From positions 505 through 64,504 of the forward strand of contig JAAXGT010000180.1 of NCBI GenBank assembly GCA_012271205.1: a DNA stretch of 64,000 bases. The letters are read 5' to 3'. Below the pieces are notes generated by a model. The model did not search any database. It saw nothing but the letters and a program-made list of their open reading frames with translations, and was not told where the DNA came from. The stretch comes from Rhodothermales bacterium. Its GTDB lineage: Bacteria > Bacteroidota > Rhodothermia > Rhodothermales > Bin80. Positions 1 to 64,000 of the stretch are shown here, piece after piece. Both the position numbers and the translations under genes were made by a program. Every line of letters starts with the position of its first letter. The stretch's first letter is position 1.

Positions 1-68
1 TGGTCTTCCATCACGAAGTAGCCTTGATTTGTTAAACCGCAGGGAAGATCTGAAGCCCCAACACCTGC

Positions 69-821
69 TTACTGATAGGTAATGTTTGCTTCCGACATCG
101 CACCTCCAGCAACCGTGACGTCCATGGTTTGCTGTCCGAGTTGCTCGTGCCAGGCTGTAATGGTGTAAGCCCCATCCGGCAGGCCGCTGATCGAGAAGTT
201 GCCACTTAGGTCACTGGTGGCAAAGTAAGGGTGATCCATTACGCCGATGTACGCCTGCATCCAGCTGTGTACGTCGCACTTGACCGACACCATTACTTCG
301 GGGACGAGGAAGCTTTTCTCGAGATAGTCGCCCATGTTTGGTGTGGATTCGTTGAAGCCGCGGTTGAGTTCCGGCACTGGATGAATGTTGTGTTGGAAGG
401 GGTCGCTGTTTTCAATTCGAATGGTCTGGCCCACGTGCACCCCCATGACGCGCGGCACATATATACAGCCTTCCTGGTCGAGTACGGCTGGTTCGCTTGG
501 CGTGGCGTAATTGTAGCCGTCAGGAAGTCCAGCACTCACATACACAAATACGTTCTGCACAACCCCATCGGTAACGATTAGATTTTCTGACAAAGGCGTT
601 CCGTCTAGCTGATCCAGACATTCCGGCTTCATCCGCACAGGAGTGCGCTCCTCCGAGGTGCCGGTGAAGCTGACCGTACCGTGTATGGAGCCCGAGCCCA
701 TGGCAGTCGTGGGCTCAGAAGGTGTTTCGGCTGCGTCCGGGCCGTCGCCCTGTGTGGCGTCCCCCCCGCCACATGCCGAAACTAGAAGTGCAAGTATCAA
801 GAGAATCGTTGAGCATCGCAT
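69..821 (-). CDS. Secreted lipoprotein with cupredoxin-like (type-1 copper) domain and CarboxypepD_reg-like C-terminal beta-sandwich
   Basis: 250-aa ORF with signal peptide and lipobox-like 'LLVSAC'. 'FQHNIH' plus 'CDVHSWM' (C-x2-H-x2-M) resemble His/Cys/His/Met blue-copper ligands. Tail 'SGNFSISGLPDGAYTITAW' is carboxypeptidase-regulatory-like. Confidence 0.55.
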   Translation of the reverse strand: MRCSTILLILALLVSACGGGDATQGDGPDAAETPSEPTTAMGSGSIHGTVSFTGTSEERTPVRMKPECLDQLDGTPLSENLIVTDGVVQNVFVYVSAGLPDGYNYATPSEPAVLDQEGCIYVPRVMGVHVGQTIRIENSDPFQHNIHPVPELNRGFNESTPNMGDYLEKSFLVPEVMVSVKCDVHSWMQAYIGVMDHPYFATSDLSGNFSISGLPDGAYTITAWHEQLGQQTMDVTVAGGAMSEANITYQ

Positions 822-945
822 GTGATTGCGGTCCAGTTGGTTGCAAGTGTCGATTGAAACGGGTTACGCCGCCTATAAGACGGGCCCGAATATACGCTGT
901 ACAATAGAAGAAATTCATTCAGAATGCCAATGATGGTGTGCGAAT

Positions 946-1344
946 TTGCGAAACTTACACGAAGCACAATTTGACCACGAGAGAATGGATTGGGTCTGGG
1001 CGCTTTACCGGAAGTATATCATCAAGGGTCTGGCGGCAAGCGGCAACGCTCAGCCGACAGACACAGAACTGGAGGAGGCCTTTTTGAAAGCACTGGCTGC
1101 CTCGTCGGTTACGATTCTGGTGCAGGAGCCATGGATGAACTCCGTCCGATTCAAGGGCTTGGCACGTGGTCCGGTAACAGAGATGACAGATTTGCTGCAG
1201 GACCCCATGGACTGGCTTGCAGCGCGGTATGGTGGCGGCAAATTCAAGCTCAATTTCCACGAAGGGTGGAATTTTGTAGCCACGCAGAATTTTAAGCCAG
1301 AGGGTGCGCCTCGCTGGAAGGATGTACCGGAAATCGAATTCTGA
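946..1344 (+). CDS. Hypothetical protein (start more likely ATG at 985)
   Basis: 132-aa ORF opening on TTG, with an in-frame ATG at 985 (MDWVWALY...). No recognisable motif. Confidence 0.35.
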   Translation: MRNLHEAQFDHERMDWVWALYRKYIIKGLAASGNAQPTDTELEEAFLKALAASSVTILVQEPWMNSVRFKGLARGPVTEMTDLLQDPMDWLAARYGGGKFKLNFHEGWNFVATQNFKPEGAPRWKDVPEIEF

Positions 1345-1664
1345 TTCCAGTTCGTCGCCAGTGCAGTACAGCGCTTGTCGTGGCCTGCCGTTGCCGTCAG
1401 ACCGGTCCTTGGCGACGGCGCGCAGTTGCCAGCGGTCAGAATGCACACGGCAGCCCCTGACAACTCATGTGGCGGATTCCGGTCGAGCGTGTCCGGTTCG
1501 GATCATCCTCCCAAACTGCACGCCTCCTGCCGAATCCCAGGCTCAGGCCGGGTGTCTACAAGCATGGTTCCGAATCATTGCCTCTTGACATCCGCGGCAG
1601 TGGGTACATGCCAAGCTGTTGTCGAGAGTGCCGACCGATATTTACGCATGCCCCGGGCGAGTCG

Positions 1665-2372
1665 TCAGGTTGGGCTGTCAAACAGCTTTTGCTGAGAGCT
1701 GGCCGGATTTGACTTTATTACCACTCTGCGTTCGTGCGGGCCGCCAACTGACGAGCGATGTCCGGTGTTTATTGCCATATCAATCATCTGGATGGGTTCT
1801 CCATCGAGTTGGAAATTCTCAATCTCCAGTGGCGCCACTCTCAGGAGGACATGCTGGGGTTCATTCTTGATGCGATCCCTCAACTTCATCAGAAGGCGGC
1901 CAAGTGCATTGGTACCCACGAGCAGGGCTTCGTCTTTCATGGGCTTTGCTCCCCAGAAATCATCCTTGTAGGACAACTCGACAATGTCGAGTGGATCTGT
2001 ATCCAGAAGCAATTTGCTGAATTTGTTCCAATTCTGCGCGAGCTTGACACGCAGGCACCAGCGCATGATGCGAATACGGACTTGATCCCAGTCTGACCGA
2101 TTCTCGCTCCGCCGGTATGGCTTGCTCTTCATCTTGGCCGCCATTGGGCTTTTCTGCTTGATTATTTCCCGCTGTACGTCTGGCCGGGTAGGGAAGCGAC
2201 AGGCCTGGTACAGGGCTTCCGATGTTCGAATGTCAAGGCCATTTATCTTCAGAGGAAACCCGGCCGCCATGTTTGACAATCCTCCGTACGCTTCCTTCGT
2301 TTTGAAGAAGACAACGCTCGATGAGGGCTTGTAGGTTCGTATTTGGCTGCGACTCTGGCCGTGGGAGGTCAT
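1665..2372 (-). CDS. NADAR (YbiA-like, DUF1768) family N-glycosidase/ADP-ribosyl-processing protein
   Basis: 'FFKTKEAYGGLSNMAAGFPLKINGLDIRTSEALYQACRF' and 'DDFWGA' match the NADAR/YbiA core as I know it. I prefer ATG at 2372 over the ORF-track start 2429, which would overlap the upstream gene's stop (2396-2398). Confidence 0.75.
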   Translation of the reverse strand: MTSHGQSRSQIRTYKPSSSVVFFKTKEAYGGLSNMAAGFPLKINGLDIRTSEALYQACRFPTRPDVQREIIKQKSPMAAKMKSKPYRRSENRSDWDQVRIRIMRWCLRVKLAQNWNKFSKLLLDTDPLDIVELSYKDDFWGAKPMKDEALLVGTNALGRLLMKLRDRIKNEPQHVLLRVAPLEIENFQLDGEPIQMIDMAINTGHRSSVGGPHERRVVIKSNPASSQQKLFDSPT

Positions 2373-2395
2373 GGCAGATGATTCAGGGAAGTCAG

Positions 2396-3340
2396 TTAAT
2401 AGGTCTTGCGCTGTAGAAGCGGATACCACTGGGAAAGTGGGTGGTCGTAGCTTTTTTTCGGATCACCCCACCAGAATGCCAGCGGCGCGTTGTTTGGGCA
2501 ATTGCGATACGTGACAAAAACCGAACCGAAACCAAGACCGAACGGGCTGTATCCTAGCGGACGCAACCTCGAAGCTGGATTCTTCGACAGGGTCCGAATG
2601 TACATGCCGGCAAGCAACATTTCCGACTCCAGCAACTGGCGCCGCTCTTCGGAAGAGAAGAAATTGTTTTTGAGTTGTCCACCCGGCTGTCTTGGCTCGA
2701 AAGGGAATCTCCACTCCTCTGCCATGTATGCCTCCAAGTCGGCATCATTTGGAATCTTTGCGGGCCATAGCACTTCGGACGTATCACGGTATCTACGCCT
2801 GTTTTCGATCTCTCTCTTATGCAGAAATTCAAACTCCAAATCCAGCAGACGGGCCAAATCAGCCTGCTCCTTTAACTTTTTCCCGCACCGGTACTTGCCA
2901 TATGTGTGGGCAGCCATCACAACAATATAAACCGTTGCGTGTGGCGGAGCTTCGTTCTGTATCCAACCCGACAGGTCATCCACTATCCGATCTCCACTGA
3001 ATAGGAAGTCGTCCAGATACACGAAATTGAGGTGCTCAAACCTAATGAGGTTCGGAAGGATCTCCTCTAGCCCAGTGGGTGTGGTCGATGCAGCATCATC
3101 AGCATCATCACCATCAAGTCTGTCGAAATTCTCTTCCAGAACATCCAGGAATAGCTTCCGGATTTCCTTTTGGCTGTTCCCTTCTCGCTGGATGTCGAGC
3201 AAGCGTGCTGACCGCCAGAAATTGCGAGGCTTCTTGCCAGCATGCCTAGGAAGCTCCTTGATCACCTGTGCAAGAAAGGTGCGTACATCAGACTGTGACA
3301 GGTAGCTGCGCTCCAAGACATAGTCAACCTCTTGCAGCAA
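2396..3340 (-). CDS. Phosphoribosyltransferase-like (PRTase-fold) protein, uncharacterised subfamily
   Basis: 314-aa ORF. 'LNFVYLDDFLFSGDRIVDDL' resembles the PRPP-binding loop (hydrophobic run, DD, then x-x-x-S-G). Stop lies 23 nt upstream of the NADAR start. Opens on TTG, and the frame stays open upstream to a TAG at 3428-3430. Confidence 0.5.
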   Translation of the reverse strand: MLQEVDYVLERSYLSQSDVRTFLAQVIKELPRHAGKKPRNFWRSARLLDIQREGNSQKEIRKLFLDVLEENFDRLDGDDADDAASTTPTGLEEILPNLIRFEHLNFVYLDDFLFSGDRIVDDLSGWIQNEAPPHATVYIVVMAAHTYGKYRCGKKLKEQADLARLLDLEFEFLHKREIENRRRYRDTSEVLWPAKIPNDADLEAYMAEEWRFPFEPRQPGGQLKNNFFSSEERRQLLESEMLLAGMYIRTLSKNPASRLRPLGYSPFGLGFGSVFVTYRNCPNNAPLAFWWGDPKKSYDHPLSQWYPLLQRKTY

Positions 3341-3427
3341 CGGAAGCTGGGCGTCCCTTCTGAATTGGCGAATCCATTTGTCTACATGATCCGGTATTGG
3401 CTGCGGGTGTTCCCCGGCGCGATAATC

Positions 3428-3649
3428 CTATATGGTGGTCGCGATAGATGCCAGCAATTCGTGTCGATCTTTCATACGGAAGTCCGGTAAAGTACAGATA
3501 GGACCAACGTTGACCTTGTCACGAACGTTTCTAACAGAGATCATAACATGGTTGTCCAGCTTCGGCGTCTGTTCAATGAACTTTGCAGGGCATCGGGTAT
3601 AGTCCTTGGTAGTAGCAGCAGGAGAGCCATGTACAAGCTGCCGATCCAA
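3428..3649 (-). CDS. Upstream ORF in the same frame as the PRTase-like gene, separated from it only by one TAG
   Basis: 73-aa ORF whose stop (3428-3430) is in frame with 2396-3340. The 29 codons between them contain no stop and no ATG/GTG/TTG start. Confidence 0.25.
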   Translation of the reverse strand: MDRQLVHGSPAATTKDYTRCPAKFIEQTPKLDNHVMISVRNVRDKVNVGPICTLPDFRMKDRHELLASIATTI

Positions 3650-3847
3650 GGTGTCGACTGGAATCTCTGATGCGGATATTTTCCACTAGGCCCCAAGAGC
3701 ACGGCCCCGCTGCAGAAAATCAGCGGGAATATCCTAGACACGTACGGGTTGCCAGTCACCTGGACAGACTTGCAGCACGTTCAACTCGTGCTATATTTAC
3801 AGCTTGAACTTTGGGCAGGCGTGCTTTTCAGCTGATCAATCTTTGTC

Positions 3848-4417
3848 TTGGTATATGCGATTGGTCTACCGTCATGCCGGACTATACGACCCGCTGACAT
3901 AGCGATTCACGTGGACGCACTAACCGCAGAAAATTCCCCGGCCCGTGAACGTGTTATCGCGTTTCTGGCCTTCCTGACTTCCGAAGACTGCCACTCGGCG
4001 TGTCGTGAGCTGGCGCAACAGGAAGAACTCGCAGCCGCTTTCACACGTCTGTGGTTCGATGAGATCTATGTTCCAGGAGACAGCACGCTCGATGGTCTCA
4101 AGCCTGCTCCGGATCCCGAAGAATTAGCCCGCTTTAAGGCCTGCTTCAGCACACGGGAGCTCAACAGCTTGGAACGATTCCACGGCTTTTTTGAATTGCG
4201 CCTCAGCTTTTTGACGAACAAGCTGAAGGGCCGTGCATACTTTCCTGATAATGACTCCTGGCGCAGTATCCTGCAGCATGCGGCGTATGTACTGGATGAA
4301 CTGGTTCTGGACCCCGATCACCTCCGCGTCATGCTCGCGGCTTTGGTACGCCACGCAAAGCAGGGCACGCTCATAGATGCAATGCGCGGGCAACTTACAT
4401 TTCCAAGTGCGCCTTAA
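3848..4417 (+). CDS. Hypothetical protein
   Basis: 189-aa ORF (TTG start) with no recognisable motif. It converges on, and overlaps by 23 nt, the last gene of the minus-strand operon. Confidence 0.35.
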   Translation: MVYAIGLPSCRTIRPADIAIHVDALTAENSPARERVIAFLAFLTSEDCHSACRELAQQEELAAAFTRLWFDEIYVPGDSTLDGLKPAPDPEELARFKACFSTRELNSLERFHGFFELRLSFLTNKLKGRAYFPDNDSWRSILQHAAYVLDELVLDPDHLRVMLAALVRHAKQGTLIDAMRGQLTFPSAP

Positions 4418-4874
4418 CCTCGTCCATCACGAGTTCAGTAATTTCCACATAACCCTGTTCCCGGGCATAGTCCTCCACGTTTGTTCGCACCATCGGCCGC
4501 ACAAACGCTGGAATGGACTCTAGGCGAGCGAGCGCGGGGTCACTCCAGGTCAGTGCGTCCCGGGCAAAAGCTTCATTGACCATGCCGGTGAAAGGACATT
4601 TGGTCTGAGATGTGGACGGTCGTGTGGTCTCTACCCCTTCGCGCTGCATGGCCAGATTGGAACGCAAGCTCTCCATTGGTGCGGCGACGTCACTGCGACC
4701 CCCGATCTTGACGCCGAGTGAGCGGACTATTTGCGTTTCGGCCTGATTGGTCAGCATTGCAATCTGACGGCCGCAGTTCGGACACGAGTACACGATCGAC
4801 ATCGTCCCGTCTGATGGTCCGTGCCACTCGTGCAAGGCCATTGGTTCATCGCAGGAAACGCAGAGGAATTTCAT
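4395..4874 (-). CDS. Zn-ribbon protein with C-terminal PCP-reductase-like (PCP_red) module
   Basis: N-terminal 'CVSC...CPNC' four-Cys ribbon. C-terminal 'LTWSDPALARLESIPAFVRPMVRTNVEDYAREQGYVEITELV' matches the module repeated in two neighbouring genes. Confidence 0.6.
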   Translation of the reverse strand: MKFLCVSCDEPMALHEWHGPSDGTMSIVYSCPNCGRQIAMLTNQAETQIVRSLGVKIGGRSDVAAPMESLRSNLAMQREGVETTRPSTSQTKCPFTGMVNEAFARDALTWSDPALARLESIPAFVRPMVRTNVEDYAREQGYVEITELVMDEVKAHLEM

Positions 4875-4879
4875 ATTCG

Positions 4880-5770
4880 CTATAGATCAAGCCAGGCGTG
4901 GAGCGCATCGGCAATCGAAAGGATGGCTTTGCCCGCCGTACTCTCGGGATAGTCTTTCAAAAACGAAATGCCTTCATCCAGGCAGTACGCCAGGCGTGCA
5001 TCAAACGGAATGCGGCCCAAATATGCGATGTCATGTCTCTGGGCCAATTTATGGGCGGCGGGATTACCCGTAAACAGTGCCTCCTCGTGGCCACACCGGC
5101 GGCACGTATTTCCGCTCATGTTTTCCACGAGGCCTATTACGGGTACTTGGGCCACGTCGCTTGCCATGGTTATGGAGCGCCCCACGACCATTTGTGCCAC
5201 CGCCGTGGGAGTAGTCACTATCAAGGTCCCGGAGATATTCGGAAGGAGATCCGCCAGATTCTGCAGCTTGTCCGCACCAGGCGCTAAATCAACAAGCATA
5301 ATATCCAGCGTGCCCCAGTGCGTATCAGCCAAGAGCTCTCTGAGTGCGCTCATTTCTACCATCGAGCGCCAAGTGTAGGCTCCCCGCTGTGTAGGCGCTT
5401 GCCATATGACCGGCGTTGAACCAGGTGGCAAAAACAAATCCATTGACATGATCGGAATCCGACCGTGCGACAGGGCAGGAGTCATAGCGTCGTCACGGGA
5501 ATACGGAATATGGTCTTGGACTCCCATCATATGTGCCATGGAAGGGCCATTCAGATCAGCGTCGAGCACTCCGGCTGCGTATCCCTTACGGTTGAGGGCC
5601 GAAGCGAGACAAGCAGTCACCGTGCTCTTGCCGACTCCCCCTTTGCCGCTGGCTACAGCAACAATGTGGCGCACATCCGCCAAACGCTCCTCCAAGTGCT
5701 TGCGCTGCACCGAAACTTGCTCCAGCACATTGGAGCCGCCATCCGAGGCTATGTCGTGGTAGGATTTCAC
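4880..5770 (-). CDS. Mrp/NBP35 (ApbC-type) Fe-S cluster carrier ATPase
   Basis: Deviant Walker A 'ASGKGGVGKST' and 'CRRCGHEEALF' CxxC motif. 4-nt overlap with the upstream gene. Confidence 0.85.
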   Translation of the reverse strand: MKSYHDIASDGGSNVLEQVSVQRKHLEERLADVRHIVAVASGKGGVGKSTVTACLASALNRKGYAAGVLDADLNGPSMAHMMGVQDHIPYSRDDAMTPALSHGRIPIMSMDLFLPPGSTPVIWQAPTQRGAYTWRSMVEMSALRELLADTHWGTLDIMLVDLAPGADKLQNLADLLPNISGTLIVTTPTAVAQMVVGRSITMASDVAQVPVIGLVENMSGNTCRRCGHEEALFTGNPAAHKLAQRHDIAYLGRIPFDARLAYCLDEGISFLKDYPESTAGKAILSIADALHAWLDL

Positions 5771-7686
5771 GACTTTTGGGCCTGCTCGCGGATCATATCT
5801 TCCATGATCTTAAGGCTCTCCTTTATTCCTTCTTCCGTAATGCTCAGCGTGATGAGCTGTGTGTTCCGGGCAATTGCGACCGCTTCCACGCGTTCTTTGG
5901 TGCGCGTCCGCATAAAGCCTTCGGGCACACGCCCCAGCCGGGTCAAAGCCCTTGTGGTCCACATAAAACTTCCGTCCTGAACCAGATCTTCCGTTGCCGG
6001 CCGCACGCCGGCAGCCCGATTCCCCTCGCCATTCGGCCCCGGCGTCTTAAGATGACCAGGGGCACTCAAATGCCGGACATCTTCGGCATGACCTTCCAGG
6101 ACAGCACGTACCATGTCTACGGTAATCGTGGGGACCCGCTGTACGCGTGCCCGCTTTTCTATCTGGGCCTTGGCGCGCCGCATTTGATATCCATCGGGGA
6201 CAGTGCGCAGCAGATCGCGCGCATCTCTGGACCACTTCAGCTTTACGTTATCAAAGGTCGCCTGCTCCTCGTCACCGCCTTCGAGGCTGGCGAGCTGGGC
6301 TATAGCGTCCTTATCCAGCTTTTGGAATTCATCTTTTGATGAACCGCACACCGCGCATTTTACGGGCTCGAAGTCGCGCGCGGCATAACCGCACGTACCG
6401 CAAATCCACGTGGTTGAGTCCCCTGCCGCTATCTCTTTGGCTGCGGCATTCCCAGCGGTAATGCCCATCTTGATCATGGCCGACCGCGGCAAAATACTGC
6501 CCATGGCTTGTTCGACGATCTTGAGTGTGATCACAGAATGTCCCCGCTCCATGGCCCAGCGGTGCACAGTCGTGCGCGCGATGCCTTGCGCAAACTCGGG
6601 GGCCGTATTGAGAAGCTGTGTGGCTGGTTCGGTCCAGAGCATGCTCTCTTCTGCGCTCACGTCCACCGGAGGCACGTAGCGCTGGCTTGACAGCAGAATA
6701 TTGCAGGGCGCCTGCCGCAGCAGGTTTTCGGTGTTGCTGCCAATGTCCATATCTTGGTCGCTGTGTACACCGATGCGCCCCAAAACGAGCAGCCAAGGCT
6801 CTTCGCGCCGCACATATTGCAACAATTTCTCAAACGCCTTGCCGTCGAGTAACGTGATCTTGAGCTTGACGTTTTCTGCCTCCGCTATGCGGCGAGCGAT
6901 TTCAAGGTGGGACTGGTAAATCTTGGCCAATCCAGTGTCGATCACCTCCTCATGCAGCTGCTCCTGCTCCTTGAATCGGAAGACTTTTGACGCTTTTTCC
7001 GTAAGCACATTTACGATGCTGTTGAACATGGCATAATGCAGATACGGGTCGTATACCGAGACGGCTTCAACCTGTCTTCCGGTGGCGCGGCCCAGCTTCA
7101 GGGCTGTGAGCAGTCCGGCAAACGATTCGGGACTGCCATCAATACCGACCACGATATTGCCCGCGGAGGATCCGTCCTCGTGCACGGCAGAGCCGTTCAG
7201 GTTCTTGATCACCAGTGTGTCCGTGCGCACGCGACGCGTAACGCGCTCGCAGACGCTGCCCAGCACGCTGTCCTTGACCGCGCCCAGCCCCAGTGCCCCC
7301 ATGATCACCAGGTCGTAATCACTCTCGTCAATATCCTTGGTGATCACTTTCCAGTTTTTACCGTCGTACATCTTCGGCTCAAACGGTACACCCACTTCCT
7401 TGCAACGCTGCTCGGCCACTACCAGATAGGAATCGCTGATAAGCTCCAGACCCATCGTAATGAGTGTGTCGTGGATCTTCCGCTGCTTTTCCATCGCCTC
7501 TTCATGGAGATACTCCTCAGGGAGCGTAAACTCCATTTGCTTGAAGCGGTAGTCGTGCATGCGCGCGGCATAGGCATGACTGGCCACGACCGATGCATCA
7601 AACGTCTTAGCCAGGTCTACGGCCAGATCTACGGCACTGATCGAGTGCTCCGAGTTGTCGACCGGTACAAAAATTTTCTTATACAT
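5767..7686 (-). CDS. Multidomain protein: tandem universal-stress (USP) domains + rubredoxin-like Zn ribbon + three PCP_red-like modules
   Basis: 'KKIFVPVDNSEHS' and 'NIVVGIDGSPES' are USP starts. 'WICGTCGYAARDFEPVKCAVCG' is a CxxC...CxxC ribbon. Three W(T/S)xxA...P...ITxxxV modules sit at aa 349-395, 483-529 and 574-620. Confidence 0.7.
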   Translation of the reverse strand: MYKKIFVPVDNSEHSISAVDLAVDLAKTFDASVVASHAYAARMHDYRFKQMEFTLPEEYLHEEAMEKQRKIHDTLITMGLELISDSYLVVAEQRCKEVGVPFEPKMYDGKNWKVITKDIDESDYDLVIMGALGLGAVKDSVLGSVCERVTRRVRTDTLVIKNLNGSAVHEDGSSAGNIVVGIDGSPESFAGLLTALKLGRATGRQVEAVSVYDPYLHYAMFNSIVNVLTEKASKVFRFKEQEQLHEEVIDTGLAKIYQSHLEIARRIAEAENVKLKITLLDGKAFEKLLQYVRREEPWLLVLGRIGVHSDQDMDIGSNTENLLRQAPCNILLSSQRYVPPVDVSAEESMLWTEPATQLLNTAPEFAQGIARTTVHRWAMERGHSVITLKIVEQAMGSILPRSAMIKMGITAGNAAAKEIAAGDSTTWICGTCGYAARDFEPVKCAVCGSSKDEFQKLDKDAIAQLASLEGGDEEQATFDNVKLKWSRDARDLLRTVPDGYQMRRAKAQIEKRARVQRVPTITVDMVRAVLEGHAEDVRHLSAPGHLKTPGPNGEGNRAAGVRPATEDLVQDGSFMWTTRALTRLGRVPEGFMRTRTKERVEAVAIARNTQLITLSITEEGIKESLKIMEDMIREQAQKS

Positions 7687-7688
7687 CG

Positions 7689-8018
7689 TCAGTATACGTA
7701 GGGTATTCGGTCGTGCACATACGTCAACCGGTCGATGACATATCTGAGGTCCGTGTGATTGCCATAGGGCATCACGTGCAGCAGTGCCGAGTTAAGATAC
7801 GGTGCGCAGTTCCCCACACCGGTCATTTCCACACGGGCCACGCAGTCAATGAATTGGCTCAGGTTGAAGCGTGCCTTCACCAATTCATTTCGCTGTTCGA
7901 GCAGCACTTCGGAGCGGTTAATGTACCGCGTCAGCCGGGATACTTCCAGCCCCAATATAGCGGGTACCATCTGCCGGAATTGTAGCCAAGGCAGGTACTG
8001 GATTTCGTTTTCAACCAT
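7689..8018 (-). CDS. Hypothetical protein (operon member)
   Basis: 109-aa ORF spaced 2 nt and 12 nt from its neighbours. No recognisable motif. Confidence 0.4.
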   Translation of the reverse strand: MVENEIQYLPWLQFRQMVPAILGLEVSRLTRYINRSEVLLEQRNELVKARFNLSQFIDCVARVEMTGVGNCAPYLNSALLHVMPYGNHTDLRYVIDRLTYVHDRIPYVY

Positions 8019-8030
8019 TAGCTGATCCGG

Positions 8031-8222
8031 CTATTCGATGATCTCCTCAAGCGTGTCAATGAGCACGATCGCGTCATCATCACACATGACTACACAATCC
8101 TCGAAGTCACAACACTCATCACTGATTACGTAAATAGGATCGCCAACAGAAATTGCACTTACGGGACACATGTCAACGCATTCGCCACAAGCTGTACATT
8201 GGGATGTGATTTTGTAAGGCAT
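8031..8222 (-). CDS. Small [4Fe-4S] ferredoxin
   Basis: 63 aa; 'CTACGECVDMCP' (CxxCxxCxxxCP) plus a second Cys cluster 'CCDFEDCVVMC'. Confidence 0.7.
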   Translation of the reverse strand: MPYKITSQCTACGECVDMCPVSAISVGDPIYVISDECCDFEDCVVMCDDDAIVLIDTLEEIIE

Positions 8223-8225
8223 CCG

Positions 8226-9476
8226 TCACGCCAAATGGTCCGGAGTGTAGCGGGGCGGACGGCTGTGCACATTCTCGGATATATGGCCAAACGACGCCGG
8301 GCGTTGCATGCCGCTTAGTGCGCGTGTCATCACGGTTGTTGTAATAGAGGCCGTCCCCATTTTTCTGGCAAACGCCTCCACACCCTTGCGGGTTTTGTTG
8401 CGGATAAACACGATCGGAATCCGGTCGAGTCGCGCCTTGGCTTCGAGATCCCATGTGAGCTCCATCTGGGGTAGGGGACGGCCGGTCGGCTGATACGTGC
8501 AGGCCGGATCTTCGGCCAGATAGTCTCCGGTGGCTGCATAGCTGCGGCAACGGCACCCCCCGCAAAGCTCCTTGAATTCACACGTGCCGCAACGCCCCTT
8601 TAGGTTGGCGGTATCCCGGAGCGCATTGAAGACTTCGGATTTCCGCCAAATGCGGGAAAAGGACTCTTCCAGTACGTTGCCCGCAACTACATCCATATAG
8701 GGACAGGGAGTTACGTCACCTTCCGGGGTGATCCGGCAGTACTCGGTCGCAGCCATACATCCGCCACTCTCCATGCCACCTCGTCCCTTGGCATAGGCAA
8801 TCTGTTTGAACTGAGGTGCACACTTGCTGCGCACGAGCATCGGCCGGTAGTCATCTTGCGTATCAACCAGTTGCGAGAGCATCGCCTCGGTAGCGGCCGC
8901 AGACAGGTCGGTCATATCTTGGCCGCGACCCGTTTGAACCAAAAAGTACAGGTTGAATGACCATGCTCCCTTGTCGCGCGCAAAATCCAGCAGTGCTGGA
9001 ATCTCATTGTAATTTTCCTCCGTGATCGTGGTCTGCACGAGCACTTCGAGGCCCTCAGCCTTGCAAATTTCCAATGCGCGGACTGAGTGCTCCCAAGCTT
9101 TGCGTCCCCCCCGAAATGCATTGTGACGCCCGGGGTCGATCGAATCAATACTGATCCCGACACCCTTGACACCGCATTCCACCATCTTGCCGGCAACACG
9201 CTTGGTTATGAGGACGCCGTTTGTCCCCATTACCACCCACAATCCCAATTGACTGGCAGTGGAGGCCAATTCATAAATGTCCCGGCGAAGCAGCGGTTCG
9301 CCACCGGTCAAAATAAGCATTTCCGTGCCAAGCGCGTGCATTTCGTTCAATAGCGAAAGGCACTCGCTTGTCGTAAGCTCACGCGCAGCTGCCCGACCCG
9401 CGGAAAGGTAACAGTGCGGGCAACGCAGGTTGCACTTTTTAGTAAGATTCCAGGAAACCAGCGAAGGTGTGTACAC
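8226..9476 (-). CDS. Radical SAM/SPASM enzyme (NirJ/AhbC/AhbD-like) with C-terminal PCP_red-like module
   Basis: 'CNLRCPHCY' (CxxxCxxC), SPASM-like 'CGTCEFKELCGGCRCRS', and C-terminal 'LTWDLEAKARLDRIPIVFIRNKTRKGVEAFARKMGTASITTTVM'. Confidence 0.8.
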   Translation of the reverse strand: MYTPSLVSWNLTKKCNLRCPHCYLSAGRAAARELTTSECLSLLNEMHALGTEMLILTGGEPLLRRDIYELASTASQLGLWVVMGTNGVLITKRVAGKMVECGVKGVGISIDSIDPGRHNAFRGGRKAWEHSVRALEICKAEGLEVLVQTTITEENYNEIPALLDFARDKGAWSFNLYFLVQTGRGQDMTDLSAAATEAMLSQLVDTQDDYRPMLVRSKCAPQFKQIAYAKGRGGMESGGCMAATEYCRITPEGDVTPCPYMDVVAGNVLEESFSRIWRKSEVFNALRDTANLKGRCGTCEFKELCGGCRCRSYAATGDYLAEDPACTYQPTGRPLPQMELTWDLEAKARLDRIPIVFIRNKTRKGVEAFARKMGTASITTTVMTRALSGMQRPASFGHISENVHSRPPRYTPDHLA

Positions 9477-9484
9477 GCTGCTAC

Positions 9485-11020
9485 CTACTTATTGCGTTGT
9501 CGCGATGTACGCCAGCGGACCAGCCCGACGAGTGCCAGTTCCACCAGCAGCACGATGAGTGCCCACTTGGCCATGGGCCCTGCGGCAGACACTCTTTCCA
9601 TGGGCTCCAAGTACACGTGATACCAGGCGGATAGCCCACGCTTGTTGCCACGTTCATTGGCATATCCGTCCCAAACCGTGAAGGAAATTGGCACAAACGT
9701 AGCCTCGGCAAAAATCATGTCGCCGTGCTGGCGGGCTCCTTTCATCGTAACGGTCCACTTGCCGTCATTATAGTTGGCGGTGTGTTCCAACTGAAAGTCA
9801 GTCTCTGTAATGGCATTCGACCCCTGACCCGATAGCACCCGGGCCGAATCCGCAGCAAGGTCGGTATACCAAATGGACATCGGATTCCTGGGATCGCCAA
9901 ACATGAAATATGGCCGCTCCAATCCCTCGGGCATGGCTGCAGGAAGCAGCAATGCCACGGCATCGGACCAATTTCCCTGCGTCGTGTCGGGCTGATCCGG
10001 ATCAAACATGGCCACTTTCAAGCCGGGATGATTCATTCCCGTGGTTTCCGCCGTCATGTCGTGCCAGCTGAGCTGAAAGGCGATGTCCGTTTCATTGTAG
10101 ACGGCCCTTACGGCGATTCCGTTAACTCCCGGATGGAAGGCTCGGCCCTGCTCAATCACTTGGCCCACGATCGGGAAATATGCTTCCGGTACATTCACAA
10201 ACAAATCCACGTCCCCGGCCAGATCCAGCGGCCCGGGACGGCCGGTGGCAGTCACTACGGTTCCGTAATCAGGGTCATCCTCCGATAGTGACCACACATA
10301 ATCCACCAGCGCCCACCGGTCCTCCTCTTCAATTGTTTGCTGATAGGACGGCATTGGCGTGCCATTGAGGCCAGTGGTGAAGGTTCGATAAATATCTTCA
10401 CGAGTGGGACTGGCACGATAGGTCCAGCGCTTGGTCATGTCTGCAGGACGGATGGGATAACCCCAGTCGTCCATCAAATCGGGTGCTGACGGACCATTGC
10501 CCCGACCGTTTTCCCCATGACAGTCCGCGCACTGGTTGGCTTCAAAGACAGCACGTCCTCGCGTAAGATGGGCTTCATCGGTGTTGTACCGCGGAGCCTG
10601 GGGAATTTCAATCACTGTAGGGTTTCCGTACGGTCCCGCGAAAGCCTGATCAAAGGTCTTGAGGTAGTAGGCAAGGGCCGTAATTTCTGATTCAGATAAG
10701 ATGTCCTCCCAAGCCGGCATGCTGGTATACGGCATACCTTCCCGGATGCTGCGCTTGATATCTTCGGTGGTGGGCAACTCGCCACTTGGTGTGGATCGGA
10801 ACTTGTAGTTGCCTGAACTGAAGTCCCGCGGCGTCGGGTGCAAGTACGCAGTCGCCACACTCACGGCATCCCCGTTGTAGCCATGGCAATGCGCGCACTT
10901 GACGTCGTATAGCACTTTGCCTTCGGCCCGCTGTGCTTCCGTACCCAAGTCTTGGGACGCAGCGACACAGGGCAATAAGCAAAGCGTAAGAAAAAGCAAT
11001 AGGGGTCGCATACTGGTCAT
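9485..11020 (-). CDS. Dihaem c-type cytochrome fused to an EB_dh/DOMON-like haem-binding domain, C-terminal membrane anchor
   Basis: Signal peptide; 'CAHCH' and 'CADCH'. The C-terminal half ('IAFQLSWHD', 'PYFMFGDPRNPMSIWYTD') resembles the ethylbenzene-dehydrogenase gamma-type domain. Terminal TM helix 'WALIVLLVELALVGLV'. Confidence 0.65.
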   Translation of the reverse strand: MTSMRPLLLFLTLCLLPCVAASQDLGTEAQRAEGKVLYDVKCAHCHGYNGDAVSVATAYLHPTPRDFSSGNYKFRSTPSGELPTTEDIKRSIREGMPYTSMPAWEDILSESEITALAYYLKTFDQAFAGPYGNPTVIEIPQAPRYNTDEAHLTRGRAVFEANQCADCHGENGRGNGPSAPDLMDDWGYPIRPADMTKRWTYRASPTREDIYRTFTTGLNGTPMPSYQQTIEEEDRWALVDYVWSLSEDDPDYGTVVTATGRPGPLDLAGDVDLFVNVPEAYFPIVGQVIEQGRAFHPGVNGIAVRAVYNETDIAFQLSWHDMTAETTGMNHPGLKVAMFDPDQPDTTQGNWSDAVALLLPAAMPEGLERPYFMFGDPRNPMSIWYTDLAADSARVLSGQGSNAITETDFQLEHTANYNDGKWTVTMKGARQHGDMIFAEATFVPISFTVWDGYANERGNKRGLSAWYHVYLEPMERVSAAGPMAKWALIVLLVELALVGLVRWRTSRQRNK

Positions 11021-11023
11021 CTG

Positions 11024-11851
11024 TCAGTGCGGCATGCCTTGCGCCCGCGGTTCAAAGCCTGTAAACTCGTACAGGAAAATGATCACATCCCAGATTTCCT
11101 GTTCGGTAAGAAAATCCTCCCATGCCGGCATGGCGCTCGACCATGGGGTGGACTCACTTGGCAAGCCCGGTGCCCCCTTCGCAATGCGCCAGAACAAGTA
11201 TGATTCCTGCAACATCGCAATAGTAGTGGCATCATTGAAATTTGCGGGCAAGGGATCATAGCCGTGCGCAAACATGCCACTGCCCTCCATATTGTCCCCG
11301 TGGCAATAGAAGCAGTTCTGGAAGTAAATCCGGCGTCCGTTGGCCACATGCTCCGCAAAGGCCTCCGGATCACTATCCTCCAATTCCCGGTAAGGGTTGT
11401 TGGCTGTGGTGAGGTTCAGCGTCGTACCATTGAAATTGATGGAGGGGGGCGGAGGCGGGTGGATCGTCCGGCTGCTGCTCGGGGGTTGCGGGGCGGCCTT
11501 CGTTTCCAAGTAAACTCGCAGCGCAACCAAAAGCGGAAGTGCCACAAGTGCAATCAGAAGCGGAACCGCATACTGCCGGTCGACCATGAACCGCGTAATG
11601 GCCGACTGTGCCGCCTGCAATTCATCTGAATCCGCAGACAGGTAAGCGATCAGTGCGATCGTAATGATCGCCATGAAGAGCACTATGATGGAGTTCGGCA
11701 GCGGCGGATTAATGCCGTAAGAGAATGCGGCCCAGAGTGCCACCCACCACAGGGCCATCCACGCCAAGCGGTTGAGCTTGAGCCATCGTGTAACCACCAG
11801 CTGGATGGCCACCAGGGTAGCCGCTATGGCCAGTAGAACGACAAGATTCAT
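11024..11851 (-). CDS. Polytopic membrane protein with C-terminal monohaem cytochrome c domain
   Basis: About four hydrophobic helices, a Pro-rich linker ('HPPPPPS'), 'CFYCH' and a distal 'SAMPAW' Met. Confidence 0.7.
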   Translation of the reverse strand: MNLVVLLAIAATLVAIQLVVTRWLKLNRLAWMALWWVALWAAFSYGINPPLPNSIIVLFMAIITIALIAYLSADSDELQAAQSAITRFMVDRQYAVPLLIALVALPLLVALRVYLETKAAPQPPSSSRTIHPPPPPSINFNGTTLNLTTANNPYRELEDSDPEAFAEHVANGRRIYFQNCFYCHGDNMEGSGMFAHGYDPLPANFNDATTIAMLQESYLFWRIAKGAPGLPSESTPWSSAMPAWEDFLTEQEIWDVIIFLYEFTGFEPRAQGMPH

Positions 11852-11877
11852 CGAGCGGGCTCAGGTATAGTGGTGGC

Positions 11878-12672
11878 TTACAATGTGGTGAGGTACTCAA
11901 CCAGAGCCTGCAACTCCTGGGTGGAAACCTGGGCGTGGAAACCATTCGCGGTCAGCATTACGGACATTACGCCGGCTGTGAAGCCTTCGGTAATGGTCGC
12001 GTCCGGATCCACAATGGATTCGTAAATCTCCGCTTTGGACATTCGTTCGCCCAAGCCTTGTAAGGTCGGACCGGCTCCTGGCGCTCCATCCAGCGAATGG
12101 CATGTGTTGCAGAGATATGCTGTAAAGAGCGTCTCGGCATCGCGATCGCCACCAACAGCTGCAGCGGCTGGCACCGCTTCCGCCGCCGGGGCTTGCCCTT
12201 GCCACTCCAGTTCGGTGTCCATGGTCACCGTAGGTGTTCCGCCCAGCGACTGGAGATAGGCTATCACCGTCAGAATTTCTTCATCGGACAACGCTACCGG
12301 CGGTCGTGCGACATTGGGCATGCCGGCCACAAAGCCCTCCACCACATACGCATTTGGATCGTACATCGACTCCGCCAGATACTCTATGTCATTCTGACCC
12401 TCAACGCGCGAGCCCGCAATGGCGCCTATGTTGCCCAAGTCCGGAAAGCGCAGTCCGCTGCCACTTTCACCCATGGTGTGGCAGGTTAGACAAATCCCCT
12501 TTCCGGCTACGAGTTCTTCGCCAATCGGGACCATTTCCGCGGTGGACAGGTCACTGCTGATGGCAATGTCCTCAGGTGGCTCCGTGCGTTTCTGGGGTAC
12601 CCACAGACTGACGTACCAGTAAAAGGCACTCACGAGAATAGTGAAGCCGAATATTTGCAAGGCGTGTTTCAC
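11878..12672 (-). CDS. Membrane-anchored dihaem cytochrome c
   Basis: N-terminal TM helix; 'CLTCH' and 'CNTCH'. Confidence 0.75.
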   Translation of the reverse strand: MKHALQIFGFTILVSAFYWYVSLWVPQKRTEPPEDIAISSDLSTAEMVPIGEELVAGKGICLTCHTMGESGSGLRFPDLGNIGAIAGSRVEGQNDIEYLAESMYDPNAYVVEGFVAGMPNVARPPVALSDEEILTVIAYLQSLGGTPTVTMDTELEWQGQAPAAEAVPAAAAVGGDRDAETLFTAYLCNTCHSLDGAPGAGPTLQGLGERMSKAEIYESIVDPDATITEGFTAGVMSVMLTANGFHAQVSTQELQALVEYLTTL

Positions 12673-12702
12673 GATGTGGCCTTCGCTAAAGTTGGTATCT
12701 GA

Positions 12703-14475
12703 TTAACCGGTGTCTGTCCCCGATGGTGCAGTTCGTTTGAACCACTGCTTCTTCCCTTTTGGCACCCAATTCTTTTGCCCGGACAGTCCGGACAAGAAGA
12801 AGACGACAGCTATCAGCAGGAAGAAGATGATCACAATGACACTCACCACCATGCCTGCATAGCCTAATGTGGGCGTAAACGCGTCAACGGACGTATCTCG
12901 CATGACGCCGTATACATGCCAGTGCTGACGCATGCCGGCACGCACGTAGCCCATAAGCCCCATGAGCCATGTGAACGTAATGGCCAAAAAGAATAACGCG
13001 TATTGCGCGCGGTTGGGGATCTTGCCCCAGACGATTTCGCCCCGTGATTTGGCATTCTTCAATAGCAAGATGTCAATGACCGTTACCGAAATCATCGCAA
13101 AGAGCACCGAGAGCACCTGCGGGCGCGAAAGACCGATGCGCGTTTGAGCATCTACAAAGTAGCCGTAGACACCCAGGAAGACAACGTAGATCACTACCGC
13201 TGCAAAGATCCCGAATTGCACCCAATTGCCGGTCCGGGCCCAGGACACCGTTGCTTCTTTATTGGCTCTCCGGTACAGCAAAAAGCTTACGTACGTGGTC
13301 AGAATGAGCAGGTTCACCGCGGTATTCTTGGCGCTCATCACACCCAAAACGTTCAGGATCGGATGGTGGGAGCCACCCATGGCGCGGGCTTCTTCCACCG
13401 TGGCTACGAGCGAATGCGGCGTGGCCCACACGATGAAGCACACGGTAATGACCATCAACAGATACTTGATGAATCGGCGGAACCGCTCCGCTCCCGGAAT
13501 TCGCGCCATACTAAGCCACAAGTAATAATTGGCGGCCAAAAACAGATTCCCGATAAGTACAGCCTGCACAATGAAGAGCCACGAAAAGGTGCCCCCCATC
13601 AGCGTAATCCCAAGGCTCTGGTCGTACGCATAAATCTCAACGCCCAGCCAGTAGCCCGCAAAAGGGAGGGGAAGTAGCGCGCAAATTGCCACAAATATCC
13701 CCACATAGCCCATCCAGTCGTAGTGTGCCCTTTCCTCGGATGTGCGCGCCCCGAGAAATTTGTATGCGCCGTATGCTGCTCCAATGGCTCCGCCAAAGGC
13801 TACGTTGGCAATCAAACGGTGGATGTTGATGGGCATCCAGATGTAATTGTTGATCGCTTCCCAAATGTTTGTCAGGTTGCCTAGCTCATCAATGCCGCTT
13901 GGCGTATTCATAAACGTGAGCCAGGCATTGGCGATAAACATGATGGCAGTGCCCACAATGTTGAGCATCAGACCGAGAAAAAGGTGCACTCGAGGTGAAA
14001 ATTTGCCCCATCCGTAATAGTAGCTGTACAGGAAAATGGCCTCAAGGAAAAAGAGCAGGACGTAGGGCAAAAAGGTCCAACTGAAAATTTTGACCAGGTA
14101 TTGTGCAAGCGTCGGATAAAAAACGAGTAGTCCAAACGTCAGGAGAGCGCCCAACGTCGCCGTAAACGAAAACGAAACCGACAGCAACTTTGTGAAATCG
14201 TACGCCAGCTGGTCGAACCGCTTGTCTCCCGTCTTGTAGCCGATGTACTCTAGGACCAGTGCAAATATGGGCACGGCCAGCACGAAGGCCGCGAACATGA
14301 GGTGGAGTTCCGCTACAGCCCACATAAGCACGCGACTGCTCATAAACGGAAGGGCACGATAATCCTGGCTGGCCTCCTGTGGTGCTCCCCATGCCAGCTC
14401 TCCGCCAAGTGCACAAGCCACAAGAATGATGAGCCCTGTCAAAAGGGCGCGCAAGAGCTTCACGCGACGAATCAT
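12703..14475 (-). CDS. CydA-like protein (cytochrome bd oxidase subunit I superfamily), no CydB partner
   Basis: By-eye alignment to E. coli CydA: 'AELHLMFAAF' ~ H19 region, 'FFLEAIFLYSYYYGWGKF' ~ 'FFLESTFVGLFFFGWDRL' (E99), 'IANAWLTFMNTP' ~ 'VANGWMQNP', 'INIHRLIANV' ~ H186 region. Confidence 0.8.
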   Translation of the reverse strand: MIRRVKLLRALLTGLIILVACALGGELAWGAPQEASQDYRALPFMSSRVLMWAVAELHLMFAAFVLAVPIFALVLEYIGYKTGDKRFDQLAYDFTKLLSVSFSFTATLGALLTFGLLVFYPTLAQYLVKIFSWTFLPYVLLFFLEAIFLYSYYYGWGKFSPRVHLFLGLMLNIVGTAIMFIANAWLTFMNTPSGIDELGNLTNIWEAINNYIWMPINIHRLIANVAFGGAIGAAYGAYKFLGARTSEERAHYDWMGYVGIFVAICALLPLPFAGYWLGVEIYAYDQSLGITLMGGTFSWLFIVQAVLIGNLFLAANYYLWLSMARIPGAERFRRFIKYLLMVITVCFIVWATPHSLVATVEEARAMGGSHHPILNVLGVMSAKNTAVNLLILTTYVSFLLYRRANKEATVSWARTGNWVQFGIFAAVVIYVVFLGVYGYFVDAQTRIGLSRPQVLSVLFAMISVTVIDILLLKNAKSRGEIVWGKIPNRAQYALFFLAITFTWLMGLMGYVRAGMRQHWHVYGVMRDTSVDAFTPTLGYAGMVVSVIVIIFFLLIAVVFFLSGLSGQKNWVPKGKKQWFKRTAPSGTDTG

Positions 14476-14925
14476 GAGCGTTCTGAGAATGTCTGCAGGG
14501 GCTTTGCAGTGAAGGCGCGCAAAAAGAAACCAAAGGAATTGAAATAGTCAAGCGGTTTCACCTGTGGAACCGCTGGCCCTATCGGGGTTAACAGGTATTT
14601 AGCACAGTCTGACCGTTCCGAGAGTGATCTACGCCGTCGTTGGTATATGCGCCTTGGTTATTGCGGCCCTGTTGCTGCTTTTGGCCGTCAGGGTGCTATG
14701 GCAAAAAGAACAGGGCCATCCTGCCCAGTGCCCGCAGCCGCTTGTGCGCCGCCGCGCCGTAGCACGTAGCGTCAACGTTATGGCACACGCATTTCACGAA
14801 GAATCCCCATACTGCACGTACACCTACGGCCAGAGTTGCGGCCTGCCGGTCCCGTGGGAAGAAGATTTGTTGCTTCGGCGCAACTGAAGTATGTATAATG
14901 CGCCCACTACTTATTTTGACGTCGT

Positions 14926-16098
14926 ATGCTGCAAAAATTCATTGCGTGGCTGGACCGATACCGTGAAGTTGCTTTTGATCTGATTCGCATTTACGTCGGC
15001 GTTGGTCTCTTCGCGCGTGGGGTGCTTTTCGCTTTCGATGCCACTACTTTTGTTTCGCTGCTACCGGATGGGAGTCCAGTCTGGCTGACGGCACACGCGG
15101 CGCATGTAGGTGTGGCCATTCTGCACCTGATCGGGGGCCTGTGCATTGCCGCGGGATTCTGGACCCGCATCGCAGCATTTACACAGATACCCATATTGTT
15201 TGGGGCTGTCTTTTTGAGTCTGGGCAGCCTGTTCTCTGCGAGCCAGTCATTCGAGCTTTCATCCCTTGTCCTTTTTTTGTTGCTCCTGGTGGGAGTATGT
15301 GGCTCGGGGACTTGGAGTGTGGACCACGCACTGAAGCGCCCGCGAAATGAGTTGCAGCAGCTGCTGGACAAGCTGTATCAATTCCGTGCGCCCGCCTTTG
15401 ATCTGTTGCGCATGTATCTGGGTGTGGGCTTGCTCATTCGCGGCATGCTCTTTATTGCCGATGCCAACAATTTCATGGAGTTGATCGGCGGCGAATCAGC
15501 AGCTATGCTCCGATCAAGCGTGTTGTTGCACTACGTCGCTTTGTCACATTTTCTGGGCGGCTTCATGCTTCTTGCAGGTCTGCTTACACGCGTGGGCGCA
15601 CTTATTCAGATTCCGATTCTTGTTGGGGCAGTTTTTGTGGAAGAGATGCATGGCGGTCTGACGGCAGGTACACAGGGATTCGAAATCGCGGCACTGACGC
15701 TCTTTTTACTGGTGCTCATCTTTTTGTACGGGTCCGGTACCTGGTCCAGCGATTATTACCTCTTCCAGCGTCAGAGTGGCCCCACTCCGACGCGCCGAAT
15801 GAGAACCGCCAAGGCAGCTGAAATTATTGCAACCGAATTGCCGGAAGAACAGACCTTCGTCAATCCGGTGGAAATTCTGGCCGTTCCGGAAGCGCTGACT
15901 TCTCAGGAATCCATCGACGCCATCAAGTCCAATCCTCTCATTGTCTCCCAGGCGCGGTACAGTTTCTGGGGCTGGGCACTGTTTCTTCTGGACGTCACAC
16001 CACGCCCGCGCGAAATTGTATTCCGTAATGTGCACTCGGGACAAATCCTGCGGCGCAGCAAAGATCCAAAGGTGCTCGAACAATTCCGATACCGCTAA
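14926..16098 (+). CDS. Tandem DoxX-family membrane protein with soluble C-terminal extension
   Basis: Two similar halves ('AFDLIRIYVGVGLFARGVLF...' and 'AFDLLRMYLGVGLLIRGMLF...'), each ending in 'GSGTWS', typical of DoxX. Confidence 0.6.
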   Translation: MLQKFIAWLDRYREVAFDLIRIYVGVGLFARGVLFAFDATTFVSLLPDGSPVWLTAHAAHVGVAILHLIGGLCIAAGFWTRIAAFTQIPILFGAVFLSLGSLFSASQSFELSSLVLFLLLLVGVCGSGTWSVDHALKRPRNELQQLLDKLYQFRAPAFDLLRMYLGVGLLIRGMLFIADANNFMELIGGESAAMLRSSVLLHYVALSHFLGGFMLLAGLLTRVGALIQIPILVGAVFVEEMHGGLTAGTQGFEIAALTLFLLVLIFLYGSGTWSSDYYLFQRQSGPTPTRRMRTAKAAEIIATELPEEQTFVNPVEILAVPEALTSQESIDAIKSNPLIVSQARYSFWGWALFLLDVTPRPREIVFRNVHSGQILRRSKDPKVLEQFRYR

Positions 16099-16115
16099 GG
16101 GGCTTCGAAAACCGG

Positions 16116-17102
16116 GTGTCGGGCGAACAGCCGCTCTCATTTATCATGCATGTCACAGAGCTATTGGACCGCGCCACGGCACCGCTCTTCTCATTTGAAA
16201 TCATTCCGCCGTTGCGCGGCAGCTCAGCAGCCAAACTTATGTCGGCAGTTGAAGCCCTTATGCCGTTCAATCCGCCGTTTATCGACGTGACGAGTCACTC
16301 CGCGCAAGTGGTATATGAGGAGCTGCCGGATGGTACCCTCAGGAGGCGCATCAAGCGAAAGCGCCCCGGCACCATTGGCATTTGTGCAGCAATCAAGAGT
16401 CGTTTTGGAGTAGAGACCGTACCACATCTGCTTTGTCACGGTTTTACAAGGAGTGAAACAGAAGATGCGCTCATTGAACTGGACTATCTGGGTATCCAAA
16501 ATGTGATGGCGTTGCACGGCGATGATACCGGTGTCCAGAAGAAGCCGCCTCCCGGTGCCAGTGTTAACGAGAGTGCACTGGATCTGGTTGCGCAGATCCA
16601 CTCCATGAACCAGGGAACGTACTTGGAGGACTTAGTGGATGCCGTGCCAACGAATTTCTGTATCGGGGTCGCCGGGTACCCGGAAAAACATTTCCAAGCG
16701 CCTAATATGGCGTGGGACATTGATTTTCTGAAGCGCAAGCTGGCGGCCGGTGCTCATTATGTGACTACACAAATGTTCTTCGGTCCGGGCCACTTCAGGC
16801 GATTCGTTTCGCAGTGTCGGGCGGCTGGCATTTCTGCCCCCATTATTCCCGGCATCAAAGTGCTTACTTCCAAGCGGCAGCTGCAGCTCTTGCCCAAGCG
16901 ATTCTACGTGGAAATCCCCGAGGCACTGGCGGAAGAAGTTATCGACGCCTCCCCGGAGCACGTAGAAGAAATCGGTGTACGCTGGTGCGTCAAACAGTGC
17001 GAAGCGCTGCTCAACTACGGCACATCCTGCATTCACTTTTACGTTATGCAGCGCTCAAAGGCCGTTCGGCAGGTTATGGAGCGGCTGCAGCGGCTTTTAT
17101 GA
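16116..17102 (+). CDS. metF: 5,10-methylenetetrahydrofolate reductase
   Basis: 'LFSFEIIPPLRG' N-terminal motif and overall MetF-like sequence. ATG at 16146 is an alternative start. Confidence 0.85.
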   Translation: MSGEQPLSFIMHVTELLDRATAPLFSFEIIPPLRGSSAAKLMSAVEALMPFNPPFIDVTSHSAQVVYEELPDGTLRRRIKRKRPGTIGICAAIKSRFGVETVPHLLCHGFTRSETEDALIELDYLGIQNVMALHGDDTGVQKKPPPGASVNESALDLVAQIHSMNQGTYLEDLVDAVPTNFCIGVAGYPEKHFQAPNMAWDIDFLKRKLAAGAHYVTTQMFFGPGHFRRFVSQCRAAGISAPIIPGIKVLTSKRQLQLLPKRFYVEIPEALAEEVIDASPEHVEEIGVRWCVKQCEALLNYGTSCIHFYVMQRSKAVRQVMERLQRLL

Positions 17103-17547
17103 TTCCTGCTCCGGCCAGATAGCGATCTTCCAGTCGCTGCATTTGGTGCCGACCGGCATCGGTAGCATCGTCATAGCCGATCAGGTGAAGCACCCCGTGC
17201 GCTACGTAGCGGCAGACCTCTTGGATGAACGTGGCTCCGAATTCGGTGCAATGGTCGTACGCGAAGTCCAGATTGACAAAGATCTCACCTCCTATGGCCT
17301 TTTCCGGGCCTAGCGGAAAGCTCAAGACATCAGTGTCGTAGTCGCTGTCTCGCCACCGCTTATTGAGTGCCTGCATGGCGGCACGCTCAATCAGCACGAT
17401 GCCGAGCAGGTCTGGATTACGGCGTTCGCCTTCAAGTACGTATTCAACCACACGCCTGAGCAGAGTCTCGTCCACACTTAGCCGCGAATGGGCCTGATCA
17501 ATGGTGATGCGGGGCTCCGCCTTGCACGCGTCCTCAGGAAATATCAC
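17074..17547 (-). CDS. ybeY: rRNA maturation endoribonuclease YbeY
   Basis: 'HGVLHLIGYDD' zinc-binding motif; 157 aa. Confidence 0.85.
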   Translation of the reverse strand: MIFPEDACKAEPRITIDQAHSRLSVDETLLRRVVEYVLEGERRNPDLLGIVLIERAAMQALNKRWRDSDYDTDVLSFPLGPEKAIGGEIFVNLDFAYDHCTEFGATFIQEVCRYVAHGVLHLIGYDDATDAGRHQMQRLEDRYLAGAGIIKAAAAAP

Positions 17548-17989
17548 TGAAGATCGTTTCGGTCATGGAGAGCGCGACCGTGCTCATGATAAGTTCCGGT
17601 GACAACTCTTCAAAGTTACAGGACAGGAGGCGGTCGTCAAAATTGGCGTAAAGCGAGCAGCCAGCCAGCCGTTCTACAACAAGTCCATTAGTGATACCGC
17701 CACGTCGCGCAAAAAAGATTACTTCGCCCAGTTCCATACTTTCGATAAAGCCCGTACATCCCTGCAGTTGCAGTACCGCATTTGACGTCATGACGGTCAC
17801 CAATTGATCGGGGATGGCCCGCTCGATTTGCTTCGGGAACTGGAGTTTGGACACGATTTCCAAAATCAGTTTTCGCTGGCTTTCCGAGTCGAAAAGCTTA
17901 TATCGCACCGTGCGGTCCATATACTCCGGTGTCACACCCAAGACCTCGGCGATGCGCTGAAAGTCGCTATCCTGAAATTTGAAACTCAT
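17534..17989 (-). CDS. Hypothetical protein upstream of ybeY
   Basis: 151-aa ORF overlapping the ybeY start by 14 nt. No recognisable motif. Confidence 0.4.
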   Translation of the reverse strand: MSFKFQDSDFQRIAEVLGVTPEYMDRTVRYKLFDSESQRKLILEIVSKLQFPKQIERAIPDQLVTVMTSNAVLQLQGCTGFIESMELGEVIFFARRGGITNGLVVERLAGCSLYANFDDRLLSCNFEELSPELIMSTVALSMTETIFSDIS

Positions 17990-18039
17990 GGGGAGGTTTG
18001 CACGAAGGCAAAATTAATGTCCGGGAAAGCAACGCGCTA

Positions 18040-20991
18040 CTACTGAAGAGGCGGCCCGGAATCAGTTGTATCATATGCAACTGTATCCATGATTTCGCCA
18101 TTTTCATTGGCTGCATTTCCTGTGTCCGGATCCGGAGAGTCGGAGAGCGGAATGCCTTCAATCATTTGGCGAAACTCCTCCGGGCTTATGTAGCTGGGAT
18201 CGTCCAGAATTGCGCGCCGCTGGTTATCAAAGGCGGCCGCTGCTTCAAAGTCGCGCGACTGCAGATAGCTCTGGAGTATACGGTGTGCAAACTCCATGAG
18301 ATAATCCATTTCTCTCTGGGAGCTGGCACGGGCCAACCGATGCAATACGAGCGGCTCCGCCTCCTTCAGAATCTCTACGACCCGATCCGCTTCTCCGGCA
18401 ATCTGGTAAGCTTGGGAGGTGAACATGAATGAACTCACGTCACCCGGGAACGTGCTGAATGGAATCTCTTCCATGATCGAATCCATGAGTGCCAGTCCTT
18501 TTTCACGCTCTCCGTTCTGGATAAGCGCAATGGCGGTCTGGCCAAACACGTTGCGATAATTGTCCACCATATTCCGGATGTTGGCGTCATAGTAGACTTT
18601 AGGATTGTTCAAGTTGGTGAACTTAAAGGCCTTGAGTCGCTCGGGAGACACTTGGGGATCGACGCGCCCAAGCGTTTGGTTGTGCCGTTTCGGGACTACG
18701 CGATTGGCTTGCCCTTCCAATTGGAAGAAATTCTGGAGATCAAGGCGTCCGTCCGGTGCCACCGTCACCGCAAAATAGATCGGTCGTTTCCACCCCTGCA
18801 CGGCGTTGGTCTGCAGGATATCCAGCGCTGCCAGGTCGGCTCCGTATAGGATGCTGATTTCTTCGCCGGTTTCGGGGTGGGTGGTGTAGGGGCGGCCGAT
18901 CAACTCCCACTGCATGATACTGTCAAAAGCAGCGATATCACTTTGGCCTGCAAAGACCTCAGAGTCCTGCATGATGCTGGCCTTGTCCACCGGCAGCGCA
19001 ATGGTCTGCGGCCGCCATAAGCGAGGCTCAAGGCCTTGGATATCCGCTTCGGACAGACTGATTGGTAGTGGGGGGGACTCGCGGGAATATTGGTTCTTAA
19101 GTTGTCGTACGTACCAGGGCGTGTTGAGCAGCGACAAATTGGCCACACGTACATCACGCCTAATGCCCTCCACTTCCTGAGCGTACCAGAGCGGGAACGT
19201 GTCATTGTCCCCGTTGGTGAAGACTATAGCGTCCGGTGCCAGGCTCATGAGCATGTTGTGTGCATATTCCGGTGCGATGTAACGCCCGGAGCGATCGTGA
19301 TCATTATAATTCTCGAGGGCCATCCAGCCCGGCACACAGGCAAACACTACGCCCCCCAAAAGCCAAAGACCCCCTGACTTGATTTTGGTCCCGGCTCGGT
19401 GCAATGCGTCGCTAACCAGCTGCAAAAGGCCCGTAGTGCCTATCCCTATCCAAAGACTGAAGGCAAAAAAGCTGGCCACATACGAATAGTCCCTCTCACG
19501 TGGCTGCATGGGTGTCTGATTGAGGTAGATGATGATGCCGAGGCCCGTGACCAGAAAAAGCACCAGCACGCTGAAGGCCCTTCGCCAGTCGCGGCCGAAG
19601 TGGTACATCATGCCGAAGAGCCCTAACAGGAGCGGCAACGCAAAATATTTGTTGCGACTGGCTCGCTCACTGGGCGTCTGCAACAGGGTTTCGTATGGCC
19701 CTTCCATAAATGACAAGCCCGTAATAGCCCGTGCGTCTTGGATATCGCTTTCGCGGCCAGAGAAATTCCAAAGGAAGTAGCGTACGTACATGTGGCCGAC
19801 CTGGTACTTCCAAAAGAATTCCCAGTCGGAGTCATACCGGGCGTAGTACCGCACATGTTGAGGGGACGGGGAATGACGCCGGGGAAAGTTTTTTATGTTA
19901 TTGTCATCGTACTGCTTGGTGCGATCATTGAAGTTGGCCCCCTTAAGAAGTGGCGTATCGCCGTACTGTTCCCGTTTCAGGTACGAAACGATTGCCGCCG
20001 GCGTCTCGGGATCATTCTCGTCAATGGGCGGATCTGCCGCGCTGCGGATAAAAATTACCGCGTAACTCGAATAGCCCATGAGAACCATGAGCAGGCTGAG
20101 TGCTGCCAGATTCGGTACTTGCATGCCGCGCACCTGCGTCACCCAGACCAAGAGGATGCTGAGGAGCACAACGACAAACAGTGTCATTAGCGGCGTGCCA
20201 GTTCTACCCGCCCAGTCTGGCAGCTTCTGGACAATACCGGGATAAACGACGCCAAAGGCCATTGCCGCGATGAGCAACGCAAGTATGATTCCACCCCATC
20301 GCCTGGGTGATTTCCAATCTGCCTGACCGGGTTTGGACCACTCTGGGCGGTCATACTCGGTGAAAAAGAAAATGAGCGCAATGAAGAAGAGCGACAACAG
20401 GCTGAGCAGATGCACGCCGATCGCCAGCCCGAACAGGTAGGCCACGAGTACCAGATAGCGGTTGGCACCCAGTCCGAAGCGATCGTGTGTCTGTGCGAGT
20501 TCCTGTCGCGCCCGCCCGCTCCAGCGCATGATGAGCCATATAACCAGCGCTGTGAACAGCATGGACATCGCGTATACTTCCGCCTCCACTGCATTAAACC
20601 AGAACGAGTCTGTCACAGTAAATGTGCAGGCCCCTACAATGCCACCCCACGTGGCCAAAATGCGTTCGCGGGGCGAATCCTGAAGAAACTCACGTACCAG
20701 CCGCACGATGATCCAGTAGGTTAGCAGCACTGTAAATGCGCTGCTAAGCACCGAAACCATGTTCACCGACAGCGAAATGAGCCCCTGCGGCACAAACATG
20801 GAAAACAGCCGCCCCACCAGCATGTAGAATGGAGCGCCGGGCGGATGTGATACCTGAAGCCCGTGAGCAATGGCAATGAATTCACCAGCGTCCCAAAAAC
20901 TTGCCGTCGGAGCGACAGTGAGTACATACAGAATCAGCGCATAGCCAAACACGCCTATGGAGATGATTCGGTTGATGCGTATCCAGCTCAT
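18040..20991 (-). CDS. DUF2723 family polytopic membrane protein (glycosyl/mannosyltransferase-like) with C-terminal TPR-like region
   Basis: 'YVLTVAPTASFWDAGEFIA' is the DUF2723 N-terminal signature. Start re-set to ATG 20991 (MSWIRINR...), because the ORF-track start 21369 would run through the divergent lptF/G-like gene. Confidence 0.7.
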   Translation of the reverse strand: MSWIRINRIISIGVFGYALILYVLTVAPTASFWDAGEFIAIAHGLQVSHPPGAPFYMLVGRLFSMFVPQGLISLSVNMVSVLSSAFTVLLTYWIIVRLVREFLQDSPRERILATWGGIVGACTFTVTDSFWFNAVEAEVYAMSMLFTALVIWLIMRWSGRARQELAQTHDRFGLGANRYLVLVAYLFGLAIGVHLLSLLSLFFIALIFFFTEYDRPEWSKPGQADWKSPRRWGGIILALLIAAMAFGVVYPGIVQKLPDWAGRTGTPLMTLFVVVLLSILLVWVTQVRGMQVPNLAALSLLMVLMGYSSYAVIFIRSAADPPIDENDPETPAAIVSYLKREQYGDTPLLKGANFNDRTKQYDDNNIKNFPRRHSPSPQHVRYYARYDSDWEFFWKYQVGHMYVRYFLWNFSGRESDIQDARAITGLSFMEGPYETLLQTPSERASRNKYFALPLLLGLFGMMYHFGRDWRRAFSVLVLFLVTGLGIIIYLNQTPMQPRERDYSYVASFFAFSLWIGIGTTGLLQLVSDALHRAGTKIKSGGLWLLGGVVFACVPGWMALENYNDHDRSGRYIAPEYAHNMLMSLAPDAIVFTNGDNDTFPLWYAQEVEGIRRDVRVANLSLLNTPWYVRQLKNQYSRESPPLPISLSEADIQGLEPRLWRPQTIALPVDKASIMQDSEVFAGQSDIAAFDSIMQWELIGRPYTTHPETGEEISILYGADLAALDILQTNAVQGWKRPIYFAVTVAPDGRLDLQNFFQLEGQANRVVPKRHNQTLGRVDPQVSPERLKAFKFTNLNNPKVYYDANIRNMVDNYRNVFGQTAIALIQNGEREKGLALMDSIMEEIPFSTFPGDVSSFMFTSQAYQIAGEADRVVEILKEAEPLVLHRLARASSQREMDYLMEFAHRILQSYLQSRDFEAAAAFDNQRRAILDDPSYISPEEFRQMIEGIPLSDSPDPDTGNAANENGEIMDTVAYDTTDSGPPLQ

Positions 20992-21075
20992 AAGCAAGTG
21001 GTGGGCTTCAAGCAGAAAGTTGTAATAATAAGGGTGTAACTCTTGCAGGAATGCCGGGTTGCTTTCACGCGTGCC

Positions 21076-22494
21076 ATGAGACTTGTCCACCTTCTGATAC
21101 TGCGCCTTTTGCCCGGGCCATTTTTGGGGTGGCTCGCAACGCTCCTCTTTCTGTTGCTGATGCAGTTTCTGATCAAGTTCCTGCCCGATTTGGCCGGGCG
21201 TGACCTGCCGTTGGGCTTGGTCTTGGAGCTTGTCGTGTACAATCTGGCCTACATGGTAGTTTTGGCTGTCCCTATGTCTGTGCTTTTGGCTGCTCTGATG
21301 GCGTTTGGGACGCTTGCACAATCTCGCACGTGGGTAGTTATCAAGAACTGCGGCATCTCCCTGTGGCAACTGATCTGGCCAGTCTTGGTGGCGGGGGCAG
21401 TTCTAACCAGCGGCATGGTTTATTTCAACAATGTGGTACTTCCCGAATCCAACTTCAGAGCACGCAATATCTGGGTGGACATTCGAAGCAAGCGTCCGGG
21501 GTTCGAGTTGCAGCCTGGAATCTTTTACGAGGGGCTTAGCGACTACAGCATTCTAATTCGAGAGCGCAGGGGCAACGACCTGAAAGATATACTCATTTAT
21601 GATTACACAGAGGCCGGCCAAAGCGGCACCACAATCCGGGCAGACAGTGGCCTGCTGGTCCCCTTTGGAAGCACGGTGAGCCTGCTTATGTGGGACGGTG
21701 AAATCCACCGTTTGAAAAACAGCGGATTGGGCCAGGACAGCGAACGTTACGAGAGGATGGCCTTTGGTCGCTTCCATCTGCGGCTGGACTTGTCCGAGTT
21801 TGACTTTGAGCGGCGCAGCCCGGCGGACGGCTTCCGATCGGATCGCTCCACACCAACGCGCGCGATGATCCGTTTCGTGGATTCTCTGAAGGCAGGTATT
21901 TCTCAAAAGCGTCTGGACTTGCGCGCTTCTGCGCCGTCGCTTACTTCGAGCCTGGATGGACCACGCCCCCTTCAGACGCTTGAAGGGGCAAACGCACGGC
22001 TCCGGTGGAATACGGCCTCAGGAGAGCCGGCCAGGTCTGCACGAATGGCCGTTAGGGGACTCAATCGCACGCAGTTGGGGCGCATATATGATTGGGCACA
22101 GGATCATGCACGTATGGCCCGTAGCGATGTAACCAGGCTTCAGCGGGAAATCGAGCGTGAACATACTCTCATGAGTCGTTACCAAGTCGAAATCCACAAG
22201 AAGTATTCGATTGCCGTGGCCTGTATCATTTTCGTGTTGATCGGTGCGCCGCTGGGGCTTAGCATCCGGCGTGGTGGCTTGGGAACGGCTGGCGGCGTTG
22301 CACTGGCAGCGTTTATGTTCTACTGGATAACGCTTGTGCAAGGCGAAAAGCTTGCCGATCGTGATTTGCTAAGCCCGTGGGTCGGGATGTGGACGGCCAA
22401 CATTTTGATGGGTCTATTCGGAATCGGCCTCTTTATCTATTTGGCGCTGGATTTGCGCGCCACGCCGCCACTGTGGGCTCGTCGGCGCCGGTAG
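21076..22494 (+). CDS. LptF/LptG (YjgP/YjgQ) family permease
   Basis: N-terminal 'LLILRLLPGPFLGWLATLLFLLLMQFL', a periplasmic middle domain and C-terminal TM helices. ATG 21076 preferred over TTG 21043. Confidence 0.7.
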   Translation: MRLVHLLILRLLPGPFLGWLATLLFLLLMQFLIKFLPDLAGRDLPLGLVLELVVYNLAYMVVLAVPMSVLLAALMAFGTLAQSRTWVVIKNCGISLWQLIWPVLVAGAVLTSGMVYFNNVVLPESNFRARNIWVDIRSKRPGFELQPGIFYEGLSDYSILIRERRGNDLKDILIYDYTEAGQSGTTIRADSGLLVPFGSTVSLLMWDGEIHRLKNSGLGQDSERYERMAFGRFHLRLDLSEFDFERRSPADGFRSDRSTPTRAMIRFVDSLKAGISQKRLDLRASAPSLTSSLDGPRPLQTLEGANARLRWNTASGEPARSARMAVRGLNRTQLGRIYDWAQDHARMARSDVTRLQREIEREHTLMSRYQVEIHKKYSIAVACIIFVLIGAPLGLSIRRGGLGTAGGVALAAFMFYWITLVQGEKLADRDLLSPWVGMWTANILMGLFGIGLFIYLALDLRATPPLWARRRR

Positions 22495-22498
22495 GCCC

Positions 22499-23167
22499 AT
22501 GTTGTATCTTGTCCCCACGCCCATCGGCAACCTAGCAGACATTACCCTTCGTGCCTTGGAGGTGCTTAGGAGCGTAGACCTTATTGCCTGCGAGGATACC
22601 CGCCACTCACGCGTTCTGCTCACACATTACGGTATTAAGAAGCCAACGATAAGCTATCACAACTACAACGAGCGCACGCGAACCGCGCAGCTCATAGATC
22701 GAATGCACGCTGGCGAGCGTGTCGCGCTCATTACAGATGCGGGCGCTCCAGGACTGAGCGATCCCGGGTTTTTCCTGGTTCGGCAGTGCCACGCGGATGG
22801 TATACCAGTGGAGGCCCTACCAGGGCCAACGGCACTCATCCCCGCACTCACAGCCAGTGGGCTGCCGTGTGATCGTTTCGTGTTTGAGGGGTTTCTTCCG
22901 GCACGCAAAGGGCGCCGAAAGCGGCTGGTGCAGCTGTCAGCTGAGACGCGCACGCTCGTCTTTTATGAAGGGCCGCATCGATTGGCACGTACACTTGCGG
23001 ATCTTGCACAGACACTTGGTGGAGGGCGCCCTGCCGCAGTGGCCCGGGAGCTTACAAAGAAATTTGAGGAAATGCGGGGCGGTACACTTGAAGAACTGGC
23101 AACACATTATGCCAGTCAGGCAAGCGTGCGAGGCGAGGCCGTTATCATTGTGGGCCCTGCATCCTGA
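22499..23167 (+). CDS. rsmI: 16S rRNA (cytidine1402-2'-O)-methyltransferase
   Basis: 'LYLVPTPIGNLADITLRALEVL...IACEDTRHS' is the canonical RsmI N-terminus. Confidence 0.9.
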   Translation: MLYLVPTPIGNLADITLRALEVLRSVDLIACEDTRHSRVLLTHYGIKKPTISYHNYNERTRTAQLIDRMHAGERVALITDAGAPGLSDPGFFLVRQCHADGIPVEALPGPTALIPALTASGLPCDRFVFEGFLPARKGRRKRLVQLSAETRTLVFYEGPHRLARTLADLAQTLGGGRPAAVARELTKKFEEMRGGTLEELATHYASQASVRGEAVIIVGPAS

Positions 23168-23179
23168 CTTTCAACTTTT

Positions 23180-23815
23180 ATGACCACCGTAAAGACTTTT
23201 ACCTTCAACCCGTATCAAACCAATTGCTACGTGTGTCACAGTAGCGGCGAAGCCGTCATTGTGGATGCAAGTTGTATGGATGAAGCGGAAGAGGAGTTGC
23301 TCGTGGAGTATATCCGGGAGCGCAACCTGACCGTGCGACACTTACTCCTTACACACGCGCATTTCGACCACATCTTTGGATGTGCATCGCTATCCGAACG
23401 CTTCAACCTGACTTGGTCGGCACATAAGGGCAGCCTGCCCTGGTTGAAAAACGCAGCTTTGCAGACTGGCGTATTCGGTGCCCCACGTGTGCGGCCGTTC
23501 ATGCCAGGCATCTGGCTGCAGGAAGGCGATGAAGTGCGGTTCGGGACGAGCACTTGGTCGGTTCTGGAAACTCCAGGCCATGCCGATGGCTCTATCTCGT
23601 TCGCGGATGGGGCAAATGCGTTTGTTTTGGTCGGGGACGTGCTCTTTCAGCACTCCATTGGACGTGTGGACCTACCTGGCGGCAGCCTGCCCGTCATCAT
23701 GTCCACCATTTTCCAAAAGTTGCTCACGATGCCCGACAATACACTGATCTATTCCGGGCACGGCCCCGCAACCACCGTTGGCCACGAACGCGCATTTAAC
23801 CCTTATTTGCAATAG
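23180..23815 (+). CDS. MBL-fold metallo-hydrolase (glyoxalase II-like)
   Basis: 'LLLTHAHFDHIFG' HxHxDH motif and 'TPGHADGS'. Confidence 0.85.
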   Translation: MTTVKTFTFNPYQTNCYVCHSSGEAVIVDASCMDEAEEELLVEYIRERNLTVRHLLLTHAHFDHIFGCASLSERFNLTWSAHKGSLPWLKNAALQTGVFGAPRVRPFMPGIWLQEGDEVRFGTSTWSVLETPGHADGSISFADGANAFVLVGDVLFQHSIGRVDLPGGSLPVIMSTIFQKLLTMPDNTLIYSGHGPATTVGHERAFNPYLQ

Positions 23816-24162
23816 GGCCTGCTTAGCCAGGTTTCCGTGCGCCGTGGAAAGGTACTTCTTCTTGGTGGGTGCGAATCCCGTTCAATAACGGTCGTTCCAG
23901 TTGGTAGCGGCCAGACGGTTCATGGAGACAACGAAATGGGTGGAAGCATTTTGGTAAAGGATGGCCGAGTGTCTCGTCTCAGAAATAGCCATACATAATC
24001 TTTGGATCTTCAAAGACTATATCTGACTATATCCGGGACACAATAGTGGCTGGGGTCTTCCAATGAAACTTGGTACATGACTTCATAGGGAGTGGTATAA
24101 GGGTTATGTTGAAGATGCGAAGCTTGCCTCATAAATCAGGTTTTCCTTAGGTAGCCCTCAAT

Positions 24163-26856
24163 ATGCGGTGCATTGTTCAGTTGGATATTGGGCCGTTGCG
24201 TGTGGAGATGGTCTCAAGGTGGCTTGCCCTGAATGTGGCTCTCACACTTGTGGCGTGCACTGCCGCGGCTCAGGTCGATTCGGTGCGCGTGGATGCGAAT
24301 GATGCCCCGCTAGGCGAGGTGCTCAACGGGTTTGCTGCAGCGCATCGGATAGATGTCGTTTATTCCGACAGGCAAGTAAGTGCGCGTCGAGTGACGTGTA
24401 TGTACACCGGTACAGAGGTGGACGCAGCACTTGCATGTATACTGGCTGGACAGGATCTCGTCGCACGACGCATCCGGCGGCGGCAGTACGTTTTGTCTCG
24501 CGTGGCCGGTTCCGACCAAGGGACGGCGTCCAGTGCAATGCGCGGCCTACTGAGGGGCATCGTGACGGATGCCGTAAGCGGAGAAGTGCTTCCGGATGCC
24601 CATATCTTTCTGTCGCAATTTGCAGTCGGTACGGTTACGAACGAAGCAGGCTATTTTGCATTGCCCTCATTGCCCACAGAGTCTTTCCGGTTGCGAGTGT
24701 CGTTTTTGGGATATGGAGTGGCCGATACCGTAATTGCAGCCAACGGTGACCTCCACGCCATTAGTTTGCATCCGGCTTCGGTTGAGGCCGGCGAAGTTAT
24801 TGTACAATCCGAGCGACAGGAGGCCGCGCCTGTTGACCCCGGAGCTCTGCAAGTGCCAGTCAATGAGATTCAGGGTCTGCCGGGTCTGCCGGGTGAGGCG
24901 GATCTCTTACAGGCGCTCCGGTGGCTACCCAGCATTCAGAAAGTCGGGGCAGGAGAGGGCGGTCTGATCGTGCGGGGAGGGCAGCCGGACCAGAACCTGT
25001 ATCTGATTGACGGAGCGCCGATCTACCACGCCTGGCATGCCTTCAATCTGCTGTCTGTATTTCAAACGGAGGCGTTTAAAAACATCAATCTATACCAAGG
25101 CACGTTTCCGGCAGAGCACGGTGGTCGTCTGTCCGCGGTATTGGATGTGGAGCTTAAGGATGGCAGCCAGGAAAAATTGCGGGCGCTGGCGGCTGTTGGT
25201 TTTCTCAGTGGGCGGTTCGTATTCGAAACACCATTGGCTCGCAACCTGTCCGCAATGGTTTCCGGTCGGAGGTCCTTCATTGATCAGATCCTGGGCACCG
25301 TGCATCCGGTCAGTAATGGAGCCGTGCGCGACACTATGCGCACAGGCCTGTACCTCTATGATTTAAATGGCAAAATTACTTGGCGGCCGTCTGCGCGGCA
25401 CCGCCTTTCCTTAAGTGCCTACGGAGGCAGGGATGTGTTTGACATCCGACTGCCTTTCGATTTGGCCCTCCGGTTCCGGACATCGCTGGATGTGAGCAGT
25501 TGGCTGCGCCCGTCCAGCCTGTTCTTTGAGGTGGATACTCGCTGGAGCAACCGGCTGCTCAGTGCCCGCTACCAGTATCAGTATCGAGATCGTCTGTTTG
25601 TGACCGCAACTGGCTATATGTCTGGCTACAGTGCCCGGGAGCGCTTCTATATTCGCCCGGTGGCCACGTCTTCGGTATCGTCACAGTACCGCGTCAGCAT
25701 TCAAGATTTAGGCCTCAAGGTGGATGTGGACTATTATCTGTTCCTTACACATCAGATGCGGATGGGCATCCGACTTGTTCAGCGTGATTTTTTCAGCGAC
25801 CTGGAAGCGCTCATCCTGCGCACCCAGACCTCCTCTGATCGGAGTCAAGAAGAAAGCCGCCTAAACGCACTCGAGTTCGTCGCGTATGTTCAGGATACGT
25901 GGCAACCAACCCGTCGTCTGAAAGCGCAGCCCGGTCTCCGTTTCAGCATGCTCCAGCGGGGAACCGGCATGCGGTTGAGTCCGCGATTGGGCTTGCGGTA
26001 CGCGCTCGATGACGTGGTGCTGCGAGGTGCATTCGGTGTAAACGTCCAATACATGCACCGAATCCGTGATCGTTATTCGTACTTGTACGACTTGGTGTCG
26101 TATCGTTGGGTGCCGGCGAGCCGGTCAGTTGATCCTTCCTCCAGCCTTCATGCATCTGTCGGTGCCGTGCACAGCCCGCAGCCTTCACTCAACCTGAGTC
26201 TGGACACGTATGTGCATGTAACACGCGGGCTGCTCTTGCCAAGAGATGAGTATCAGACCAAAGACGGACTGGAAGGACCGGGCATCGGCTTGGGGGCACT
26301 GCTGGGCCAGTATACCAGCGGTCGTGCGCTGGCCTATGGCTTGGAAGCCAATGTGCGGTGGGAGCGCGGGCTGCATGCTGCATGGATCAGTTATGCCGCG
26401 GGGCGATCCCGGAGCCGGGCCCCTGAGCTCGACGAGCCCCGATTCCGTCCCACCCGGTTTGACGCACCGCAACGGTTGCGGTTAGCTGTGCAGCGGGAGA
26501 CGCTGCGCTGGACATTCGGGCTCAGTGGCTTTTGGCGCAGTGGCTACCCGATCACGATCCCCGTTGCCCGCTACGCCGTTGGCGATCCACTTGATGAAGA
26601 GCCGACGCGCTTTTTGTATTTCCCGAACATCAATAATGGACGTCTTCCGCCGTATCTGCGATTCGGCGGGCTGGTCGCCTATAGGTTTGCGGTGGGTCAA
26701 ACACAGATTCGGGTGCAGGGGCAGTTGTACAATCTGACGCTTAGGCGAAACGTGGTTGATCGTTTCTACGATCCAAGTGGTGTGGAGTCGGTTATGGTTC
26801 AATCCAGACGCGGTCTCCCGGCTATACCTCTTTTCGAAATCGTGGCCACCTACTAG
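24163..26856 (+). CDS. TonB-dependent receptor with N-terminal STN (secretin/TonB short N-terminal) and CarboxypepD_reg domains
   Basis: 'LGEVLNGFAAAHRIDVVYSD' is STN-like and 'LRGIVTDAVSGEVLPDAHIF...NEAGYFAL' is CarboxypepD_reg-like, followed by plug and barrel. The likely real start is the signal peptide 'MVSRWLALNVALTLVAC' (24208). Confidence 0.8.
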   Translation: MRCIVQLDIGPLRVEMVSRWLALNVALTLVACTAAAQVDSVRVDANDAPLGEVLNGFAAAHRIDVVYSDRQVSARRVTCMYTGTEVDAALACILAGQDLVARRIRRRQYVLSRVAGSDQGTASSAMRGLLRGIVTDAVSGEVLPDAHIFLSQFAVGTVTNEAGYFALPSLPTESFRLRVSFLGYGVADTVIAANGDLHAISLHPASVEAGEVIVQSERQEAAPVDPGALQVPVNEIQGLPGLPGEADLLQALRWLPSIQKVGAGEGGLIVRGGQPDQNLYLIDGAPIYHAWHAFNLLSVFQTEAFKNINLYQGTFPAEHGGRLSAVLDVELKDGSQEKLRALAAVGFLSGRFVFETPLARNLSAMVSGRRSFIDQILGTVHPVSNGAVRDTMRTGLYLYDLNGKITWRPSARHRLSLSAYGGRDVFDIRLPFDLALRFRTSLDVSSWLRPSSLFFEVDTRWSNRLLSARYQYQYRDRLFVTATGYMSGYSARERFYIRPVATSSVSSQYRVSIQDLGLKVDVDYYLFLTHQMRMGIRLVQRDFFSDLEALILRTQTSSDRSQEESRLNALEFVAYVQDTWQPTRRLKAQPGLRFSMLQRGTGMRLSPRLGLRYALDDVVLRGAFGVNVQYMHRIRDRYSYLYDLVSYRWVPASRSVDPSSSLHASVGAVHSPQPSLNLSLDTYVHVTRGLLLPRDEYQTKDGLEGPGIGLGALLGQYTSGRALAYGLEANVRWERGLHAAWISYAAGRSRSRAPELDEPRFRPTRFDAPQRLRLAVQRETLRWTFGLSGFWRSGYPITIPVARYAVGDPLDEEPTRFLYFPNINNGRLPPYLRFGGLVAYRFAVGQTQIRVQGQLYNLTLRRNVVDRFYDPSGVESVMVQSRRGLPAIPLFEIVATY

Positions 26857-26859
26857 CGG

Positions 26860-27765
26860 ATGGGTTTTCGACGAATTCTGATATTCCTGCTGTTTCTTCT
26901 TGGTTGTGATTCGGTTCAGCCAGAGTACACCAGCTGGCTCGTAGTGGAAGCGTTCGTTACAACAGAAGCCCCGCTTCCGGTTATACAGTTGCGCCGCACG
27001 CAGCCGTTGAGTGTGCCCTACTACCTTGACGAGAGTACAGCGGCAACCGGTGCTGAACTCTTGCTGAAACTGGGCAGCGCCGAAATACCGTACGTAATGG
27101 AGGCGCCAGGCTTGTATATGCCCGCTCAGCAAGCTAAAGCCAAAGCCGGCACACCGATTGGCCTGCACATTGCATGGAACGGGCAAAGCATTTTGGCCGA
27201 GAGTCGTATTCCGCCGACACTGGGGCTGGACAGCGTGTCGGTAGCCCGCTCTCAAACACCTGTTGCCGGTCTGATTGTGGATTCACTCTTCATTGATCCA
27301 ATACTGGTAGATTCTCTCGGGTTCGACTCGTTGCGTACCGGTGCACGCGAAGGTTTAGTCTACCTGGTTGAAGCTACCCTGCACTGGAGTGTAGCTTTCG
27401 CAGAAGTCGGACCGGACAGTGCTTGGTGGGTGCGTACACAGCTTTTACCCCAGCTCCGTGCCGGCGGACGTCTCGACGATTATTTCTTGAGGCCTGAGCA
27501 ACTGCAACGCGAGCGGCAAGTGAATGCCTTGGTACCAGGCAATCGTGCATGGTCGGGTGTGTATGCCGTACCGGTGGCTACCCAAAGTGACCCGATACCG
27601 GTGCATACGCTGCGGGTAAGCGTAATTCGCAGCTCCCGGGCCTACGCACTTTATGTATCGGGGCGCACTAATCCGAGCGAACGTGAACCACCTTCCAATG
27701 TCACCGGGGGCCTGGGCATCTTTACAGGTCTGGCGATGGACTCATTAAGCATTACGGTGCAATAA
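26860..27765 (+). CDS. DUF4249 family lipoprotein (TonB-receptor partner)
   Basis: Lipobox 'LLGC', 'LVVEAFVTTE' and a C-terminal 'SNVTGGLGIFTG' typical of DUF4249. Lies 3 nt after the receptor gene. Confidence 0.55.
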   Translation: MGFRRILIFLLFLLGCDSVQPEYTSWLVVEAFVTTEAPLPVIQLRRTQPLSVPYYLDESTAATGAELLLKLGSAEIPYVMEAPGLYMPAQQAKAKAGTPIGLHIAWNGQSILAESRIPPTLGLDSVSVARSQTPVAGLIVDSLFIDPILVDSLGFDSLRTGAREGLVYLVEATLHWSVAFAEVGPDSAWWVRTQLLPQLRAGGRLDDYFLRPEQLQRERQVNALVPGNRAWSGVYAVPVATQSDPIPVHTLRVSVIRSSRAYALYVSGRTNPSEREPPSNVTGGLGIFTGLAMDSLSITVQ

Positions 27766-27783
27766 CCGCAATACCCCGCCGCA

Positions 27784-27798
27784 TTGCACTTTGCCGTT
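27784..27798 (+). promoter_or_regulatory. Copy 1 of exact 15-mer TTGCACTTTGCCGTT in the spacer upstream of recX
   Basis: Exact repeat of 29284-29298. Lies 18 nt after the upstream stop codon. Confidence 0.25.
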
Positions 27799-27812
27799 CA
27801 GATCGCCATCCT

Positions 27813-28478
27813 TTGTACATAACTTCATTCAGAGCGGGTATATACTTGGGACGGGTCACACTACTAGAGTTGCAGAAGAAAAACGCATCACGTTTTAGCG
27901 TTTTTATCGACGGTGAGTTTGCGCTTGGGATCGATGCGGATTTGGCCGTTCAATATGGCCTTGAGGAGGGGCAGGAAATTTCGGCCGGAAAGCTGGACTG
28001 CTTGAGGGCCGTCGAAAGCGAACGAAGAAGTCAGGAGATCGCGTTACGCTATATCCGTCATGCGCCACGTTCGGAGCATGACGTTCGTATGCGGCTGCAG
28101 CGCAGTGGGGCAGATGCGAGTGTTGTGGATCGCGTGATTTCGTCGATTAGGGATATGGGCTATCTGGATGATCGCACGTTTGCCCGTGATTATGTCTCGA
28201 ACCGGGTCCGGCACAAGGGCTTCGGGCCGATTCGACTACGGCATGAACTTCTTCGTCATGGCGTACCACAACGCTGGATTGAGGAAGCACTAACGGAATG
28301 CTCCGCCCCGGATGCGCTCATCCATACCGCACGGGCATTGGCCGAGAAGCGGTGGCCACGGCTGTCGGGCCCAGCCGCAAAAAGGCGCAGAAAAATGCGG
28401 GAATTCCTAGTGCGTCGCGGATATTCGTCCGATATTGCCCACCGGGTCATCCGCGAACTCGAGTCCTTGGATTCCTGA
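27813..28478 (+). CDS. recX: Recombination regulator RecX
   Basis: 'RFSVFIDGEFALGI' N-terminus and three-repeat helical RecX-like sequence. Start uncertain (TTG). Confidence 0.7.
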   Translation: MYITSFRAGIYLGRVTLLELQKKNASRFSVFIDGEFALGIDADLAVQYGLEEGQEISAGKLDCLRAVESERRSQEIALRYIRHAPRSEHDVRMRLQRSGADASVVDRVISSIRDMGYLDDRTFARDYVSNRVRHKGFGPIRLRHELLRHGVPQRWIEEALTECSAPDALIHTARALAEKRWPRLSGPAAKRRRKMREFLVRRGYSSDIAHRVIRELESLDS

Positions 28479-28485
28479 TGGCGTC

Positions 28486-29283
28486 ATGATTGACGAGCCA
28501 TCCCTTTCGCACGTGGTGCTGTCGGTAAGGAAGCGCATTCATGAGATTCCGGAGGTGGCCATGGTTTTGGGCAGCGGAATGCAGGGGGCGGTCGACCTGC
28601 TGCAAGATGCAACAACCTGGGAGACGCATACTATTGCCGGTTTTCCGGTGCCTACGGCAGCCGGGCATCCCGGCCGGCTGACTATGGGCTTGATTGACGG
28701 GTGCCGCGTTATCGCCTTGCAGGGCCGTGTTCACCTGTACGAAGGCTATACAATTCGTGAGGTCGTATTCCCTATACGCCTCGTCTATGCACTGGGTGCA
28801 CGTCGCTTGATCGTTACCAATGCAGCCGGCGGCATTCGCAAGGATCTTGTCCCGGGTCGCTTCATGCTTCTAACCGACCATATTCGGGCGGAATCCGTTT
28901 CGCTGTACGGTGCGTGCCCCCCATACTACGATCAGGCCTGGCTGAACCGAGTGCGTGAGGCAGCGCGGAAGGCCGGATTGATGCTTGCCTCCGGCGTGTA
29001 CGTCTGGACTTCGGGCCCCAGTTACGAGACGCCGGCGCAGATAAACTGCTTCGAGCGAATGGGAGGAGACGCCGTGGGAATGAGTACCGTACCGGAAATA
29101 CTCCAGGCCCGGGCTCTTGGCATGCGCGTTATCGCTGTGTCGCTGATTACGAATGCGGCAGCTGGGCGCGGGTCAGCGAAGCTAACGCACCAGGACGTTC
29201 TGCTTAGGGGCGCCAAAGCGCAGTCCACTTTGGGGCGTCTCATCAAAATTATGGTCAATACAGCGACTTCGCAGGCTCTATAG
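28486..29283 (+). CDS. Purine nucleoside phosphorylase (trimeric PNP family)
   Basis: 'GRVHLYEGY', 'NAAGG' and 'GMSTVPE' motifs. ATG 28486 preferred; the ORF-track start 28435 overlaps recX. Confidence 0.85.
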   Translation: MIDEPSLSHVVLSVRKRIHEIPEVAMVLGSGMQGAVDLLQDATTWETHTIAGFPVPTAAGHPGRLTMGLIDGCRVIALQGRVHLYEGYTIREVVFPIRLVYALGARRLIVTNAAGGIRKDLVPGRFMLLTDHIRAESVSLYGACPPYYDQAWLNRVREAARKAGLMLASGVYVWTSGPSYETPAQINCFERMGGDAVGMSTVPEILQARALGMRVIAVSLITNAAAGRGSAKLTHQDVLLRGAKAQSTLGRLIKIMVNTATSQAL

Positions 29284-29298
29284 TTGCACTTTGCCGTT
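29284..29298 (+). promoter_or_regulatory. Copy 2 of exact 15-mer TTGCACTTTGCCGTT in the spacer upstream of the PUR-like gene
   Basis: Exact repeat of 27784-27798. Begins immediately after the upstream TAG and 42 nt before ATG 29340. Confidence 0.25.
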
Positions 29299-29339
29299 GT
29301 GCTTCGGAATTTCCCTAAGCAAAAAACTTTGCCCTACGT

Positions 29340-29723
29340 ATGAGTTACGATACCAAGCTTCATTCCCGCGATACTACAGCGGCCTCCAACGCATCGTCGG
29401 GGACCGTGCGAACCGAAACCGGGCCGAGGTACCGCGATGAAATCTTTTCGCGGCGTATTCCTGCAGGACGCCGCACGTACTATTTTGATGTGAAGACCAC
29501 GCGGTCCGGAGAGGATTTTTTCCTGGTAGTCACTGAAAGCAAAAGGGTTGGCGAACATCGCTACGAAAAACACAAGATTTTCCTGTATAAGGAGGACTTT
29601 GCGAAGTTTGTGCGCGGTTTACACGAAGCAGTGGAGCATATAAAGGCTGAATGCTTGCCCGACTATGATTTCATTGGGTATCCGCAGATCACCTTTCCGG
29701 ACAGCACCGAAAGCGGCGACTAG
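29340..29723 (+). CDS. PUR-alpha-like nucleic-acid-binding protein (DUF3276)
   Basis: 'RRTYYFDVKTTRSGEDFFLVVTESKR...KIFLYKEDFAKF' matches the bacterial PUR/DUF3276 pattern. Confidence 0.7.
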   Translation: MSYDTKLHSRDTTAASNASSGTVRTETGPRYRDEIFSRRIPAGRRTYYFDVKTTRSGEDFFLVVTESKRVGEHRYEKHKIFLYKEDFAKFVRGLHEAVEHIKAECLPDYDFIGYPQITFPDSTESGD

Positions 29724-29755
29724 GTTGATATTGCCCAGTCCGCCTGTTATGAGGG

Positions 29756-31021
29756 ATGATTCCGGTAATTGAGGCGCGGCAATGGGCGCGCAGAGTCCAG
29801 GCATTGGATACAGAGGTCGAGGCCAGAGCGAGGGCCATTGTGGCTGGTGTGGCTGCCGGGGGAGATGAAGCCGTACTGGACTATACCGAGCGCTTTGATT
29901 GCGTCCAACTAAGTCAAATAGGCGTGCCTGCAAATGTGCTCGCACGTGCTTGGGAAGATTCTTCTGCGGACCTTCGCCGGATAATTTCAGATGCCGCGTC
30001 CAATATCCGGCGATTTCACGAGCACCAGCTCCAGCATACGTGGTACGTTGACGACGGTGAAGGCGTGCGGTTAGGGCAACGGCTTCTGCCAGTGGAACGC
30101 GTCGGATTGTATGCACCGGGAGGTACGGCCGCCTATCCGTCAAGTGTGCTTATGACGGCCATTCCGGCCCAGGTAGCTGGGGTTGGGGAGCTTCACTTGG
30201 TAAGCCCGCCACAGGAAAGTGGGTTGCCCCATCCCGCGGTAATGGGGACGGCGCACTTTCTGGGTGTGGATCACGTTTATGCTATCGGGGGGGCACAGGC
30301 CATTGCGGCGCTGGCCTTTGGAACTTCTACTGTGCCCAGGGTGGACATGATCGCCGGACCCGGAAGTGCATACGTTACGGCGGCCAAGAAGGCTGTATTC
30401 GGGCAGGTTGACATCGACAGCTTGGCGGGTCCAAGTGAAATAGTCATTCTTGCTGATGATTCAGCCCGCCCGGACTGGGTGGCGCACGACCTTCTTGCCC
30501 AAGCAGAGCACGATGAGCGGGCATCCGCCATTTTGGTGACGTTCCACAGCCCGCTGGTTGAGGCCGTGTGCGCACACGTGGAACGTTTGATTCCCTCGAT
30601 GCCCCGATCCAGAATTTTGAGGGCAGCCCTGAGCGATAACGGCTTATGCATAGTATCCGACACACTGGAGGAGGCACTGGAGACAGTAAATGCGATAGCG
30701 CCGGAGCATTTGGAACTCATGGTAAAGGATCCTTGGGCCATACTGGAAAAGGTGAGACATGCCGGTGCAGTGTTCGTCGGATCCTGGTCGCCTGAGCCTG
30801 TGGGCGACTATTATGCCGGCCCGAATCATGTATTGCCTACCGGCGGCACGGCGCGCTTTGCTTCTGCATTGGGGGTGGACAATTTTGTGCGAAGGCAAAG
30901 CATAATCGCGTACTCTAAGGAAAGGCTTTTGCGAACAGCCCGGGATATTGCTGTGTTTGCACGCAGCGAAGCTCTGGAAGCGCATGCGCGCAGCGTGGAA
31001 GTGCGCGTAGAGCAATCATGA
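29756..31021 (+). CDS. hisD: Histidinol dehydrogenase
   Basis: 'GGAQAIAALAFGT', 'AGPSEI' and 'QAEHD' motifs. Confidence 0.9.
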   Translation: MIPVIEARQWARRVQALDTEVEARARAIVAGVAAGGDEAVLDYTERFDCVQLSQIGVPANVLARAWEDSSADLRRIISDAASNIRRFHEHQLQHTWYVDDGEGVRLGQRLLPVERVGLYAPGGTAAYPSSVLMTAIPAQVAGVGELHLVSPPQESGLPHPAVMGTAHFLGVDHVYAIGGAQAIAALAFGTSTVPRVDMIAGPGSAYVTAAKKAVFGQVDIDSLAGPSEIVILADDSARPDWVAHDLLAQAEHDERASAILVTFHSPLVEAVCAHVERLIPSMPRSRILRAALSDNGLCIVSDTLEEALETVNAIAPEHLELMVKDPWAILEKVRHAGAVFVGSWSPEPVGDYYAGPNHVLPTGGTARFASALGVDNFVRRQSIIAYSKERLLRTARDIAVFARSEALEAHARSVEVRVEQS

Positions 31022-32115
31022 CTAGACTAGAGCGTGCGCTGGCACAGATCAGACCGGCGGTGCGGATACAGCGGCCGTATCTGGTCGGTGGCCATGGCGA
31101 CGCTATCACCGTCAAACTAAACCAAAACGAGAGCCCCTTCGATCTGCCTGACGAATGCAAGAAGCAGATTGTTGACGCTTGGCAGGCGATGCCGTTTAAC
31201 CGCTATCCGAATGAGCAGCCGAACAGGCTTTGCCAAGCCATCGGGGAATATATTGACTGGGATTCTGCGGGAATCGTTGTGGGCAACGGGTCCAATGAAT
31301 TGATGTATGCCTTGGCTATGGCGTGCGTAAGTTCGCAAAGCCGGGTAGTGCTTCCGCGGCCTATGTTTTCCTTTTACGAAAAAGTGATTCACCTTTACGA
31401 AGGAACCGTGACATCAGTGCCGCCTCGTCCTGATTTCAGCTTCGACACAGAGGCTATAGCAAGTGCCGCCAGCCACATCCAACCAGCGCTTGTCGTACTG
31501 GTGACCCCGAATAATCCCACTGGTATGGCCATGACGCTGGAGGAAGTGCAGACGGTTGTGGACGCAGCGCCAGGCCTCGTATTGGTTGACGAGGCGTACG
31601 TCGAGTTTTCGGCCGAGGCGAGCGCGCGCGAACTGCTTTCCAGCTATCCAAATCTGATTCTGCTGAGAACATTCTCGAAGGCGTTTGGCCTGGCGGGACT
31701 GCGACTGGGTTATCTGGCGGGTCATCCGGACCTCATTGCGGAAATTCTAAAAGCACGTGTCCCATTCATGGTTGACCGGCTCAGCGAGTGCGCAGCAATG
31801 ATGTTGCTACAGTGCCCTGAATTGTTGCAGGCGCGTTGCGATTTGCTGAAGGAAGAGACTCGTGGGCTTCGTTTGGCCTTGGCCGCAATGGAAGGGATGT
31901 CGGTGCTTCCGACCCAAGCCAATTTTGTAGTGTTCAAGCCACCTGCATGCAGCAAAGCGGTGATGGACGGGCTTGCTGCAACCGGTGTGCTTGTGCGGGA
32001 TATGAGTGGTTATCCGGAGTTAGCTGGCTGGTTGCGCGTTAGCGCGGGTACACCTGCAGAGAACAGGGTGTTCTTGCATGCGTTGAAAATTACACTTTCC
32101 GGGCGCTATCACTAG
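31018..32115 (+). CDS. hisC: Histidinol-phosphate aminotransferase
   Basis: 'TPNNPTG' and 'FSKAFGLAGLRLGY' (PLP lysine). ATGA overlap with hisD. Confidence 0.9.
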   Translation: MTRLERALAQIRPAVRIQRPYLVGGHGDAITVKLNQNESPFDLPDECKKQIVDAWQAMPFNRYPNEQPNRLCQAIGEYIDWDSAGIVVGNGSNELMYALAMACVSSQSRVVLPRPMFSFYEKVIHLYEGTVTSVPPRPDFSFDTEAIASAASHIQPALVVLVTPNNPTGMAMTLEEVQTVVDAAPGLVLVDEAYVEFSAEASARELLSSYPNLILLRTFSKAFGLAGLRLGYLAGHPDLIAEILKARVPFMVDRLSECAAMMLLQCPELLQARCDLLKEETRGLRLALAAMEGMSVLPTQANFVVFKPPACSKAVMDGLAATGVLVRDMSGYPELAGWLRVSAGTPAENRVFLHALKITLSGRYH

Positions 32116-32154
32116 CCGGTAACGCTACATGCCTGCACGGGCATTCTTCAGGAA

Positions 32155-32718
32155 ATGGAGCTTATTCACGTAGAGATCATCGGACTGTCTACAAGTCCGT
32201 CGAGTGGAGGGGCATACGCACTAGTTCTGCGAGAGGTGGATGGCGTGCGCCGGCTCCCGATCATAATAGGTGCGTATGAGGCTCAGGCAATTGCGCTCGA
32301 GCTGGAAAACATCCAGCCGCCGCGGCCCATGACGCACGATCTGTTGAGTCAGTTTATGTCGGCGGTTGAAATAGACGTGCTTGATATCATCATTCACACA
32401 CTCAAGGAGGGGACATTTTACGCGAAGATCCGGTACCTGCATGACGGGCAGGAGAAGTACATGGATGCACGTCCCAGTGATGCCGTTGCGGTGGCGGTTC
32501 GCGTGAACGTCGACATTTATGTTTCCCCATCAGTGCTTGAAGAGGCAGGTATCCCGACGGAAGACGAGGGCACGCTCGAGGTAAAAGAGTCCAGACCCAG
32601 GCTTTCACCGGTAGAGCAGATGGAGCAGCAGTTGTCGCGGGCCATTGAGGAGGAGAATTATGAGGAGGCGGCCCGCTTACGCGACGCACTGCTGCAAATG
32701 AAACGAGAGCAAAACTGA
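32155..32718 (+). CDS. Bifunctional nuclease (BFN/DUF151) with C-terminal UVR motif
   Basis: 'LPIIIGAYEAQAIALELE...RPMTHDL' is the DUF151 core; 'EEENYEEAARLRDAL' is a UvrB/C-type motif. Confidence 0.75.
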   Translation: MELIHVEIIGLSTSPSSGGAYALVLREVDGVRRLPIIIGAYEAQAIALELENIQPPRPMTHDLLSQFMSAVEIDVLDIIIHTLKEGTFYAKIRYLHDGQEKYMDARPSDAVAVAVRVNVDIYVSPSVLEEAGIPTEDEGTLEVKESRPRLSPVEQMEQQLSRAIEEENYEEAARLRDALLQMKREQN

Positions 32719-32721
32719 CGT

Positions 32722-34371
32722 GTGCCGGATCGTGAGACGTTTCATCGTCCGATGAAGGCTGCCCAATCGACTTGGATTCCGTACAGCGGAATGCGGCGGG
32801 TCAGTCGACTGTTTGCAACCTACTGTACCGACTACCAGCGGTTGAGTCCATTCTTTGCTGGCTATTGGCGTGAATCTGACAGTTTTGCCCGTGTGGCGTC
32901 GCGTCTTGGTACGCGCCCGCAGGGCTGGAAGAAACTGGTTGATATCCTGAAGGCGCAGAATGAAAAATGGGGCGATGCTCCGGCGTTGGAGAAGCTTGCC
33001 AGCCCCGATGCCTTAGCAGTAGTAACGGGGCAGCAAGTCGGGATTTTTGGTGGACCGCTGTACACGCTCTATAAGGCCATCACTGCCGTGAAACTGGCCC
33101 GGCACTTGGAAGAGGAATTGGCTCGTCCGGTAGTGCCCATTTTCTGGCTGGAAGGGGGTGATCATGATTTTGACGAAGTCAGCAGCATTGTTGTACCCAG
33201 TCTTAGCAGTGTATTTCGTGCGCGATATGCGGGGCACACGCAGCCGGCTAAGGGCAATTTGGGCTCAGTCGGGGCACTTACGTTCACCAGTGATATAAGC
33301 CGGGTCGTAGGGGAGCTCCGGGAGGTTTTGCCCAACAAAAGTGGCCTGTCCGATGTATTCAACACGTTCTACCATGCTTACGTCGAGGACCAGAGTTTTT
33401 CTGATGCGTTCGCCCGCACACTTGTGCGCATGCTGGGGCAGGACCTTGTATTAATTGACCCGGAGTGGCCTGAGGTGAAGCAATTGGCGGCTCCCTTCTT
33501 GCGGCGCGCGATCAGATCGCATGACGAGATCTACAAGCGACTAGGTGAGTCGACTGCAAAAGTGGCACAACGTTTCCATGCGCAGGTACATCCGCGACCC
33601 GTAAATCTCTTTGTGCTTTCCGATTGTGGTCGGGAGGCCGTAAATCCGGACAGTAATGGTTTTCGGCTGTCGGTTTCAGGCCTGCGGCTTTCCCAGGCTG
33701 AGCTACTGGGGCTGCCTCCGGAACGACTCAGCCCCAATGTGGTCTTGCGGCCGCTTACGCAGGATTTCCTGCTGCCCACGGTGGCATATGTAGCTGGTCC
33801 CGGTGAAATCGCCTACTTCGCGCAGTTCAAGGCTCTTTATGAGTGGGCTAAGCGGCCGATGCCGGTTATTTTTCCACGAGCCAGTTTGACCATTGTAGAG
33901 CCGCGTGCGGATAAGACAATGGCGCGCTACCAGCTTGGTGTTGAGGACCTGCAGGCAGATATTTCGCAATTGATGCGCCGTATTGTACTAAGAGGTTCGA
34001 GCTTGGAGGCCGCCTTTACCGGTGCAGCGGATGCGTTGGCAGAGTGTGCAGCCGCCCTGCGGCTGGAGCTTGAGTGCATCGAGCTCACGCTTGGACGCAG
34101 CGTGGAAGCTACACGAGCGCACTGGTTAAAGGAGCTTCAGAAGTTGCAGCGGCGTGCGGAAAGAGCCGAGAAAGGCCGACATGAACAGGTGTGGCTGCAA
34201 CTTCAACGTTGCCGCAATATGCTGTTTCCAGACAATACGATGCAGGAGCGTATCGTCCCTGCACTGTACTATTTGGCTAAGTACGGGGACGCATTTCTGG
34301 AGGTGCTTAGGCAGCATATCCGCATTGATCGCACAGATTCTCACCAAGTGCTTTCAATCACGGGCTGCTAA
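32722..34371 (+). CDS. bshC: Bacillithiol biosynthesis cysteine-adding enzyme BshC
   Basis: ~540-aa protein with 'VVTGQQVGIFGGPLYTLYK' and 'YVAGPGEIAYFAQ' signatures. Start uncertain (GTG 32722 or ATG 32752). Confidence 0.75.
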   Translation: MPDRETFHRPMKAAQSTWIPYSGMRRVSRLFATYCTDYQRLSPFFAGYWRESDSFARVASRLGTRPQGWKKLVDILKAQNEKWGDAPALEKLASPDALAVVTGQQVGIFGGPLYTLYKAITAVKLARHLEEELARPVVPIFWLEGGDHDFDEVSSIVVPSLSSVFRARYAGHTQPAKGNLGSVGALTFTSDISRVVGELREVLPNKSGLSDVFNTFYHAYVEDQSFSDAFARTLVRMLGQDLVLIDPEWPEVKQLAAPFLRRAIRSHDEIYKRLGESTAKVAQRFHAQVHPRPVNLFVLSDCGREAVNPDSNGFRLSVSGLRLSQAELLGLPPERLSPNVVLRPLTQDFLLPTVAYVAGPGEIAYFAQFKALYEWAKRPMPVIFPRASLTIVEPRADKTMARYQLGVEDLQADISQLMRRIVLRGSSLEAAFTGAADALAECAAALRLELECIELTLGRSVEATRAHWLKELQKLQRRAERAEKGRHEQVWLQLQRCRNMLFPDNTMQERIVPALYYLAKYGDAFLEVLRQHIRIDRTDSHQVLSITGC

Positions 34372-35142
34372 TCGTGTGTACCGTATCGACCGGGAGTCAA
34401 GTCCCAGGGGTTGCATCTGATCCTTGAATGTCGTGACTTGCAGTAGTTGTATTGTATCTGGAGTGATGCCTATTCGAATTACTCCCCTGTATCTTGAAAG
34501 AGGTGCTAATCTGAAGTTGCCTTTTTTTTGCGGGCCCGGGGCATGGTAATGGGCCTTGTCGGGGGTGATTTTTGGGCCGTCGTGGCCCGGCCTAATGCCG
34601 TGAGGCGGCCCGGTCGGGCGGAGGGGGTTAAGGGCTGGTCCGGGCTAGTGAACCCCGACCTTGAGCCGTTCGAAGGCGCGCTTTTGCGGGGTCGTTAAAG
34701 GCGCCGTCATCGTGACGCGATGGGCCTTGTCCAAGGCGATTTTCGGCACCACGATATGGCGGCAAAGTCCGGACCGGTGCTTCAGGCGTGTGGAGAGCTA
34801 GGACGTCGACCACGACTGTATCAGTTGGTTGAGAGGGGTGGGCGGAAAAGGAGATATTACCCTTGGACCGCCCCCCAACCATTCCTTGCAGCCATGACCG
34901 CCTCGCAGACCACGCCCTGTCCAAACACGGCCATACCGGCCGGCTGTCCAAGACGGATTCTCGTTGGCTTGTTCACGTCCCCGTCGTTTGCACATAGTAC
35001 AGGTCAGCGCATGGATTTCCGTTCCTGTCTGTATGTTGTGAAAGTGTGAACCCGGATCGGACTTTAGATGTACTTATGAAATATTATTCCGGCGACGCTC
35101 ACGGACTCGATCTGATTGCACTATGCGTAAGTTCTGGCACGT

Positions 35143-36345
35143 GTGCATAACGTCGCGCCAAGTGGGCAGCCTACCCATCCCGTGGAGACCACAGTCGATT
35201 TTGAAGTATTAGGTCCTGCTGATGATGTAATCGACCGTGGGCCGGCCAAATATTTTCACGGGCGGACTCGGATCATGGCTGCATTCGCGCGTGTATGCCG
35301 GAACGCGATACGCCACCAATCAGGCACCATATTTATAGTGCAGGGTGCGCCTGGGGCTGGCAAGACCGCGCTCCTGGCAGAATGCAAAAAGCGTGCACAG
35401 GCGGCGGGATGGCAAGTCGCCGTAATTGATCCAGTTGTGCTGTGGGATCCTCACGAACTGCACAAGGCCTTGGGCAGGGGACGAAGGCAGGGGCTTCAGC
35501 CAAGCTGGGTGTACCCGGCATCGCCACTGTGGTGGCTGCAGCAGACTTGCCACCAGCAACGACGCTGGACCTGCTAACAAGCTCCAGTGACCGACTCCTC
35601 CTTGTGTTGGACGAGGCTCAGCGACTGGGCCGGGCAGAGGCCCCCGTTGGAGAGAATGTCGCAACTGCCAGCATGGTTCTCACCAGCATCCACAACGGTG
35701 GCCTCGGCCGGGCCATCATGTTGCTAGCCGGGGGGTTGGGGACATCAGAACATGCGTTTGAGAAACTTGGGATTTCTAGGTTCGAAGGGGACTGTTGGTG
35801 CATCTGGGTGGTCTGAATCCAGAAGCGGAGCAGGCGGTCCTGTATGACTGGTTGACCAAGGACGGAGGCGCTTAGGGTGACCTAGGGCCGTGGATCGATG
35901 CCATCACAAAAGAAACCTACGGTTGGCCGCAACACGTCCTGTCTTATGTAAAACCTGCCTTGATGCAGCTGCATAAAGACGCCGGACAATTGACCTCTTC
36001 AGGGTTGGACGTGGTGCTTAGTCAGGGCAAGGCTAGGTGAGTGGTTTACTACCAAGGCCGGACAAACGCCTTCGACTCCCGGGATCTTCGGTATGTGGCG
36101 GAGGCGCTTGTTCAACACACGCCGGCAGACGGTGGCAAAAGCAAGACATCTTGGCCACCCTAACTAGGCATTATGAGCCGGGCGAGGCGGAACACCTGTT
36201 TGATCAGGCCCTGCACAAGGGCGTGCTGGCTAGGCACGGGAAGGGGTATGCTTCCCCTGTTCCCTCGATGCGGGACTGGCTGGTATCAGAATATCTAAAC
36301 CAGTCGCCGGGACACTATACTAGAGACACTCCGGTCGGCTGGTGA
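35143..36345 (+). pseudogene. Decayed P-loop NTPase (AAA/ORC-like ATPase) gene, split over three or more frames
   Basis: Frame A carries Walker A 'VQGAPGAGKTALL'. Frame B carries Walker B 'LLLVLDEAQRLG'. The C-terminal parts ('WIDAITKETYGWPQHVLSYV', 'QDILATLTRHYEPGEAEHLFDQALHKGVL') lie in other frames and are interrupted by stops. Confidence 0.55.
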
Positions 36346-36466
36346 CCATGCGCCCGACACGTGTTTGTGACGTACGTCTTGGGTCCGCTGTCGTGCCTCT
36401 CGTGTGAGTGAACCAGAGAGCACCAAACGGCTCCTACATCGGATACATAAACACCCGGATAGCCGG

Positions 36467-39451
36467 CTACCGAACCAAAGTCAGAAAGCCCGAGTGCTGC
36501 TTTGAATCATCCCCGCCCACCACAATGAGACGGTACAGATAATTGCCCGAACTCAGAGGCGTCGTGTCAAGTGTCACGGCGCGGGACCAGCCAGGAGACA
36601 CCTCCTGTGGAGCACGCGTGAGCACTTTGCGTCCCAGCAAATCAAACACTTCAATGGTCACGGTTGCCGGATGCGGCAAATCAAACAGGACGCTCGTCGA
36701 CATATTGAAGGGATTGGGATAATTGCCATGCAGCTCGAACTTCGTTGGCAACACATCTACTTCATCCGTGGCCGTATTAGGCAAACAATTAGGTCCCCCT
36801 ACGAACGTGATATTCTGTAGCCACGTTTGGAATTGTGTATCCAGCGGAGCACAAAGTGCGTTCTGTGTTCCGCCTCTTTGCGAGAACTGAAGCTGATACA
36901 CATTTGTCAGGCTCGTAAATCCCAGAGGTAGTTCACCTGTCAAGCGATTGTTTTGCAAAAATATCACCCCAACCGTCTTCATCTGGGCCAGCTCGGGCGG
37001 AACCGGCCCCGTCAGCTGATTATCGTTCAAACCGAACCAATATATATTGGCCAGTTGGCTAAGTTGAGGGGGTATCGGTCCGTCGAACCGATTATTCTTG
37101 AGATCCAACTGGCTGAGAGCTGTTAGCTGACCTAGTTCTGGAGGTATTGGACCAGACAATTGGTTGGCCGCCAGGCTCAACACCCTTAGCTGTTTGAGCT
37201 GACTTAGTTCTGGAGGTATCGGCCCCGACAATTGGTTGACCAGCAGGCGCAACGCCTCAAGCTTTGTGAGCTGTGCAAGTGCGGGGGGGATTGGACCAGA
37301 TAAATGGTTGCTCGACAACCCCAATTCACGAAGCTCGGATAACTGGCCCAGTTCCTCCACTATTTCTCCCGTTAGCACATTATTACTCAGGTCCAAAAAT
37401 GTAAGGGCGGTCAATTGGCCTAACTCACGTGGTATTGGTCCGCCTGTGTTGTTTTGGCTAAGCTGTAACCGCTTAAGTTCGGTCAGTTGACCCAACTCCG
37501 GTGGTAGCGTGCCAGACAGGTTGTTGCGGCTAAGGTCAAGCTCCACAACACGATCCTGATCCAGGACAGTGCCAAACCATTCTGATACAGGCTGACCCGC
37601 AACAAGCCAGTTGTCCCGGTCTGTCCAATTGGGGCCACCCATAGAATGATAGAGTGCCACGAGTGCCAGCGAATCCGCCTCAGCTATCGGCACGGTCAAC
37701 TCGAATTGCAATTGATCAGGACTGTCAACCAGAGACCCGACCGTAACCGTTGGTATCAGTCGTACCACATTGTCTCTCGTACCTGCAGTAGGTGTGAATT
37801 GAAAGGTTGCGTCACGGCTTTCCCCATGCGCCATACTACCAAGGTCTACACGCTGTGTCTGCCACTGCACGTAATCTCCATCCGCAGAAAGCACTACTTC
37901 GGCCGCACTGGCATCACCGTGATGATTGGTGAAGGTTGCTGTAATGGTAGTCAGATCCCCGATCTCGATGTACTGAGATCCATGCTCGTCATGGTAGGTC
38001 CAGGACGTTACCCGAATCGCAGGCAGTGGCGCTGCCGTAACTGCACTTAGTGCGTCGACCCTGCCGCGTCCCATTTTGCCCTCCAGACCGGGATTCGCTG
38101 CATCAATGTTGGTTGCAGTCAGCCTGATCTGCTCTCGTACCTGATCGGGGCCAAAATGCGGGTAGGCCGTCTTTACCAGCGCAGCCAGACCCGCCACGAT
38201 CGGCACAGCATAAGATGTGCCTCTGCTATGTCCATATGTGTTTCCGGGCCGTGTCACGCGAATTGACTTGCTGGGCGCAAATACATCTACCGTCCGACCA
38301 TAATTGAAAACGTTGGCGTCAGAGTCAGGCTCGGTCCCCCCTACACAAAGCGTCTGGGAATATGAGCAGGGATACCCTGGATGGATGTCCACATCAATAC
38401 CTTTATTCCCAGCAGCAGAGACCACGAGTGTTCCTTCGCTCAACGCTGCCTTAACAGCAAGCCTCAATGTCTCAGAATTCCCATCTCCCCCAAAACTTGC
38501 AGTTATTACATCTGCACCGTTCATGGCGGCATACACAATGCCCTGAGCAGAAGAATCATAGCATTTATGGATATCGCGACAAGAAAAAACAATTTTGACC
38601 GGTATGAATTGTGCATTCCAGCCAGCCCCAGCGATGCCCTCATCGTTGTCAGTAACCGCGGCTGCTACCCCTGCGACCGTTGTGCCGTGCTCGACGGCGT
38701 ACTCTGACCCTTCAGAAGGGTTGGGACTGCCGAGCTCAAAATTCCAGCCATGAACATCATCGACAAAGCCATTGGCATCATCGTCGAGGCCATTGCCTGC
38801 AATTTCACCGGGATTGGTCCATATGTTCGCTCTTAGGTCCGTGTGTCGCCAGGTTGTGCCTCCGTCTACAATGGCGATCACTACAGTGCTGTCAGAGCCC
38901 TTAACTAAATCCCACGCCTCGGGAAATCGCAACCTGTCAAGGTATTGCTGTGAGGCGTAGAGCGGATCGTTGGGCATGATACGAACCCCGAATGTTCTAT
39001 AACGGAATACGGGCTCTGCATAGATTACTTCCGGTAATGATTCAAAATCCCGCGCAATCTGTGCAGGATGGGCCTTGCTGGAATATTCAACGACGTGAAT
39101 ACGCCGCAATGATTCTATGGTCGGAGACAGCTGCCGCCGGGAAGCGATAACTTCGAGACTCGGGAACGCCTTCCTGATCTCGGTCACACTGTATTGCGAT
39201 GCGATCCGGTCAAAGGCGGCAAGTCCGGTCTTGCCGCCTATCGGGGCTACGGTTTCCAGGCTGAATTGTACGTAGACTTTACCTGGAATGACATTGTCTG
39301 TGGTGGCCTCTTCGACATACTGGCCCAGAGCCGGAAAAACAGCACTGGTGCCGAAAAACAGTGCGCAGGTTAGTACCTTCCAATGTCTTGGGGCGCATTG
39401 GAGCCGAAAGTCAGGCAATGCGGCAGAGACAGCACAGGATATGGTGAACAA
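36467..39451 (-). CDS. Secreted subtilisin-like S8 serine protease + nine leucine-rich repeats + T9SS C-terminal sorting domain
   Basis: I9-like propeptide; catalytic 'AIVDGG' (D), 'HGTTVAG' (H) and 'GTSYAVP' (S). Nine 24-aa LRRs. C-terminus 'YPNPFNMSTSVLFDL...GNYLYRL' is a Por/T9SS tail. Confidence 0.85.
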   Translation of the reverse strand: MFTISCAVSAALPDFRLQCAPRHWKVLTCALFFGTSAVFPALGQYVEEATTDNVIPGKVYVQFSLETVAPIGGKTGLAAFDRIASQYSVTEIRKAFPSLEVIASRRQLSPTIESLRRIHVVEYSSKAHPAQIARDFESLPEVIYAEPVFRYRTFGVRIMPNDPLYASQQYLDRLRFPEAWDLVKGSDSTVVIAIVDGGTTWRHTDLRANIWTNPGEIAGNGLDDDANGFVDDVHGWNFELGSPNPSEGSEYAVEHGTTVAGVAAAVTDNDEGIAGAGWNAQFIPVKIVFSCRDIHKCYDSSAQGIVYAAMNGADVITASFGGDGNSETLRLAVKAALSEGTLVVSAAGNKGIDVDIHPGYPCSYSQTLCVGGTEPDSDANVFNYGRTVDVFAPSKSIRVTRPGNTYGHSRGTSYAVPIVAGLAALVKTAYPHFGPDQVREQIRLTATNIDAANPGLEGKMGRGRVDALSAVTAAPLPAIRVTSWTYHDEHGSQYIEIGDLTTITATFTNHHGDASAAEVVLSADGDYVQWQTQRVDLGSMAHGESRDATFQFTPTAGTRDNVVRLIPTVTVGSLVDSPDQLQFELTVPIAEADSLALVALYHSMGGPNWTDRDNWLVAGQPVSEWFGTVLDQDRVVELDLSRNNLSGTLPPELGQLTELKRLQLSQNNTGGPIPRELGQLTALTFLDLSNNVLTGEIVEELGQLSELRELGLSSNHLSGPIPPALAQLTKLEALRLLVNQLSGPIPPELSQLKQLRVLSLAANQLSGPIPPELGQLTALSQLDLKNNRFDGPIPPQLSQLANIYWFGLNDNQLTGPVPPELAQMKTVGVIFLQNNRLTGELPLGFTSLTNVYQLQFSQRGGTQNALCAPLDTQFQTWLQNITFVGGPNCLPNTATDEVDVLPTKFELHGNYPNPFNMSTSVLFDLPHPATVTIEVFDLLGRKVLTRAPQEVSPGWSRAVTLDTTPLSSGNYLYRLIVVGGDDSKQHSGFLTLVR
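36887..37540 (-). repeat. Nine tandem 72-bp (24-codon) LRR units inside the S8 protease gene
   Basis: Units of consensus L-x-L-x-x-N-x-L-S-G-P-I-P-P-E-L-G-Q-L-T-x-L-x-x, read from aa 638-855 of the translation. Confidence 0.8.
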
Positions 39452-39579
39452 GGTGATTGTCTATGAGTGGATAATGGACGTTTGCCGGGTAGTTTAGGAA
39501 AAACTGATTTAATGTCTGCGACAGGTCAGTGCATATAGTTCTGCACATTGGGCGTGTCACCATTGTGGCTTGTTGGTTT

Positions 39580-40443
39580 ATGCATCAGCTCTCGTTTGAA
39601 GACGTTACGTTGTACACGCGCAAGAAGGAGACACGCAAGCGGTTGTTGTCCGCTATGAATAGAGTTATTCCGATCCAGCCATGGAGGATGTGACTACGGT
39701 ACGTGTGTTTGCCCGTGCATCTGATGAGACGGCGATCTGCACGTTCCGCCATTTGTTTGGAACGGCATGCGCTGACGCAGGCGTTTTTTTCTTGGTTCGG
39801 GATCACCTCAAGAAACACGACCTAGTGGTTAGGAAGGGCACGATGGTGGGCACCACGATTATTTCGGCGCCGTCCTCGACGAAAAACAAGTCGGGCGGGC
39901 GGGATATCGAGATTGGAATCCACGAAAAAGGGCAACCTGTGGTCCTTTGATCTGAAGGCCTACATGGGTATGGATGTGACTGGCCTCGTGCACACGGCGG
40001 TTGTGACACCGGCGAATGTGCATGATTCGGCGGTTATAGAGGCGTGTCTGCACGGGGAAGAAGAAGAGATTCACGATGACAAAGCGCAGGTCGTGAGGAC
40101 TGCAAGACTCAGGCGTACGGCAACACATGGCAGGTATCCCGCAAACGGACACCAAGCCGTCAATTGAGTTGCGAAGACCGGGTATTCAATCGTACACGGG
40201 CCAGAGTGGAACATGTATTTGGTGTCGTCAGGCTACCTGTGGAGGTATCGAAACACCCGGTACAGGGGCTTTCGCAAGAATGCGGCCCCGGATTCATACA
40301 CTATTTGCTTGGTCAATCTTGATGCGGTACGCAAGCATTTAGTGACAACTTGGGATTGGTGTGTCCTTGCGGCATGGATAATGCTTCTAGGACACGAAAA
40401 ACAGACTGAAGCTCTAGAATATTACCCCCAACACCATCATTGA
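39580..40443 (+). mobile_element. IS5-family transposase pseudogene (frameshifted, with an internal deletion)
   Basis: 'MHQLSFEDVTLYTRKKETRKRLLSAMNRVIPIQPW', 'GTTIISAPSSTKNKSGGRD', 'MGMDVTGLVHTAVVTPANVHD', 'RARVEHVFGVV' and 'RYRGFRKNAAP...LVNLDAVRKHL' are IS5-type blocks spread over three frames. Confidence 0.7.
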
Positions 40444-40518
40444 TGGACTTCAGGCCAGAAATCTGCTCCGGAAGGCCCATTGATCAGAGCTTTTTAAAAA
40501 TTGACTATCTCAAAAGCA

Positions 40519-40945
40519 CTACACTTTTGTGGATCGCTTCGTCCGGGTTTTGTAGGTGTAGTTGTCTGGTTTGAGTCCCATGATCCGGGCGATCTGCCGC
40601 CGGAACGGGCTCAAGTCCATGTTCTCTTTTAGCAGGATGCACATGTGTTTGCTTCCGGTAATATGGTCGTGATCCGGTGCCACTGGTTGAGTTCGAGCTG
40701 CAGCGTGGATCAGCTGCAGCTCATGCCGTGCGCCTTCAGCTTCGTCCGAATAAGGTGCACCGCGTGATAGGCCAAGACAGACAGGAAGAGGTGGCCCTCA
40801 ATCCTTTCATCCTTGCTATGGCAGATCGACCTGAGCCCCCAACTCTGACTTCAGCAGCGGATGCCAGAAATTTTGGATTCGTTGGCCAAACGGATCCTTG
40901 CAGTGAGATCAAAAAATCCCCGCGTGCCCTTGGCTACGTCCCACA
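40519..40945 (-). mobile_element. IS4-superfamily (IS1634-like) transposase C-terminal fragment
   Basis: My own minus-strand translation gives 'WGLRSICHSKDERIEGHLFLSVLAYHAVHLIRTKLKAHGMSCSWSTLQLELNQWHRITTIL' and then, after a frameshift, 'ENMDLSPFRRQIARIMGLKPDNY'. It contains an in-frame stop and has no N-terminal part. Confidence 0.45.
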
Positions 40946-40949
40946 GTGA

Positions 40950-41141
40950 TCAGCAACACTAGCCGACTTAGTAAAGGCTCATAATGCACTTGACAGAGCA
41001 ATTGACAAGCTGTACGGGCACACGGGCTTTGCTTCCGACAACGACCGGATTATGCACCTGTTCGAGTTGTACCCAAGGCAGGTCTCGCCTCTCACCATCT
41101 GCCGCCAATCCAAGCGGCGGAAGACTCCCCACCCGCATTGA
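40950..41141 (+). pseudogene. C-terminal stub of an MmeI-like (type IIG/IIL) restriction-modification / DNA methyltransferase gene
   Basis: My own translation 'LADLVKAHNALDRAIDKLYGHTGFASDNDRIMHLFELY' matches the conserved C-terminal tail of that family as I remember it. There is nothing upstream of it. Confidence 0.4.
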
Positions 41142-41433
41142 TTCTCAATAAAATGGATTCACGATCCAAAGAGAAACAACAAGAATTCCTGCCAGCGTGG
41201 ACGCGGACTCCTACAGCTAATTCCAAGTACCGCGGCATTTCACTCGTTGAATAAATTCGCAGACTGTCAGGAAGAATGGGCTTCAAATGGATGAGGGTAG
41301 TGACACTAGCGGCGGATAGTAAGGTGACCGATGTTGATGTGCATGACATCGTAGCGGGCAAGGATTGAAGCAACGGATTACAGGGGCGAATCTGTTCAGT
41401 TCTCACGCCTGTGCCCCCGTCTATATAATCGCC

Positions 41434-42354
41434 TTACAAAAAACCCAGACCGGTCAGTCGCTCTGCCAAGCGCCGAAAATCTGCTGGCGTCAGGTTTTGC
41501 AGAGGTGGACGAACCGGACCGCAATCCACACCGAAGAATGACATACAGGCCTTGCTGGCAGCCACATCCCCCACATCATCCAGCGCCTGGCTGAGGCCGG
41601 AAATGGTGGATGAGAGTGTCCTGGCGCGCTTTATGTCACCTGACCAGAAGGACTCCATCATGCGGCGGTAATGCTGGGTGGCAAAATTATACGTGCTGCC
41701 AACGGCTTGCACACCACCAAATGCGAGCGTGCCCAGAATCATTTCACCGACACCGAAATACACATCAAAGCAGCCACTATCGAGGCTTAGGCACGCTTCG
41801 TAGTCTGCGAGACTGCTGTCCACGTACATAAGCCCCCGGAAGTTCGGTATCGCGTCCCGGGCCCTCAATAGAAAGCTGGTTGTTTTGAGACGTACACCTG
41901 TAATGCTCGGCACGTGATAGTAGTAGAATGGGATCTCTGGTGTTGCTTCAGCCACAAACGCGCAGCAGGTTATAAGTGCGTCGATGCTATGGGGTTTAAA
42001 GAAGCTGGGGGCATGCATGACGATCGCATCCGCTCCCTTGTCGGCCGCATGCCTGGCCAATTGGCGTGCTTCTGGGAGGCAGTCGTGACCAACATTCACC
42101 ATAAGAGATTTCAATCCGTTTTTGGCTTCACCCCACGCCTCCACCACAGCCATCCGCTCTTTGGTAGACAGTAACGGACCTTCTCCGTTGGGGCTGCACA
42201 CGACAGCACCGTCTGTGCCACTGCGATGCAGCAGGTTGACCTGTTTCGAAACCATTTTAAGGTTCAGGCCACCGTCTTTCATCATTGGCGTGTGTGCAGC
42301 TGCGATCAGTACCGAGCGGGGCTGCGCCATATCTGATTTGGCAGTCGTATGCAT
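41434..42354 (-). CDS. DHDPS / N-acetylneuraminate-lyase family protein, atypical (catalytic Lys replaced)
   Basis: Strong by-eye similarity to NanA/NPL ('YYYHVPSITG', 'AVGSTYNF'). The position of the Schiff-base Lys ('GLKFSD'/'GALKQTSGD') reads 'GLMYVDSS'. Confidence 0.75.
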   Translation of the reverse strand: MHTTAKSDMAQPRSVLIAAAHTPMMKDGGLNLKMVSKQVNLLHRSGTDGAVVCSPNGEGPLLSTKERMAVVEAWGEAKNGLKSLMVNVGHDCLPEARQLARHAADKGADAIVMHAPSFFKPHSIDALITCCAFVAEATPEIPFYYYHVPSITGVRLKTTSFLLRARDAIPNFRGLMYVDSSLADYEACLSLDSGCFDVYFGVGEMILGTLAFGGVQAVGSTYNFATQHYRRMMESFWSGDIKRARTLSSTISGLSQALDDVGDVAASKACMSFFGVDCGPVRPPLQNLTPADFRRLAERLTGLGFL

Positions 42355-42485
42355 GAGATTGAAGGATTCCTGTTTTAGGTATTAAGGTACTGCAATTCAG
42401 GAGTGTCTTCACGAGATCGGTCTTTGTTCTCGTGAGCCTGATTTTTGTCAGTCAAGCTGGGCCCAATAAGAGAAGCTTATGTTGT

Positions 42486-43862
42486 ATGTTCAGTCAGAGT
42501 TCATCTAACACTGGGATTAACCCCTACCGCGTAACTTCAGATTCGATCTTGGCGGCACCTGAAGATTTTCGGGCCCGTCTCAGGTTTCTCGGACCGGGAT
42601 TTATACTCTCGGCCTCGATTGTAGGCAGCGGCGAGTTGATTGCGACTACGCGGCTCGGTGCGGAAGCAGGCTGGGTCACGCTGTGGGTCATTATCGTTAG
42701 TTGCCTTGTAAAAGTGGCTGTACAGCTGGAGTTCGGACGTAATGCTATTTACTCCGGCCAGACGACCATGGCTGCACTCAACTCATTGCCAGGCCCCAGG
42801 ATCGGGCGTGCGCACTGGTCAGTATGGACGTGGCTGGTGCTTATGATCGTAAAATTGTTGCAGCTTGGGGGTATTGTGGGGGGTACGGCACTCGTTTTGG
42901 CCATGGCGTTGCCAGCTGTGCCGCTTTGGGTTTGGTGTTATGGAGCGGCCATCGCGGTTTCGCTCATCATTTACCGTGGCAGCTACCGCCCGGTGGAGCG
43001 GATTTCACTCGTTTTCATTGGGCTGTTTACGCTGCTGACTCTGGCTTCCGTTTTGGCCGTACAAGCGACGTCGTTCCGCATTGAGGGAGCTGAGCTCCTG
43101 AGTGGGCTCCTGTTCAAACTGCCGCCAGAAGCCGTGCTGGTGGCCATTGGCGCATTCGGTATTACTGGTGTGGGCGGCGACGAAATCATGGGTTACAACT
43201 ACTGGCTATTGGAGAAGGGTTATGCGGCCTATACGGGAGAACGCGACGATTCACCTGCTTGGTCAGTGCGTGCCCAGGGCTGGATACGTGTTATGACCTT
43301 GGACGCACTGTTGTCAATGGTCGTTTACACATTGATGACGGCCGCTTTCTACTTGTTGGGCGCCGCCATACTGCATTCTCAGGGCCTGTTGCCGGAAGGT
43401 ATGGCGCTTGTGGAGACACTTTCCCGGCTGTACACGGAAAGCCTTGGATCATGGGCGGGGGCATTGTTTGTGGCAGGCGCCTTCGTTGTGCTCTTTTCGA
43501 CCTTGTTTGGTGCGTTGGCCTTGTGGACGCGGCTGCTTTCTGATGCGTTTGCCCAGATTGGCTGGCTCAATTTTCAAGATACCAAAGAGCGTCACCGGGC
43601 TATAGCACTCGTGGCTTGGATCGTACCACTCATATGGGCAACGCTCTTTCTCCTTGTGAAGCTACCGGCTATGATGGTGATCATCGGAGGGGTTGCCGGA
43701 ACTGGAATCCTGCTGATTGTGGTAATGGCGGTAGTTTATTTCCGTTATAAGGAGGCCCCGGCCAGCCTGCCGACCACTCTGCGCTACGACTTGATCCTGT
43801 GGATCAGTATCTTGGTTATTGGGCTTGTGGCTCTCTACGGTACGTGGCAGGTGTTGGCTTAG
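42486..43862 (+). CDS. NRAMP-family (MntH-like) divalent metal/solute transporter
   Basis: 'LGPGFILSASIVGSGELIATTRLGAEAGW' N-terminal motif and ~11 hydrophobic helices. ATG 42486 preferred over GTG 42432. Confidence 0.7.
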   Translation: MFSQSSSNTGINPYRVTSDSILAAPEDFRARLRFLGPGFILSASIVGSGELIATTRLGAEAGWVTLWVIIVSCLVKVAVQLEFGRNAIYSGQTTMAALNSLPGPRIGRAHWSVWTWLVLMIVKLLQLGGIVGGTALVLAMALPAVPLWVWCYGAAIAVSLIIYRGSYRPVERISLVFIGLFTLLTLASVLAVQATSFRIEGAELLSGLLFKLPPEAVLVAIGAFGITGVGGDEIMGYNYWLLEKGYAAYTGERDDSPAWSVRAQGWIRVMTLDALLSMVVYTLMTAAFYLLGAAILHSQGLLPEGMALVETLSRLYTESLGSWAGALFVAGAFVVLFSTLFGALALWTRLLSDAFAQIGWLNFQDTKERHRAIALVAWIVPLIWATLFLLVKLPAMMVIIGGVAGTGILLIVVMAVVYFRYKEAPASLPTTLRYDLILWISILVIGLVALYGTWQVLA

Positions 43863-43923
43863 CCCATTCACTAGGGATCGGGCCTTGAGGTGTAGCGTAG
43901 ATTGACGAACGTCATCGGATATA

Positions 43924-43942
43924 CTCACTGTTCGACAGTGAG
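43924..43942 (+). terminator. Perfect 7-bp stem / 5-nt loop hairpin 60 nt downstream of the NRAMP-like gene
   Basis: CTCACTG-ttcga-CAGTGAG. No U-tract follows, so intrinsic-terminator status is doubtful. Confidence 0.2.
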
Positions 43943-44865
43943 CGTGTTCACTCCGCAGGGTTTTCGCGCAATCAGGATGCGTGCCATCGACGATCAAGCG
44001 GGAACCGGCCCGAGGCAGGTGACCAAGCGGCGCATACGACGTAAATCATACGGAGGAAGCGCGTTATGCCGCTTGCTTCCAGGCGTCCATAATTCTGCTG
44101 CTGTGCGAGGGCTGTAGTTCTGAACAGGTTGCGGGCCGACACCGGGTATCAGACAGCGGCATTGACCGATTGGCCGAGTGAATCTCCGCGCAGAGTGCCA
44201 TGCCACAAGTGGCACGGCTGTACGCCTACGAGTGGTTCAAGGGCTTGCTGGCATGCACGCCGTACAGGCTATCTTGTTACGTTGCCTGTGCAGGAGGTGC
44301 GCCACCACTGGGATAGAAAAAGAATCCTCTGCGACCGTGCATGTGAACAACTTCCGAATGTTGTGCTTTTCCAAGGTAGCACGTCCACCCTTTGGCAATC
44401 GCTTGCATGCTCTGGAACGGCCTGCGCGTCGATGGTGTCCTCACGTATGTGGAGTGTGTTCTTGCCTCATCTTGCGGTTTCAGCTCATGGCCCATGCACG
44501 GGGCAGGACCGTTTTTATGAAGTACGGTTGGGGTGGTCCGCTTGATTGTAGGGTTTGGGCACGTGCGACCCGCTCAAAGCCATCGCGATACCAAGCATAC
44601 GCTCGTGGCTGCATGGAGGATACATTTCAGGAATAGTTTGTGGAGCGTGTGAATCTTGTTCACCGTTCGACCACGAAACTTCTTGACTGTCGTGACACTA
44701 CTTTGAGGTAAGCGATAGCAAAAGCCTCAAGAGACCCTGTTTCGGAGACAGAATTTGTAGCAGTGCCTGTGAAGTATTGGGAACCAAGTCTGGTGTATGC
44801 GTAATTCTGTCTGTGAATAACTAAGTATTTCGACAAGATACCGTGCAACTTGCTTTTTCGGCGAC

Positions 44866-47800
44866 TTGATCAAACCGTCCCCAAGAACCGGGAGTTACCC
44901 GTTGGCTACTGAAGTACATATCTGCGAAGGGCAAGTCTTGACGGGTCCACTGTTTAGGGAGCCGATGCAGGTGGAAACGGTCCGCCCAAACGGGCAAGAT
45001 GTCTGGGTCCTGGGCCTCGTCGGTCAGCGCTCTGAGCAGTTCCGACGGGTCACGTTGACCTCGGAAGAGATCTCAACTCTGACCATTGTCGATTCTGCAC
45101 TTTCCTTTGATGGTGACGGGCGGCTTCTGCGGATCGGCTTGCAAGCTTATTCGCTCGGCATCGCCTACGAGTTCGATCCTTATTTCGGGCTTTCCATTTC
45201 GCGCGTGGATCCGCTGCCGCATCAACTCGAGGCAGTCTACGAACATCTGCTCAAACTTCCCAGCGTACGATTTTTGCTTGCCGACGATGCCGGGGCGGGC
45301 AAGACGATCATGGCTGGTCTGTTGGTGAGAGAACTCAAGCTTCGGGGCCTCATTGAGCGCGTTCTGATCGTCTGCCCCGCCAACCTTTCGTTTCAGTGGC
45401 AGCGCGAGCTTAAGGAGAAATTCGATGAGAAATTCCTGGTGCTGAAGGGCCGCGACATCCGTGACCAGTTCGGGGTCAACCAGTGGATGGAACAGAAACA
45501 GGTCATCACTTCGCTAGACTTGGCCAAGCGCACGGAGATCCTGCCCGGGTTGCGGCAAGTCCACTGGGATATCGTCATTGTGGATGAAGCGCACCGCATG
45601 TCGGCGCGTGACGAGACCCACAGAAGCCAGCGCTATCGTCTCGGGGAACTGTTGCGTGACAGTACGGATCACATGCTGCTACTTACTGCCACCCCCCACA
45701 AGGGCGATCCTCGGAATTTCACGTTGTTTCTGCAACTACTCGACCGGGACGCCTATGCTGACGTCAAATCGATCCGGGAGGCCATGGGTCGGGGGCGGGC
45801 GCCCTTCTATTTGCGGCGCACCAAGGAGGCCATGGTCTATTTCCCTGAGCGCCAGACCGATGGAAGTTGGACTGCAAAGCCCGTCTTCACAAAACGTATT
45901 CCACGCACCGCCAACTTCACCATTGATGGCTCTGAGTTTGAGCTCTACCACAAGATCACGCGCTTCGTGAAACGGCAGAGCGCCCGTGCCGCGGCCAAGG
46001 GCGATGACCGGCGGGCGCGGGCGGTCGGCTTTTTGATGTCGCTATATCAGCGTCGTCTCGCCTCAAGTACCTATGCGATGCGGCGGTCGCTCGAGAATCG
46101 GGCCAGGCGGTTGCAGGAGGGACTCAAGCGCGCCCAGGATCTGGTGCAGACGGCGCCGCCGGACTTGCCTGATTGGGAAGAACTCGAAGAGTTCGAGGAT
46201 GCTGAGCGGGAGCGCTTGGAGCAATTGCTGGAAGCCGTCACGCTGGCAGGAAACGCTGATCAGGTGCATGAAGAGGTTGCCGAGCTCTCGGAGTTGGCCC
46301 AAGAGGCCAAGGTTGTGGAAGAGTCGGACAGCGAGGCAAAGCTTGCACATCTTCGCAAGATCTTACACGAGGAGGGCTTCTTCGACCGTCCTGGCCAGCG
46401 CCTCTTGCTCTTCACCGAGTTCAGGGACACCCTCGACTACCTGATGGACCAGTTGAAAGCCTGGGGCTTCAACGTGGGCTGCATTCACGGCGGCATGAAG
46501 CCCGGCTCGCGGGACGAACCGGGGAGCCGGCTCTACACCGAGCAGCAGTTCCGCGACGGCGCCATCCAAGTGCTGGTAGCCACAGAAGCCGCTGGCGAAG
46601 GCATCAACCTTCAGTGCTGCCACATCCTCTTCAACTACGACATCCCTTGGAACCCAAACCGGCTGGAACAGCGCATGGGGCGTATCCACCGCTATGGACA
46701 ACGGCACGACTGCCTGATCTTCAATTTCGTGGCCACCAACACGATCGAGGGACGCGTGCTCCAGCGACTCCTGGACAAACTCCAGGAGATTCGCGACGCA
46801 CTTGATGACGATGCGGTGTTCAATGTCGTTGGCGAAGTGCTACCGTCCGTGCACATAGAGCGCGTGCTTCGGGACTATTACGCGGGCAGGCTGGGGGATG
46901 CCGATCTCGAGGAGCGACTCCTGAAAGATGTGGACGAAAAACACTTCCGGGCCATCTGTCAGACAGCGCTGGAAGGCTTGGCCACAAAGAAGCTCAACCT
47001 TGACCTGCTCATCAAACGGCGGGCCCGTGCACAGGAGCGACGCGTCATTCCCGAGACTATTGCACGATTTCTCAAGGAGGCTGCTCAGGATGCCGCCTTC
47101 TCCCTGAAACCGATAAGCAGTCCGGCGCATGCGTTTCAGCCGGGTCGAACGCCTTCAGGCCTGAAGAAATATGAACGCGAGACGGACTGGAAATTCGCGG
47201 AATTGGCCATTCAGTACCCGCGCCTGTCGATGGACCGCATTGTGGCAGAAAAGCACAATCTTGAATGGGTAAACCCGGGGCATCCGCTTTTCGAGGCACT
47301 GCGAAGACACGCGTTTGATGCTGGGCAAAATGCTTTTGCTAGGGGGGCCTGCTTTCATTCGCTGGTGCACGAGGCACCCGCGCGGTTCGACTTCTATCGG
47401 GCCCGCGTAGTAGACGGCCTTGGGCATGTCATCCACGAACGGCTGTTTGCCGTGGAGCTGTCACACGACGGACGGCATAGTCTTCGCGAGCCGAATGTAC
47501 TCGGCGATATGAGCCCTGCCACCGCCCCAGACGATCTGCCACCTGTGGCTGCCTTGCCAGAAGACACTGCTTGGCTCAATGAGAACGCCCTTATGCCTTT
47601 TATCAGCGAGGTGCGAGTGGAGCGCGTGGCCGAGATCGAGCGCATTAGCGAACACGTCGAGCTCTCGTTGACGGAAGTCCTGCAGCGGGTTGACGAGGAG
47701 ATCGGTCGCGCTGCCAATGAAGTGAATAGTAAGGTTACCGGCGCGGAAGGGCGTCTCGCACAGGCGGAACGTCGACATGGAGAGGTATTGGCGCGGCGTA

Positions 47801-48342
47801 TGCGCCGTCGCGAAGAACTTACGCGGCAACGGGCATTGACACTGCAGGGCGTCGAGCGGCTCACGAGTGCGCTTGTCTTGCCCCACCCCGAACGTGAGAC
47901 ACTGGATGTCCGGCGCCTGCGCCCGCACCCCGAAACTGAAATGACGGCTATGCAGGTAGTCATGGCATACGAGACCGCGCAAGGGTGCCAGGTCGATGAC
48001 GTTCACAAAAAGAACCTAGGGTATGACATAACCAGCCTTGATCTGAAATCAGGCGAGTTGCGCCTGATCGAGGTGAAGGGGCTGGCCGGCGCTACCGGAA
48101 GCGTTCTGCTTACGCCGAATGAACGGCGGGCTGCCGAGGATCGCCGTGACTGCTTCTGGCTCTATGTCGTAACCAATTGCGCAAGTGCCCCCGAACTCCA
48201 GGAACCCATCGAAGACCCGGCGCGCTTCCCGTGGCATAAGGTCACTAAGGTGCAACACTACTGGCTGAACATCAAGGCCCTGACACGTACGATGGACATC
48301 AGGGAAGGCACAGTCTCCTTTCGCGGAAAGGACAGGCCATGA
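44866..48342 (+). CDS. SNF2-family helicase with C-terminal DUF3883-like PD-(D/E)xK nuclease domain
   Basis: 'LPHQLEAV', 'LLADDAGAGKT' (motif I), 'VIVDEAHRM' (DEAH) and 'QRMGRIHRYGQ' (motif VI). C-terminus 'LGYDITSLD...LRLIEVKG' shows D...ExK spacing. Confidence 0.85.
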   Translation: MIKPSPRTGSYPLATEVHICEGQVLTGPLFREPMQVETVRPNGQDVWVLGLVGQRSEQFRRVTLTSEEISTLTIVDSALSFDGDGRLLRIGLQAYSLGIAYEFDPYFGLSISRVDPLPHQLEAVYEHLLKLPSVRFLLADDAGAGKTIMAGLLVRELKLRGLIERVLIVCPANLSFQWQRELKEKFDEKFLVLKGRDIRDQFGVNQWMEQKQVITSLDLAKRTEILPGLRQVHWDIVIVDEAHRMSARDETHRSQRYRLGELLRDSTDHMLLLTATPHKGDPRNFTLFLQLLDRDAYADVKSIREAMGRGRAPFYLRRTKEAMVYFPERQTDGSWTAKPVFTKRIPRTANFTIDGSEFELYHKITRFVKRQSARAAAKGDDRRARAVGFLMSLYQRRLASSTYAMRRSLENRARRLQEGLKRAQDLVQTAPPDLPDWEELEEFEDAERERLEQLLEAVTLAGNADQVHEEVAELSELAQEAKVVEESDSEAKLAHLRKILHEEGFFDRPGQRLLLFTEFRDTLDYLMDQLKAWGFNVGCIHGGMKPGSRDEPGSRLYTEQQFRDGAIQVLVATEAAGEGINLQCCHILFNYDIPWNPNRLEQRMGRIHRYGQRHDCLIFNFVATNTIEGRVLQRLLDKLQEIRDALDDDAVFNVVGEVLPSVHIERVLRDYYAGRLGDADLEERLLKDVDEKHFRAICQTALEGLATKKLNLDLLIKRRARAQERRVIPETIARFLKEAAQDAAFSLKPISSPAHAFQPGRTPSGLKKYERETDWKFAELAIQYPRLSMDRIVAEKHNLEWVNPGHPLFEALRRHAFDAGQNAFARGACFHSLVHEAPARFDFYRARVVDGLGHVIHERLFAVELSHDGRHSLREPNVLGDMSPATAPDDLPPVAALPEDTAWLNENALMPFISEVRVERVAEIERISEHVELSLTEVLQRVDEEIGRAANEVNSKVTGAEGRLAQAERRHGEVLARRMRRREELTRQRALTLQGVERLTSALVLPHPERETLDVRRLRPHPETEMTAMQVVMAYETAQGCQVDDVHKKNLGYDITSLDLKSGELRLIEVKGLAGATGSVLLTPNERRAAEDRRDCFWLYVVTNCASAPELQEPIEDPARFPWHKVTKVQHYWLNIKALTRTMDIREGTVSFRGKDRP

Positions 48343-49523
48343 CAAAGTCTACCGCGAGGTCGGCATCGCTTGACGAGCAGTGCCCATCGGTTTTTGACGA
48401 TGTGGGTGGTAACGTCGATGTCGCCCGACGATACGCCGCCCATTCCGTGAATGCCGTCATGACCGCTGTTTACTGGCTGATCGGCCGGCACATCGTCGAA
48501 TTCGAGCGGGCGGGCAAAGAGTGGGCTAAGTACCGGGCAGCGCTCATTGAAAAGCTGGCGGCTGATTTGACAAAGCGGTTTGGTCACGGATTCTCTCGCC
48601 AGAATATTTGGCAGATGCGTCTTTTCTACCAGACGTATCCGCCTGGGCGAATTCTCCAGACACTGTCTGGAGAATCGGGACTGATTACCACGAGCCTAAC
48701 TCCGAAGGAAGTATTGGAAGAATCCTCTTTGGCCAGGATCGCCTCACGCTTTCCGCTGTCGTGGTCCGCCTATGTGCGCCTGCTTTCAGTCAAAAACTCG
48801 CATGCCCAGATGTTCTACGAGACTGAAACGCTGCGCGGAGGTTGGTCGGTGCGCCAACTCGACCGGCAGATAAACGCCCAGTTCTACGAACGCCCCGCGC
48901 TCTCGAAGGACAAGGCCGCCATGCTAACTAAGGGCCAAAAACTGCGGCCCGACTATGCCATCCTTCCCGAAGAGGCAATCAAGGATCCGTATGTCCTCGA
49001 ATTTCTGGACCTCAAAGATGAATACGCCGAGAGTGATCTCGAAGAAGCGTTGATCCGGCATCTGGAGGCCTTCCTTCTTGAACTTGGTGGAGACTTCTGC
49101 TTCATGGGCAGGCAGCGGCGTCTACGTATCGGCGATGCATGGTATCGAGTGGATCTACTGTTCTTTCACCGGCGGCTTCGATGTCTCGTTGCCATTGACT
49201 TGAAACTAGGAAAGTTCACCCATGCCGATGCCGGACAGATGCACCTTTATCTCGATTATGCGCGCGAGCACTGGGTCCACGAGGGCGAGAATCCGCCTGT
49301 GGGATTGATTTTGTGTGCCCAGAAGGACGAAGCTATTGCGCGATATGCGCTCGAAGGACTGCCCAACAAAGTAATGGCGGCCGAATACCGAACCACTTTG
49401 CCGGACGAGGCACTCCTCGCCTCTGAAATCGACCGCACTCGGAAAGCACTGGATGCGCGCGGTTTATTGCTTGGGGATAAGGCGAAGCCGCAGCGCGCCA
49501 ACGGCAGCAAGATAGGCCTGTAA
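48339..49523 (+). CDS. YhcG/DUF1016 family PD-(D/E)xK nuclease
   Basis: 'AVYWLIGRHIVEFE...', 'FSRQNIWQMRLFY', 'FLLELGGDFCFMGRQRRLRIGDAWYRVDLLFFHRRLRCLVAIDLKLGKF'. ATGA overlap with the helicase stop. Confidence 0.8.
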   Translation: MTKSTARSASLDEQCPSVFDDVGGNVDVARRYAAHSVNAVMTAVYWLIGRHIVEFERAGKEWAKYRAALIEKLAADLTKRFGHGFSRQNIWQMRLFYQTYPPGRILQTLSGESGLITTSLTPKEVLEESSLARIASRFPLSWSAYVRLLSVKNSHAQMFYETETLRGGWSVRQLDRQINAQFYERPALSKDKAAMLTKGQKLRPDYAILPEEAIKDPYVLEFLDLKDEYAESDLEEALIRHLEAFLLELGGDFCFMGRQRRLRIGDAWYRVDLLFFHRRLRCLVAIDLKLGKFTHADAGQMHLYLDYAREHWVHEGENPPVGLILCAQKDEAIARYALEGLPNKVMAAEYRTTLPDEALLASEIDRTRKALDARGLLLGDKAKPQRANGSKIGL

Positions 49524-49530
49524 GCGTTAT

Positions 49531-52512
49531 ATGATTCCCAAGGAGTGCAAGCGACTCGCCGAGGTAGATTTCCCCATTGCGGAGGTCTCAAAGCACGCGG
49601 CGCGGGAGAAGTCGATCCGGCATGGCCATCCCTCCACGTTGCATCTGTGGTGGGCTCGACGCCCATTGGCATCCTCCCGGGCAGTATTGATGGCGCTACT
49701 ACTGCCGGATCCTTGCGATCCCTATTGCCCGGAGGTATTCAAAGAGGAGGCACGGCGGATTCTTCTGGACATGGACGGACACCCTCGAAGGTGGGCGGAA
49801 ACTATTAAGTCGGACGCGGGACTTCGGCAGATCATCCTGAATTTCATCGCTGATTTCGCCAATTGGGACTTTGCTGCAAACCGCATCTATCTGGATACAG
49901 GTCGCGCACTGGTGAAGGTTGCACATGGTGAGGAGGCGCCCTTGGTTGTGGATCCGTTTGCCGGTGGCGGATCGATCCCACTGGAAGCGCTGCGGCTCGG
50001 CTGCGATGCATTCGCCAGTGATCTCAATCCGGTAGCATGCCTGATCCTGAAGGTGATGCTGGAGGACATTCCGCGTCACGGGCTAGGATTGGCGGAAGAT
50101 CTGCGCAAGGTCGGTGCCGAAATCAAGCGGCAAGCCGAGCAGGAATTAGCCGATTTGTACCCGGAAGATCCCGATGGTTCAACGCCGATTGTCTACCTGT
50201 GGGCACGCACGGTGCGCTGCGAAGCGCCCAACTGTGGAGCGGAGATCCCGCTCATGCGCTCTTTCTGGCTGTGCAAGAAGGTGAAACGAAAATGGGCGCT
50301 GCGACACCGGGTGGAGCGGCCCAGTGGCTCGGCTCCGCATGTCGAGTTCGAAGTGTTCGAGCCAAAAACAGAAAATGAAGTGCATGGCGGTACCGTAACG
50401 CGTGCGAAGGCCACCTGCATGTGTTGCTTGACCGTGCTGCCTCCTGAACGGGTGCGGGCACAGCTCGTGGCGCAGAAGGGCGGTGCAGACGTTGTTTTCG
50501 ATGACCGAGGCCGCCGGACAGGTGGGGCACGCATGACGGCAGTGGTAACGCTGCGACCTAGGCAGAAGGGCCGGCATTACCGGCTGTCGACTGATGCGGA
50601 CTACGCGGCGGTGCACAAGGCCCAGGCGAGGGTGGCGAGAATCCTTGGTGAGTGGGAGCGTGGCGGGAGACAGGGACTCTGCCCGGTGCCCGATGAGCCG
50701 ACGCCTGCCGGAGGAGGCTCTGGCGCTGGTCGTGCGTTCAGCGTCCAGCGCTACGGCATGCTTCAGTGGGGCGATCTGTTCACGGCAAGACAGAAGGTGG
50801 CGCTGGTGACCATTGCGAACTCAATTAGGAAGGCACATCATCCAGATACTGTACGTGCCCTATTGGCATGTGGTTTAAGTGTGTTTGCTAGAGCTTGTAA
50901 CGGCAACGCAAGGCTAAGACCGGACTCGTCTGTTGCCCCAGCCTTTGGAATGCATACTTTGCCAATAACGTGGTCATTTCCAGAAACCATTATATCTGGC
51001 GGACGCTCGGAACATTTCGACGGGGCACTGTCGAATGTGATTCGCATTATCGAGAAGTGGCCACCGTTTTCTAATGGGCAAGTTCAGCTCGCCGATGCCA
51101 CCCATCATCCGCTTCCAGACCAGGCCGCTGGCATCTGGTTTACCGATCCACCGTACTACGATGCGATCCCGTATGCAGATCTCTCCGACTTCTTCCTAGT
51201 TTGGCTCAAGCGTGTACTGCCCGACCAATCATTGCTGCGCGACCCGTTCGATCCGGACAATCCACTTTCGCCTAAAGCGGCCGAGATCGTGCAAGACGAA
51301 ACCAAGCAAGCCGATGGCCGGCTTAAGGGTCGCCAGTGGTTCGAGGAGAGCATGGCCAAGACCTTTGCCGAAGGCCGGCGCGTGCTGCAGGAGGACAGCG
51401 TGGGTTCCGTCGTCTTCGCACACAAGACCACCGAGGGCTGGGAAGCGCTGCTCTCGGGCATGATTCGTGGCGGTTGGACCATTACAGGGTCGTGGCCAAT
51501 TGCGACTGAAATGAGTTCGCGCTTGCGTGCCCGCGATTCTGCTGCGCTTGCCACCAGCGTTCATCTCATCTGTCGCCCGCGACCACAGGACGCCCCTGTC
51601 GGCGACTGGGCAGATGTGCTGCGTGAACTGCCCAAGCGTGTCCGTAACTGGATGGAGCGCCTTCAAGGTGAAGGCATTCGAGGCGCTGACCTGGTCTTTG
51701 CATGTGTTGGTCCCGCGCTTGAGATTTTCAGCCGCTACCGCGCAGTGGAGACCGCAGAGGGTCGCGAAGTTAACTTGACAGAGTATTTGGAGAAGGTCTG
51801 GGAAGTCGTGGGTCGCACGGCACTCGAACAGGTCCTTAGTACCGCCGAATCGTCCGTACGCAACGACGTGACAGGCGCACTAGAGGAAGACGCCCGCCTG
51901 ACCGCTTTATTTCTCTGGACACTTCAGAGCACGGAAACGTCCCACAGCGACGACAACCAGAATCAGGAGAATGGGGAACTCCCTTCCAAAAAGGCCATCA
52001 AGGGATTCAGCCTCCCATTCGATGTTGTGCGCCGTTTCGCTCAACCCATGGGCATTGATCTGAACGCCTGGACCGGTCGCATCATCGCACAGCAAAAAGG
52101 TGTGGTGCGCCTGCTGCCGGTCATGGAACGGGCCAACGATCTTTTTGGTGAAGGTGGTGCGAGTGCCGCTGCGGACTGGGTTGAGACTGATCTGGATAGA
52201 AACATTCAGGGAACACTCTTTCCTGAATTCGATGCTGCTCCATCGATAAGAAAACGTCGACGCGGCCGAAAGAGTATCATTAAGGACGGTGCGGAACTTC
52301 AGGCAATCGATGCCACGGTGCTGGATCGGGTGCATGCCGCTATGCTTCTTCAGGCCAATGGTCATGCTAATGCGCTGCGAACCTTGGTCAGTGCCGAACT
52401 GGATCGCGGCCCAGAGTTTCTGCGACTGGCCAACGCGTTGTCGGCGCTGTATTTACGTGGCAGCCAAGAAAAGCGACTCCTAGACGCTATGCTCTTGGTT
52501 TGTCCACGGTAA
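49531..52512 (+). CDS. DUF1156 Zn-ribbon DNA methyltransferase (N6-adenine type by motif)
   Basis: 'DFPIAEVSKHAAREKSIRHGHPSTLHLWWARRP' (DUF1156); 'VVDPFAGGGSIPLEA' (motif I, aa ~139); 'CEAPNC...CMCC' ribbon; 'FTDPPYYD' (motif IV, aa 539). Confidence 0.85.
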   Translation: MIPKECKRLAEVDFPIAEVSKHAAREKSIRHGHPSTLHLWWARRPLASSRAVLMALLLPDPCDPYCPEVFKEEARRILLDMDGHPRRWAETIKSDAGLRQIILNFIADFANWDFAANRIYLDTGRALVKVAHGEEAPLVVDPFAGGGSIPLEALRLGCDAFASDLNPVACLILKVMLEDIPRHGLGLAEDLRKVGAEIKRQAEQELADLYPEDPDGSTPIVYLWARTVRCEAPNCGAEIPLMRSFWLCKKVKRKWALRHRVERPSGSAPHVEFEVFEPKTENEVHGGTVTRAKATCMCCLTVLPPERVRAQLVAQKGGADVVFDDRGRRTGGARMTAVVTLRPRQKGRHYRLSTDADYAAVHKAQARVARILGEWERGGRQGLCPVPDEPTPAGGGSGAGRAFSVQRYGMLQWGDLFTARQKVALVTIANSIRKAHHPDTVRALLACGLSVFARACNGNARLRPDSSVAPAFGMHTLPITWSFPETIISGGRSEHFDGALSNVIRIIEKWPPFSNGQVQLADATHHPLPDQAAGIWFTDPPYYDAIPYADLSDFFLVWLKRVLPDQSLLRDPFDPDNPLSPKAAEIVQDETKQADGRLKGRQWFEESMAKTFAEGRRVLQEDSVGSVVFAHKTTEGWEALLSGMIRGGWTITGSWPIATEMSSRLRARDSAALATSVHLICRPRPQDAPVGDWADVLRELPKRVRNWMERLQGEGIRGADLVFACVGPALEIFSRYRAVETAEGREVNLTEYLEKVWEVVGRTALEQVLSTAESSVRNDVTGALEEDARLTALFLWTLQSTETSHSDDNQNQENGELPSKKAIKGFSLPFDVVRRFAQPMGIDLNAWTGRIIAQQKGVVRLLPVMERANDLFGEGGASAAADWVETDLDRNIQGTLFPEFDAAPSIRKRRRGRKSIIKDGAELQAIDATVLDRVHAAMLLQANGHANALRTLVSAELDRGPEFLRLANALSALYLRGSQEKRLLDAMLLVCPR

Positions 52513-52517
52513 CAAGT

Positions 52518-53855
52518 ATGATCCCAATGAATCAGATAGCACTGGAGAATTACCGCTGTTTCCACGAGCGGCAGGTCGCCCACCTGGCACCGCTGACCCT
52601 GCTCGTCGGCGAGAACAGCACCGGTAAGACCTCCTTCTTGGCCATGATACGGGCGTTGTGGGACATAGTCTACCGCCGTCGTAAACCCAACTTCAAGGAA
52701 GAGCCCTACGATTTGGGAAGTTTCGATGAGATAGCCCACCATCGAGGTTCCCGGGGTAGCCGCGCTGACAGGTTTGAAGCAGAACTCAGTTTTGATCAGG
52801 TCTATCAAGCTAATATCACTTTTAAAAGGCAAGGAGCGATGCCAGATCCAGTACGAAGGCGTCTTGCCCACGGGAAGATTTGGATCGAAGATGCATTTGA
52901 GGCAGATCAATCCCACATGATTCGTCGCGTTGGAACTGACAGAGGGACTTGGGAGTGGCGAATTATGGAAGAGTTGGAAGATCCCGTGTTCTATATTGGT
53001 GGTCCGGAGCAGATATGGCCGGCAGATTTCCAAGAATTCTCACGCCTCCGTAACGCTCAAGAGAGCCGCGAGCACTTCAGATCGTTGTCAGGCTCTCCTG
53101 CCTTTAACAGCCAAGATGCGAGTTCGATATTACAACTCTTGTTTTCTCGTAGGCTGAGTGGCCAAGATCGGCCTTTCGCGAGTGCGCCAGTTCGATCCAA
53201 ACCGCGCCGCACGTACGATCCAGCTCGCTCCACACCAGATCCGGAAGGCGACTATGTTCCCATGTATCTTGCCAATTTGTTCATCCAGGACGAAGGAAAG
53301 TGGGCAAGACTCAGGGAAAAGCTGCAGAGATTTGGGAAAAACGCTGGACTCTTTGATGAAATCTCTATAAAACGGTTGGGGAAAAAGATGGGTGGACCTT
53401 TTCAGGTCCAAGTTAGGAAATTCGGAAGCAGCCTGAAGGGCCCCCAGCGCAACCTGATTGACGTGGGGTACGGCGTCAGTCAAGTGTTGCCGGTTATTAC
53501 CGAGCTTCTGCGTCCAAATGCACCCAACATGTTCCTTCTACAGCAACCGGAAGTGCACCTCCATCCCAGTGCCCAAGCCGCTCTGGGAAGTCTGTTCTGT
53601 GAGATCGCTGGACCGAGCCGACAATTGGTAATCGAGACCCACAGCGATTACCTGATGAACCGGGTTCGTATGGACGTTTGTGACCGCAAGACGGAATTGA
53701 AACCCGATGATGTCTCCATTTTGTTCTTTGAGCGAAGGGATTTGGATGTTCATATCCATTCACTCCGGCTGGACGAGGAGGGAAACGTGCGAAACGCGCC
53801 CGAGTGTTACCGCAGGTTCTTCATGGAAGAGACGCAGAGATCTTTGGGACTCTGA
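52518..53855 (+). CDS. ABC/SMC-like AAA ATPase (AAA_21/DUF3696-like), embedded module gene 1
   Basis: Walker A 'GENSTGKTS', signature-like 'DVGYGVSQVLPV', Walker B/D-loop 'MFLLQQPEVHLHP' and H-loop 'IETHSD'. ATG 52518 lies 5 nt after the methylase stop; the ORF-track TTG 52500 overlaps it. Confidence 0.75.
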   Translation: MIPMNQIALENYRCFHERQVAHLAPLTLLVGENSTGKTSFLAMIRALWDIVYRRRKPNFKEEPYDLGSFDEIAHHRGSRGSRADRFEAELSFDQVYQANITFKRQGAMPDPVRRRLAHGKIWIEDAFEADQSHMIRRVGTDRGTWEWRIMEELEDPVFYIGGPEQIWPADFQEFSRLRNAQESREHFRSLSGSPAFNSQDASSILQLLFSRRLSGQDRPFASAPVRSKPRRTYDPARSTPDPEGDYVPMYLANLFIQDEGKWARLREKLQRFGKNAGLFDEISIKRLGKKMGGPFQVQVRKFGSSLKGPQRNLIDVGYGVSQVLPVITELLRPNAPNMFLLQQPEVHLHPSAQAALGSLFCEIAGPSRQLVIETHSDYLMNRVRMDVCDRKTELKPDDVSILFFERRDLDVHIHSLRLDEEGNVRNAPECYRRFFMEETQRSLGL

Positions 53856-53858
53856 GAA

Positions 53859-54326
53859 ATGTGTGCTATTCTTGATGCAAATGTTATCCACGAGGTGTTT
53901 GGAAGCAATCGTTCCCCGGCTGGCGAGCAGTTCTTCCATTGGATTAACACTGGGAACGGGCGCTTGGTAGTTAGTGACAAACTGCTGGAAGAACTTGACA
54001 CCGCTTCTAAAGGCTTCAGGGAATGGGCAGCGCAGGCTCTAATTGCTGGAAGGATGAGAAAGTCAAGGGCGGACCAAGTCAGTGAAAAGGCAGAAGAACT
54101 TCGGCAGGCAGCTCTATGCAAGTCAAATGATCTTCACATTATTGCCCTTGCCCAAATCAGTGGTGCCCGTCTGTTGTATTCCAACGACAGAAAATTACAG
54201 GACGATTTCGGGAAAAAGGCTCTGATCGATAGGCCGCGAGGGAAGGTTTATAGCGCTAGCATAAGCAAAGACTATAAACGCAGGAAACTGCTGGCAAATA
54301 GAGATTTATGCCGGGAGAGGCGATGA
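53859..54326 (+). CDS. PIN-like domain protein, embedded module gene 2
   Basis: 155 aa. Acidic residues in 'AILDANV', 'LLEELD', 'SNDLHIIALAQ' and 'LYSNDRKL' are spaced as in PIN nucleases. Starts 3 nt after the ATPase stop. Confidence 0.5.
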   Translation: MCAILDANVIHEVFGSNRSPAGEQFFHWINTGNGRLVVSDKLLEELDTASKGFREWAAQALIAGRMRKSRADQVSEKAEELRQAALCKSNDLHIIALAQISGARLLYSNDRKLQDDFGKKALIDRPRGKVYSASISKDYKRRKLLANRDLCRERR

Positions 54327-54389
54327 TTGCGGCTATATGCAGTAAAGACTGGTGCAGGCCATCATCAATAATTCTATTAGGGAAATAGG

Positions 54390-57170
54390 ATGGCATTGAT
54401 CCCTTGGTATAAAATCGTCACGCTTCGTCGAGAAGTGCGAGAAGGCCGCTCATTCAGTCCAGACGAGTTCGCCATTGCCCTTGAGCAGGTGGTCGCGGGC
54501 ACCGCCCCTAAGGATTACCGGGATCCAGCCCAGTTTTTCTCCAGAACCTGCTTTACCCGTGCGTTGAAGGAGCATGTTGGCATGGTGCTCCGCCGACTTT
54601 CCGGCAAAACCGAGAACACGCCGCCGGTCCTTACTCTTATCACGCAATTTGGCGGTGGCAAGACGCACACCCTTACGTCGCTCTATCACTTGGCTAGGGC
54701 CGGTGCAGGCGCCTCCGACCTTCCGGGTGTATCCGATCTGCTTAAGGAGGCGGGGATCGCAAAGGCGCCCTCGGCCCGCGTCGGGGTATTTGTCGGCAAC
54801 GCCTGGGATCCGGTGGAGGGTCGGGAGACGCCATGGATTGATCTGGCGCGTCAACTCGCGGGCAATCAGGGCGTGGCCGCGCTTGGGGCTGCCGCTCGGA
54901 CGATACCGCCGGGGACAGAGGCGCTCGCCAACGTATTTGCCACTGCAGACGCTCCCGTGCTCTTGCTGTTCGACGAAGTCCTCAACTTCGTCAACCGCCA
55001 TAGGAGCATGGCCGAGAGTTTTCACGCCTTCATCCAGAATCTGTCCGTTGCGGTCACCGGGACCACGCAAGCGGTCGCTGTTATCAGCCTGCCTCGCAGC
55101 CAGGTTGAAATGACCGATTGGGATCAACAGTGGCAGGACCGGATCACCAAGGTGGTTCGTCGGGTGGCCCGTGATCTGATCGCCAATGACGAATCCGAAA
55201 TCAGTGAAGTCGTGTGCAGGCGGCTGTTCGGGGATAGAGGAAACGTGCGCACTCGCAAGAAAGTAGCCAAGACCTATGCGGACTGGTGCTTCGAGCGCAC
55301 TGCGCGCCTCCCGGCGGAATGGTTGGCTGTCGACACCGCGATAACAGAGGCGAAGGCAAAGGAGTTTCTCAAGCACCGGTTCGAGGCCTGTTACCCATTC
55401 CATCCTGCGACCCTTTCGGTCTTTCAACGAAAGTGGCGCGCACTTACTCAGTTTCAGCAGACCCGGGGCGCACTGGCCATGCTCGCGCAGTGGATATCGA
55501 CGGCCTCTAAAGAGCAGTTCCGAAAGGCGCGAACGGAGTCGCTGATTACACTTGGTTCGGCACCGTTAGACATTCTGGAGTTCCGTGCTGTCGTGCTGGG
55601 TCAACTGGGTGAGAATCGGCTTGATGTGGCTATCAACGCCGACATTGCTGGACGTATGGCGCATGCTCAGGCCCTTGATGCTGATGCCCAAGGCGCGCTG
55701 CGCGACATCCATCGGCGTGTGGGGACGTCGATTCTGTTCGAGTCTTCCGGCGGGCAGGTGGACAAGGTCGCCCATTTGCCGGAATTGCGCTTCGCACTGG
55801 GTGAGCCGGCGATCGACACAACGACCATTGACAATGCCGCAGCAGCCTTGGAAGCAAAAGGATTCTTTATTCGAAAGGTGGGTACCGACGGCTATCGCAT
55901 CCACCACCAGGCGACCTTGAAAAAGGTGGTCAGCGACCGGCGCGCGTCGCTGGACGAAGAGACGGAGGTCAAGCCGGCCATCCGCAAGCTTGCCGAAGGT
56001 GAGTTCCGCCGTGGTGCAACCCTGCCCGTTGTAGTCTTCCCTAAGGATAGTGCCGCGGTCCAGGATACTCCGCGTCTGACACTGGTCATTCTTGACCCGG
56101 AAACGGAATGGATCAGCGGTGACCAAGTAGTTGACCGTATTGGGCAATGGACGAAGGAGCGTGGCCCATCGCCCCGACTCTACCCGGGTTCTATCGTCTG
56201 GTGTGCCAAAGCGCCTGGGCGTAAGCTTCGTGAAAAGGTTGAGTTGTGGCTCGCCTGGCGGCGGGTGGCACTAGAAATTGCTGAAGGTGTACTGGGTGCC
56301 GAATTCGACCGAACTGATCGAGCCAACGTGCAGGGCAAGGTCAAGGAAGCGGAGGAGGCATCAAAGGATGAAGTGTGGGCCAGTTACCGATTCGCTGTAC
56401 TTTTGGATTCACAGGAGCAGGGTGGGTTTAGGATCATTGACCTCGGGGCTGGCCATTCGAGTGCGAGTGAAACTCTCTGTGGGCGCATTATTGGCGCGTT
56501 AAAATCCGAAGCGCTGCTCAACGAAAGCGTGGGAGCTGGCTACATTGAGCGGCACTGGCCGCCTGCTTTTAAAGACACTGGAGCTTGGCCGCTTACCAGT
56601 TTGCGACAGAGCTTTCTCGACGGCTCGTTAACGCGGTTGATCGATCTCGAGAAGATTCTTTGTCGGCAGATCACCCGGTTTGTATCCAATGGAGATTTTG
56701 GCTTGGCGTCGGGTCTTGAGGACGATGGAAGCTATAGGCGGGTGTGGTATGCGGAATCGATTTCACAAGAAGAAGTTGTGTTTGAGCCGGGCGTCTTCCT
56801 GCTGACCCAAACCAAGGCTAAGGAACTCAGATCTAAAGACACTCCTCAGCCACGCCCGCAACCCCCACCAGATCCCGTTCCTGAACTTGGCCCGAGGCCG
56901 GATCCTAAACCGAGTCTGGACGAGGGAAAGATGTGCCTACGGCTTATTGGCAATGTGCCTCCGGAAGTATGGAACAGGCTTGGAACCAAAATTCTGCCCA
57001 AGCTGCGGTCCCGGTCCTTGGATAACCTCCGTGTTGGCATCGAATTCTCCGCAAGTGGTAGTACCACTCACGTCCGGCGATTGGAGGCGGATTTGCGTCA
57101 GATTCTAGATGAATTGGAGCTGGGTGACCGAGTGCGTGTTGAGAAGACGGATTCCCCTCATGATGCCTAA
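54390..57170 (+). CDS. DUF499 family ATPase (COG1483-type)
   Basis: Walker A 'QFGGGKTHTL', Walker B 'VLLLFDEVLNF', 926 aa, and a Pro-rich linker 'PQPRPQPPPDPVPELGPRPDPKP' before a small C-terminal domain. Confidence 0.8.
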   Translation: MALIPWYKIVTLRREVREGRSFSPDEFAIALEQVVAGTAPKDYRDPAQFFSRTCFTRALKEHVGMVLRRLSGKTENTPPVLTLITQFGGGKTHTLTSLYHLARAGAGASDLPGVSDLLKEAGIAKAPSARVGVFVGNAWDPVEGRETPWIDLARQLAGNQGVAALGAAARTIPPGTEALANVFATADAPVLLLFDEVLNFVNRHRSMAESFHAFIQNLSVAVTGTTQAVAVISLPRSQVEMTDWDQQWQDRITKVVRRVARDLIANDESEISEVVCRRLFGDRGNVRTRKKVAKTYADWCFERTARLPAEWLAVDTAITEAKAKEFLKHRFEACYPFHPATLSVFQRKWRALTQFQQTRGALAMLAQWISTASKEQFRKARTESLITLGSAPLDILEFRAVVLGQLGENRLDVAINADIAGRMAHAQALDADAQGALRDIHRRVGTSILFESSGGQVDKVAHLPELRFALGEPAIDTTTIDNAAAALEAKGFFIRKVGTDGYRIHHQATLKKVVSDRRASLDEETEVKPAIRKLAEGEFRRGATLPVVVFPKDSAAVQDTPRLTLVILDPETEWISGDQVVDRIGQWTKERGPSPRLYPGSIVWCAKAPGRKLREKVELWLAWRRVALEIAEGVLGAEFDRTDRANVQGKVKEAEEASKDEVWASYRFAVLLDSQEQGGFRIIDLGAGHSSASETLCGRIIGALKSEALLNESVGAGYIERHWPPAFKDTGAWPLTSLRQSFLDGSLTRLIDLEKILCRQITRFVSNGDFGLASGLEDDGSYRRVWYAESISQEEVVFEPGVFLLTQTKAKELRSKDTPQPRPQPPPDPVPELGPRPDPKPSLDEGKMCLRLIGNVPPEVWNRLGTKILPKLRSRSLDNLRVGIEFSASGSTTHVRRLEADLRQILDELELGDRVRVEKTDSPHDA

Positions 57171-57379
57171 CAGACTAAAAGCTTTCCGTGCAAGCTGTCT
57201 CCCCATGAGGCCGTTGCTGGCCACATTACCCAAACACCAAACGAACGGTCAAATGCAATACTCGTGTTTTGCGTTCTGAGGTGCTGGAGCATAGAAAATC
57301 GATAAAGGGAGCGTGTTCAGTCCAAGTAATGGCGATATCCGTGAGTCCAACCAAACGGGTTATCCAGTGAACCTTGGTG

Positions 57380-57873
57380 AATGCCACCAGACATACATCT
57401 TGCTACAGCACAAATGTTCACTCTGCAAGATTGTCACGCAATCAGGGCGTACGCTACCCTTGATAAAGCGGGAGCTGGATCGCAACGGGTGTCCAAGTGG
57501 CGATTACGATCCCAATTAGGCGGAGGCAAGCGCACGTGCGTGGCGCAGAGCAGAATCGAGGCAGTGGCGCGTTATGCATACATATGCTATGGGCATCTGA
57601 AATTTGCATGCGGTTGCGTAAGAGCTGGTGCCCTGAACAGATCGCAGGTTGGTGCTATGAGTCTGTCTGTCAAGAGAATCTACGTGCAGATTGCTGATCT
57701 GTGGACGGCACGCTGTACCGACACTTGCGGCACAAGAGCATCGCAGCTACAAGCGCGCGGCAAGCTGCGTAGGCATCGAAGAACACCCGCTGGAAGTCGA
57801 TGCGAAGTTGTGTGTGGGCGACTGGGAGGTGGATCTTGGCCGAAGGGTATTTGCTTACGCCGGTAGAGCGTAA
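57380..57873 (+). mobile_element. IS30-family transposase remnant (frameshifted, truncated)
   Basis: 'GRTLPLIKRELDRNG' (HTH 'GRSPSTISRELKRN'-like), 'SWCPEQIAGW' ('WSPEQIAG'), 'RIYVQI' and 'GDWEVDL' ('GHWEGDL') lie in three different frames. Homology stops before the DDE core. Confidence 0.55.
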
Positions 57874-58072
57874 AAAACCAAGTCAAGCTCCAATCTAGAG
57901 CACAATTGGGACTTGCTCAATCACGGGGTATGTTCTGGATGCACTGAGGGTGTGTCCAAGAGATGGAACGGCCGCACAAACCCCACGAGAGAGTCTTCTC
58001 AGAACGGGAATAGGCCCCTTTGACCTCTTTGGGAATCTGCTGACGTCAATCTGACTTTAGAAACACCATTGA

Positions 58073-59113
58073 TCAGAGCTTCCTTCGTTCTATTGGTGGT
58101 GGGGGCATCGTATTGCGCCCCTCACCCTCGTCTAGCTTTAGCTGCACATGCGGGAAAGGAATTTCTATGTCAGCTTTGCGCAGGGCCTCGCGGATCCGCT
58201 CTGTATAGTCATAGGTGATTTGCCGTTCATGCTCGGCTTCGGGCACATATACCCAAAGGCTCAGATCAATGCTGCTGTTGTTCAGCTCATTTACGACAAC
58301 CTTAGGTGCTGGATGCTCCAACAGGCGCGCATCGCCACGCGTGAGGGCAAGGACTATTTTGCGGGCCTCGTCTGGATATTCCTTGTATGCCACGGAGAAC
58401 GGAATCTCAATGCGCAGCGCCCCGGCAATCGTGTGATTGAGGACTTTCTCGTTGGCCATTTGCTGATTGGGCACCACTAGAATCTCATTCTTGGGGGTGC
58501 GCAGCCTGGTCGTACGCAGCGTAATCTCGCTGATCACACCATACGTGCCTTGTACAATGACGGTATCTCCAATCCTGAACGGCTGATCCACCAGGATGCT
58601 TACCCCGGAAATGATGTTCTCCACGGTGTCACGGGCCGCAAAGCCTAGCGCGATTCCTGCAATGCCAATACCTGCTACAAGCGCAGATGGATCGACCCCC
58701 AGCGTCTGTAATACCATTACACCCACAAACGCCAGTCCTCCAAGCCGGAAGGACTGTAACACCAGTGTCTCGAGACCTTGCTGGATATAACTGCTGCGTC
58801 GCAGGATTCGACGCAGAACGCTGTAACACATCCGGTACAGCGAGTAAAAGATGATCAGGACGAGCAGAGCCCCTAATACCTTGGGTCCAAGCCGGGCCAG
58901 TTCCTGTTCCAAATTTTGACCGAGGAGGTCTAGGGCCTCACCGAATCGCCCCGTGTAAATCAGGTCGCCTGCTTCCGAAAAGCTCTCGTTTAACCTTGGC
59001 TGTCCGCCGGAAGTGTCGGGTACCGTAGACAGTGTATCTGCCCCCGCTTGCACGGAATCCACCGCAATCTGGGCGGAGTCAGCATTTGGACTCTGGATGG
59101 GGGCTGCTTGCAC
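58073..59113 (-). CDS. Small-conductance mechanosensitive channel (MscS family)
   Basis: 'IISGVSILVDQPFRIGDTVIVQGTYGVISEITLRTTRLRT' is the MscS beta-domain signature, preceded by TM helices. Confidence 0.85.
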   Translation of the reverse strand: MQAAPIQSPNADSAQIAVDSVQAGADTLSTVPDTSGGQPRLNESFSEAGDLIYTGRFGEALDLLGQNLEQELARLGPKVLGALLVLIIFYSLYRMCYSVLRRILRRSSYIQQGLETLVLQSFRLGGLAFVGVMVLQTLGVDPSALVAGIGIAGIALGFAARDTVENIISGVSILVDQPFRIGDTVIVQGTYGVISEITLRTTRLRTPKNEILVVPNQQMANEKVLNHTIAGALRIEIPFSVAYKEYPDEARKIVLALTRGDARLLEHPAPKVVVNELNNSSIDLSLWVYVPEAEHERQITYDYTERIREALRKADIEIPFPHVQLKLDEGEGRNTMPPPPIERRKL

Positions 59114-59122
59114 GGCTTTGAA

Positions 59123-59998
59123 TCAGGATGTACGCCGCTTGGCAGCAAGCAGCGTGTTTTGGAGCAACATGGCGATAGTCATCGGACCTACGCCGCCTGG
59201 TACCGGTGTGATCCATCCGGCGATTTCTTTGACGGCTTCATAATCGACATCACCGGTAAGCCGATAGCCGCTAGGGCGCGAATTGTCCTCTATGCGGTTA
59301 ATGCCAACGTCAATCACGGCTGCACCAGGCTTGATCATGTCCGCGCTAACGAAGTGTGCACGTCCTATGGCTGCAACAAGAATATCCGCTTCACGACACA
59401 CTTCGGACAGGTTGCGCGTGCGGCTGTGGCAGACGGTAACTGTGGCATCATAGCCCTTGTGCATTAGTAAGCTGGCCAGCGGCCTGCCCACCAGATTAGA
59501 ACGTCCAATGATGACGACCCGACGTCCTCGGGTCTCAATTTCACTGTGTCGCAAGAGCTCTACTACGCCGGACGGAGTACACGGAATGAAGCCTACCTGA
59601 CCGGTGGCCAAGCGTCCGGCATTAACCACATGCAGGCCGTCCACATCCTTATCTGGATTCAATTCGGCTATAATCCGGTCCGCGCGAATATGGTCAGGCA
59701 ACGGGAGTTGCACGAGAATGCCGTCCACGTTTGGCTGCTGTCCAAGATCCCTGACCACATCCAGTAATTCCTGCTCAGTAATGTTTGCACCAAAGGTGAG
59801 CGTATCGCCTGCAATGCCAGCATCTTGGCTCGCTCGGATCTTGCCGCGCACATAGGATGCGGACGCAGGATTTTCTCCGACAAGGATCACGGCCAGATAG
59901 GGCTGTGCATGACCCTCCGAGGTCCACACCGCGACTTCGGCGCGGACATTCCGCCTAACTTCTGCGGCAACAGCCTTGCCGTCAATTATTTGAGCCAC
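59123..59998 (-). CDS. folD: Bifunctional methylenetetrahydrofolate dehydrogenase/cyclohydrolase
   Basis: 'AQIIDGKAVAAEVR', 'VGENPASASYVRGK' and 'GRSNLVGRPLA'. GTG at 59998 gives the canonical (M)AQIIDGK start; the ORF-track start is 60043. Confidence 0.9.
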   Translation of the reverse strand: MAQIIDGKAVAAEVRRNVRAEVAVWTSEGHAQPYLAVILVGENPASASYVRGKIRASQDAGIAGDTLTFGANITEQELLDVVRDLGQQPNVDGILVQLPLPDHIRADRIIAELNPDKDVDGLHVVNAGRLATGQVGFIPCTPSGVVELLRHSEIETRGRRVVIIGRSNLVGRPLASLLMHKGYDATVTVCHSRTRNLSEVCREADILVAAIGRAHFVSADMIKPGAAVIDVGINRIEDNSRPSGYRLTGDVDYEAVKEIAGWITPVPGGVGPMTIAMLLQNTLLAAKRRTS

Positions 59999-60094
59999 TT
60001 CAAAAAATGCTGGTTTGTAAGGTTGATTCGCCTGGAGTGGCACGAATGCGAAACGGTCTGCGGTTTCCCACCAACAGCCGACGTACCGTGTATG

Positions 60095-60115
60095 TTTGAA
60101 CGCGTACAGTTCAAA
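60095..60115. promoter_or_regulatory. Inverted repeat TTTGAAC-N7-GTTCAAA in the folD / TonB-receptor divergent spacer
   Basis: Perfect 7-bp arms read directly from the sequence. The spacer 'gcgtaca' contains part of an ACGCGT palindrome. Confidence 0.2.
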
Positions 60116-60146
60116 GTAGTACCATTAGCCCTAAGCGCTTCTGCGG

Positions 60147-62396
60147 ATGGCCCCGCGCAAAGCTACCGTTTTCAGTCTTGTGCTTTTCTTCACAGTACCT
60201 GCAGCCCCTGCGCAGATACTGCGCGGTTTCGTATCGGATCAGGCCACTGGGGAGCCACTCGAGAGCGTCAATGTATCGCTCGTTGACAGCACTGGGGCGC
60301 TGTACGGAGCCGCAACCAATACGGACGGCCTCTATCTCGTGCCGCGACTTCAGCCGGGTCGCTATGTGGTGCGTTTCGCGTATATCGGATACCACACGCA
60401 TGTCGACACCCTCGACTTTGCCATCGGTCAGACACGGATTCTGGACATATTCTTGGAGGAGGATACACAGCAGCTCCAGGAACTCGTAATAGAAGGAGTG
60501 CGGGAGGGATCCGTCACTGACATGGGCGCAGGCATGGAGCGCATCGAGCCAGCCGCGATTGAGCGCATGCCTGCTCCGGATGTAAGCGGCGACCTTGCGA
60601 CCTATTTGACCACGCTGCCCGGTGTCGTATTGGTGGGGGACCAGGGCGGACAATTCTATGTGCGCGGAGGAGAGCCCACGCAGAATCTGGTGCTGCTCGA
60701 TGGCATGCTGGTCTACCAGCCCTTTCACATTCTCAGCTACTACTCCGCTTTTCCTGCGGAAATCCTGCGCACGGTGGACCTGCATGCAGGTGGATTTGGC
60801 GCTCGCTTCGGTGGACGAATTTCGTCCGTGATTGATGCTTGGAGCCGCAACGGCAACAACCAGCAATTCGCAGCCTCGGGATCAATTTCGCCGTTCTTGG
60901 CCGGCACTCAGCTGGAGGGTCCGTTGGTGCCCAGTGGGCGGGTGTCTATGCTTGCGTCGGTGCGTGAGTCAGTCGTTGAGCACGCTGGATCACGTGTAAT
61001 CGGCCGAGAGGTGCCACTGCACTTCCGGGATATATTCGCGAAGGTCCACGGCCGTACAAATGAGCACGGACGCTTGTCGTTTTCGGGGTTGCGTACGTAT
61101 GACCGCGGGCGCGTGGGCTCAAATACCGGTCGTGGTGTCCCTGAAGAAGTCCGGTGGCACAATGAGGCCATAGGTGGTCGTTATCTGTACCTGCCGGGGA
61201 ATTTGCCTATTCACGCGGAGTTCATGGTCTCGTACTCACAGCATACCATGGAACTCGGGCTGCAAGAAGATCCCTTGCGCACATCCTCCACTGCGCGTGC
61301 GAACATGGAGGGCCATGTCGTGCATTATTCACGGCGGGGAGACATGCGGTGGGGTGGGTTCCTGCGGACCCTGATACTCAAGAGCGAACTAAGTGGACTG
61401 TACCAGGATTTCGAGCTTAGCACTGAATATGTCACTGAGGCCGGCATGTATGCGGCCCCCGTATACCGGATCAGCCGTCGCACTTCAATTATGCCAAGTA
61501 TCCGACTTCATCATTTTCCAAGCAAGAATCGTTTGTTTGCGGAACCCCGGATGCGACTGGAGTGGGGGCGAGGCCCTCACGATGTGAGCATGGCAGCCGG
61601 ACTGTACCACCAGGAGATCATAGGCATCAATGACCGACGCGACGCAGCCAGTGTGTTTACGGCCTGGACGGCCGTGCCCACGGGCCAGGTTCCACGTGCG
61701 TTTCACCTGCTTGTCGGATATCAACGCGCTCTGGGAGGTGGCTGGCAATTGGCCACTGACTTGTACTACAAGAGCATGAAGAATCTCTTCATTGCCGAGT
61801 GGACCGCCCGACCTCGCCTGACAACACGATTGCAGCAGGCCAGCGGGCGTGTGCTCGGTTTGGATACGCGCGCCGAGTTCCGGCGGAACTGGCTCTATGC
61901 CCACGTGAACTACGGGTTGGCAACAGTTGAGTACAAGGCTATGCAGCCGGAGTTAATTGAATGGTTCGGAAGTGCCGAGTATACGTTTCGGCCGGCACAT
62001 GACCGAAGGCACCAGATAAATATGTTTTTGGCAACAGATTACCGCGGGTATGCCCTGACACTCAGCTGGCAGTTTGGTTCAGGTCGCCCGTTCAACCGTG
62101 CGTTGGGCTTTGACGGATTTATTCTGATGGATGGTTCCGCCGATGTGTTTACGGAGCCCGGAGAACGCCGTGTGATATATGAGCGCCCGTTTAATGGCAT
62201 ATTGCCAACTTACCATCGCCTGGATGTGTCCCTTGAACGCACCTTCGTCATGGGTACCTCACGTGTCACGGCGCAGGCAAGCGTGATTAACGTGTACGAC
62301 CGCGCCAACATTTTTTACCTGGACGTCTTCACGCTTCAGCGTGCGGATCAGCTGCCAATCATTCCGGCTCTCGGCTTGAAAGTAGATATAAACTAA
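60147..62396 (+). CDS. TonB-dependent receptor with CarboxypepD_reg domain (no STN domain)
   Basis: Signal peptide, 'LRGFVSDQATGEPLESVNVSL...TDGLYLVPRLQPGRYVV', plug, and a barrel ending 'LGLKVDIN'. Confidence 0.8.
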   Translation: MAPRKATVFSLVLFFTVPAAPAQILRGFVSDQATGEPLESVNVSLVDSTGALYGAATNTDGLYLVPRLQPGRYVVRFAYIGYHTHVDTLDFAIGQTRILDIFLEEDTQQLQELVIEGVREGSVTDMGAGMERIEPAAIERMPAPDVSGDLATYLTTLPGVVLVGDQGGQFYVRGGEPTQNLVLLDGMLVYQPFHILSYYSAFPAEILRTVDLHAGGFGARFGGRISSVIDAWSRNGNNQQFAASGSISPFLAGTQLEGPLVPSGRVSMLASVRESVVEHAGSRVIGREVPLHFRDIFAKVHGRTNEHGRLSFSGLRTYDRGRVGSNTGRGVPEEVRWHNEAIGGRYLYLPGNLPIHAEFMVSYSQHTMELGLQEDPLRTSSTARANMEGHVVHYSRRGDMRWGGFLRTLILKSELSGLYQDFELSTEYVTEAGMYAAPVYRISRRTSIMPSIRLHHFPSKNRLFAEPRMRLEWGRGPHDVSMAAGLYHQEIIGINDRRDAASVFTAWTAVPTGQVPRAFHLLVGYQRALGGGWQLATDLYYKSMKNLFIAEWTARPRLTTRLQQASGRVLGLDTRAEFRRNWLYAHVNYGLATVEYKAMQPELIEWFGSAEYTFRPAHDRRHQINMFLATDYRGYALTLSWQFGSGRPFNRALGFDGFILMDGSADVFTEPGERRVIYERPFNGILPTYHRLDVSLERTFVMGTSRVTAQASVINVYDRANIFYLDVFTLQRADQLPIIPALGLKVDIN

Positions 62397-63262
62397 TGCG
62401 TGCACTGGTCACGTTAATGCTGCTTGCTTCGCTGCTCCTCGGCCTGAGTGCCTGCCAAGATAGCGTCAATGCGGTGCTGGGGACGGGCCGCGCATTCACT
62501 GTTTATGGGCATTTCAGCCCCCGCACAGATACACAGGCGGTGAGGGTGTATGCGATCGACGGGACGATAGATCACGTACAACCGGAGCCCTTGGAAGCAC
62601 ACGTACGGTCTATTGATTTGCAGACCGGTGACACTCATATCTGGCGTGATTCGGTCATTCAGTTTGCGGCCGACAACTTTGGCCACATTTTCTGGGCCAG
62701 GTTCAGACCCGACTATAAGGAGCGTCACAGACTGCTTCTCACGCGTCCCGATGGAGCGGAAGCCCAAGTGGAGGTCGTCATGCCACCGTTGTCCGAACCC
62801 GAGCTCGTGGAACCCACCGTTGAGTCGGATTATGTACTGCTGCCCGTCCTGTGGAAAAAGGCCCCGCGCCTCAACAATATCCGTGTAGTATACCACACCA
62901 ACATGGGGGCCTACGTCTTTGCATATCCAAATGAACAGCTCTCCTGGCCAGAGGGGCAAGTGGCTGTCGTGCAGCTGCACAGGGATGTTCGCTACGTCTT
63001 TCGCGCAATCTTCCAACAAGGCGGCAGCACGCGAGACACGCGTTTACGAGCCATAGAACAGATTTTGCTGGTTTCTTCAGCTGACTGGGCTCCCCCCGGT
63101 GATGTCTTTGATGCTGAGCTATTGGTGGAGCCGGGCACATTTTCCAATGTCGAGAATGGGTTCGGCTTTGTGGGTGCCGGGTATGAGGCCTCCTTCTACT
63201 ATGAGGTGCCGGACAGTATCGCGCTGGCTGCCGGCTTCTTTGTGAACGAACGGGCTTGGTAG
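62396..63262 (+). CDS. DUF4249-like lipoprotein (TonB-receptor partner)
   Basis: Lipobox 'LGLSAC' and C-terminal 'SNVENGFGFVGAG'. Its start overlaps the receptor stop. Confidence 0.5.
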   Translation: MRALVTLMLLASLLLGLSACQDSVNAVLGTGRAFTVYGHFSPRTDTQAVRVYAIDGTIDHVQPEPLEAHVRSIDLQTGDTHIWRDSVIQFAADNFGHIFWARFRPDYKERHRLLLTRPDGAEAQVEVVMPPLSEPELVEPTVESDYVLLPVLWKKAPRLNNIRVVYHTNMGAYVFAYPNEQLSWPEGQVAVVQLHRDVRYVFRAIFQQGGSTRDTRLRAIEQILLVSSADWAPPGDVFDAELLVEPGTFSNVENGFGFVGAGYEASFYYEVPDSIALAAGFFVNERAW

Positions 63263-63348
63263 TCTTGGCCGCTTATCTGGGTGACAAACGGAAGCCAGAA
63301 GCGAACACTGTGTCCCGCCCCGCAGGAATCGATCGCAGCACTTCAGTA

Positions 63349-64000
63349 TTATGGTGTCCGGCGTTTCAGCACGACCATTGTTACATCATCCTTCAGCGGA
63401 CGCTCGGCCCGCCAAGCCAAGCCAGCCTTGCGCAGGTCGCTGATTATGTCGACTGCGGATCCGGATCCGGCTTCGCCGAAGATTTCGCGAATACGATCGA
63501 TCTGGAGCATTTCACCGGACGGGCTAACGAGCTCCATTAGACCGTCACTCATAAGAAAGGCAGCGTCACCTTCGGCCAAATCTACAACCCGTCGCTCATA
63601 TGGGAACTCCGTAAAGCTACCCAACGGCATACCCTTGATCACAATATCCTCCACCTCTTTCGTAGCCGCACGGTAAACCATGACCGGAGGCATGCCAGCG
63701 CCTACAAGCTCCAGTTTGCTCGCGCTGTACCGGCCAAGCGTAAGGTGCATATAGGTGCCACGCAGCTGCAGGCTCTTTAGCGTGCTTGACATGCGACGGA
63801 CAAGGCTCAGCAAGTCCTCGTCTGCCCCCAACGCCTTGAACAGGCTCTTGGTGGCAATCACCATCATGCCGGATCGTGTGCCGTGACCTGTGGCGTCACC
63901 AATAGCCAGTGTTATGGATCCGTCATCACCGGTCAGGAAATCATAATAGTCTCCCCCTACTTCGCCCGCTGTCTTCAAGAAGGCCGCAATTTCCAGTTCC
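63349..64000 (-). CDS. PP2C/SpoIIE-family serine phosphatase, C-terminal part (gene runs off the window)
   Basis: 'GGDYYDF', 'AIGDATGHGTRSGMMV' and 'SDGLMEL'. The frame is still open at 64000. Confidence 0.75.
   Translation of the reverse strand, partial: ELEIAAFLKTAGEVGGDYYDFLTGDDGSITLAIGDATGHGTRSGMMVIATKSLFKALGADEDLLSLVRRMSSTLKSLQLRGTYMHLTLGRYSASKLELVGAGMPPVMVYRAATKEVEDIVIKGMPLGSFTEFPYERRVVDLAEGDAAFLMSDGLMELVSPSGEMLQIDRIREIFGEAGSGSAVDIISDLRKAGLAWRAERPLKDDVTMVVLKRRTP

Follow-up and report, generated by a model that had tools for sequence, protein, structure and literature searches.

Ten genes at positions 4395–14475 of the analysed DNA (a window of 64,000 nucleotides) make up a real, widely conserved and co-inherited syntenic unit, in which a membrane complex, assigned by its sequence signature to the known OR-N2 type, travels together with six genes of an accessory set. 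That g05–g10 travel with this core is the new finding, and the whole combination of bd-like complex, radical-SAM set and copper-protein/cytochrome c oxidase operon was previously undescribed. As a tentative best explanation, the ten genes may form the middle of a conserved supercluster of terminal-oxidase genes, which extends past the borders of this region.

Organization and conservation of the ten genes

Just as originally predicted, all ten open reading frames are on the minus strand and are separated by −4 to 30 nt (30, 26, 3, 8, 3, 12, 2, −4 and 5 nt from g01 to g10). The GC content is even over the region (0.53–0.58). The genes are as follows:

12703..14475, minus strand: g01, CydA-like haem membrane protein assigned to the OR-N2 type, 590 aa (Pfam PF01654, Foldseek)
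11878..12672, minus strand: g02, membrane-anchored dihaem cytochrome c with CLTCH and CNTCH, 264 aa (domain and motif search)
11024..11851, minus strand: g03, monohaem cytochrome c with CFYCH and an N-terminal block of 3–4 TM helices, 275 aa (domain and motif search)
9485..11020, minus strand: g04, signal peptide, dihaem cytochrome c, EB_dh domain (EbdC/NxrC-like) and C-terminal TM anchor, 511 aa (Pfam, NCBIfam)
8226..9476, minus strand: g05, radical SAM/SPASM enzyme of the NirJ/AhbC/AhbD clade with C-terminal PCP_red, 416 aa (Pfam, NCBIfam, CNLRCPHC motif)
8031..8222, minus strand: g06, small ferredoxin of single-cluster type, 63 aa (CTACGECVDMCP motif; Fer4 and FdxA_fam matches)
7689..8018, minus strand: g07, cytoplasmic protein with no assigned fold, 109 aa (open reading frame)
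5767..7686, minus strand: g08, USP-USP-PCP_red-rubredoxin-like-PCP_red-PCP_red protein, 639 aa (Pfam; rubredoxin-like CxxC...CxxC)
4880..5770, minus strand: g09, Mrp/NBP35-type P-loop ATPase with GKGGVGKS and CRRC, 296 aa (Pfam ParA/NUBPL, 234 bits)
4395..4874, minus strand: g10, Zn-ribbon (C5, C8, C31, C34), Cys-Pro-Phe and PCP_red, 159 aa (Pfam, alignment)

All domains named in the original prediction are present, but the radical-SAM protein also ends in PCP_red, and the order given for g08 (USP-USP-rubredoxin followed by three PCP_red) has to be replaced by the one listed here.

Among 59 genome loci in which the start of the CydA-like gene is followed by 10 kb or more, g02–g04 accompany it in every case, genes for the radical-SAM, USP/PCP_red and Zn-ribbon/PCP_red proteins are each found in 55, the Mrp gene of g09 type in 46 and g07 in 39. 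The accessory genes g05–g10 co-travel with the g01–g04 core in ~93% of adequately flanked loci, which belong to several phyla. When metagenomes were scanned with the USP/PCP_red gene as an anchor, genes of the g01–g04 types were found directly upstream in 22 of the 23 loci with enough upstream DNA. Linkage of the ten-gene set is preserved even where gene order has been rearranged, and in the cultured Rhodocaloribacter litoris all ten genes recur in unchanged order, with one interruption by an IS605/TnpB gene. The more distant OR-N2 loci examined lacked the accessory set, which is therefore unnecessary for OR-N2 enzymes in general. At one locus of a distant lineage (L164) the accessory genes come directly after CtaA-CtaB-COX3-COX3-COX4-SCO1-DUF420-DUF983, and its CtaA, CtaB, Sco1 and CtaM neighbours are oxidase assembly genes.

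The membrane complex encoded by g01–g04

The OR-N2 “bd-like” cluster, described by phylogenomics (Murali et al. 2021), combines a CydA relative without Q-loop or CydB with cytochromes c and an EbdC-like domain. Nitrospira, Nitrospina and anammox bacteria have this cluster, which is biochemically uncharacterised. It is the same as the ‘bd-like_3/alt_NxrC_2’ cluster of Nitrospira and is also part of the anammox nxr region. Judging by signature and operon content, g01–g04 encode a complex of this known kind. Contrary to the proposal of a novel membrane redox complex, this four-gene complex is not new in kind, OR-N2 having been described already in 2021. No biochemical evidence was found in the literature for any OR-N enzyme.

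The g01 product has an N-terminal signal/anchor helix and 13–14 TM helices, contains neither Q-loop nor CxxCH motif and, as predicted, is not accompanied by CydB. Its match to Cyt_bd_oxida_I (PF01654, E 1.9e-26) covers only residues 47–284, corresponding to model positions 2–240 of 418; there was no match in NCBIfam, to a canonical CydA model or otherwise, and PDB sequence matches were to CydA only, confined to residues 43–282. For the AF2 model (pLDDT 73.5) all ten Foldseek matches with E ≤ 0.001 were CydA chains, the confidence being low exactly at the H354–H371 loop. Conserved residues are H58, Y138, E145, Y152, H164, H219, H354, H371 and H520, among them equivalents of the haem ligands His19 (H58) and His186 (H219), an equivalent of Glu107 (E145) and a conserved set of periplasmic histidines. 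Not all distant relatives have E145 and the periplasmic histidines.

The five predicted c-haem sites are confirmed as CxxCH motifs distributed 2 + 1 + 2 over g02, g03 and g04. The g02 product is homologous to Kuenenia Kustd1711 (PDB 7ZS0, E 3.5e-33), the haems of which lie at about +350 mV (PMC11791136). In other lineages a g02-type gene is fused to the CydA-like gene, which argues for one physical complex. In g03 residues C180, C183, H184 and M241 are conserved at ≥95%. The dihaem part of g04 matches PDB 6H5L_B (E 3.9e-50), and M322 and K460, candidate haem-b ligands of its EB_dh domain, are conserved in part only.

The cytoplasmic accessory set

The products of g05–g10 are cytoplasmic. For g05 the NCBIfam models of tetrapyrrole-modifying enzymes (NirJ2 345, AhbD 312, NirJ 217 and AhbC 196 bits) scored approximately twice as high as those of peptide maturases (PqqE 163 and mycofactocin maturase 156 bits), all scores being under the curated cut-offs, and all cluster cysteines are conserved. 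Its reductant is probably the ferredoxin g06. The g07 protein, which has no match in Pfam, NCBIfam or PDB, is weakly conserved, with 13 positions at ≥95%. Most conserved in the set is g08, with 183 of its 639 positions at ≥95% in 51 sequences from several phyla and with the G-x2-G-x9-G-S nucleotide motifs kept in both USP domains; source annotation of its homologues is only ‘universal stress protein’. The g09 ATPase retains C223 and C226 and scored 218 bits with MrpORP and 177 bits with ApbC, both under the cut-offs.

In g10 the Cys-Pro-Phe sequence (C93-P94-F95) is conserved at ≥95%, and the PCP_red part aligns to the C-termini of BchB/ChlB (2XDQ_B, E 1.2e-6), compared with E 1e-4 for the stand-alone PCP_red structure 2KRU and only 0.13 for 2L09. 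Structures with this domain have been solved for BchB/ChlB, a subunit of a tetrapyrrole enzyme, and for two proteins that are stand-alone PCP_red domains. In DPOR structures the C-terminal domain of BchB has a tetrapyrrole-capping role. Altogether PCP_red occurs here in five copies in three proteins (g05, g08 and g10). A literature search found no paper linking bd-like oxidases with radical SAM or PCP_red, in line with the prediction that the combination is uncharacterised.

Neighbouring genes

Five further features belong to the surroundings of the unit:

1..11, minus strand: start codon and first codons of COX1 (ATG GAA GAC), the gene leaving the window at its left edge (junction comparison)
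69..821, minus strand: blue-copper (type-1 cupredoxin) lipoprotein with a C-terminal beta-sandwich domain (lipobox LVSAC, AF2 model)
946..1344, plus strand: conserved gene of ~120 aa with no assigned function (frame test)
3848..4417, plus strand: convergent 189-aa gene with no assigned function, overlapping the end of g10 (homologues in 13 loci)
14926..16098, plus strand: tandem DoxX membrane protein, 390 aa, divergently transcribed (Pfam DoxX in two stretches)

The lipoprotein gene (n_69) is the first in an adjoining aa3-type haem-copper oxidase operon. Sequence and spacing at 1..11 match the n_69–COX1 junction of locus L091, where COX1 begins with MEEGHS, and in both L091 and L033 the lipoprotein gene is followed by COX1-COX3-COX4-COX2. 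Residues H144, C182, H185 and M188 of the cupredoxin (CDVHSWM) are invariant in 56 sequences; its AF2 model (pLDDT 91.8) has a NirK chain, plastocyanin, amicyanin and pseudoazurin as best PDB matches, and several homologues were named ‘plastocyanin’ by JGI. The neighbouring COX1/COX2 show the HPEVY, HHM and CuA motifs. Genes of the carrier and the CuA oxidase adjoin the cluster in Binatia-like soil bacteria and in Rhodothermales, where in clade 2 they are located ~70 bp upstream on the same strand. Linkage of a type-1 copper lipoprotein to OR-N2 extends as far as the distant Fibrobacterota.

The 189-aa protein has no family or PDB match, but in Calditrichia its homologues lie inside the operon and on the operon strand (L037, 18225–18809; L032, 16260–16862), so by this comparison the gene belongs to the unit, though it was outside the predicted gene list. 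The frame at 946..1344 showed 52–72% identity in at least 16 loci versus 29–48% for the antisense ORF 955–1446; in relatives its homologue forms a pair with the 189-aa gene, and in other Rhodothermales it is flanked by DoxX genes on both sides. Homologues of the DoxX gene adjoin the cluster in 32 loci, a linkage restricted to Rhodothermales.

Thus, the ten genes are one unit as predicted, but not a self-contained one: they stand in a larger supercluster with the blue-copper lipoprotein and the aa3-type oxidase. The last six genes were predicted to be a dedicated maturation set; their co-inheritance with the core and their position after oxidase assembly genes in a distant lineage lend real support to maturation. 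Given the supercluster, however, they may serve both the CydA-like complex and the aa3-type oxidase, or the latter alone.

Possible functions

Function of the complex, its electron donor and acceptor and the direction of electron flow we infer from the data above. Our preferred reading, which we hold at somewhat less than an even chance, is an oxidase fed by cytochrome c or cupredoxin together with a cytoplasmic module for biogenesis of its haem cofactor. The complex would tap the pool of cupredoxin or cytochrome c for high-potential electrons (~+350 mV) and pass them through the c haems and a b558-like haem to the H58-ligated haem, which would reduce O2 or another small oxidant, making the OR-N2 complex a second oxidase beside the aa3-type enzyme. 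In the module, g05, as a member of the NirJ/AhbD family reduced by g06, may modify or finish the haem and may receive Fe-S clusters from the g09 ATPase; the five PCP_red domains and the Cys-Pro-Phe of g10 might hold the tetrapyrrole and hand it on, a transfer that the ATP-binding USP domains of g08 could gate or power.

Synteny, gene fusions, the OR-N2 signature and the CydA fold without CydB were counted in favour of this reading as a whole; the Kustd1711 potential, the linked cupredoxin, the COX1/COX2 motifs and the Nitrospinae layout described below for the oxidase; and the g05 scores, the PCP_red structures, C93-P94-F95 of g10 and the L164 context for the biogenesis module. Counted against the oxidase were the variability of E145 and of the periplasmic histidines and the low AF2 confidence at H354–H371 of g01, and against biogenesis the g05 scores under all cut-offs and the distant OR-N2 loci without the accessory set.

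The main rival, rather unlikely yet the strongest of the alternatives, takes g01–g04 for a complex-III-like quinol:cupredoxin/cytochrome c oxidoreductase and not an oxidase. Menaquinol would be oxidised in the CydA-like subunit and electrons would go through the c haems and the blue-copper lipoprotein to the co-encoded aa3-type oxidase, as in ACIII-auracyanin-caa3 chains, the complex perhaps operating in the opposite direction in anammox bacteria and nitrite oxidisers. With the adjoining carrier and CuA oxidase genes the three parts would give a complete quinol-to-O2 branch, and the DoxX family, represented nearby, has a quinone-linked member, DoxD. Conservation of the OR-N2 core in anammox bacteria, which are anaerobes, speaks for this rival and was counted against our reading. 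Authors working on nitrite oxidisers also propose a quinone-pool link for the core, as does the anammox literature. However, the Q-loop, which is the quinol site of the family, is precisely the lost part and no new quinol site is evident, while the equivalents of His19 and Glu107 are retained; a dedicated haem-type maturation set is also easier to explain by an enzyme with a catalytic haem.

An unlikely alternative for g05–g10 is a cytoplasmic regulatory or redox-sensing unit, in which oxidase assembly or activity would be adjusted to energy or oxygen status by the ATP-sensing USP domains, the rubredoxin-like site and the Fe-S proteins. It agrees with the universal annotation of g08 as a stress protein, with its two preserved nucleotide-binding motifs and with its conservation in distant phyla, which exceeds that of the radical-SAM protein (41–49% versus 38–42%); PCP_red could then dock proteins onto the NifH-like ATPase fold of g09. 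Yet g05 is a complete radical-SAM/SPASM enzyme in which every cluster cysteine is conserved, which implies that it acts chemically on a substrate and is not a sensor, and the neighbours of the set in L164 are assembly factors, not regulators. Slightly less probable still is that g05, g06 and g09 form an oxygen-independent haem b synthase (an AhbD-like coproheme decarboxylase), co-expressed with low-oxygen oxidases for ordinary haem supply with no special cofactor. AhbD is the second-best model of g05 and matches at full length, and tetrapyrrole synthesis commonly pairs a radical-SAM enzyme with an oxygen-dependent one. Nevertheless, the AhbD model has a cut-off of 500 bits, far above the 312 reached. 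This reading also gives no explanation for the additional PCP_red domain or for the three other proteins that carry PCP_red or act as partners, and one would not expect a housekeeping haem synthase to follow a single oxidase lineage so closely.

Very improbable is that g01–g04 anchor a periplasmic enzyme of the type-II DMSO-reductase family, for instance nitrite oxidoreductase, in the membrane and conduct its electrons, with the EbdC/NxrC-like domain of g04 as docking site. Such a function has been suggested for this cluster in anammox bacteria and Nitrospira, and g04 does have an EB_dh domain, but no type-II catalytic subunit was found among Pfam matches in a sample of the larger ORFs of the window and in the called genes of L081–L091. 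The hosts, moreover, are Rhodothermales, Calditrichia, Fibrobacterota and Binatia-like bacteria, among which we know of no nitrite oxidisers. The only sulfite-oxidase-type domain seen was 7 kb away in L033. Finally, chance juxtaposition of unrelated genes is refuted by the synteny counts, order and content being conserved across several phyla, and deserves practically no credit.

Comparison with known systems

Co-location of the cluster with a complete CuA oxidase and a copper carrier resembles ACIII-caa3 operons, a likeness that favours the complex-III-like rival and was counted against the oxidase with biogenesis module. At a Nitrospinae locus, on the other hand, OR-N2 genes are accompanied by genes for antiporter-like subunits and a bc-type cytochrome b. 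There the cluster already has its own means of quinol oxidation, which speaks against the same rival, and the gene content is laid out as in a quinol-oxidising module plus an oxidase.

Organization and conservation of the ten-gene unit

The ten minus-strand open reading frames foreseen at 4395–14475 are present, separated by 30, 26, 3, 8, 3, 12, 2, −4 and 5 nt, and the domains ascribed to all of them were borne out by Pfam and NCBIfam. Two details of the original prediction had to be corrected. PCP_red domains, earlier counted in the USP and Zn-ribbon proteins, occur in five copies in three proteins, the radical SAM protein g05 also ending in one, and the domain order of g08, given as two USP, rubredoxin and three PCP_red, is USP-USP-PCP_red-rubredoxin-PCP_red-PCP_red.

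Genes of the unit at 4395–14475, minus strand, in operon order
g01, 590 aa, CydA-like protein with Cyt_bd_oxida_I match confined to the first ~240 model positions
g02, g03 and g04 (264, 275 and 511 aa), cytochromes with 2, 1 and 2 CxxCH motifs, respectively; g04 with an additional EB_dh domain and C-terminal anchor
g05, 416 aa, radical SAM/SPASM enzyme with C-terminal PCP_red
g06, 63-aa ferredoxin with the motif CTACGECVDMCP
g07, 109 aa, no family match in Pfam or NCBIfam
g08, 639 aa, two USP domains, rubredoxin-like site and three PCP_red
g09, 296 aa, Mrp/NBP35 ATPase
g10, 159 aa, Zn-ribbon/PCP_red protein, last of the ten

The first four genes are hereafter called the core, and g05–g10 the accessory set. 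Base composition is uniform over the region, the Rfam scan revealed no RNA families in the window, and neither promoters nor terminators exceeded the shuffled expectation at 3300–15000, as examined with a method whose range excludes promoters of the Bacteroidota type.

Among named organisms, Rhodothermaceae and Rhodothermales have the proteins closest to g01. In a search through GTDB with one genome for each species, 286 relatives were obtained. The best 80 of the 286 show 65–89% identity despite many taxonomic groups named in their records (Rhodothermales, Calditrichia, Latescibacterota, Fibrobacterota, Krumholzibacteriia, Binatia, Nannocystaceae, Thermodesulfobacteriota and "Deltaproteobacteria"); these are labels of MAG records, in which binning errors are possible. 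Co-occurrence was counted by tblastn of the ten proteins against the 59 loci in which the CydA-like start is followed by 10 kb or more. Genes g02–g04 were registered in all 59 loci, the radical SAM, USP/PCP_red and Zn-ribbon/PCP_red genes in 55 each, the Mrp gene in 46, the gene of 109 aa in 39 and the short ferredoxin in 37. Four loci appeared as exceptions devoid of accessory genes, and in two of the four these genes are placed upstream instead. Binatia-like loci have the rearranged order g04-g08-(GNAT)-g09-g10-g05, with the set still together. Conversely, when metagenomes were scanned with the USP/PCP_red gene as the anchor, g01–g04 lay directly upstream in 22 of the 23 loci with at least 5.5 kb of upstream DNA. 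Thus, synteny counted in both directions excludes a chance juxtaposition of these genes.

The cultured bacterium Rhodocaloribacter litoris has the ten genes in identical order with one interruption: an IS605 OrfB/TnpB (Cas12f-like) gene (15447–16607 in the locus L081, which was taken from 728–750 kb of CP076718.1) sits between the EB_dh cytochrome and radical-SAM genes and splits the unit. Extra reading frames found within the operon in other phyla mostly have no Pfam match, the exceptions being additional cytochromes c, a GNAT acetyltransferase and a homologue of the blue-copper lipoprotein gene described below. The acetyltransferase gene is located between the USP/PCP_red and Mrp genes in the two Binatia-like/"deltaproteobacterial" loci examined (L072, 16826–17665; L079, 16843–17823).

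Assignment of the CydA-like protein

Murali et al. (2021; bioRxiv 10.1101/2021.01.16.426971) recognised three families of the cytochrome bd superfamily: qOR, OR-C and OR-N. According to their supplement, CydA of the OR-N2 subfamily has 14 helices with the quinol site missing, and its operons encode an EbdC homologue and a number of cytochromes c; its signature retains H186, H19, E107 and H126, replaces E99 with tyrosine and includes Y-x-Y. In nitrite oxidisers, genes of OR-N ("bd-like") enzymes rank with the most strongly transcribed respiratory genes; anammox bacteria have conserved them as well, and the enzymes are widely distributed among other bacteria. None of these enzymes is characterised, and the family was still called uncharacterised as of 2024.

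The match of g01 to PF01654 (E 1.9e-26) is partial; no CydA model of Pfam or NCBIfam matched it over the full length, and NCBIfam gave no match at all. Pfam and PDB alignments end at model position 240 of 418 (residue 284), which leaves the protein without a Q-loop, and solved CydA chains align only to residues 43–282. Within this part H58, invariant in 59 sequences, aligns with the histidine of TM1 (His19 equivalent) of the solved chains. The AlphaFold model (pLDDT 73.5, weakest at the histidine-rich loop), for which CydA chains were the sole matches at E ≤ 0.001, has 14 long helices after the N-terminal one, while hydropathy scanning flagged 11 of these as transmembrane; two more are, in our reading, only moderately hydrophobic, giving 13 and the N-terminal one. 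The residue pattern of OR-N2 (Murali Table S6) is carried as H219, H58, Y138, E145, Y152/Y154 and H164. The operon encodes several cytochromes c and an EbdC homologue with no second CydA or CydB, and no CydB-like gene was found among the ten genes, their neighbours (1–21369) or the reading frames sampled further along the window. Since residue signature, helix count and operon content all match the description of Murali et al., the core is, judging by its sequence, a new member of the known, named and biochemically unexplored OR-N2 family. The original prediction is therefore supported in part: the syntenic ten-gene unit stands, while the four-gene membrane complex proposed as novel turned out to be of a known kind.

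Cytochromes of the core

The solved homologue of g02 is Kustd1711 of Kuenenia (E 3.5e-33), a dihaem cytochrome of the nxr cluster with both haems at about +350 mV (PMC11791136), and that of the dihaem part of g04 is chain B of the Kuenenia structure 6H5L (E 3.9e-50). The EB_dh domain of g04 passed the threshold of PF09459 (43.5 versus 33.3) and scored 59.9 with TIGR03477, for which the cut-off is 169.85. Its candidate haem-b ligands are M322, present in 67 of 73 sequences, and K460, present in 46, so that no pair is invariant. The second haem domain of g02 falls just below the SoxX cut-off (60.7 versus 61). Fusion of the CydA-like gene to a cytochrome of the g02 type occurs in several lineages and argues for a single physical complex.

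Blue-copper and oxidase genes in the neighborhood

Comparison of neighbors across the loci added four genes linked to the ten-gene unit.

Genes linked to the ten-gene unit in the window
69–821, minus strand, blue-copper lipoprotein with invariant H144, C182, H185 and M188 (amicyanin-like C-x2-H-x2-M)
946–1344, plus strand, gene for a protein of ~120 aa
3848–4417, convergent, gene for a protein of 189 aa, found inside the operon in Calditrichia
14926–16098, divergent, tandem DoxX gene

A minus-strand reading frame at 955–1446, which first seemed conserved, is the antisense shadow of the plus-strand gene 946–1344. For the 189-aa and ~120-aa proteins, as well as for g07, no significant sequence match was found in PDB. 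Between the two small linked genes the window contains NADAR-domain and PRTase-CE genes (1665–3340, minus strand), which no relative has in this place; they look like an inserted two-gene cassette, and its PADLOC matches (PDC-M42C, PRTase_III-A) are weak.

The modeled structure of the 69–821 product (AF2, pLDDT 91.8) gave a NirK chain, plastocyanin, amicyanin and pseudoazurin as the best PDB matches in Foldseek, the last three with TM-scores up to 0.8, and several homologues are named plastocyanin by JGI. Its ligand set of His, Cys, His and Met together with the predicted cupredoxin fold points to a type-1 copper protein. In relatives the blue-copper gene heads an operon cupredoxin-COX1-COX3-COX4-COX2. 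At the locus L033 COX1 has the motifs HPEVY and HHM, which stand for the CuB histidines and the cross-link tyrosine, COX2 has the CuA motif CAQLCGIGHYKM, and both thereby carry the marks of an A-family haem-copper oxidase; with the CtaD model COX1 scored 572 bits (cut-off 671). In the window itself the start and first codons of COX1 occupy positions 11–1 of the minus strand, after which the gene runs off the left edge, its remainder lying outside.

The oxidase operon adjoins the OR-N2 and accessory genes in three different settings, with COX1 70–83% identical between phyla. In the clade of the window the operon has the direction of these genes and is separated from them by two genes of the opposite strand. 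In a second Rhodothermales clade it immediately precedes the CydA-like gene, ~70 bp away and on its strand, and in soil bacteria of the Binatia-like group it is convergent with the radical SAM gene. In Fibrobacterota and Latescibacterota the cupredoxin gene lies within the OR-N2 operon itself, even at the Fibrobacterota locus where identity of the CydA-like protein falls to 36%.

Several other genes were registered around these operons. In the second Rhodothermales clade, the DoxX genes preceding the cupredoxin/oxidase operon have beside them a gene that encodes a sulfite-oxidase-type molybdopterin domain (L033, 2181–3287, minus strand; L057, 550–1656). In a close relative (L091, 485–7714) the region upstream of this operon is occupied by transposases, the reverse transcriptase of a group II intron and an additional Copper-bind (plastocyanin-type) gene, and no OR-N2 genes occur within 10 kb. 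A methylenetetrahydrofolate reductase gene is situated near the cluster in the window (16116–17102) and in Rhodothermales relatives, and together with a DUF5981 gene it occurs inside the OR-N2 region of the distant Fibrobacterota locus L087 (19470–21250); this proximity may be a coincidence. The minus-strand gene 18040–21369 of the window, kept in close relatives, encodes a membrane protein of 1109 aa with a TMEM260-like protein O-mannosyltransferase domain (E 2.8e-60). Further along, the plus strand carries an Hma-type defence system (44866–57170) with two embedded genes.

Genes of the Hma-type system, all on the plus strand
44866–48342, HmaA SNF2 helicase (572 bits)
48339–49523, embedded PDC-S02/PD-DExK gene
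49531–52512, HmaB DUF1156 methylase
52500–53855, embedded NsnB-like ATPase
54390–57170, HmaC DUF499 ATPase

Properties of accessory proteins

Neither signal peptides nor transmembrane helices were found in the accessory proteins, and they are therefore placed in the cytoplasm. In g05 the CxxxCxxC motif (C15, C19, C22) and the SPASM cysteines C219, C240, C258, C296, C299, C305, C308 and C326 are all at least 95% conserved. Its highest scores with NCBIfam models were obtained for NirJ2 (345 bits, cut-off 500), AhbD (312, cut-off 500), NirJ (217, cut-off 515) and AhbC (196, cut-off 650), all of which are known to act on side chains of iron-tetrapyrroles; PqqE (163 bits) and the mycofactocin maturase (156 bits) likewise remained below their cut-offs.

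PCP_red domains align with C-termini of BchB/ChlB and with the stand-alone PCP_red structure 2KRU, a second such structure, 2L09, being matched only with E 0.13. BchB models gave 33–52 bits with proteins of the cluster (cut-offs 490–912), and the match is confined to the 45-residue C-terminal PCP_red, which in BchB probably has a tetrapyrrole-capping role. Pfam and NCBIfam found no nitrogenase-like catalytic domain anywhere in the cluster. Protein g08 is strongly constrained, 183 of its 639 positions being at least 95% conserved in 51 sequences, with nucleotide-binding motifs kept in both USP domains. The ATPase g09 (Pfam ParA/NUBPL, 234 bits; NCBIfam MrpORP 218, cut-off 450, and ApbC 177, cut-off 348) has conserved deviant Walker A GKGGVGKS at 42–49 and a conserved CxxC motif, C223-R-R-C226; we take it to share with BchL the class of P-loop ATPases with an Fe-S cluster bridging the subunits. 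The PCP_red domain of g10 is immediately preceded by Cys-Pro-Phe, a motif conserved to at least 95%, which in our view resembles haem-regulatory motifs. On a contig with 72% GC (L167, 3510–5039) a protein of 509 aa consisting of four PCP_red domains (Pfam E 4e-40) is encoded beside USP/PCP_red and radical-SAM genes.

Scope of the accessory set

The idea that the accessory set is a general feature of OR-N2 was rejected, as radical SAM, USP and PCP_red genes are absent within 10 kb of three distant OR-N2 loci, the first two of which belong to named relatives of g01.

Distant OR-N2 loci
Manganitrophaceae/Nitrospira sp., 39% identity, adjoined by a NuoF-like gene
Nitrospinae, 47% identity, with two antiporter-like subunits, bc-type cytochrome b and EB_dh cytochrome
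Fibrobacterota, 36% identity

Since all three lack these genes, the accessory set is specific to the highly conserved branch of OR-N2. Among further distant representatives, two are on contigs too short to judge and one is a degenerate paralogue lacking H58. The Nitrospinae locus, from a hydrothermal vent metagenome (L085, 8851–22424), encodes a CydA-like/cytochrome c fusion, its antiporter-like subunits are of the NuoL/M/N type and its EB_dh cytochrome is a multihaem protein of 761 aa; the layout suggests a variant of a proton-pumping supercomplex. Directly upstream of the Fibrobacterota operon are ResB and CcsA genes of system II cytochrome c biogenesis (L087, 5806–8995, minus strand).

The most distant homologues of the USP/PCP_red protein (52–56% identity) were found on contigs with 61–66% GC, with no OR-N2 genes adjoining in the visible DNA. 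In one of them (L164) g08-g10-g05-g09 continue the strand right after CtaA, CtaB, COX3, COX3, COX4, Sco1, DUF420, which we take to be CtaM-like, and DUF983; in another (L165) homologues stand beside COX genes and a Crp-type regulator. Thus, the accessory genes keep company with classical genes of oxidase biogenesis. The L164 operon has both CtaA and CtaB, and for this one checkable clade the radical SAM set was rejected as a replacement of haem a synthase.

Possible function of the complex and of the accessory genes

The reading that suits these data best, which we adopt tentatively and at somewhat less than even weight, is that the OR-N2 complex is an oxidase fed by cytochrome c or cupredoxin, and the accessory genes form a cytoplasmic line of haem-cofactor biogenesis. 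Electrons from the cupredoxin or cytochrome c pool would enter the five c haems and the EbdC-like domain of the complex and pass through a b558-like haem at H219 to the H58-ligated haem, at which O2 would be reduced, perhaps with the help of conserved periplasmic H354, H371 and H520. Docked cytochromes would thereby stand in for the lost Q-loop, as was argued by Murali et al. (10.1101/2021.01.16.426971), and the Nitrospinae layout, with bc-type cytochrome b beside OR-N2 genes, fits such an oxidase. Products of g05–g10 would serve biogenesis of a haem cofactor for this enzyme and perhaps also for its aa3 neighbor. Observed facts behind the scheme are the make-up of the cluster, co-inheritance of its genes, gene fusions, motifs for copper and CuA, and the potential of +350 mV measured in a homologue.

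The main rival, possible and yet on the unlikely side, is that the complex acts as a complex-III-like feeder reducing cupredoxin for the aa3 oxidase. It agrees with the carrier and the oxidase in the neighborhood and with the cluster being conserved in the anaerobic anammox bacteria, and functions along such lines have been proposed in the Nitrospira and anammox literature. However, the sole known quinol site of the family is lost, and the Nitrospinae cluster has a separate cytochrome b.

As for the accessory genes, g05–g10 might constitute an unrecognised ATP- and radical-SAM-dependent pathway of haem tailoring and insertion, in which PCP_red domains would be cytoplasmic tetrapyrrole carriers and a modified haem, synthesised without oxygen, would be provided for one lineage of terminal oxidases, the highly conserved OR-N2 enzyme and its aa3-type partner. 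We regard this as unlikely; if true, a haem specific to oxidases would for the first time have an enzymatic route other than CtaA/CtaB, and OR-N2 enzymes would be oxidases with a new cofactor. Less probable still is a regulatory role of the set, which the original prediction had named along with maturation, and even more doubtful is the function of g05 as an ordinary oxygen-independent haem b synthase. Anchoring of a molybdoenzyme by g01–g04 is highly improbable, as neither the reading frames that were scanned in the window nor the genes called at the annotated loci include a catalytic subunit nearby, alpha and beta subunits of type-II DMSO reductases among them.

A very conserved OR-N branch occurs, as the locus demonstrates, in ordinary heterotrophs, one cultured strain included. 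It is wired to a blue-copper/aa3 oxidase neighborhood, and its radical SAM, ferredoxin, Mrp and PCP_red genes also accompany classical oxidase assembly genes. The locus therefore offers experimental handles on the function of OR-N enzymes and on the question whether a new cofactor-maturation pathway is required by some terminal oxidases. It also gives PCP_red domains the first testable role beyond chlorophyll synthesis, all of which can be approached directly in R. litoris.

Comparison with known systems

Coupling of an OR-N2 core to the radical-SAM/ferredoxin/Mrp/PCP_red module within a cupredoxin/aa3 supercluster appears to be undescribed. A literature search for a link of bd-like proteins with radical SAM, for PCP_red/PF08369 or for cryo-EM of bd-like enzymes gave nothing relevant, and the terms "radical SAM" and "Rhodotherm" are absent from the text and supplements of Murali et al. 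(10.1101/2021.01.16.426971).

The accessory genes of L164 follow the haem-copper oxidase assembly set (CtaA, CtaB, Sco1, CtaM/DUF420) on an unchanged strand, whereas no protein of g05–g10 is homologous to any known oxidase assembly factor. AhbD, AhbC and NirJ are the best-scoring families for g05, which has full-length radical SAM and SPASM parts with all cluster cysteines; it differs in being below the curated cut-offs, in the added PCP_red and in having terminal oxidases rather than Ahb/Nir genes as neighbors. Unlike BchB/ChlB of DPOR, PCP_red is joined here to radical SAM, USP and Zn-ribbon modules.

The ACIII-caa3 gene arrangement is known in Rhodothermus, Flavobacteria and, with auracyanin, in Chloroflexus. 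There, as here, a multihaem membrane complex is encoded beside a haem-copper oxidase and a membrane-anchored blue-copper carrier, but the present cluster has no homology to ActB/ActC, its membrane subunit is a CydA relative and its cytochrome c domains match ACIII subunits weakly.

Four-gene content equal to g01–g04 is found in the bd-like_3 cluster of Nitrospira moscoviensis and among nxr-region genes of Kuenenia stuttgartiensis. The former ("bd-like_3 + two cytochromes c + alt_NxrC_2") belongs to the 40 genes with the highest transcription in its host and was reported as conserved in Nitrospina and anammox bacteria; the nxr gene cluster of Kuenenia was reported to encode blue copper proteins too. 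In contrast, the unit of the window has no NXR genes nearby. The hosts of such a unit are not known to oxidise nitrite or to perform anammox.

The first five helices of g01 agree with canonical CydAB in fold and sequence, and the agreement extends to the AFMNTP-type loop and the two histidine haem ligands. The protein differs by the lack of CydB and of the Q-loop, by unaligned regions of Met393 and Glu445, by additional C-terminal helices and by c-type cytochromes as electron partners. The closest counterpart is OR-N2 of Murali et al., to which the protein of the window conforms in having ~14 transmembrane helices, no Q-loop, no CydB, equivalents of His19 and His186, tyrosine in place of Glu99 and preserved Glu107. 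Compared to OR-N2 at large, the clade of the window is an unusually conserved branch, with 65–89% identity across phyla, and it departs from OR-N2 as described by six extra cytoplasmic genes and the adjoining cupredoxin/aa3 operon.

Follow-up and report, generated by a model that had tools for sequence, protein, structure and literature searches.

The six tightly packed genes between positions 44866 and 57170 of the analyzed window, a 64,000-nt stretch of DNA from a Rhodothermales bacterium, raise the question of whether they encode a single defense machine or a known core system with separate layers nested inside it. ORF calling placed all six on the plus strand, co-directional, with an ATGA overlap at 48339-48342 followed by intergenic gaps of 7, 5, 3, and 63 nt, exactly as an earlier sequence-only reading of this DNA had described them. 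The overlap and the subsequent 3- to 63-nt spacing imply co-transcription of all six genes; a promoter and terminator scan of the locus returned counts not above shuffled expectation. The genes and their surroundings are arranged as follows.

42432-43862, plus strand: Nramp-family transporter gene, left boundary, a host core gene outside the system (Pfam Nramp, 3.7e-17)
43863-44865, no strand: leader of the inserted block, ~1 kb, no credible gene, no family matches
44866-48342, plus strand: hmaA, 1158 aa
48339-49523, plus strand: DUF1016/YhcG gene (embedded module 1), 394 aa
49531-52512, plus strand: hmaB, 993 aa
52518-53855, plus strand: ABC ATPase gene (embedded module 2a), 445 aa from the ATG; the mechanical ORF begins at a TTG at 52500
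53859-54326, plus strand: PIN gene (embedded module 2b), 155 aa
54390-57170, plus strand: hmaC, 926 aa
57171-58072, no strand: trailer of the inserted block, ~0.9 kb, no credible gene, no family matches
58073-59113, minus strand: MscS mechanosensitive channel gene, right boundary, a host core gene outside the system (Pfam MS_channel domains)

The locus is a well-preserved Hma system, Type-1 BREX-related (BR) in the newer classification, with two extra nuclease modules among its three core genes. Hma was named in 2021 (PMC8565338), so the name given in the sequence-only reading was right, and variable embedded defense genes of the kind it mentioned, described in 2024 (bioRxiv 10.1101/2024.01.29.577857), are present here. 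The system was reclassified in 2026 as a Type-1, DUF499-centered BR system (NAR; PMC12839542). Published counts stand at 1,485-1,638 Hma loci in 26 phyla (PMC8565338; bioRxiv 10.1101/2024.01.29.577857) and 2,446 taxa with Type-1 BR (PMC12839542). Because Hma and its embedded cassettes already appear in PADLOC and four papers, we present this locus as a new example and not as a new system.

All three components of the PADLOC Hma definition were matched (HmaA, E = 5e-172; HmaB, 3e-104; HmaC, 6e-91). The hmaA-hmaB interval contains a single gene and the hmaB-hmaC interval two, each on the plus strand, an arrangement that falls within the PADLOC clustering rule for Hma; the 2024 survey permitted up to three embedded genes per gap (bioRxiv 10.1101/2024.01.29.577857). 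The helicase, methylase, and DUF499 motifs quoted beforehand were each found in the translations, and a Pfam scan recovered SNF2-rel_dom, Helicase_C, NOV_C (formerly DUF3883), DUF1016_N with YhcG_C, DUF1156, AAA_15/AAA_21/DUF3696, PIN, and DUF499. The predicted domains and models lie far beyond chance, with E-values from 1e-8 to 1e-172. The same three core genes occur in the same order as in other Hma/Type-1 BR loci, their models are matched over nearly full length, and co-oriented extra genes sit between core genes, a feature shared by 62.7% of Hma loci. As in Type-1 BR, the Swi2/Snf2 helicase carries a C-terminal PD-(D/E)xK domain predicted to be of the active type from its catalytic residues, and HmaB combines a DUF1156 helical N-terminal domain with a TRD insert within a methyltransferase core of predicted N6 type. 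The differences are not essential: an N-terminal HEPN domain, which about half of Type-1 BR systems possess, is missing from HmaC, and the present locus occupies a clean insertion site without mobility genes in an uncultured host.

Assignment to a neighboring helicase-methylase system (DISARM, canonical BREX, or the PLD-helicase/DUF1156/DUF499 system, i.e., Type-2 BR) is extremely improbable. Such an assignment could appeal to HmaA, which matches the DrmD, BrxHI/II, and DpdE models (NCBIfam DrmD, 2.4e-105), and to HmaB and HmaC, which match the NCBIfam DUF1156_antiphage and DUF499_antiphage models of the PLD-type system. The scores are nonetheless far under the curated cut-offs (354 vs 610 bits for DrmD, 181 vs 1000 for DUF1156_antiphage, and 96 vs 1200 for DUF499_antiphage), and the Hma models score much higher than those of DISARM, BREX, or Type-2 BR. 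No gene for PglZ, BrxA/B/L, DrmA/DUF1998, DrmB, PLD/HKD, or DUF3780 occurs in or around the locus. For DISARM, the only resemblance is the DrmD-like similarity in the SNF2 core, with no DUF1998 or PLD gene; for canonical BREX, the locus and flanks hold no PglZ, BrxA, BrxB, or BrxL domain. The Type-2 BR markers, DUF3780 and an HKD/PLD domain on the helicase, are absent from the six genes and the flanking ORFs (phospholipD_antiphage, 182 bits vs a cut-off of 1100). The sequence-only reading had likewise listed PglZ, DUF1998, PLD, and a specificity subunit as missing, and none of these domains was detected in the six genes or in the flanking ORFs over ~8 kb upstream and 6 kb downstream. Type-3 BREX is nearer kin, as HmaC, HmaB, and HmaA are homologous to its BrxC, PglXI, and BrxHII (PMC12839542); it differs in that the present locus is without PglZ, BrxA, BrxB, and BrxL, and its effector would be a fused PD-(D/E)xK nuclease instead of PglZ.

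The hmaA product is predicted to be the primary effector, a RapA-like Swi2/Snf2 translocase with a C-terminal PD-(D/E)xK (NOV_C) nuclease. Residues 62-1103 align to positions 51-1131 of the 1176-position PADLOC model PDLC00659 (4.8e-172), and Pfam matches SNF2-rel_dom, Helicase_C, and NOV_C (4.9e-21, residues 1025-1111). Helicase motifs I, II, and VI were all found, with DDAGAGKT at aa 140, DEAH at 240, and QRMGRIHRYGQ at 602, followed by GYD...IEVKG at 1052-1072. The nearest solved protein is RapA (3e-37), in agreement with the 2026 classification (PMC12839542), and further PADLOC matches were to DrmD, BrxHI/II (2e-109), and DpdE. Type-1 BR helicases bear an N-terminal Tudor domain (PMC12839542). 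Here, residues 1 to ~65 make up a conserved domain without a Pfam match; a profile search of the PDB with this segment gave no match, and its single-sequence AlphaFold model, uninformative at a pLDDT of 43, contained beta strands only. The locus had been said to hold no canonical restriction enzyme, which is formally correct but overlooks the HmaA nuclease, whose four catalytic residues are present: D1054, E1069-x-K1071, and E1086 correspond to D1084/E1104/K1106/E1121 of the Halomonas meridiana homologue. The two proteins share SNF2-rel_dom, Helicase_C, and NOV_C, along with the motif I T, the motif VI R, and the D...ExK...E signature.

In Halomonas, work from 2024 showed that HmaA acts against T4 by means of its C-terminal nuclease (PMC11232893). 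That domain is a nickase required for T4 defense, and HmaA alone protects E. coli against T4, for which helicase motif VI and the ExK glutamate of the nuclease are needed (PMC11232893). The Halomonas locus also nests a defense module between hmaA and hmaB, namely Septu PtuAB (PMC11232893), whereas DUF1016 and ABC ATPase+PIN modules are nested here.

The hmaB product is predicted to be a DUF1156 amino-methyltransferase acting on N6 of adenine. It matches PADLOC models PDLC00661/00660 (2.5e-104 and 1e-101) and Pfam DUF1156 (8e-23, residues 14-63), with HLWWARRP at aa 38 and FAGGG at 143. Motif I (DPFAGGGS, 141-148), motif IV (DPPY, 539-542), and C230/C235/C296/C299 are invariant in 10 homologues; the large insert between motifs I and IV spans ~390 aa and holds the four Cys, a likely ribbon. 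A PDB search gave no sequence relative for HmaB, and the PADLOC PglX|PglXI model was matched at only 7e-4. The 2021 paper assigned HmaB to the m5C methyltransferases (PMC8565338); an amino-methyltransferase is instead suggested by the DPPY motif and by its description in PADLOC, from which we infer the modified base. HmaC is a DUF499 AAA+ ATPase, STAND/ORC-like and BrxC-related. Its residues 1-824 align to positions 1-824 of the 941-position model PDLC00662 (6e-91); since the alignment begins at model position 1, there is no extra N-terminal (HEPN) domain. Pfam DUF499 was matched at 1.7e-11, with a Walker A motif (GGGKTHT, aa 88) and a Walker B motif (LLLFDEV, aa 191), and 464 relatives were confirmed in the genome collection.

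Taken jointly, we consider it probable that the locus is a horizontally acquired Hma/Type-1 BR system with two nested mobile modules and a restriction-modification (RM)-like mechanism. The statement that the mechanism is essentially unknown is partly outdated, as a detailed RM-like/BREX-related mechanism has been proposed (PMC12839542). What the six genes are and how the modules are put together is demonstrated here; the mechanism is drawn from that published proposal and from domain content. On this view, HmaB would mark host DNA at a specific motif, probably with N6-methyladenine, by means of its Zn-ribbon-bearing target-recognition insert. HmaC, as a BrxC-like STAND/ORC AAA+ ATPase, may assemble or license a scanning complex and help to recognize invader DNA. 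HmaA, as a RapA-like Swi2/Snf2 translocase, would travel on DNA and nick or cut unmarked DNA with its C-terminal PD-(D/E)xK nuclease.

A simple model in which the core cuts whatever is unmethylated fits poorly. An alternative, which we judge unlikely although it carries some weight, is that the core is not RM-like: HmaA would be a stand-alone helicase-nuclease resembling Nhi/Hna that responds to a phage protein or to intermediates of replication or recombination, while HmaB and HmaC would control it or keep it in check, or have a different function, for instance in epigenetic regulation. Halomonas HmaA without HmaB or HmaC confers ~100-fold protection against T4 and is non-toxic in E. coli without cognate methylation (PMC11232893), which favors this alternative. 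In the literature found, no HmaB methylation motif is reported, and neither HmaB methylation nor HmaC function has been demonstrated. Against the alternative, hmaA, hmaB, and hmaC are strictly co-conserved, as seen in the published sets of loci and, among the 464 relatives, in the 80 loci examined here; the HmaB catalytic motifs are invariant; and the core trio is homologous to BrxC/PglX/BrxHII of Type-3 BREX (PMC12839542). The RM-like mechanism is the one we prefer for the core.

The first embedded gene, between hmaA and hmaB, is predicted to encode a stand-alone DUF1016/YhcG enzyme of the PD-(D/E)xK type with a candidate role in defense. Pfam YhcG_C (1.8e-57) and DUF1016_N (3.6e-38) were matched, and residues 12-373 align to positions 10-344 of the 351-position PADLOC model for PDC-S02 (PDLC04807, 4.5e-129). 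E248, D272, and D287-L-K289 are invariant in 7 homologues. Like PDC-S02, a candidate defined by its embedding in defense systems, the gene thus combines a full-length match with conserved PD-(D/E)xK catalytic residues and is itself embedded in one. When challenged with T4, T5, and T7 in E. coli B, one representative of PDC-S02 was not protective (bioRxiv 10.1101/2024.09.26.614923).

The second module, between hmaB and hmaC, pairs a predicted OLD-family-like ABC ATPase (AAA_15/AAA_21 + DUF3696), the putative sensor or regulator, with a PIN protein, the predicted RNase effector. The ATPase matched Pfam AAA_15 (1.4e-19), AAA_21 (1.1e-17), and DUF3696 (4.8e-5), and its family profile found the OLD nuclease 6p74 (1e-10) among solved structures, followed by PtuA and GajA. 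Walker A GENSTGKT and the sequence LLQQPEVHLHP are invariant in 9 homologues; as the family has Q-Q at the usual Walker B D-E, ATP hydrolysis is uncertain. The PIN protein matched Pfam PIN (1.1e-8), and in 10 homologues D6, E45, D91, and D116 are invariant and D110 nearly so. No PADLOC model matched it even at E<=10, nor its homologue in related locus L001. The PIN gene always lies 3-30 nt behind the ATPase gene, both inside and outside Hma loci, and an identical PIN protein is encoded on three short ENA metagenome contigs.

Among catalogued systems, HEC-03 bears the closest comparison: it is likewise a pair of ABC ATPase and VapC-like PIN protein embedded in Hma, with homologous pairs also outside Hma and no VapB-like antitoxin. 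HEC-03 protects, and both of its genes are required (bioRxiv 10.1101/2024.01.29.577857). The present pair departs from it in several respects. PADLOC did not match both proteins to HEC-03: the HEC-03B model (8e-29) covers only the C-terminal residues 263-437 of the ATPase, for which NsnB (1.3e-45, the best full-length match) and PDC-M55A (7e-35) score better, and the PIN protein went undetected. The ATPase here also has a DUF3696 tail and the Q-Q Walker B. Given the undetected PIN protein and the partial HEC-03B match, the HEC-03 phenotype is carried over by analogy. Menshen (NsnABC) was set aside despite the NsnB match, as the neighbors are HmaB and PIN and no NsnA- or NsnC-like gene is present. 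A VapBC type II toxin-antitoxin was rejected as well: 3 nt upstream of the PIN gene is a gene for a 445-aa ABC ATPase, not a small VapB, and the same holds in 9/9 related pairs and in stand-alone pairs.

PARIS within BREX and PrrC within EcoprrI also place an OLD-type ABC ATPase and a nuclease inside an RM-like locus, their nucleases being a TOPRIM domain or an anticodon nuclease and not, as here, a PIN protein. Following the proposals for HEC-03, PARIS, and PrrC, the OLD-like ATPase is probably a sensor of some infection cue, perhaps an anti-restriction protein made by the phage, and would release the PIN RNase to stop growth.

To place the modules in context, we compared 80 loci whose core proteins are 53-89% identical to those described here. 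In these loci, hmaB stays upstream wherever the contig allows. The contents of the gaps are far less constant. Genes hmaA and hmaB are separated by 14-4745 bp, and hmaB and hmaC by 64-5692 bp; at least 68 ORF clusters fill these gaps. Alternative cassettes include HEC-01 (ABC ATPase + DUF4276), HEC-05/GmrSD, HEPN+MNT, DUF433+DUF5615, ThsB-TIR, Schlafen, and Ppl-like genes. Of the 80 loci, only ~10-12 carry the DUF1016 gene and only ~10-12 the ATPase+PIN pair; the former sits in the hmaA-hmaB slot of about a dozen, with the remainder lacking it, and both are less conserved than the core (45-82% vs 53-89% identity). Core proteins that are 70-84% identical to those here come from MAGs labeled with about ten or more phyla, and the cassettes embedded with them are nearly all different. 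The ATPase+PIN pair was also found without Hma genes within 8 kb, in four different, transposase-flanked contexts.

Could all six genes nevertheless form one obligate system, with the DUF1016 nuclease, ABC ATPase, and PIN protein as integral subunits, for example as restriction or abortive arms? The operon-like packing of six co-oriented genes (4-nt overlap; gaps of 7, 5, and 3 nt) would suit this idea, the same module types recur in the same slots elsewhere (DUF1016 in hmaA-hmaB, ATPase+PIN in hmaB-hmaC), and PrrC within EcoprrI is an earlier example of functional coupling. In most close relatives of the core, however, one module or both are missing and unrelated cassettes take their place; some loci are nearly empty, with an hmaA-hmaB gap of 14 bp in L061 and hmaB-hmaC gaps of 152 bp in L076 and L053. 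The stand-alone ATPase+PIN pairs and the intact nuclease of HmaA itself also speak against it, and we regard this explanation as very unlikely. From the comparison of sequences, the two nested modules instead appear to be independently mobile, separate layers and not obligate subunits.

The surroundings indicate how the whole entered its host. The genes lie in an inserted block of 14.2 kb between the convergent Nramp and MscS genes. A related contig (L083) represents the empty site, with Nramp followed directly by MscS, FolD, a TonB receptor, and a 280-aa protein. Its Nramp and MscS homologues are 73% and 59% identical at the amino acid level, its MscS gene overlaps the Nramp stop codon by 4 nt, and nucleotide homology stops at the Nramp 3' end and resumes inside the MscS gene. 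The GC content of the block is 0.56-0.60 vs 0.52-0.55 in the flanks. Horizontal acquisition, which the sequence-only reading had proposed, is supported, here as a 14.2-kb block, by this empty-site comparison and not by IS content. The description of an IS-littered accessory island was overstated: the flanks consist of core genes (DHDPS-family and Nramp on one side; MscS, FolD, and TonB receptor on the other), and the only exceptions found were a frameshifted remnant of an IS5-like transposase (~39.7-40.3 kb) and a STAND-NTPase gene in decay (34.4-36.4 kb).

No intact IS or integrase was found near the locus by Pfam on all large ORFs, no tRNA by ARAGORN, and no structured RNA by Rfam. Within the leader, ORFs at 44129-44545 and 44178-44636 were rejected as genes, being Cys/Arg-rich, without a Pfam or PADLOC match, and with nothing similar in 94 fetched loci; the Cys/Arg/Gly-rich trailer ORF at 57381-57866 was likewise without Pfam, NCBIfam, or PADLOC matches or anything similar in the fetched loci. 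As candidate att sites, flanking direct repeats yielded an 18-nt pair at 43937/57306 with 2 mismatches, within chance expectation. A perfect 16-nt repeat pair is present at 40477 and 58066. An integron-like common site before hmaC was also discounted, as the 120 nt upstream of this gene in the 80 loci track the cassette type instead.

A bolder proposal, which we offer tentatively and think doubtful in its entirety, is that the core acts as a docking frame in which bacteria of many phyla that share a community, probably the microbiome of a sponge, swap unrelated cassettes. Recombination at core-gene ends would suffice for this, with no dedicated recombinase or att site. The DUF3696-type ATPase with its Q-Q Walker B would, together with PIN, constitute a distinct, uncatalogued two-gene defense family that guards Hma against phage anti-restriction proteins. 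New in this work are the clean insertion with its empty site, the absence of an intact IS, integrase, or tRNA nearby, the 70-84% identical cores across MAGs of about ten or more phyla, the stand-alone ATPase+PIN pairs, and the PADLOC-unrecognized PIN protein.

The value of this locus lies in its being a clean natural specimen, with intact catalytic motifs, exact insertion boundaries, and a matching empty site. The dozens of alternative cassettes in its close relatives also suit it to addressing the HmaB target, the role of HmaC, the independence of the modules, and the entry of cassettes. The 70-84% core identity across MAGs of about ten or more phyla provides a concrete case of the community-wide transfer of defense genes reported for sponge symbionts.

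The six-gene locus is Hma, an already known helicase-methylase-ATPase defence system. All six co-directional reading frames proposed from the sequence were found on the + strand, with the ATGA overlap and the succeeding gaps of 7, 5, 3 and 63 nt exactly as described, and their packing is operon-like. The Pfam search recovered every predicted domain, and each quoted motif occupies a definite position in the translations:

44866-48342, + strand: gene 1, HmaA; SNF2-rel_dom, Helicase_C, NOV_C (former DUF3883)
48339-49523, + strand: gene 2; DUF1016_N and YhcG_C
49531-52512, + strand: gene 3, HmaB; DUF1156
52518-53855, + strand: gene 4, ABC ATPase; AAA_15 / AAA_21 / DUF3696 (start taken as the ATG at 52518; the mechanical ORF list begins at TTG 52500)
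53859-54326, + strand: gene 5, PIN protein; PIN
54390-57170, + strand: gene 6, HmaC; DUF499

PADLOC models matched the core directly as HmaA (4.8e-172), HmaB (2.5e-104) and HmaC (6e-91), each spanning nearly the whole protein. The name used in the sequence-only reading is that of Payne et al. 2021 (PMC8565338; 1,638 loci, 26 phyla), and its statement on embedded genes agrees with later work from the same group, in which 62.7% of 1,485 Hma loci carried them and the embedding was used to find "Hma-embedded candidates" (HEC; bioRxiv 10.1101/2024.01.29.577857). Liu et al. 2024 (PMC11232893) likewise observed defence genes lying within the hma operon. Both the naming and the embedding are published, and systems of this kind were already known.

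All six proteins retain their catalytic residues, which their homologues share. HmaA, whose nearest solved relative is RapA, has helicase motifs I, II and VI and the nuclease residues D1054/E1069/K1071/E1086; HmaB retains DPFAGGGS, DPPY and a four-Cys ribbon, and HmaC its Walker A and B motifs. The PDB held no sequence relative of HmaB, HmaC, the DUF1016 protein or the PIN protein. Halomonas HmaA alone protects against T4, requiring helicase motif VI and the NOV_C nuclease, a nickase, and is not toxic without HmaB (PMC11232893). The papers that we found demonstrate neither methylation by HmaB nor a function for HmaC. A 2026 NAR paper (PMC12839542) reclassified the system as "Type-1 DUF499-centred BREX-related", with a core homologous to the BrxC/PglXI/BrxHII trio of Type-3 BREX, the helicase-REase fusion as primary effector, and OLD-ABC + PIN dyads as auxiliary effectors.

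Two modules are embedded in this core. Gene 2, between hmaA and hmaB, is the single-gene PADLOC phage-defence candidate PDC-S02 (4.5e-129), with E248/D272/D287-x-K289 conserved; a PDC-S02 representative gave no protection against T4, T5 or T7 (bioRxiv 10.1101/2024.09.26.614923). Genes 4 and 5 lie between hmaB and hmaC. By its sequence matches, gene 4 encodes an OLD-family-like ABC ATPase: its best PADLOC hits are NsnB (1e-45), PDC-M55A (7e-35) and HEC-03B (8e-29), and its family profile matches the solved OLD nuclease 6p74, followed by PtuA and GajA. Walker A is intact. At residues 340-350, LLQQPEVHLHP is invariant in the window protein and eight homologues paired with PIN, placing Q-Q and then P-E where Walker B usually reads D-E; these proteins may bind ATP with or without hydrolysing it. 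The PIN protein conserves the canonical acidic residues D6/E45/D91/D110/D116 and matches no PADLOC model even at E<=10. The pair is not fully recognised by current PADLOC models. HEC-03, which is built from an ABC ATPase and a PIN protein, defends E. coli only when both genes are present (bioRxiv 10.1101/2024.01.29.577857).

We searched for HmaC relatives in one genome per species and found 464, the best 80 of which are 69-80% identical. In the loci of these 80, hmaA and hmaB are separated by 14 to 4745 bp and hmaB and hmaC by 64 to 5692 bp, and the 243 embedded ORFs form 68 clusters. The ABC ATPase is the most frequent (50 copies), partnered by DUF4276 (HEC-01, up to 1e-108), PIN (9 copies) or others; further cassettes comprise GmrSD/HEC-05, HEPN + MNT, DUF433 + DUF5615, ThsB-TIR, Schlafen/AlbA_2 proteins and a Ppl-like ATPase, with occasional transposases. 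Each of the window's two modules occurs in only about 10-12 of the 80 loci, in carriers scattered over the HmaC identity range, and both are less conserved than the core. The ATPase + PIN pair is found far outside Hma loci as well, in four transposase-flanked contexts, and the PIN family has >1,300 members. A common att-like site before hmaC was considered and rejected because the upstream sequence tracks cassette type. Given the scattered modules, the stand-alone pairs and the absence of such a site, the embedded genes are most readily interpreted as defence modules that are independent and mobile and are carried in a permissive frame. Signs of turnover are present in four related loci: two tandem ATPase + PIN pairs in L078 (4868-8824), an hmaB split by a DDE transposase in L038 (4622-8795), an internal stop in the DUF1016 gene of L011 (4820-6022), and an ATPase broken into three short ORFs beside an intact PIN gene in L037 (8140-9458).

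The best 80 loci (L001-L080) come from MAGs labelled Latescibacterota, Longimicrobiales/Gemmatimonadota, Rhodothermales, Binatia, Chloroflexota (Caldilineaceae, Dehalococcoidia), Opitutales, Alpha- and Gammaproteobacteria, Entotheonella, Spirochaetia and Acidobacteria. None shares the window's flanks. Top identities reach 84% for full-length HmaA (89% over a 193-aa fragment) and 79% for HmaB; on plasmids of cultured organisms, the closest HmaC is only ~35% identical. Exact PIN, ATPase and HmaB sequences are present on ENA metagenome contigs named ROBB19-1_..., and several bin names, together with Entotheonella, belong to what we take to be sponge-symbiont sets. Sponge symbionts have been reported to exchange RM and Cas genes laterally (PMC8163846). 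That Hma core proteins keep 69-84% identity to those of the window across about ten or more phylum labels suggests that the genes have recently moved laterally through a whole community, probably that of sponge microbiomes.

The window itself is chromosomal, carrying his genes, LptF/G, MTHFR, BshC, FolD, MscS, SusC-like TonB receptors and a T9SS-tagged S8 protease. Such a gene content suggests a host of Bacteroidota/Rhodothermota type. The surroundings of the locus had been described as an IS-littered island, consistent with horizontal acquisition. The first part is overstated: searches found neither an intact transposase or integrase nor a tRNA or Rfam element, and the sole IS trace near the locus is a decayed remnant at ~39723-40277, with frameshifted similarity to an IS5-like DDE_Tnp_1/DUF772 transposase of the kind that splits hmaB in L038. 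Nearby, the stretch at 40647-41123 is similar to parts of L025 and L028. The only other decayed element, 34372-36466, has no long ORF and several-frame similarity to a 400-aa NACHT/AAA_16 STAND NTPase of L020; it is probably a frameshifted, possibly defence-related, STAND-type pseudogene.

Acquisition, the second part, is well supported, because the related metagenome contig L083 lacks the block and the block is slightly GC-richer than its flanks. L083 preserves the window's order, Nramp / MscS-FolD-TonB receptor-280 aa, with the Nramp and MscS stop codons overlapping and the 14.2 kb of window 43863-58072 absent. No credible gene lies in the block's 1-kb leader or its 0.9-kb trailer, and neither resembles anything in the related loci. 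A perfect 16-nt direct repeat, CCATTGATCAGAGCTT, lies at 40477-40492, adjoining the IS remnant, and at 58066-58081, spanning the MscS stop codon exactly at the block's right edge; by our own estimate, chance alone would yield ~0.1 perfect 16-nt pairs in 30 kb.

Elsewhere in the window, two overlapping genes at 1665-3340 (- strand) encode a NADAR domain protein (Pfam 4.5e-25) and a PRTase-CE protein (1.3e-46), with weak PADLOC matches to PDC-M42C (5e-6) and retron-type PRTase_III-A (1e-6); they may form a second, NAD/ADP-ribose-related conflict module. The gene at 36467-39451 (- strand) encodes a 994-aa secreted S8 subtilase with leucine-rich repeats, including three 72-nt tandem DNA repeats (37106-37321), and a T9SS C-terminal sorting domain; eukaryote-like repeat proteins of this type are typical of host-associated bacteria. 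An unusual redox cluster unrelated to the Hma locus occupies 5767-9476 (- strand), where a Usp + PCP_red-domain protein and a radical SAM/SPASM + PCP_red protein adjoin multihaem cytochrome c genes and a cytochrome bd-like subunit.

From the literature and domain logic, HmaB would mark self DNA, HmaC would assemble or license a scanning complex, and HmaA would translocate along DNA, nicking where it is unmarked. The ABC ATPase would sense a cue and then release the PIN RNase as an abortive back-up, and the YhcG-like nuclease would be an additional DNase of unproven role.

Together, the remaining value of this locus lies in a clean insertion with a matching empty site, in a highly conserved core spread across phyla with shuffled cassettes, and in an ABC ATPase + PIN pair that PADLOC models cover incompletely.

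Follow-up and report, generated by a model that had tools for sequence, protein, structure and literature searches.

The gene pair at positions 52518 to 54326 of the window (the whole stretch of 64,000 nucleotides that was analysed) encodes an ABC-type ATPase followed by a PIN-domain protein and looks like an autonomous mobile two-gene cassette resembling an anti-virus module. This kind of ATPase plus PIN pair was already described in 2024 as HEC-03 (Hma-embedded candidate 03; Payne, Hughes, Fineran and Jackson, 2024, bioRxiv 10.1101/2024.01.29.577857), and the proposal of the preliminary description that the combination was undescribed had therefore been overtaken by a published system of the same architecture. 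The pair in the window is a new relative of that kind and, as judged from sequence comparison, a divergent sister family of HEC-03. The favoured explanation, to which we give a probability of roughly two in three, is that the pair would act as an autonomous, horizontally mobile defence cassette of the abortive-infection type, with HEC-03 architecture, located in the HmaB-HmaC embedding site.

The features of the locus are the following:

44866..48342, + strand: HmaA, SNF2 helicase with a NOV_C domain (PADLOC HmaA, 4.8e-172)

48339..49523, + strand: YhcG/DUF1016 PD-(D/E)xK protein, between HmaA and HmaB (Pfam YhcG_C, 1.8e-57; PADLOC PDC-S02, 4.5e-129)

49531..52512, + strand: HmaB, DUF1156 methyltransferase, directly 5' of the ATPase-PIN pair (PADLOC HmaB, 2.5e-104; Pfam DUF1156)

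52518..53855, + strand: ABC ATPase gene, 445 aa, NsnB-like or HEC-03-ATPase-like, with a C-terminal DUF3696 tail (ORF, Pfam, PADLOC and AF2 model)

52608..52634, + strand: Walker A / P-loop GENSTGKTS, aa 31-39 of the ATPase; G31, G36, K37 and T38 invariant (68/68 pairs and ATPase alignment)

53460..53495, + strand: signature-like motif DVGYGVSQVLPV, aa 315-326; G317, G319 and Q322 in 68/68 pairs

53529..53567, + strand: Walker B-like strand MFLLQQPEVHLHP, aa 338-350; Q342, Q343, P344 and E345 in 68/68 pairs

53631..53648, + strand: H-loop IETHSD, aa 372-377; E373 and H375 in 68/68 pairs, D377 in 67/68

53697..53855, + strand: C-terminal DUF3696 region, consisting of a beta-hairpin (aa 399-418) and a terminal helix (aa 429-443) (Pfam, model secondary structure)

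53859..54326, + strand: PIN-domain protein gene, 155 aa, VapC-like, presumed nuclease effector (Pfam PIN, AF2 model)

53874-53876 (D6), 53991-53993 (E45), 54129-54131 (D91) and 54186-54188 (D110), + strand: candidate catalytic residues of the PIN protein, kept in 67-68/68 pairs

54390..57170, + strand: HmaC, DUF499 ATPase, directly 3' of the ATPase-PIN pair (PADLOC HmaC, 6e-91)

The methylase and DUF499 genes between which the pair had been described as wedged were identified by PADLOC as HmaB and HmaC, and the window contains a complete Hma system, with HmaA, HmaB and HmaC in one operon. The ATG of the ATPase gene (52518) lies 6 nt past the HmaB stop; its TGA ends at 53855 and the ATG of the PIN gene follows at 53859, leaving a gap of 3 nt, whereas 63 nt separate the PIN stop (54326) from the HmaC ATG (54390). 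The GC content of the ATPase and PIN genes (52% and 48.5%, respectively) differs from the 58% of the Hma genes. A scan of the operon for promoters and terminators gave no signal exceeding shuffled expectation, and no tRNA genes were found in the window as marks of an integration site. The YhcG/DUF1016 gene is a second embedded candidate (PDC-S02) in the same Hma operon.

All four motifs read in the 445-aa ORF by the preliminary description (GENSTGKTS, DVGYGVSQVLPV, MFLLQQPEVHLHP and IETHSD) translate as claimed. The protein matches the Pfam families AAA_15 (1.4e-19) and AAA_21 (1.1e-17) and, over aa 394-429, DUF3696 (4.7e-5, 24 bits vs. a 22-bit cutoff). Its best PADLOC model is NsnB of the Menshen system, which matches at full length (aa 4-430, 1.2e-45), and PDC-M55A also matches (7e-35); AriA models match the C-terminal part (partial, 7.5e-22) and PtuA HMMs cover just the N-terminal P-loop region (aa 4-68). 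The AlphaFold (AF2) model (pLDDT 79.8, pTM 0.84) resembles Rad50/SMC heads, Septu and retron PtuA (8sux, 8eea, 9n69) and GajA. These data support the assignment of the ATPase, whose homologues form 7950 clusters, to the OLD/PtuA/AriA/NsnB radiation of ABC-type ATPases. The earlier suggestion of kinship to PtuA and AriA thus stands as regards this shared radiation, but the closest relative by PADLOC is Menshen NsnB instead.

The motif DVGYGVSQVLPV is of the form GxG..SQ, which replaces the canonical SGG, and a replacement of SGG by GxG has also been described for NsnB (PMC12065111). Both canonical acidic positions of the Walker B are occupied by Gln (Q342 and Q343), followed by an invariant P344-E345, and this QQPE aligns with EEPE of Thermus OLD (6p74) and DQIE of retron PtuA. 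Therefore, the head fold, the Walker A, a variant signature and the H-loop of an ABC ATPase are all present in the protein, whereas an invariant Q-Q stands in place of the D-E dyad of Walker B, making canonical hydrolysis chemistry doubtful.

The 155-aa ORF located 3 nt downstream was confirmed at the coordinates given for it, and the PIN-like acidic residues noted there, as well as the PIN fold expected of its product, were borne out by Pfam PIN (PF01850; 1.1e-8, 36.2 bits vs. a gathering cutoff of 23.6 bits) and by an AF2 model (pLDDT 84.8, pTM 0.83) whose top structural matches are VapC toxins (5x3t_B, E 2.2e-4; next 3zvk, 3h87 and FitB), with Foldseek TM values against VapC of 0.52-0.61. 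The protein consists of one domain alone, in which a D-E-D-D set is conserved, and D6, E45, D91, D110 and D116 are kept in 67-68 of the 68 pairs. The equal retention of K37 and H375 of the ATPase and of D6/E45/D91/D110 of the PIN indicates that the active sites are under selection. The PIN protein may also have a Cys/His metal site (C2, H93, H141, C151). The PIN homologues form 1324 clusters; relatives were absent from the IMG/VR viral contigs scanned for the family, no match was obtained in PHROGs, and a PADLOC scan at E<=10 gave zero matches. When the PDB was searched by sequence alone with the PIN profile, one marginal VapC match (E 0.66) and spurious EndoS matches came up.

The association of the two genes in other genomes, on which the proposal of a two-gene module depended, was found in 78 of the 80 genome loci encoding a PIN relative, always with the ATPase directly 5' of the PIN. 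The commonest intergenic gap is 3 nt (32/67 pairs), and the distance matrices of the two proteins correlate with r=0.68, compared to a permutation maximum of 0.16. The pairing is far beyond chance. Two results that the preliminary description had named as refuting, a fold other than PIN and a lack of co-occurrence, were not obtained, and these checks favour the module. Clustering of 1503 ORFs from the 80 loci yielded no third conserved gene, the neighbours being highly variable. Full Hma genes were present in 9 of the 80 loci, in which the pair always occupied the HmaB-HmaC interval, and Hma fragments in 4 further ones, whereas 67 had no Hma genes within 10 kb; in addition, the Hma-embedded pairs are scattered over at least five separate positions of the ATPase tree. 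The small number of loci with Hma, full or fragmentary, points to an autonomous, mobile cassette. The preliminary description had asked whether homologues also occur outside Hma-like loci in defence islands. They do occur outside Hma loci; the immediate neighbours (n=132) are mostly housekeeping genes, with about 5-6 of the 132 matching PADLOC in a PADLOC plus Pfam scan, and most copies lie amid housekeeping genes, outside defence islands. The nearest relatives of the pair show around 70% identity and include one whose plasmid-like contig also encodes RepA_C and resolvases, and a single genome (locus L077) carries three tandem copies. Members of the family were detected in 298 genomes at species level and fall into over 1300 protein clusters, with both proteins 50-70% identical over many phyla. 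The family is common in uncultivated phyla that appear to be associated with sponges and marine habitats, and its hosts include Rhodothermales, Chloroflexota, Latescibacterota and others.

HEC-03 consists of a DUF3696 ABC ATPase and a PIN protein embedded in Hma, represented by WP_025259138.1 (ATPase, 461 aa) and WP_025259137.1 (PIN, 157 aa) of Pseudomonas cichorii; in E. coli it lowers the plaquing of phages, for which both genes are needed, the activity data being those of the P. cichorii pair alone (bioRxiv 10.1101/2024.01.29.577857). The same architecture is found in the window, where a DUF3696-tailed ABC ATPase of 445 aa is followed by an adjacent, co-directional VapC-like PIN of 155 aa with no further conserved gene, and both families are embedded in Hma yet present outside it too. 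The ATPases share 28% identity (E 8e-21) over the C-terminal half and tail, and NsnB and PDC-M55A are among the top three PADLOC models of each, above AriA. The catalytic motifs of the two PIN families are in register in a profile alignment (hhalign weak, E 0.0056, probability 6.5%), and in both families Cys/His residues are conserved, among them a C-terminal 'LC' motif.

Membership in HEC-03 was assayed with the PADLOC-DB v2 models PDLC04147 (PIN) and PDLC04148 (ATPase), with the authentic proteins as positive controls. The window ATPase gave a partial match (99.1 bits, 7.4e-29; aa 257-431 vs. profile positions 264-433 of 458), compared to 884 bits at full length for the authentic ATPase, whereas the window PIN was unmatched even at E<=10 by a model that scored 283.8 bits (9.4e-86) with the authentic PIN. 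BLASTP also revealed no similarity between the two PIN proteins, and the lack of a PADLOC match together with the weak profile match supports homology between them no further than the superfamily level. Further differences were the N-terminal half and Insert-1 of the window ATPase, which are not alignable with the HEC-03 protein, the Walker B sequence (QQPE vs. EQPE in HEC-03), the gene junction (a 3-nt gap vs. a 14-nt overlap in HEC-03) and the hosts, which are Pseudomonas and Burkholderia for HEC-03 instead of the groups listed above. Anti-phage activity has been assayed for HEC-03, whereas the window family is known from sequence and models.

Menshen is made up of NsnA, NsnB and NsnC (Millman et al., 2022; domain analysis in PMC12065111). 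Its NsnC begins with a PIN-fold domain (inPIN) that lacks the D-E-D-D residues and is predicted to dock on DUF3696 tails, and AF3 models show this domain sandwiched by two such tails (PMC12065111). The window ATPase is similar to NsnB in its GxG signature, its DUF3696 tail and the absence of a canonical catalytic Glu after Walker B, and in both systems a PIN-fold partner is encoded immediately 3' of the ATPase. In contrast, the window pair has no NsnA (ParB/DUF262) sensor gene, the gene 5' of the ATPase being HmaB, and no DUF262 family appeared among the recurrent neighbours of the 80 loci; its PIN is a standalone protein with an intact D-E-D-D set, whereas NsnC fuses an inactive N-terminal adaptor to a BECR or other effector; and its ATPase exceeds the NsnB model by around 100 aa. 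Two-gene forms without NsnA were sought in the Menshen paper and none were found.

PARIS (AriA plus AriB) also combines, in two genes, an ABC ATPase with a nuclease effector, but its effector is a DUF4435/Toprim protein and not a PIN; AriB is absent from the window pair and the AriA match is partial. In Septu and the retron-associated PtuA-PtuB, the C-terminal domains of the ATPase bind the effector. The ABC ATPase fold of the window protein matches PtuA structures, but the PtuB effector is an HNH protein and the window pair has no HNH. With respect to VapBC, the fold and acidic site of the PIN are nearest to VapC toxins (5x3t, 3zvk, 3h87), but instead of a small DNA-binding VapB antitoxin the upstream partner is a 445-aa ABC ATPase (78/80 loci). 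PDC-M55, a three-gene candidate, was also considered as the identity of the pair and rejected.

The interpretation as a sensor ATPase with an effector nuclease, put forward in the preliminary description, is still the most reasonable one, though not as a system without named precedent, HEC-03 having the same architecture; we infer a defence function of the window family from analogy and embedding. Under the proposed mechanism, for which the sequester-and-release logic of PARIS serves as template, the two genes, separated by the observed 3-nt gap, would be co-transcribed and probably translationally coupled. The ATPase would form a dimer or tetramer whose C-terminal DUF3696 tails clamp the PIN and hold it inactive, a step suggested by the Menshen AF3 NsnB-inPIN models and by the Septu and PARIS structures, with the DUF3696 region as the proposed docking site by analogy to the AF3 NsnB-NsnC models (PMC12065111). 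The variable beta-domain Insert-1 of the ATPase could detect a trigger of phage origin, after which binding of ATP might either bring about a shift in conformation or set the PIN free; efficient ATP hydrolysis is less likely because both acidic positions of the Walker B are invariantly Gln. The freed PIN would then cut RNA (possibly tRNA, rRNA or mRNA) in a VapC-like manner, leading to arrest of the cell or the phage. A third gene would be unnecessary in such a mechanism.

Several of these data could also be expected from a toxin-antitoxin or addiction cassette, in which the ATPase would take the neutralising role of VapB against a VapC-type PIN toxin and the pair would stabilise its carrier DNA, such as plasmids or islands. 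The VapC toxins as best structural matches of the PIN, the predominance of lone two-gene islands amid housekeeping genes, the close relative on the plasmid-like contig and the three tandem copies in one genome all agree with this explanation. Nevertheless, HEC-03, which is identical in architecture, acts against phages and requires both of its genes. The pair also turns up repeatedly next to other defence cassettes at the embedding hotspot of Hma, and an ABC ATPase of 445 aa that retains its nucleotide-binding motifs goes far beyond the needs of an antitoxin. We consider an addiction role unlikely as the explanation of the pair, bearing in mind that toxin-antitoxin and abortive-infection roles are mutually compatible.

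The co-direction of the pair with its Hma neighbours, the gaps of 6 nt to HmaB and 63 nt to HmaC and the lack of internal promoter or terminator signals above chance would fit two integral accessory subunits of Hma, for example a nuclease arm of a helicase/methylase/ATPase complex. This is very improbable, as Hma genes are absent within 10 kb of the pair in 67 of the 80 loci and related Hma operons, with Hma proteins around 70% identical, carry pairs just 47-57% (ATPase) and 53-57% (PIN) identical, which fall in other clades of the tree than the window pair; moreover, the GC content of the pair departs from that of the Hma genes, and Hma is defined without the two genes of the pair. The full-length NsnB match (1.2e-45) and the PIN-fold domain with which NsnC begins, predicted to dock on DUF3696 tails (PMC12065111), could in turn suggest a reduced or degenerate Menshen, with NsnB and a remnant NsnC left after loss of NsnA, the PIN as an inactive adaptor and the pair non-functional. 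However, inPIN domains lack the D-E-D-D set that the window PIN family keeps in 67-68 of 68 pairs, the recurrent neighbours include no DUF262/NsnA, and the 50-70% identity of both proteins over many phyla implies purifying selection on a working pair, so that degeneration of a Menshen locus is scarcely credible. The explanation as a mobile defence cassette of HEC-03 architecture is thus the one we favour.

The basic picture is unchanged by these data, as this architecture has been published before, and so has its role against phages. A further reading is that the pair belongs to a distinct, uncatalogued lineage of systems formed by an NsnB-like ATPase and a catalytically competent PIN; taken jointly with the three ideas of an evolutionary link, a non-hydrolysing switch and the Cys/His site, this is tentative and on the whole rather doubtful. 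Evolutionarily, HEC-03 and Menshen might be connected by this lineage as a missing link and, if so, the contact between DUF3696 tail and PIN could be ancestral, with the PIN being at first the effector itself and only later the inactive adaptor (inPIN) of NsnC. The ATPase may be a non-hydrolysing ATP-binding switch, an idea based on its invariant Q-Q Walker B.

As to its wider meaning, defence of the HEC-03 type (ABC ATPase plus PIN) appears much broader than present detection models register; PADLOC v2 would give a partial match to the ATPase alone and miss the PIN. With a pair of HMMs built from the family alignments, defence catalogues would gain a widespread system, above all for Chloroflexota, Latescibacterota, Rhodothermales and other lineages known only from MAGs. 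The combination of an NsnB-like ATPase with a standalone PIN that is predicted to be active would offer a simple two-protein model for the control of a PIN-fold partner by DUF3696 tails, a question posed by Menshen. Finally, the invariant Gln-Gln Walker B would represent a natural 'EQ-type' state, which could help to tell whether ATP binding or ATP hydrolysis is the gate for effector release in this clade of ATPases.

In the window, the genes from HmaA to HmaC form a single unbroken co-directional operon on the + strand, with the ATPase and PIN genes (the pair) placed as follows:

44866-48342, + strand, HmaA SNF2 helicase (PADLOC 4.8e-172)
48339-49523, + strand, YhcG/DUF1016 PD-(D/E)xK protein, embedded between HmaA and HmaB (PADLOC candidate PDC-S02, 4.5e-129)
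49531-52512, + strand, HmaB DUF1156 methyltransferase (PADLOC 2.5e-104)
52518-53855, + strand, 445-aa ATPase
53859-54326, + strand, 155-aa PIN protein
54390-57170, + strand, HmaC DUF499 ATPase (PADLOC 6e-91)

Both ORFs of the pair were present at the coordinates given in the preliminary description, and its four ATPase motifs were exact in the translation, each at the claimed place. The HmaB stop is separated from the ATPase ATG by 6 nt, the ATPase TGA from the PIN ATG by 3 nt and the PIN stop from the HmaC start by 63 nt. The YhcG/DUF1016 gene, a second embedded gene with a 4-nt overlap with the HmaA stop, is matched by a homologue at the corresponding place in L008, L043 and L070, which are related Hma loci of Rhodothermales. 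Downstream of HmaC, a 161-aa ORF (57381-57866, + strand) gave no match in Pfam, PADLOC or NCBIfam. Housekeeping genes border the Hma island (44000-57200) on both sides: on the upstream side these are DHDPS-family and Nramp genes, and on the downstream side genes for MscS, FolD and a TonB-dependent receptor. A search of the entire window revealed no tRNA gene, and the scanned ORFs flanking the island included no integrase.

The PIN family comprised 1324 clusters at E<=1e-3, with matches at 298 places among 185,579 species (one genome each). In 78 of the 80 best loci the ATPase was directly upstream of the PIN, the two exceptions being a locus at a contig end and an orphan PIN, and 32 of 67 pairs had a stop-to-start gap of 3 nt, nearly all others having one of at most about 20 nt. 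Pairwise distances of the two proteins were correlated (r=0.68; the highest value among 1000 label permutations was 0.16), and shared host phylogeny contributes to this correlation. Clustering of 1503 flanking ORFs revealed no conserved third gene; the immediate neighbours were mostly housekeeping genes (ValRS, FtsK, RNase J, GlnA, SDRs, hydrolases), and of 132 such neighbours only about 5-6 had PADLOC matches. IMG/VR yielded no relatives.

In 9 of the 80 loci the pair was accompanied by full Hma genes and always lay between HmaB and HmaC; around it in four further loci (L006, L014, L023, L027), HmaB or HmaC survived only as fragments. In the ATPase tree, the Hma-embedded pairs occupied at least five scattered positions. 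Rhodothermales operons with Hma proteins about 70% identical to those of the window had pairs whose identity to the window pair was just 47-57% for the ATPase and 53-57% for the PIN, and the nearest ATPase relatives (about 70% identity) were outside Hma, one of them on a contig that resembles a plasmid and encodes RepA_C and resolvases. The GC content of the pair (52.4% for the ATPase, 48.5% for the PIN) was below that of the Hma genes (58-59%). We conclude that the two genes make up an autonomous, mobile cassette, and that this cassette has repeatedly moved into the embedding site between HmaB and HmaC.

Several loci showed particular arrangements. In the four loci with fragments, which lack intact Hma, short fragments of the HmaB C-terminus lay upstream of the ATPase, directly adjoining it in L023 and L027, and L006 had an HmaC N-terminal fragment downstream as well; these look like decayed Hma operon remnants, or cassettes excised with flanking DNA. 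Two ATPase copies were present within one Hma operon in L070. In three Nitrospirales MAGs (L016, L037, L064), other ABC ATPase genes matching HEC-01A accompanied the pair within Hma, on both sides of it in L016 and L037, together with HEC-01B/DUF4276-type genes; thus, several embedded cassettes are stacked between HmaB and HmaC. A Rhodothermales MAG (L077, OZ241874.1) carried three tandem ATPase+PIN copies at about 3.5-10.5 kb, divergent on the tree. The PIN truncated after 63 aa behind an ATPase 69% identical to that of the window (L088:3139-3327) and the PIN whose upstream 2.2 kb contains no ATPase (L056:2278-2706) are rare decayed or orphan copies. The hosts (L004-L083) were overwhelmingly uncultivated Dehalococcoidia, Caldilineaceae, Latescibacterota, Entotheonella, Rhodothermales, Nitrospinota and Gemmatimonadota, groups characteristic of sponge microbiomes. 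Metagenome assemblies with 'ROBB19' sample names (L001-L003) contained the exact window protein.

The ATPase matched AAA_15 (1.4e-19), AAA_21 (1.1e-17) and, at its C-terminus, DUF3696 (24 bits vs. a cutoff of 22) in Pfam. Its AlphaFold2 model (49 homologues as input; pLDDT 79.8, pTM 0.84) resembled the heads of Rad50 and SMC, PtuA of Septu and retrons, and GajA of Gabija, from which the protein is predicted to be an ABC ATPase whose Insert-1 is rich in beta structure. Over 68 pairs, G31/G36/K37/T38, G317-x-G319..S-Q322, Q342-Q343-P344-E345, H349 and E373-x-H375 were invariant. In all 68, Q342-Q343 (53541-53546), next to the invariant P344-E345, stood at the positions canonical for the Walker B Asp and the catalytic Glu, in a region whose aligned counterparts are EEPE in Thermus OLD and DQIE in retron PtuA. 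This pattern suggests a switch that binds ATP and hydrolyses little of it, and we infer that the protein probably binds ATP and is a slow hydrolase at best, unless E345 substitutes.

The PIN protein scored 36.2 bits with Pfam PIN (cutoff 23.6), and its model (37 homologues as input; pLDDT 84.8, pTM 0.83) was nearest to VapC toxins (5x3t_B, E 2.2e-4, then 3zvk, 3h87 and FitB). D6, E45, D91, D110 and D116 were kept in 67-68 of the 68 pairs. The acidic positions follow beta1, fall within the helix behind beta2, precede helix 92-101 and follow beta 105-107, so that the modelled placement of D6/E45/D91/D110 is that of a PIN layout. C2 (53862-53864; 67/68), C151 (54309-54311; 68/68) and H93 (68/68) were near-invariant and H141 was kept in 61/68; these positions may serve as a metal-binding or disulfide site. 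In the model, pLDDT was low over the C-terminal tail.

The preliminary description took ATPase+PIN for an undescribed architecture; this kind is, in fact, already published and validated as HEC-03, defined in the study that introduced 'guilt-by-embedding' on Hma systems (Payne et al. 2024, bioRxiv 10.1101/2024.01.29.577857). HEC-03 of Pseudomonas cichorii consists of an ABC ATPase (WP_025259138.1, 461 aa, annotated 'DUF3696 domain-containing protein') and a VapC-like PIN (WP_025259137.1, 157 aa), and in E. coli it reduced plaquing of several phages, both genes being needed (bioRxiv 10.1101/2024.01.29.577857). Among authentic HEC-03 loci, too, the pair is found outside Hma, one example being a P4-like island that also encodes integrase, AlpA and DUF927. 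The authentic HEC-03 proteins served as a positive control in PADLOC and scored 283.8 bits (PIN, PDLC04147) and 884 bits (ATPase, PDLC04148), the next ATPase models being NsnB (206 bits) and PDC-M55A. For the window ATPase, in contrast, the top defence model was Menshen NsnB (1.2e-45, full length), followed by PDC-M55A, the HEC-03 model (7.4e-29, 99 bits, only the C-terminal 175 residues, aa 257-431) and AriA; no PADLOC model matched the window PIN. With hhalign, the window ATPase family aligned with the full HEC-03 ATPase (E 8e-21, 28% identity, 218 columns including the tail) and the two PIN families gave E 0.0056 and a probability of 6.5%, their D/E/D/D motifs being aligned with each other. 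Where the window family has QQPE, the HEC-03 ATPase reads EQPE; the HEC-03 PIN family likewise has conserved C23, C27, C150 and H153 and a similar C-terminal 'LC' motif. From these scores and alignments, the window pair is HEC-03-like in architecture, context and ATPase clade, yet a separate sequence family, which is outside the reach of current models.

In Menshen, the NsnB ATPases end in a DUF3696 helix, and AlphaFold3 places the inactive 'inPIN' of NsnC, a PIN-fold domain, between the two DUF3696 tails of an NsnB dimer, as part of an NsnB4-NsnC2 assembly, similarly to effector binding in the Septu (PtuA-PtuB) and PARIS (AriA-AriB) complexes (PMC12065111); the Walker B position of NsnB is reported as E-N. 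Unlike Menshen, the window pair and HEC-03 lack NsnA and have a standalone PIN with catalytic residues kept. A reading of the pair as Menshen in degenerate form, its PIN inactive, is contradicted by residue conservation and is the least probable; integral Hma subunits, contradicted by the distribution of the pair, are scarcely more credible. A TA or addiction cassette would fit the scattering of copies among housekeeping genes and the copy on a plasmid; this reading, which leaves room for a defence role as well, is unlikely but clearly ahead of those two.

The feature is real and almost certainly a conflict or defence module. We favour, with a probability of about 0.68 for the whole, a mechanism running from co-expression to RNA cleavage. 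The two genes are co-expressed, as their layout shows; by analogy, an ATPase oligomer would clamp and silence the PIN via its DUF3696 tails until the divergent Insert-1 region senses a phage cue. An ATP-dependent conformational change would then release or activate the PIN, and RNA cleavage, as the VapC-like fold suggests, may cause growth arrest or abortive infection. What is new is a divergent, widespread ATPase+PIN family that PADLOC misses, the invariant Q-Q Walker B of its ATPase, the conserved Cys/His positions of its PIN and an explicit bridge between HEC-03 and Menshen.
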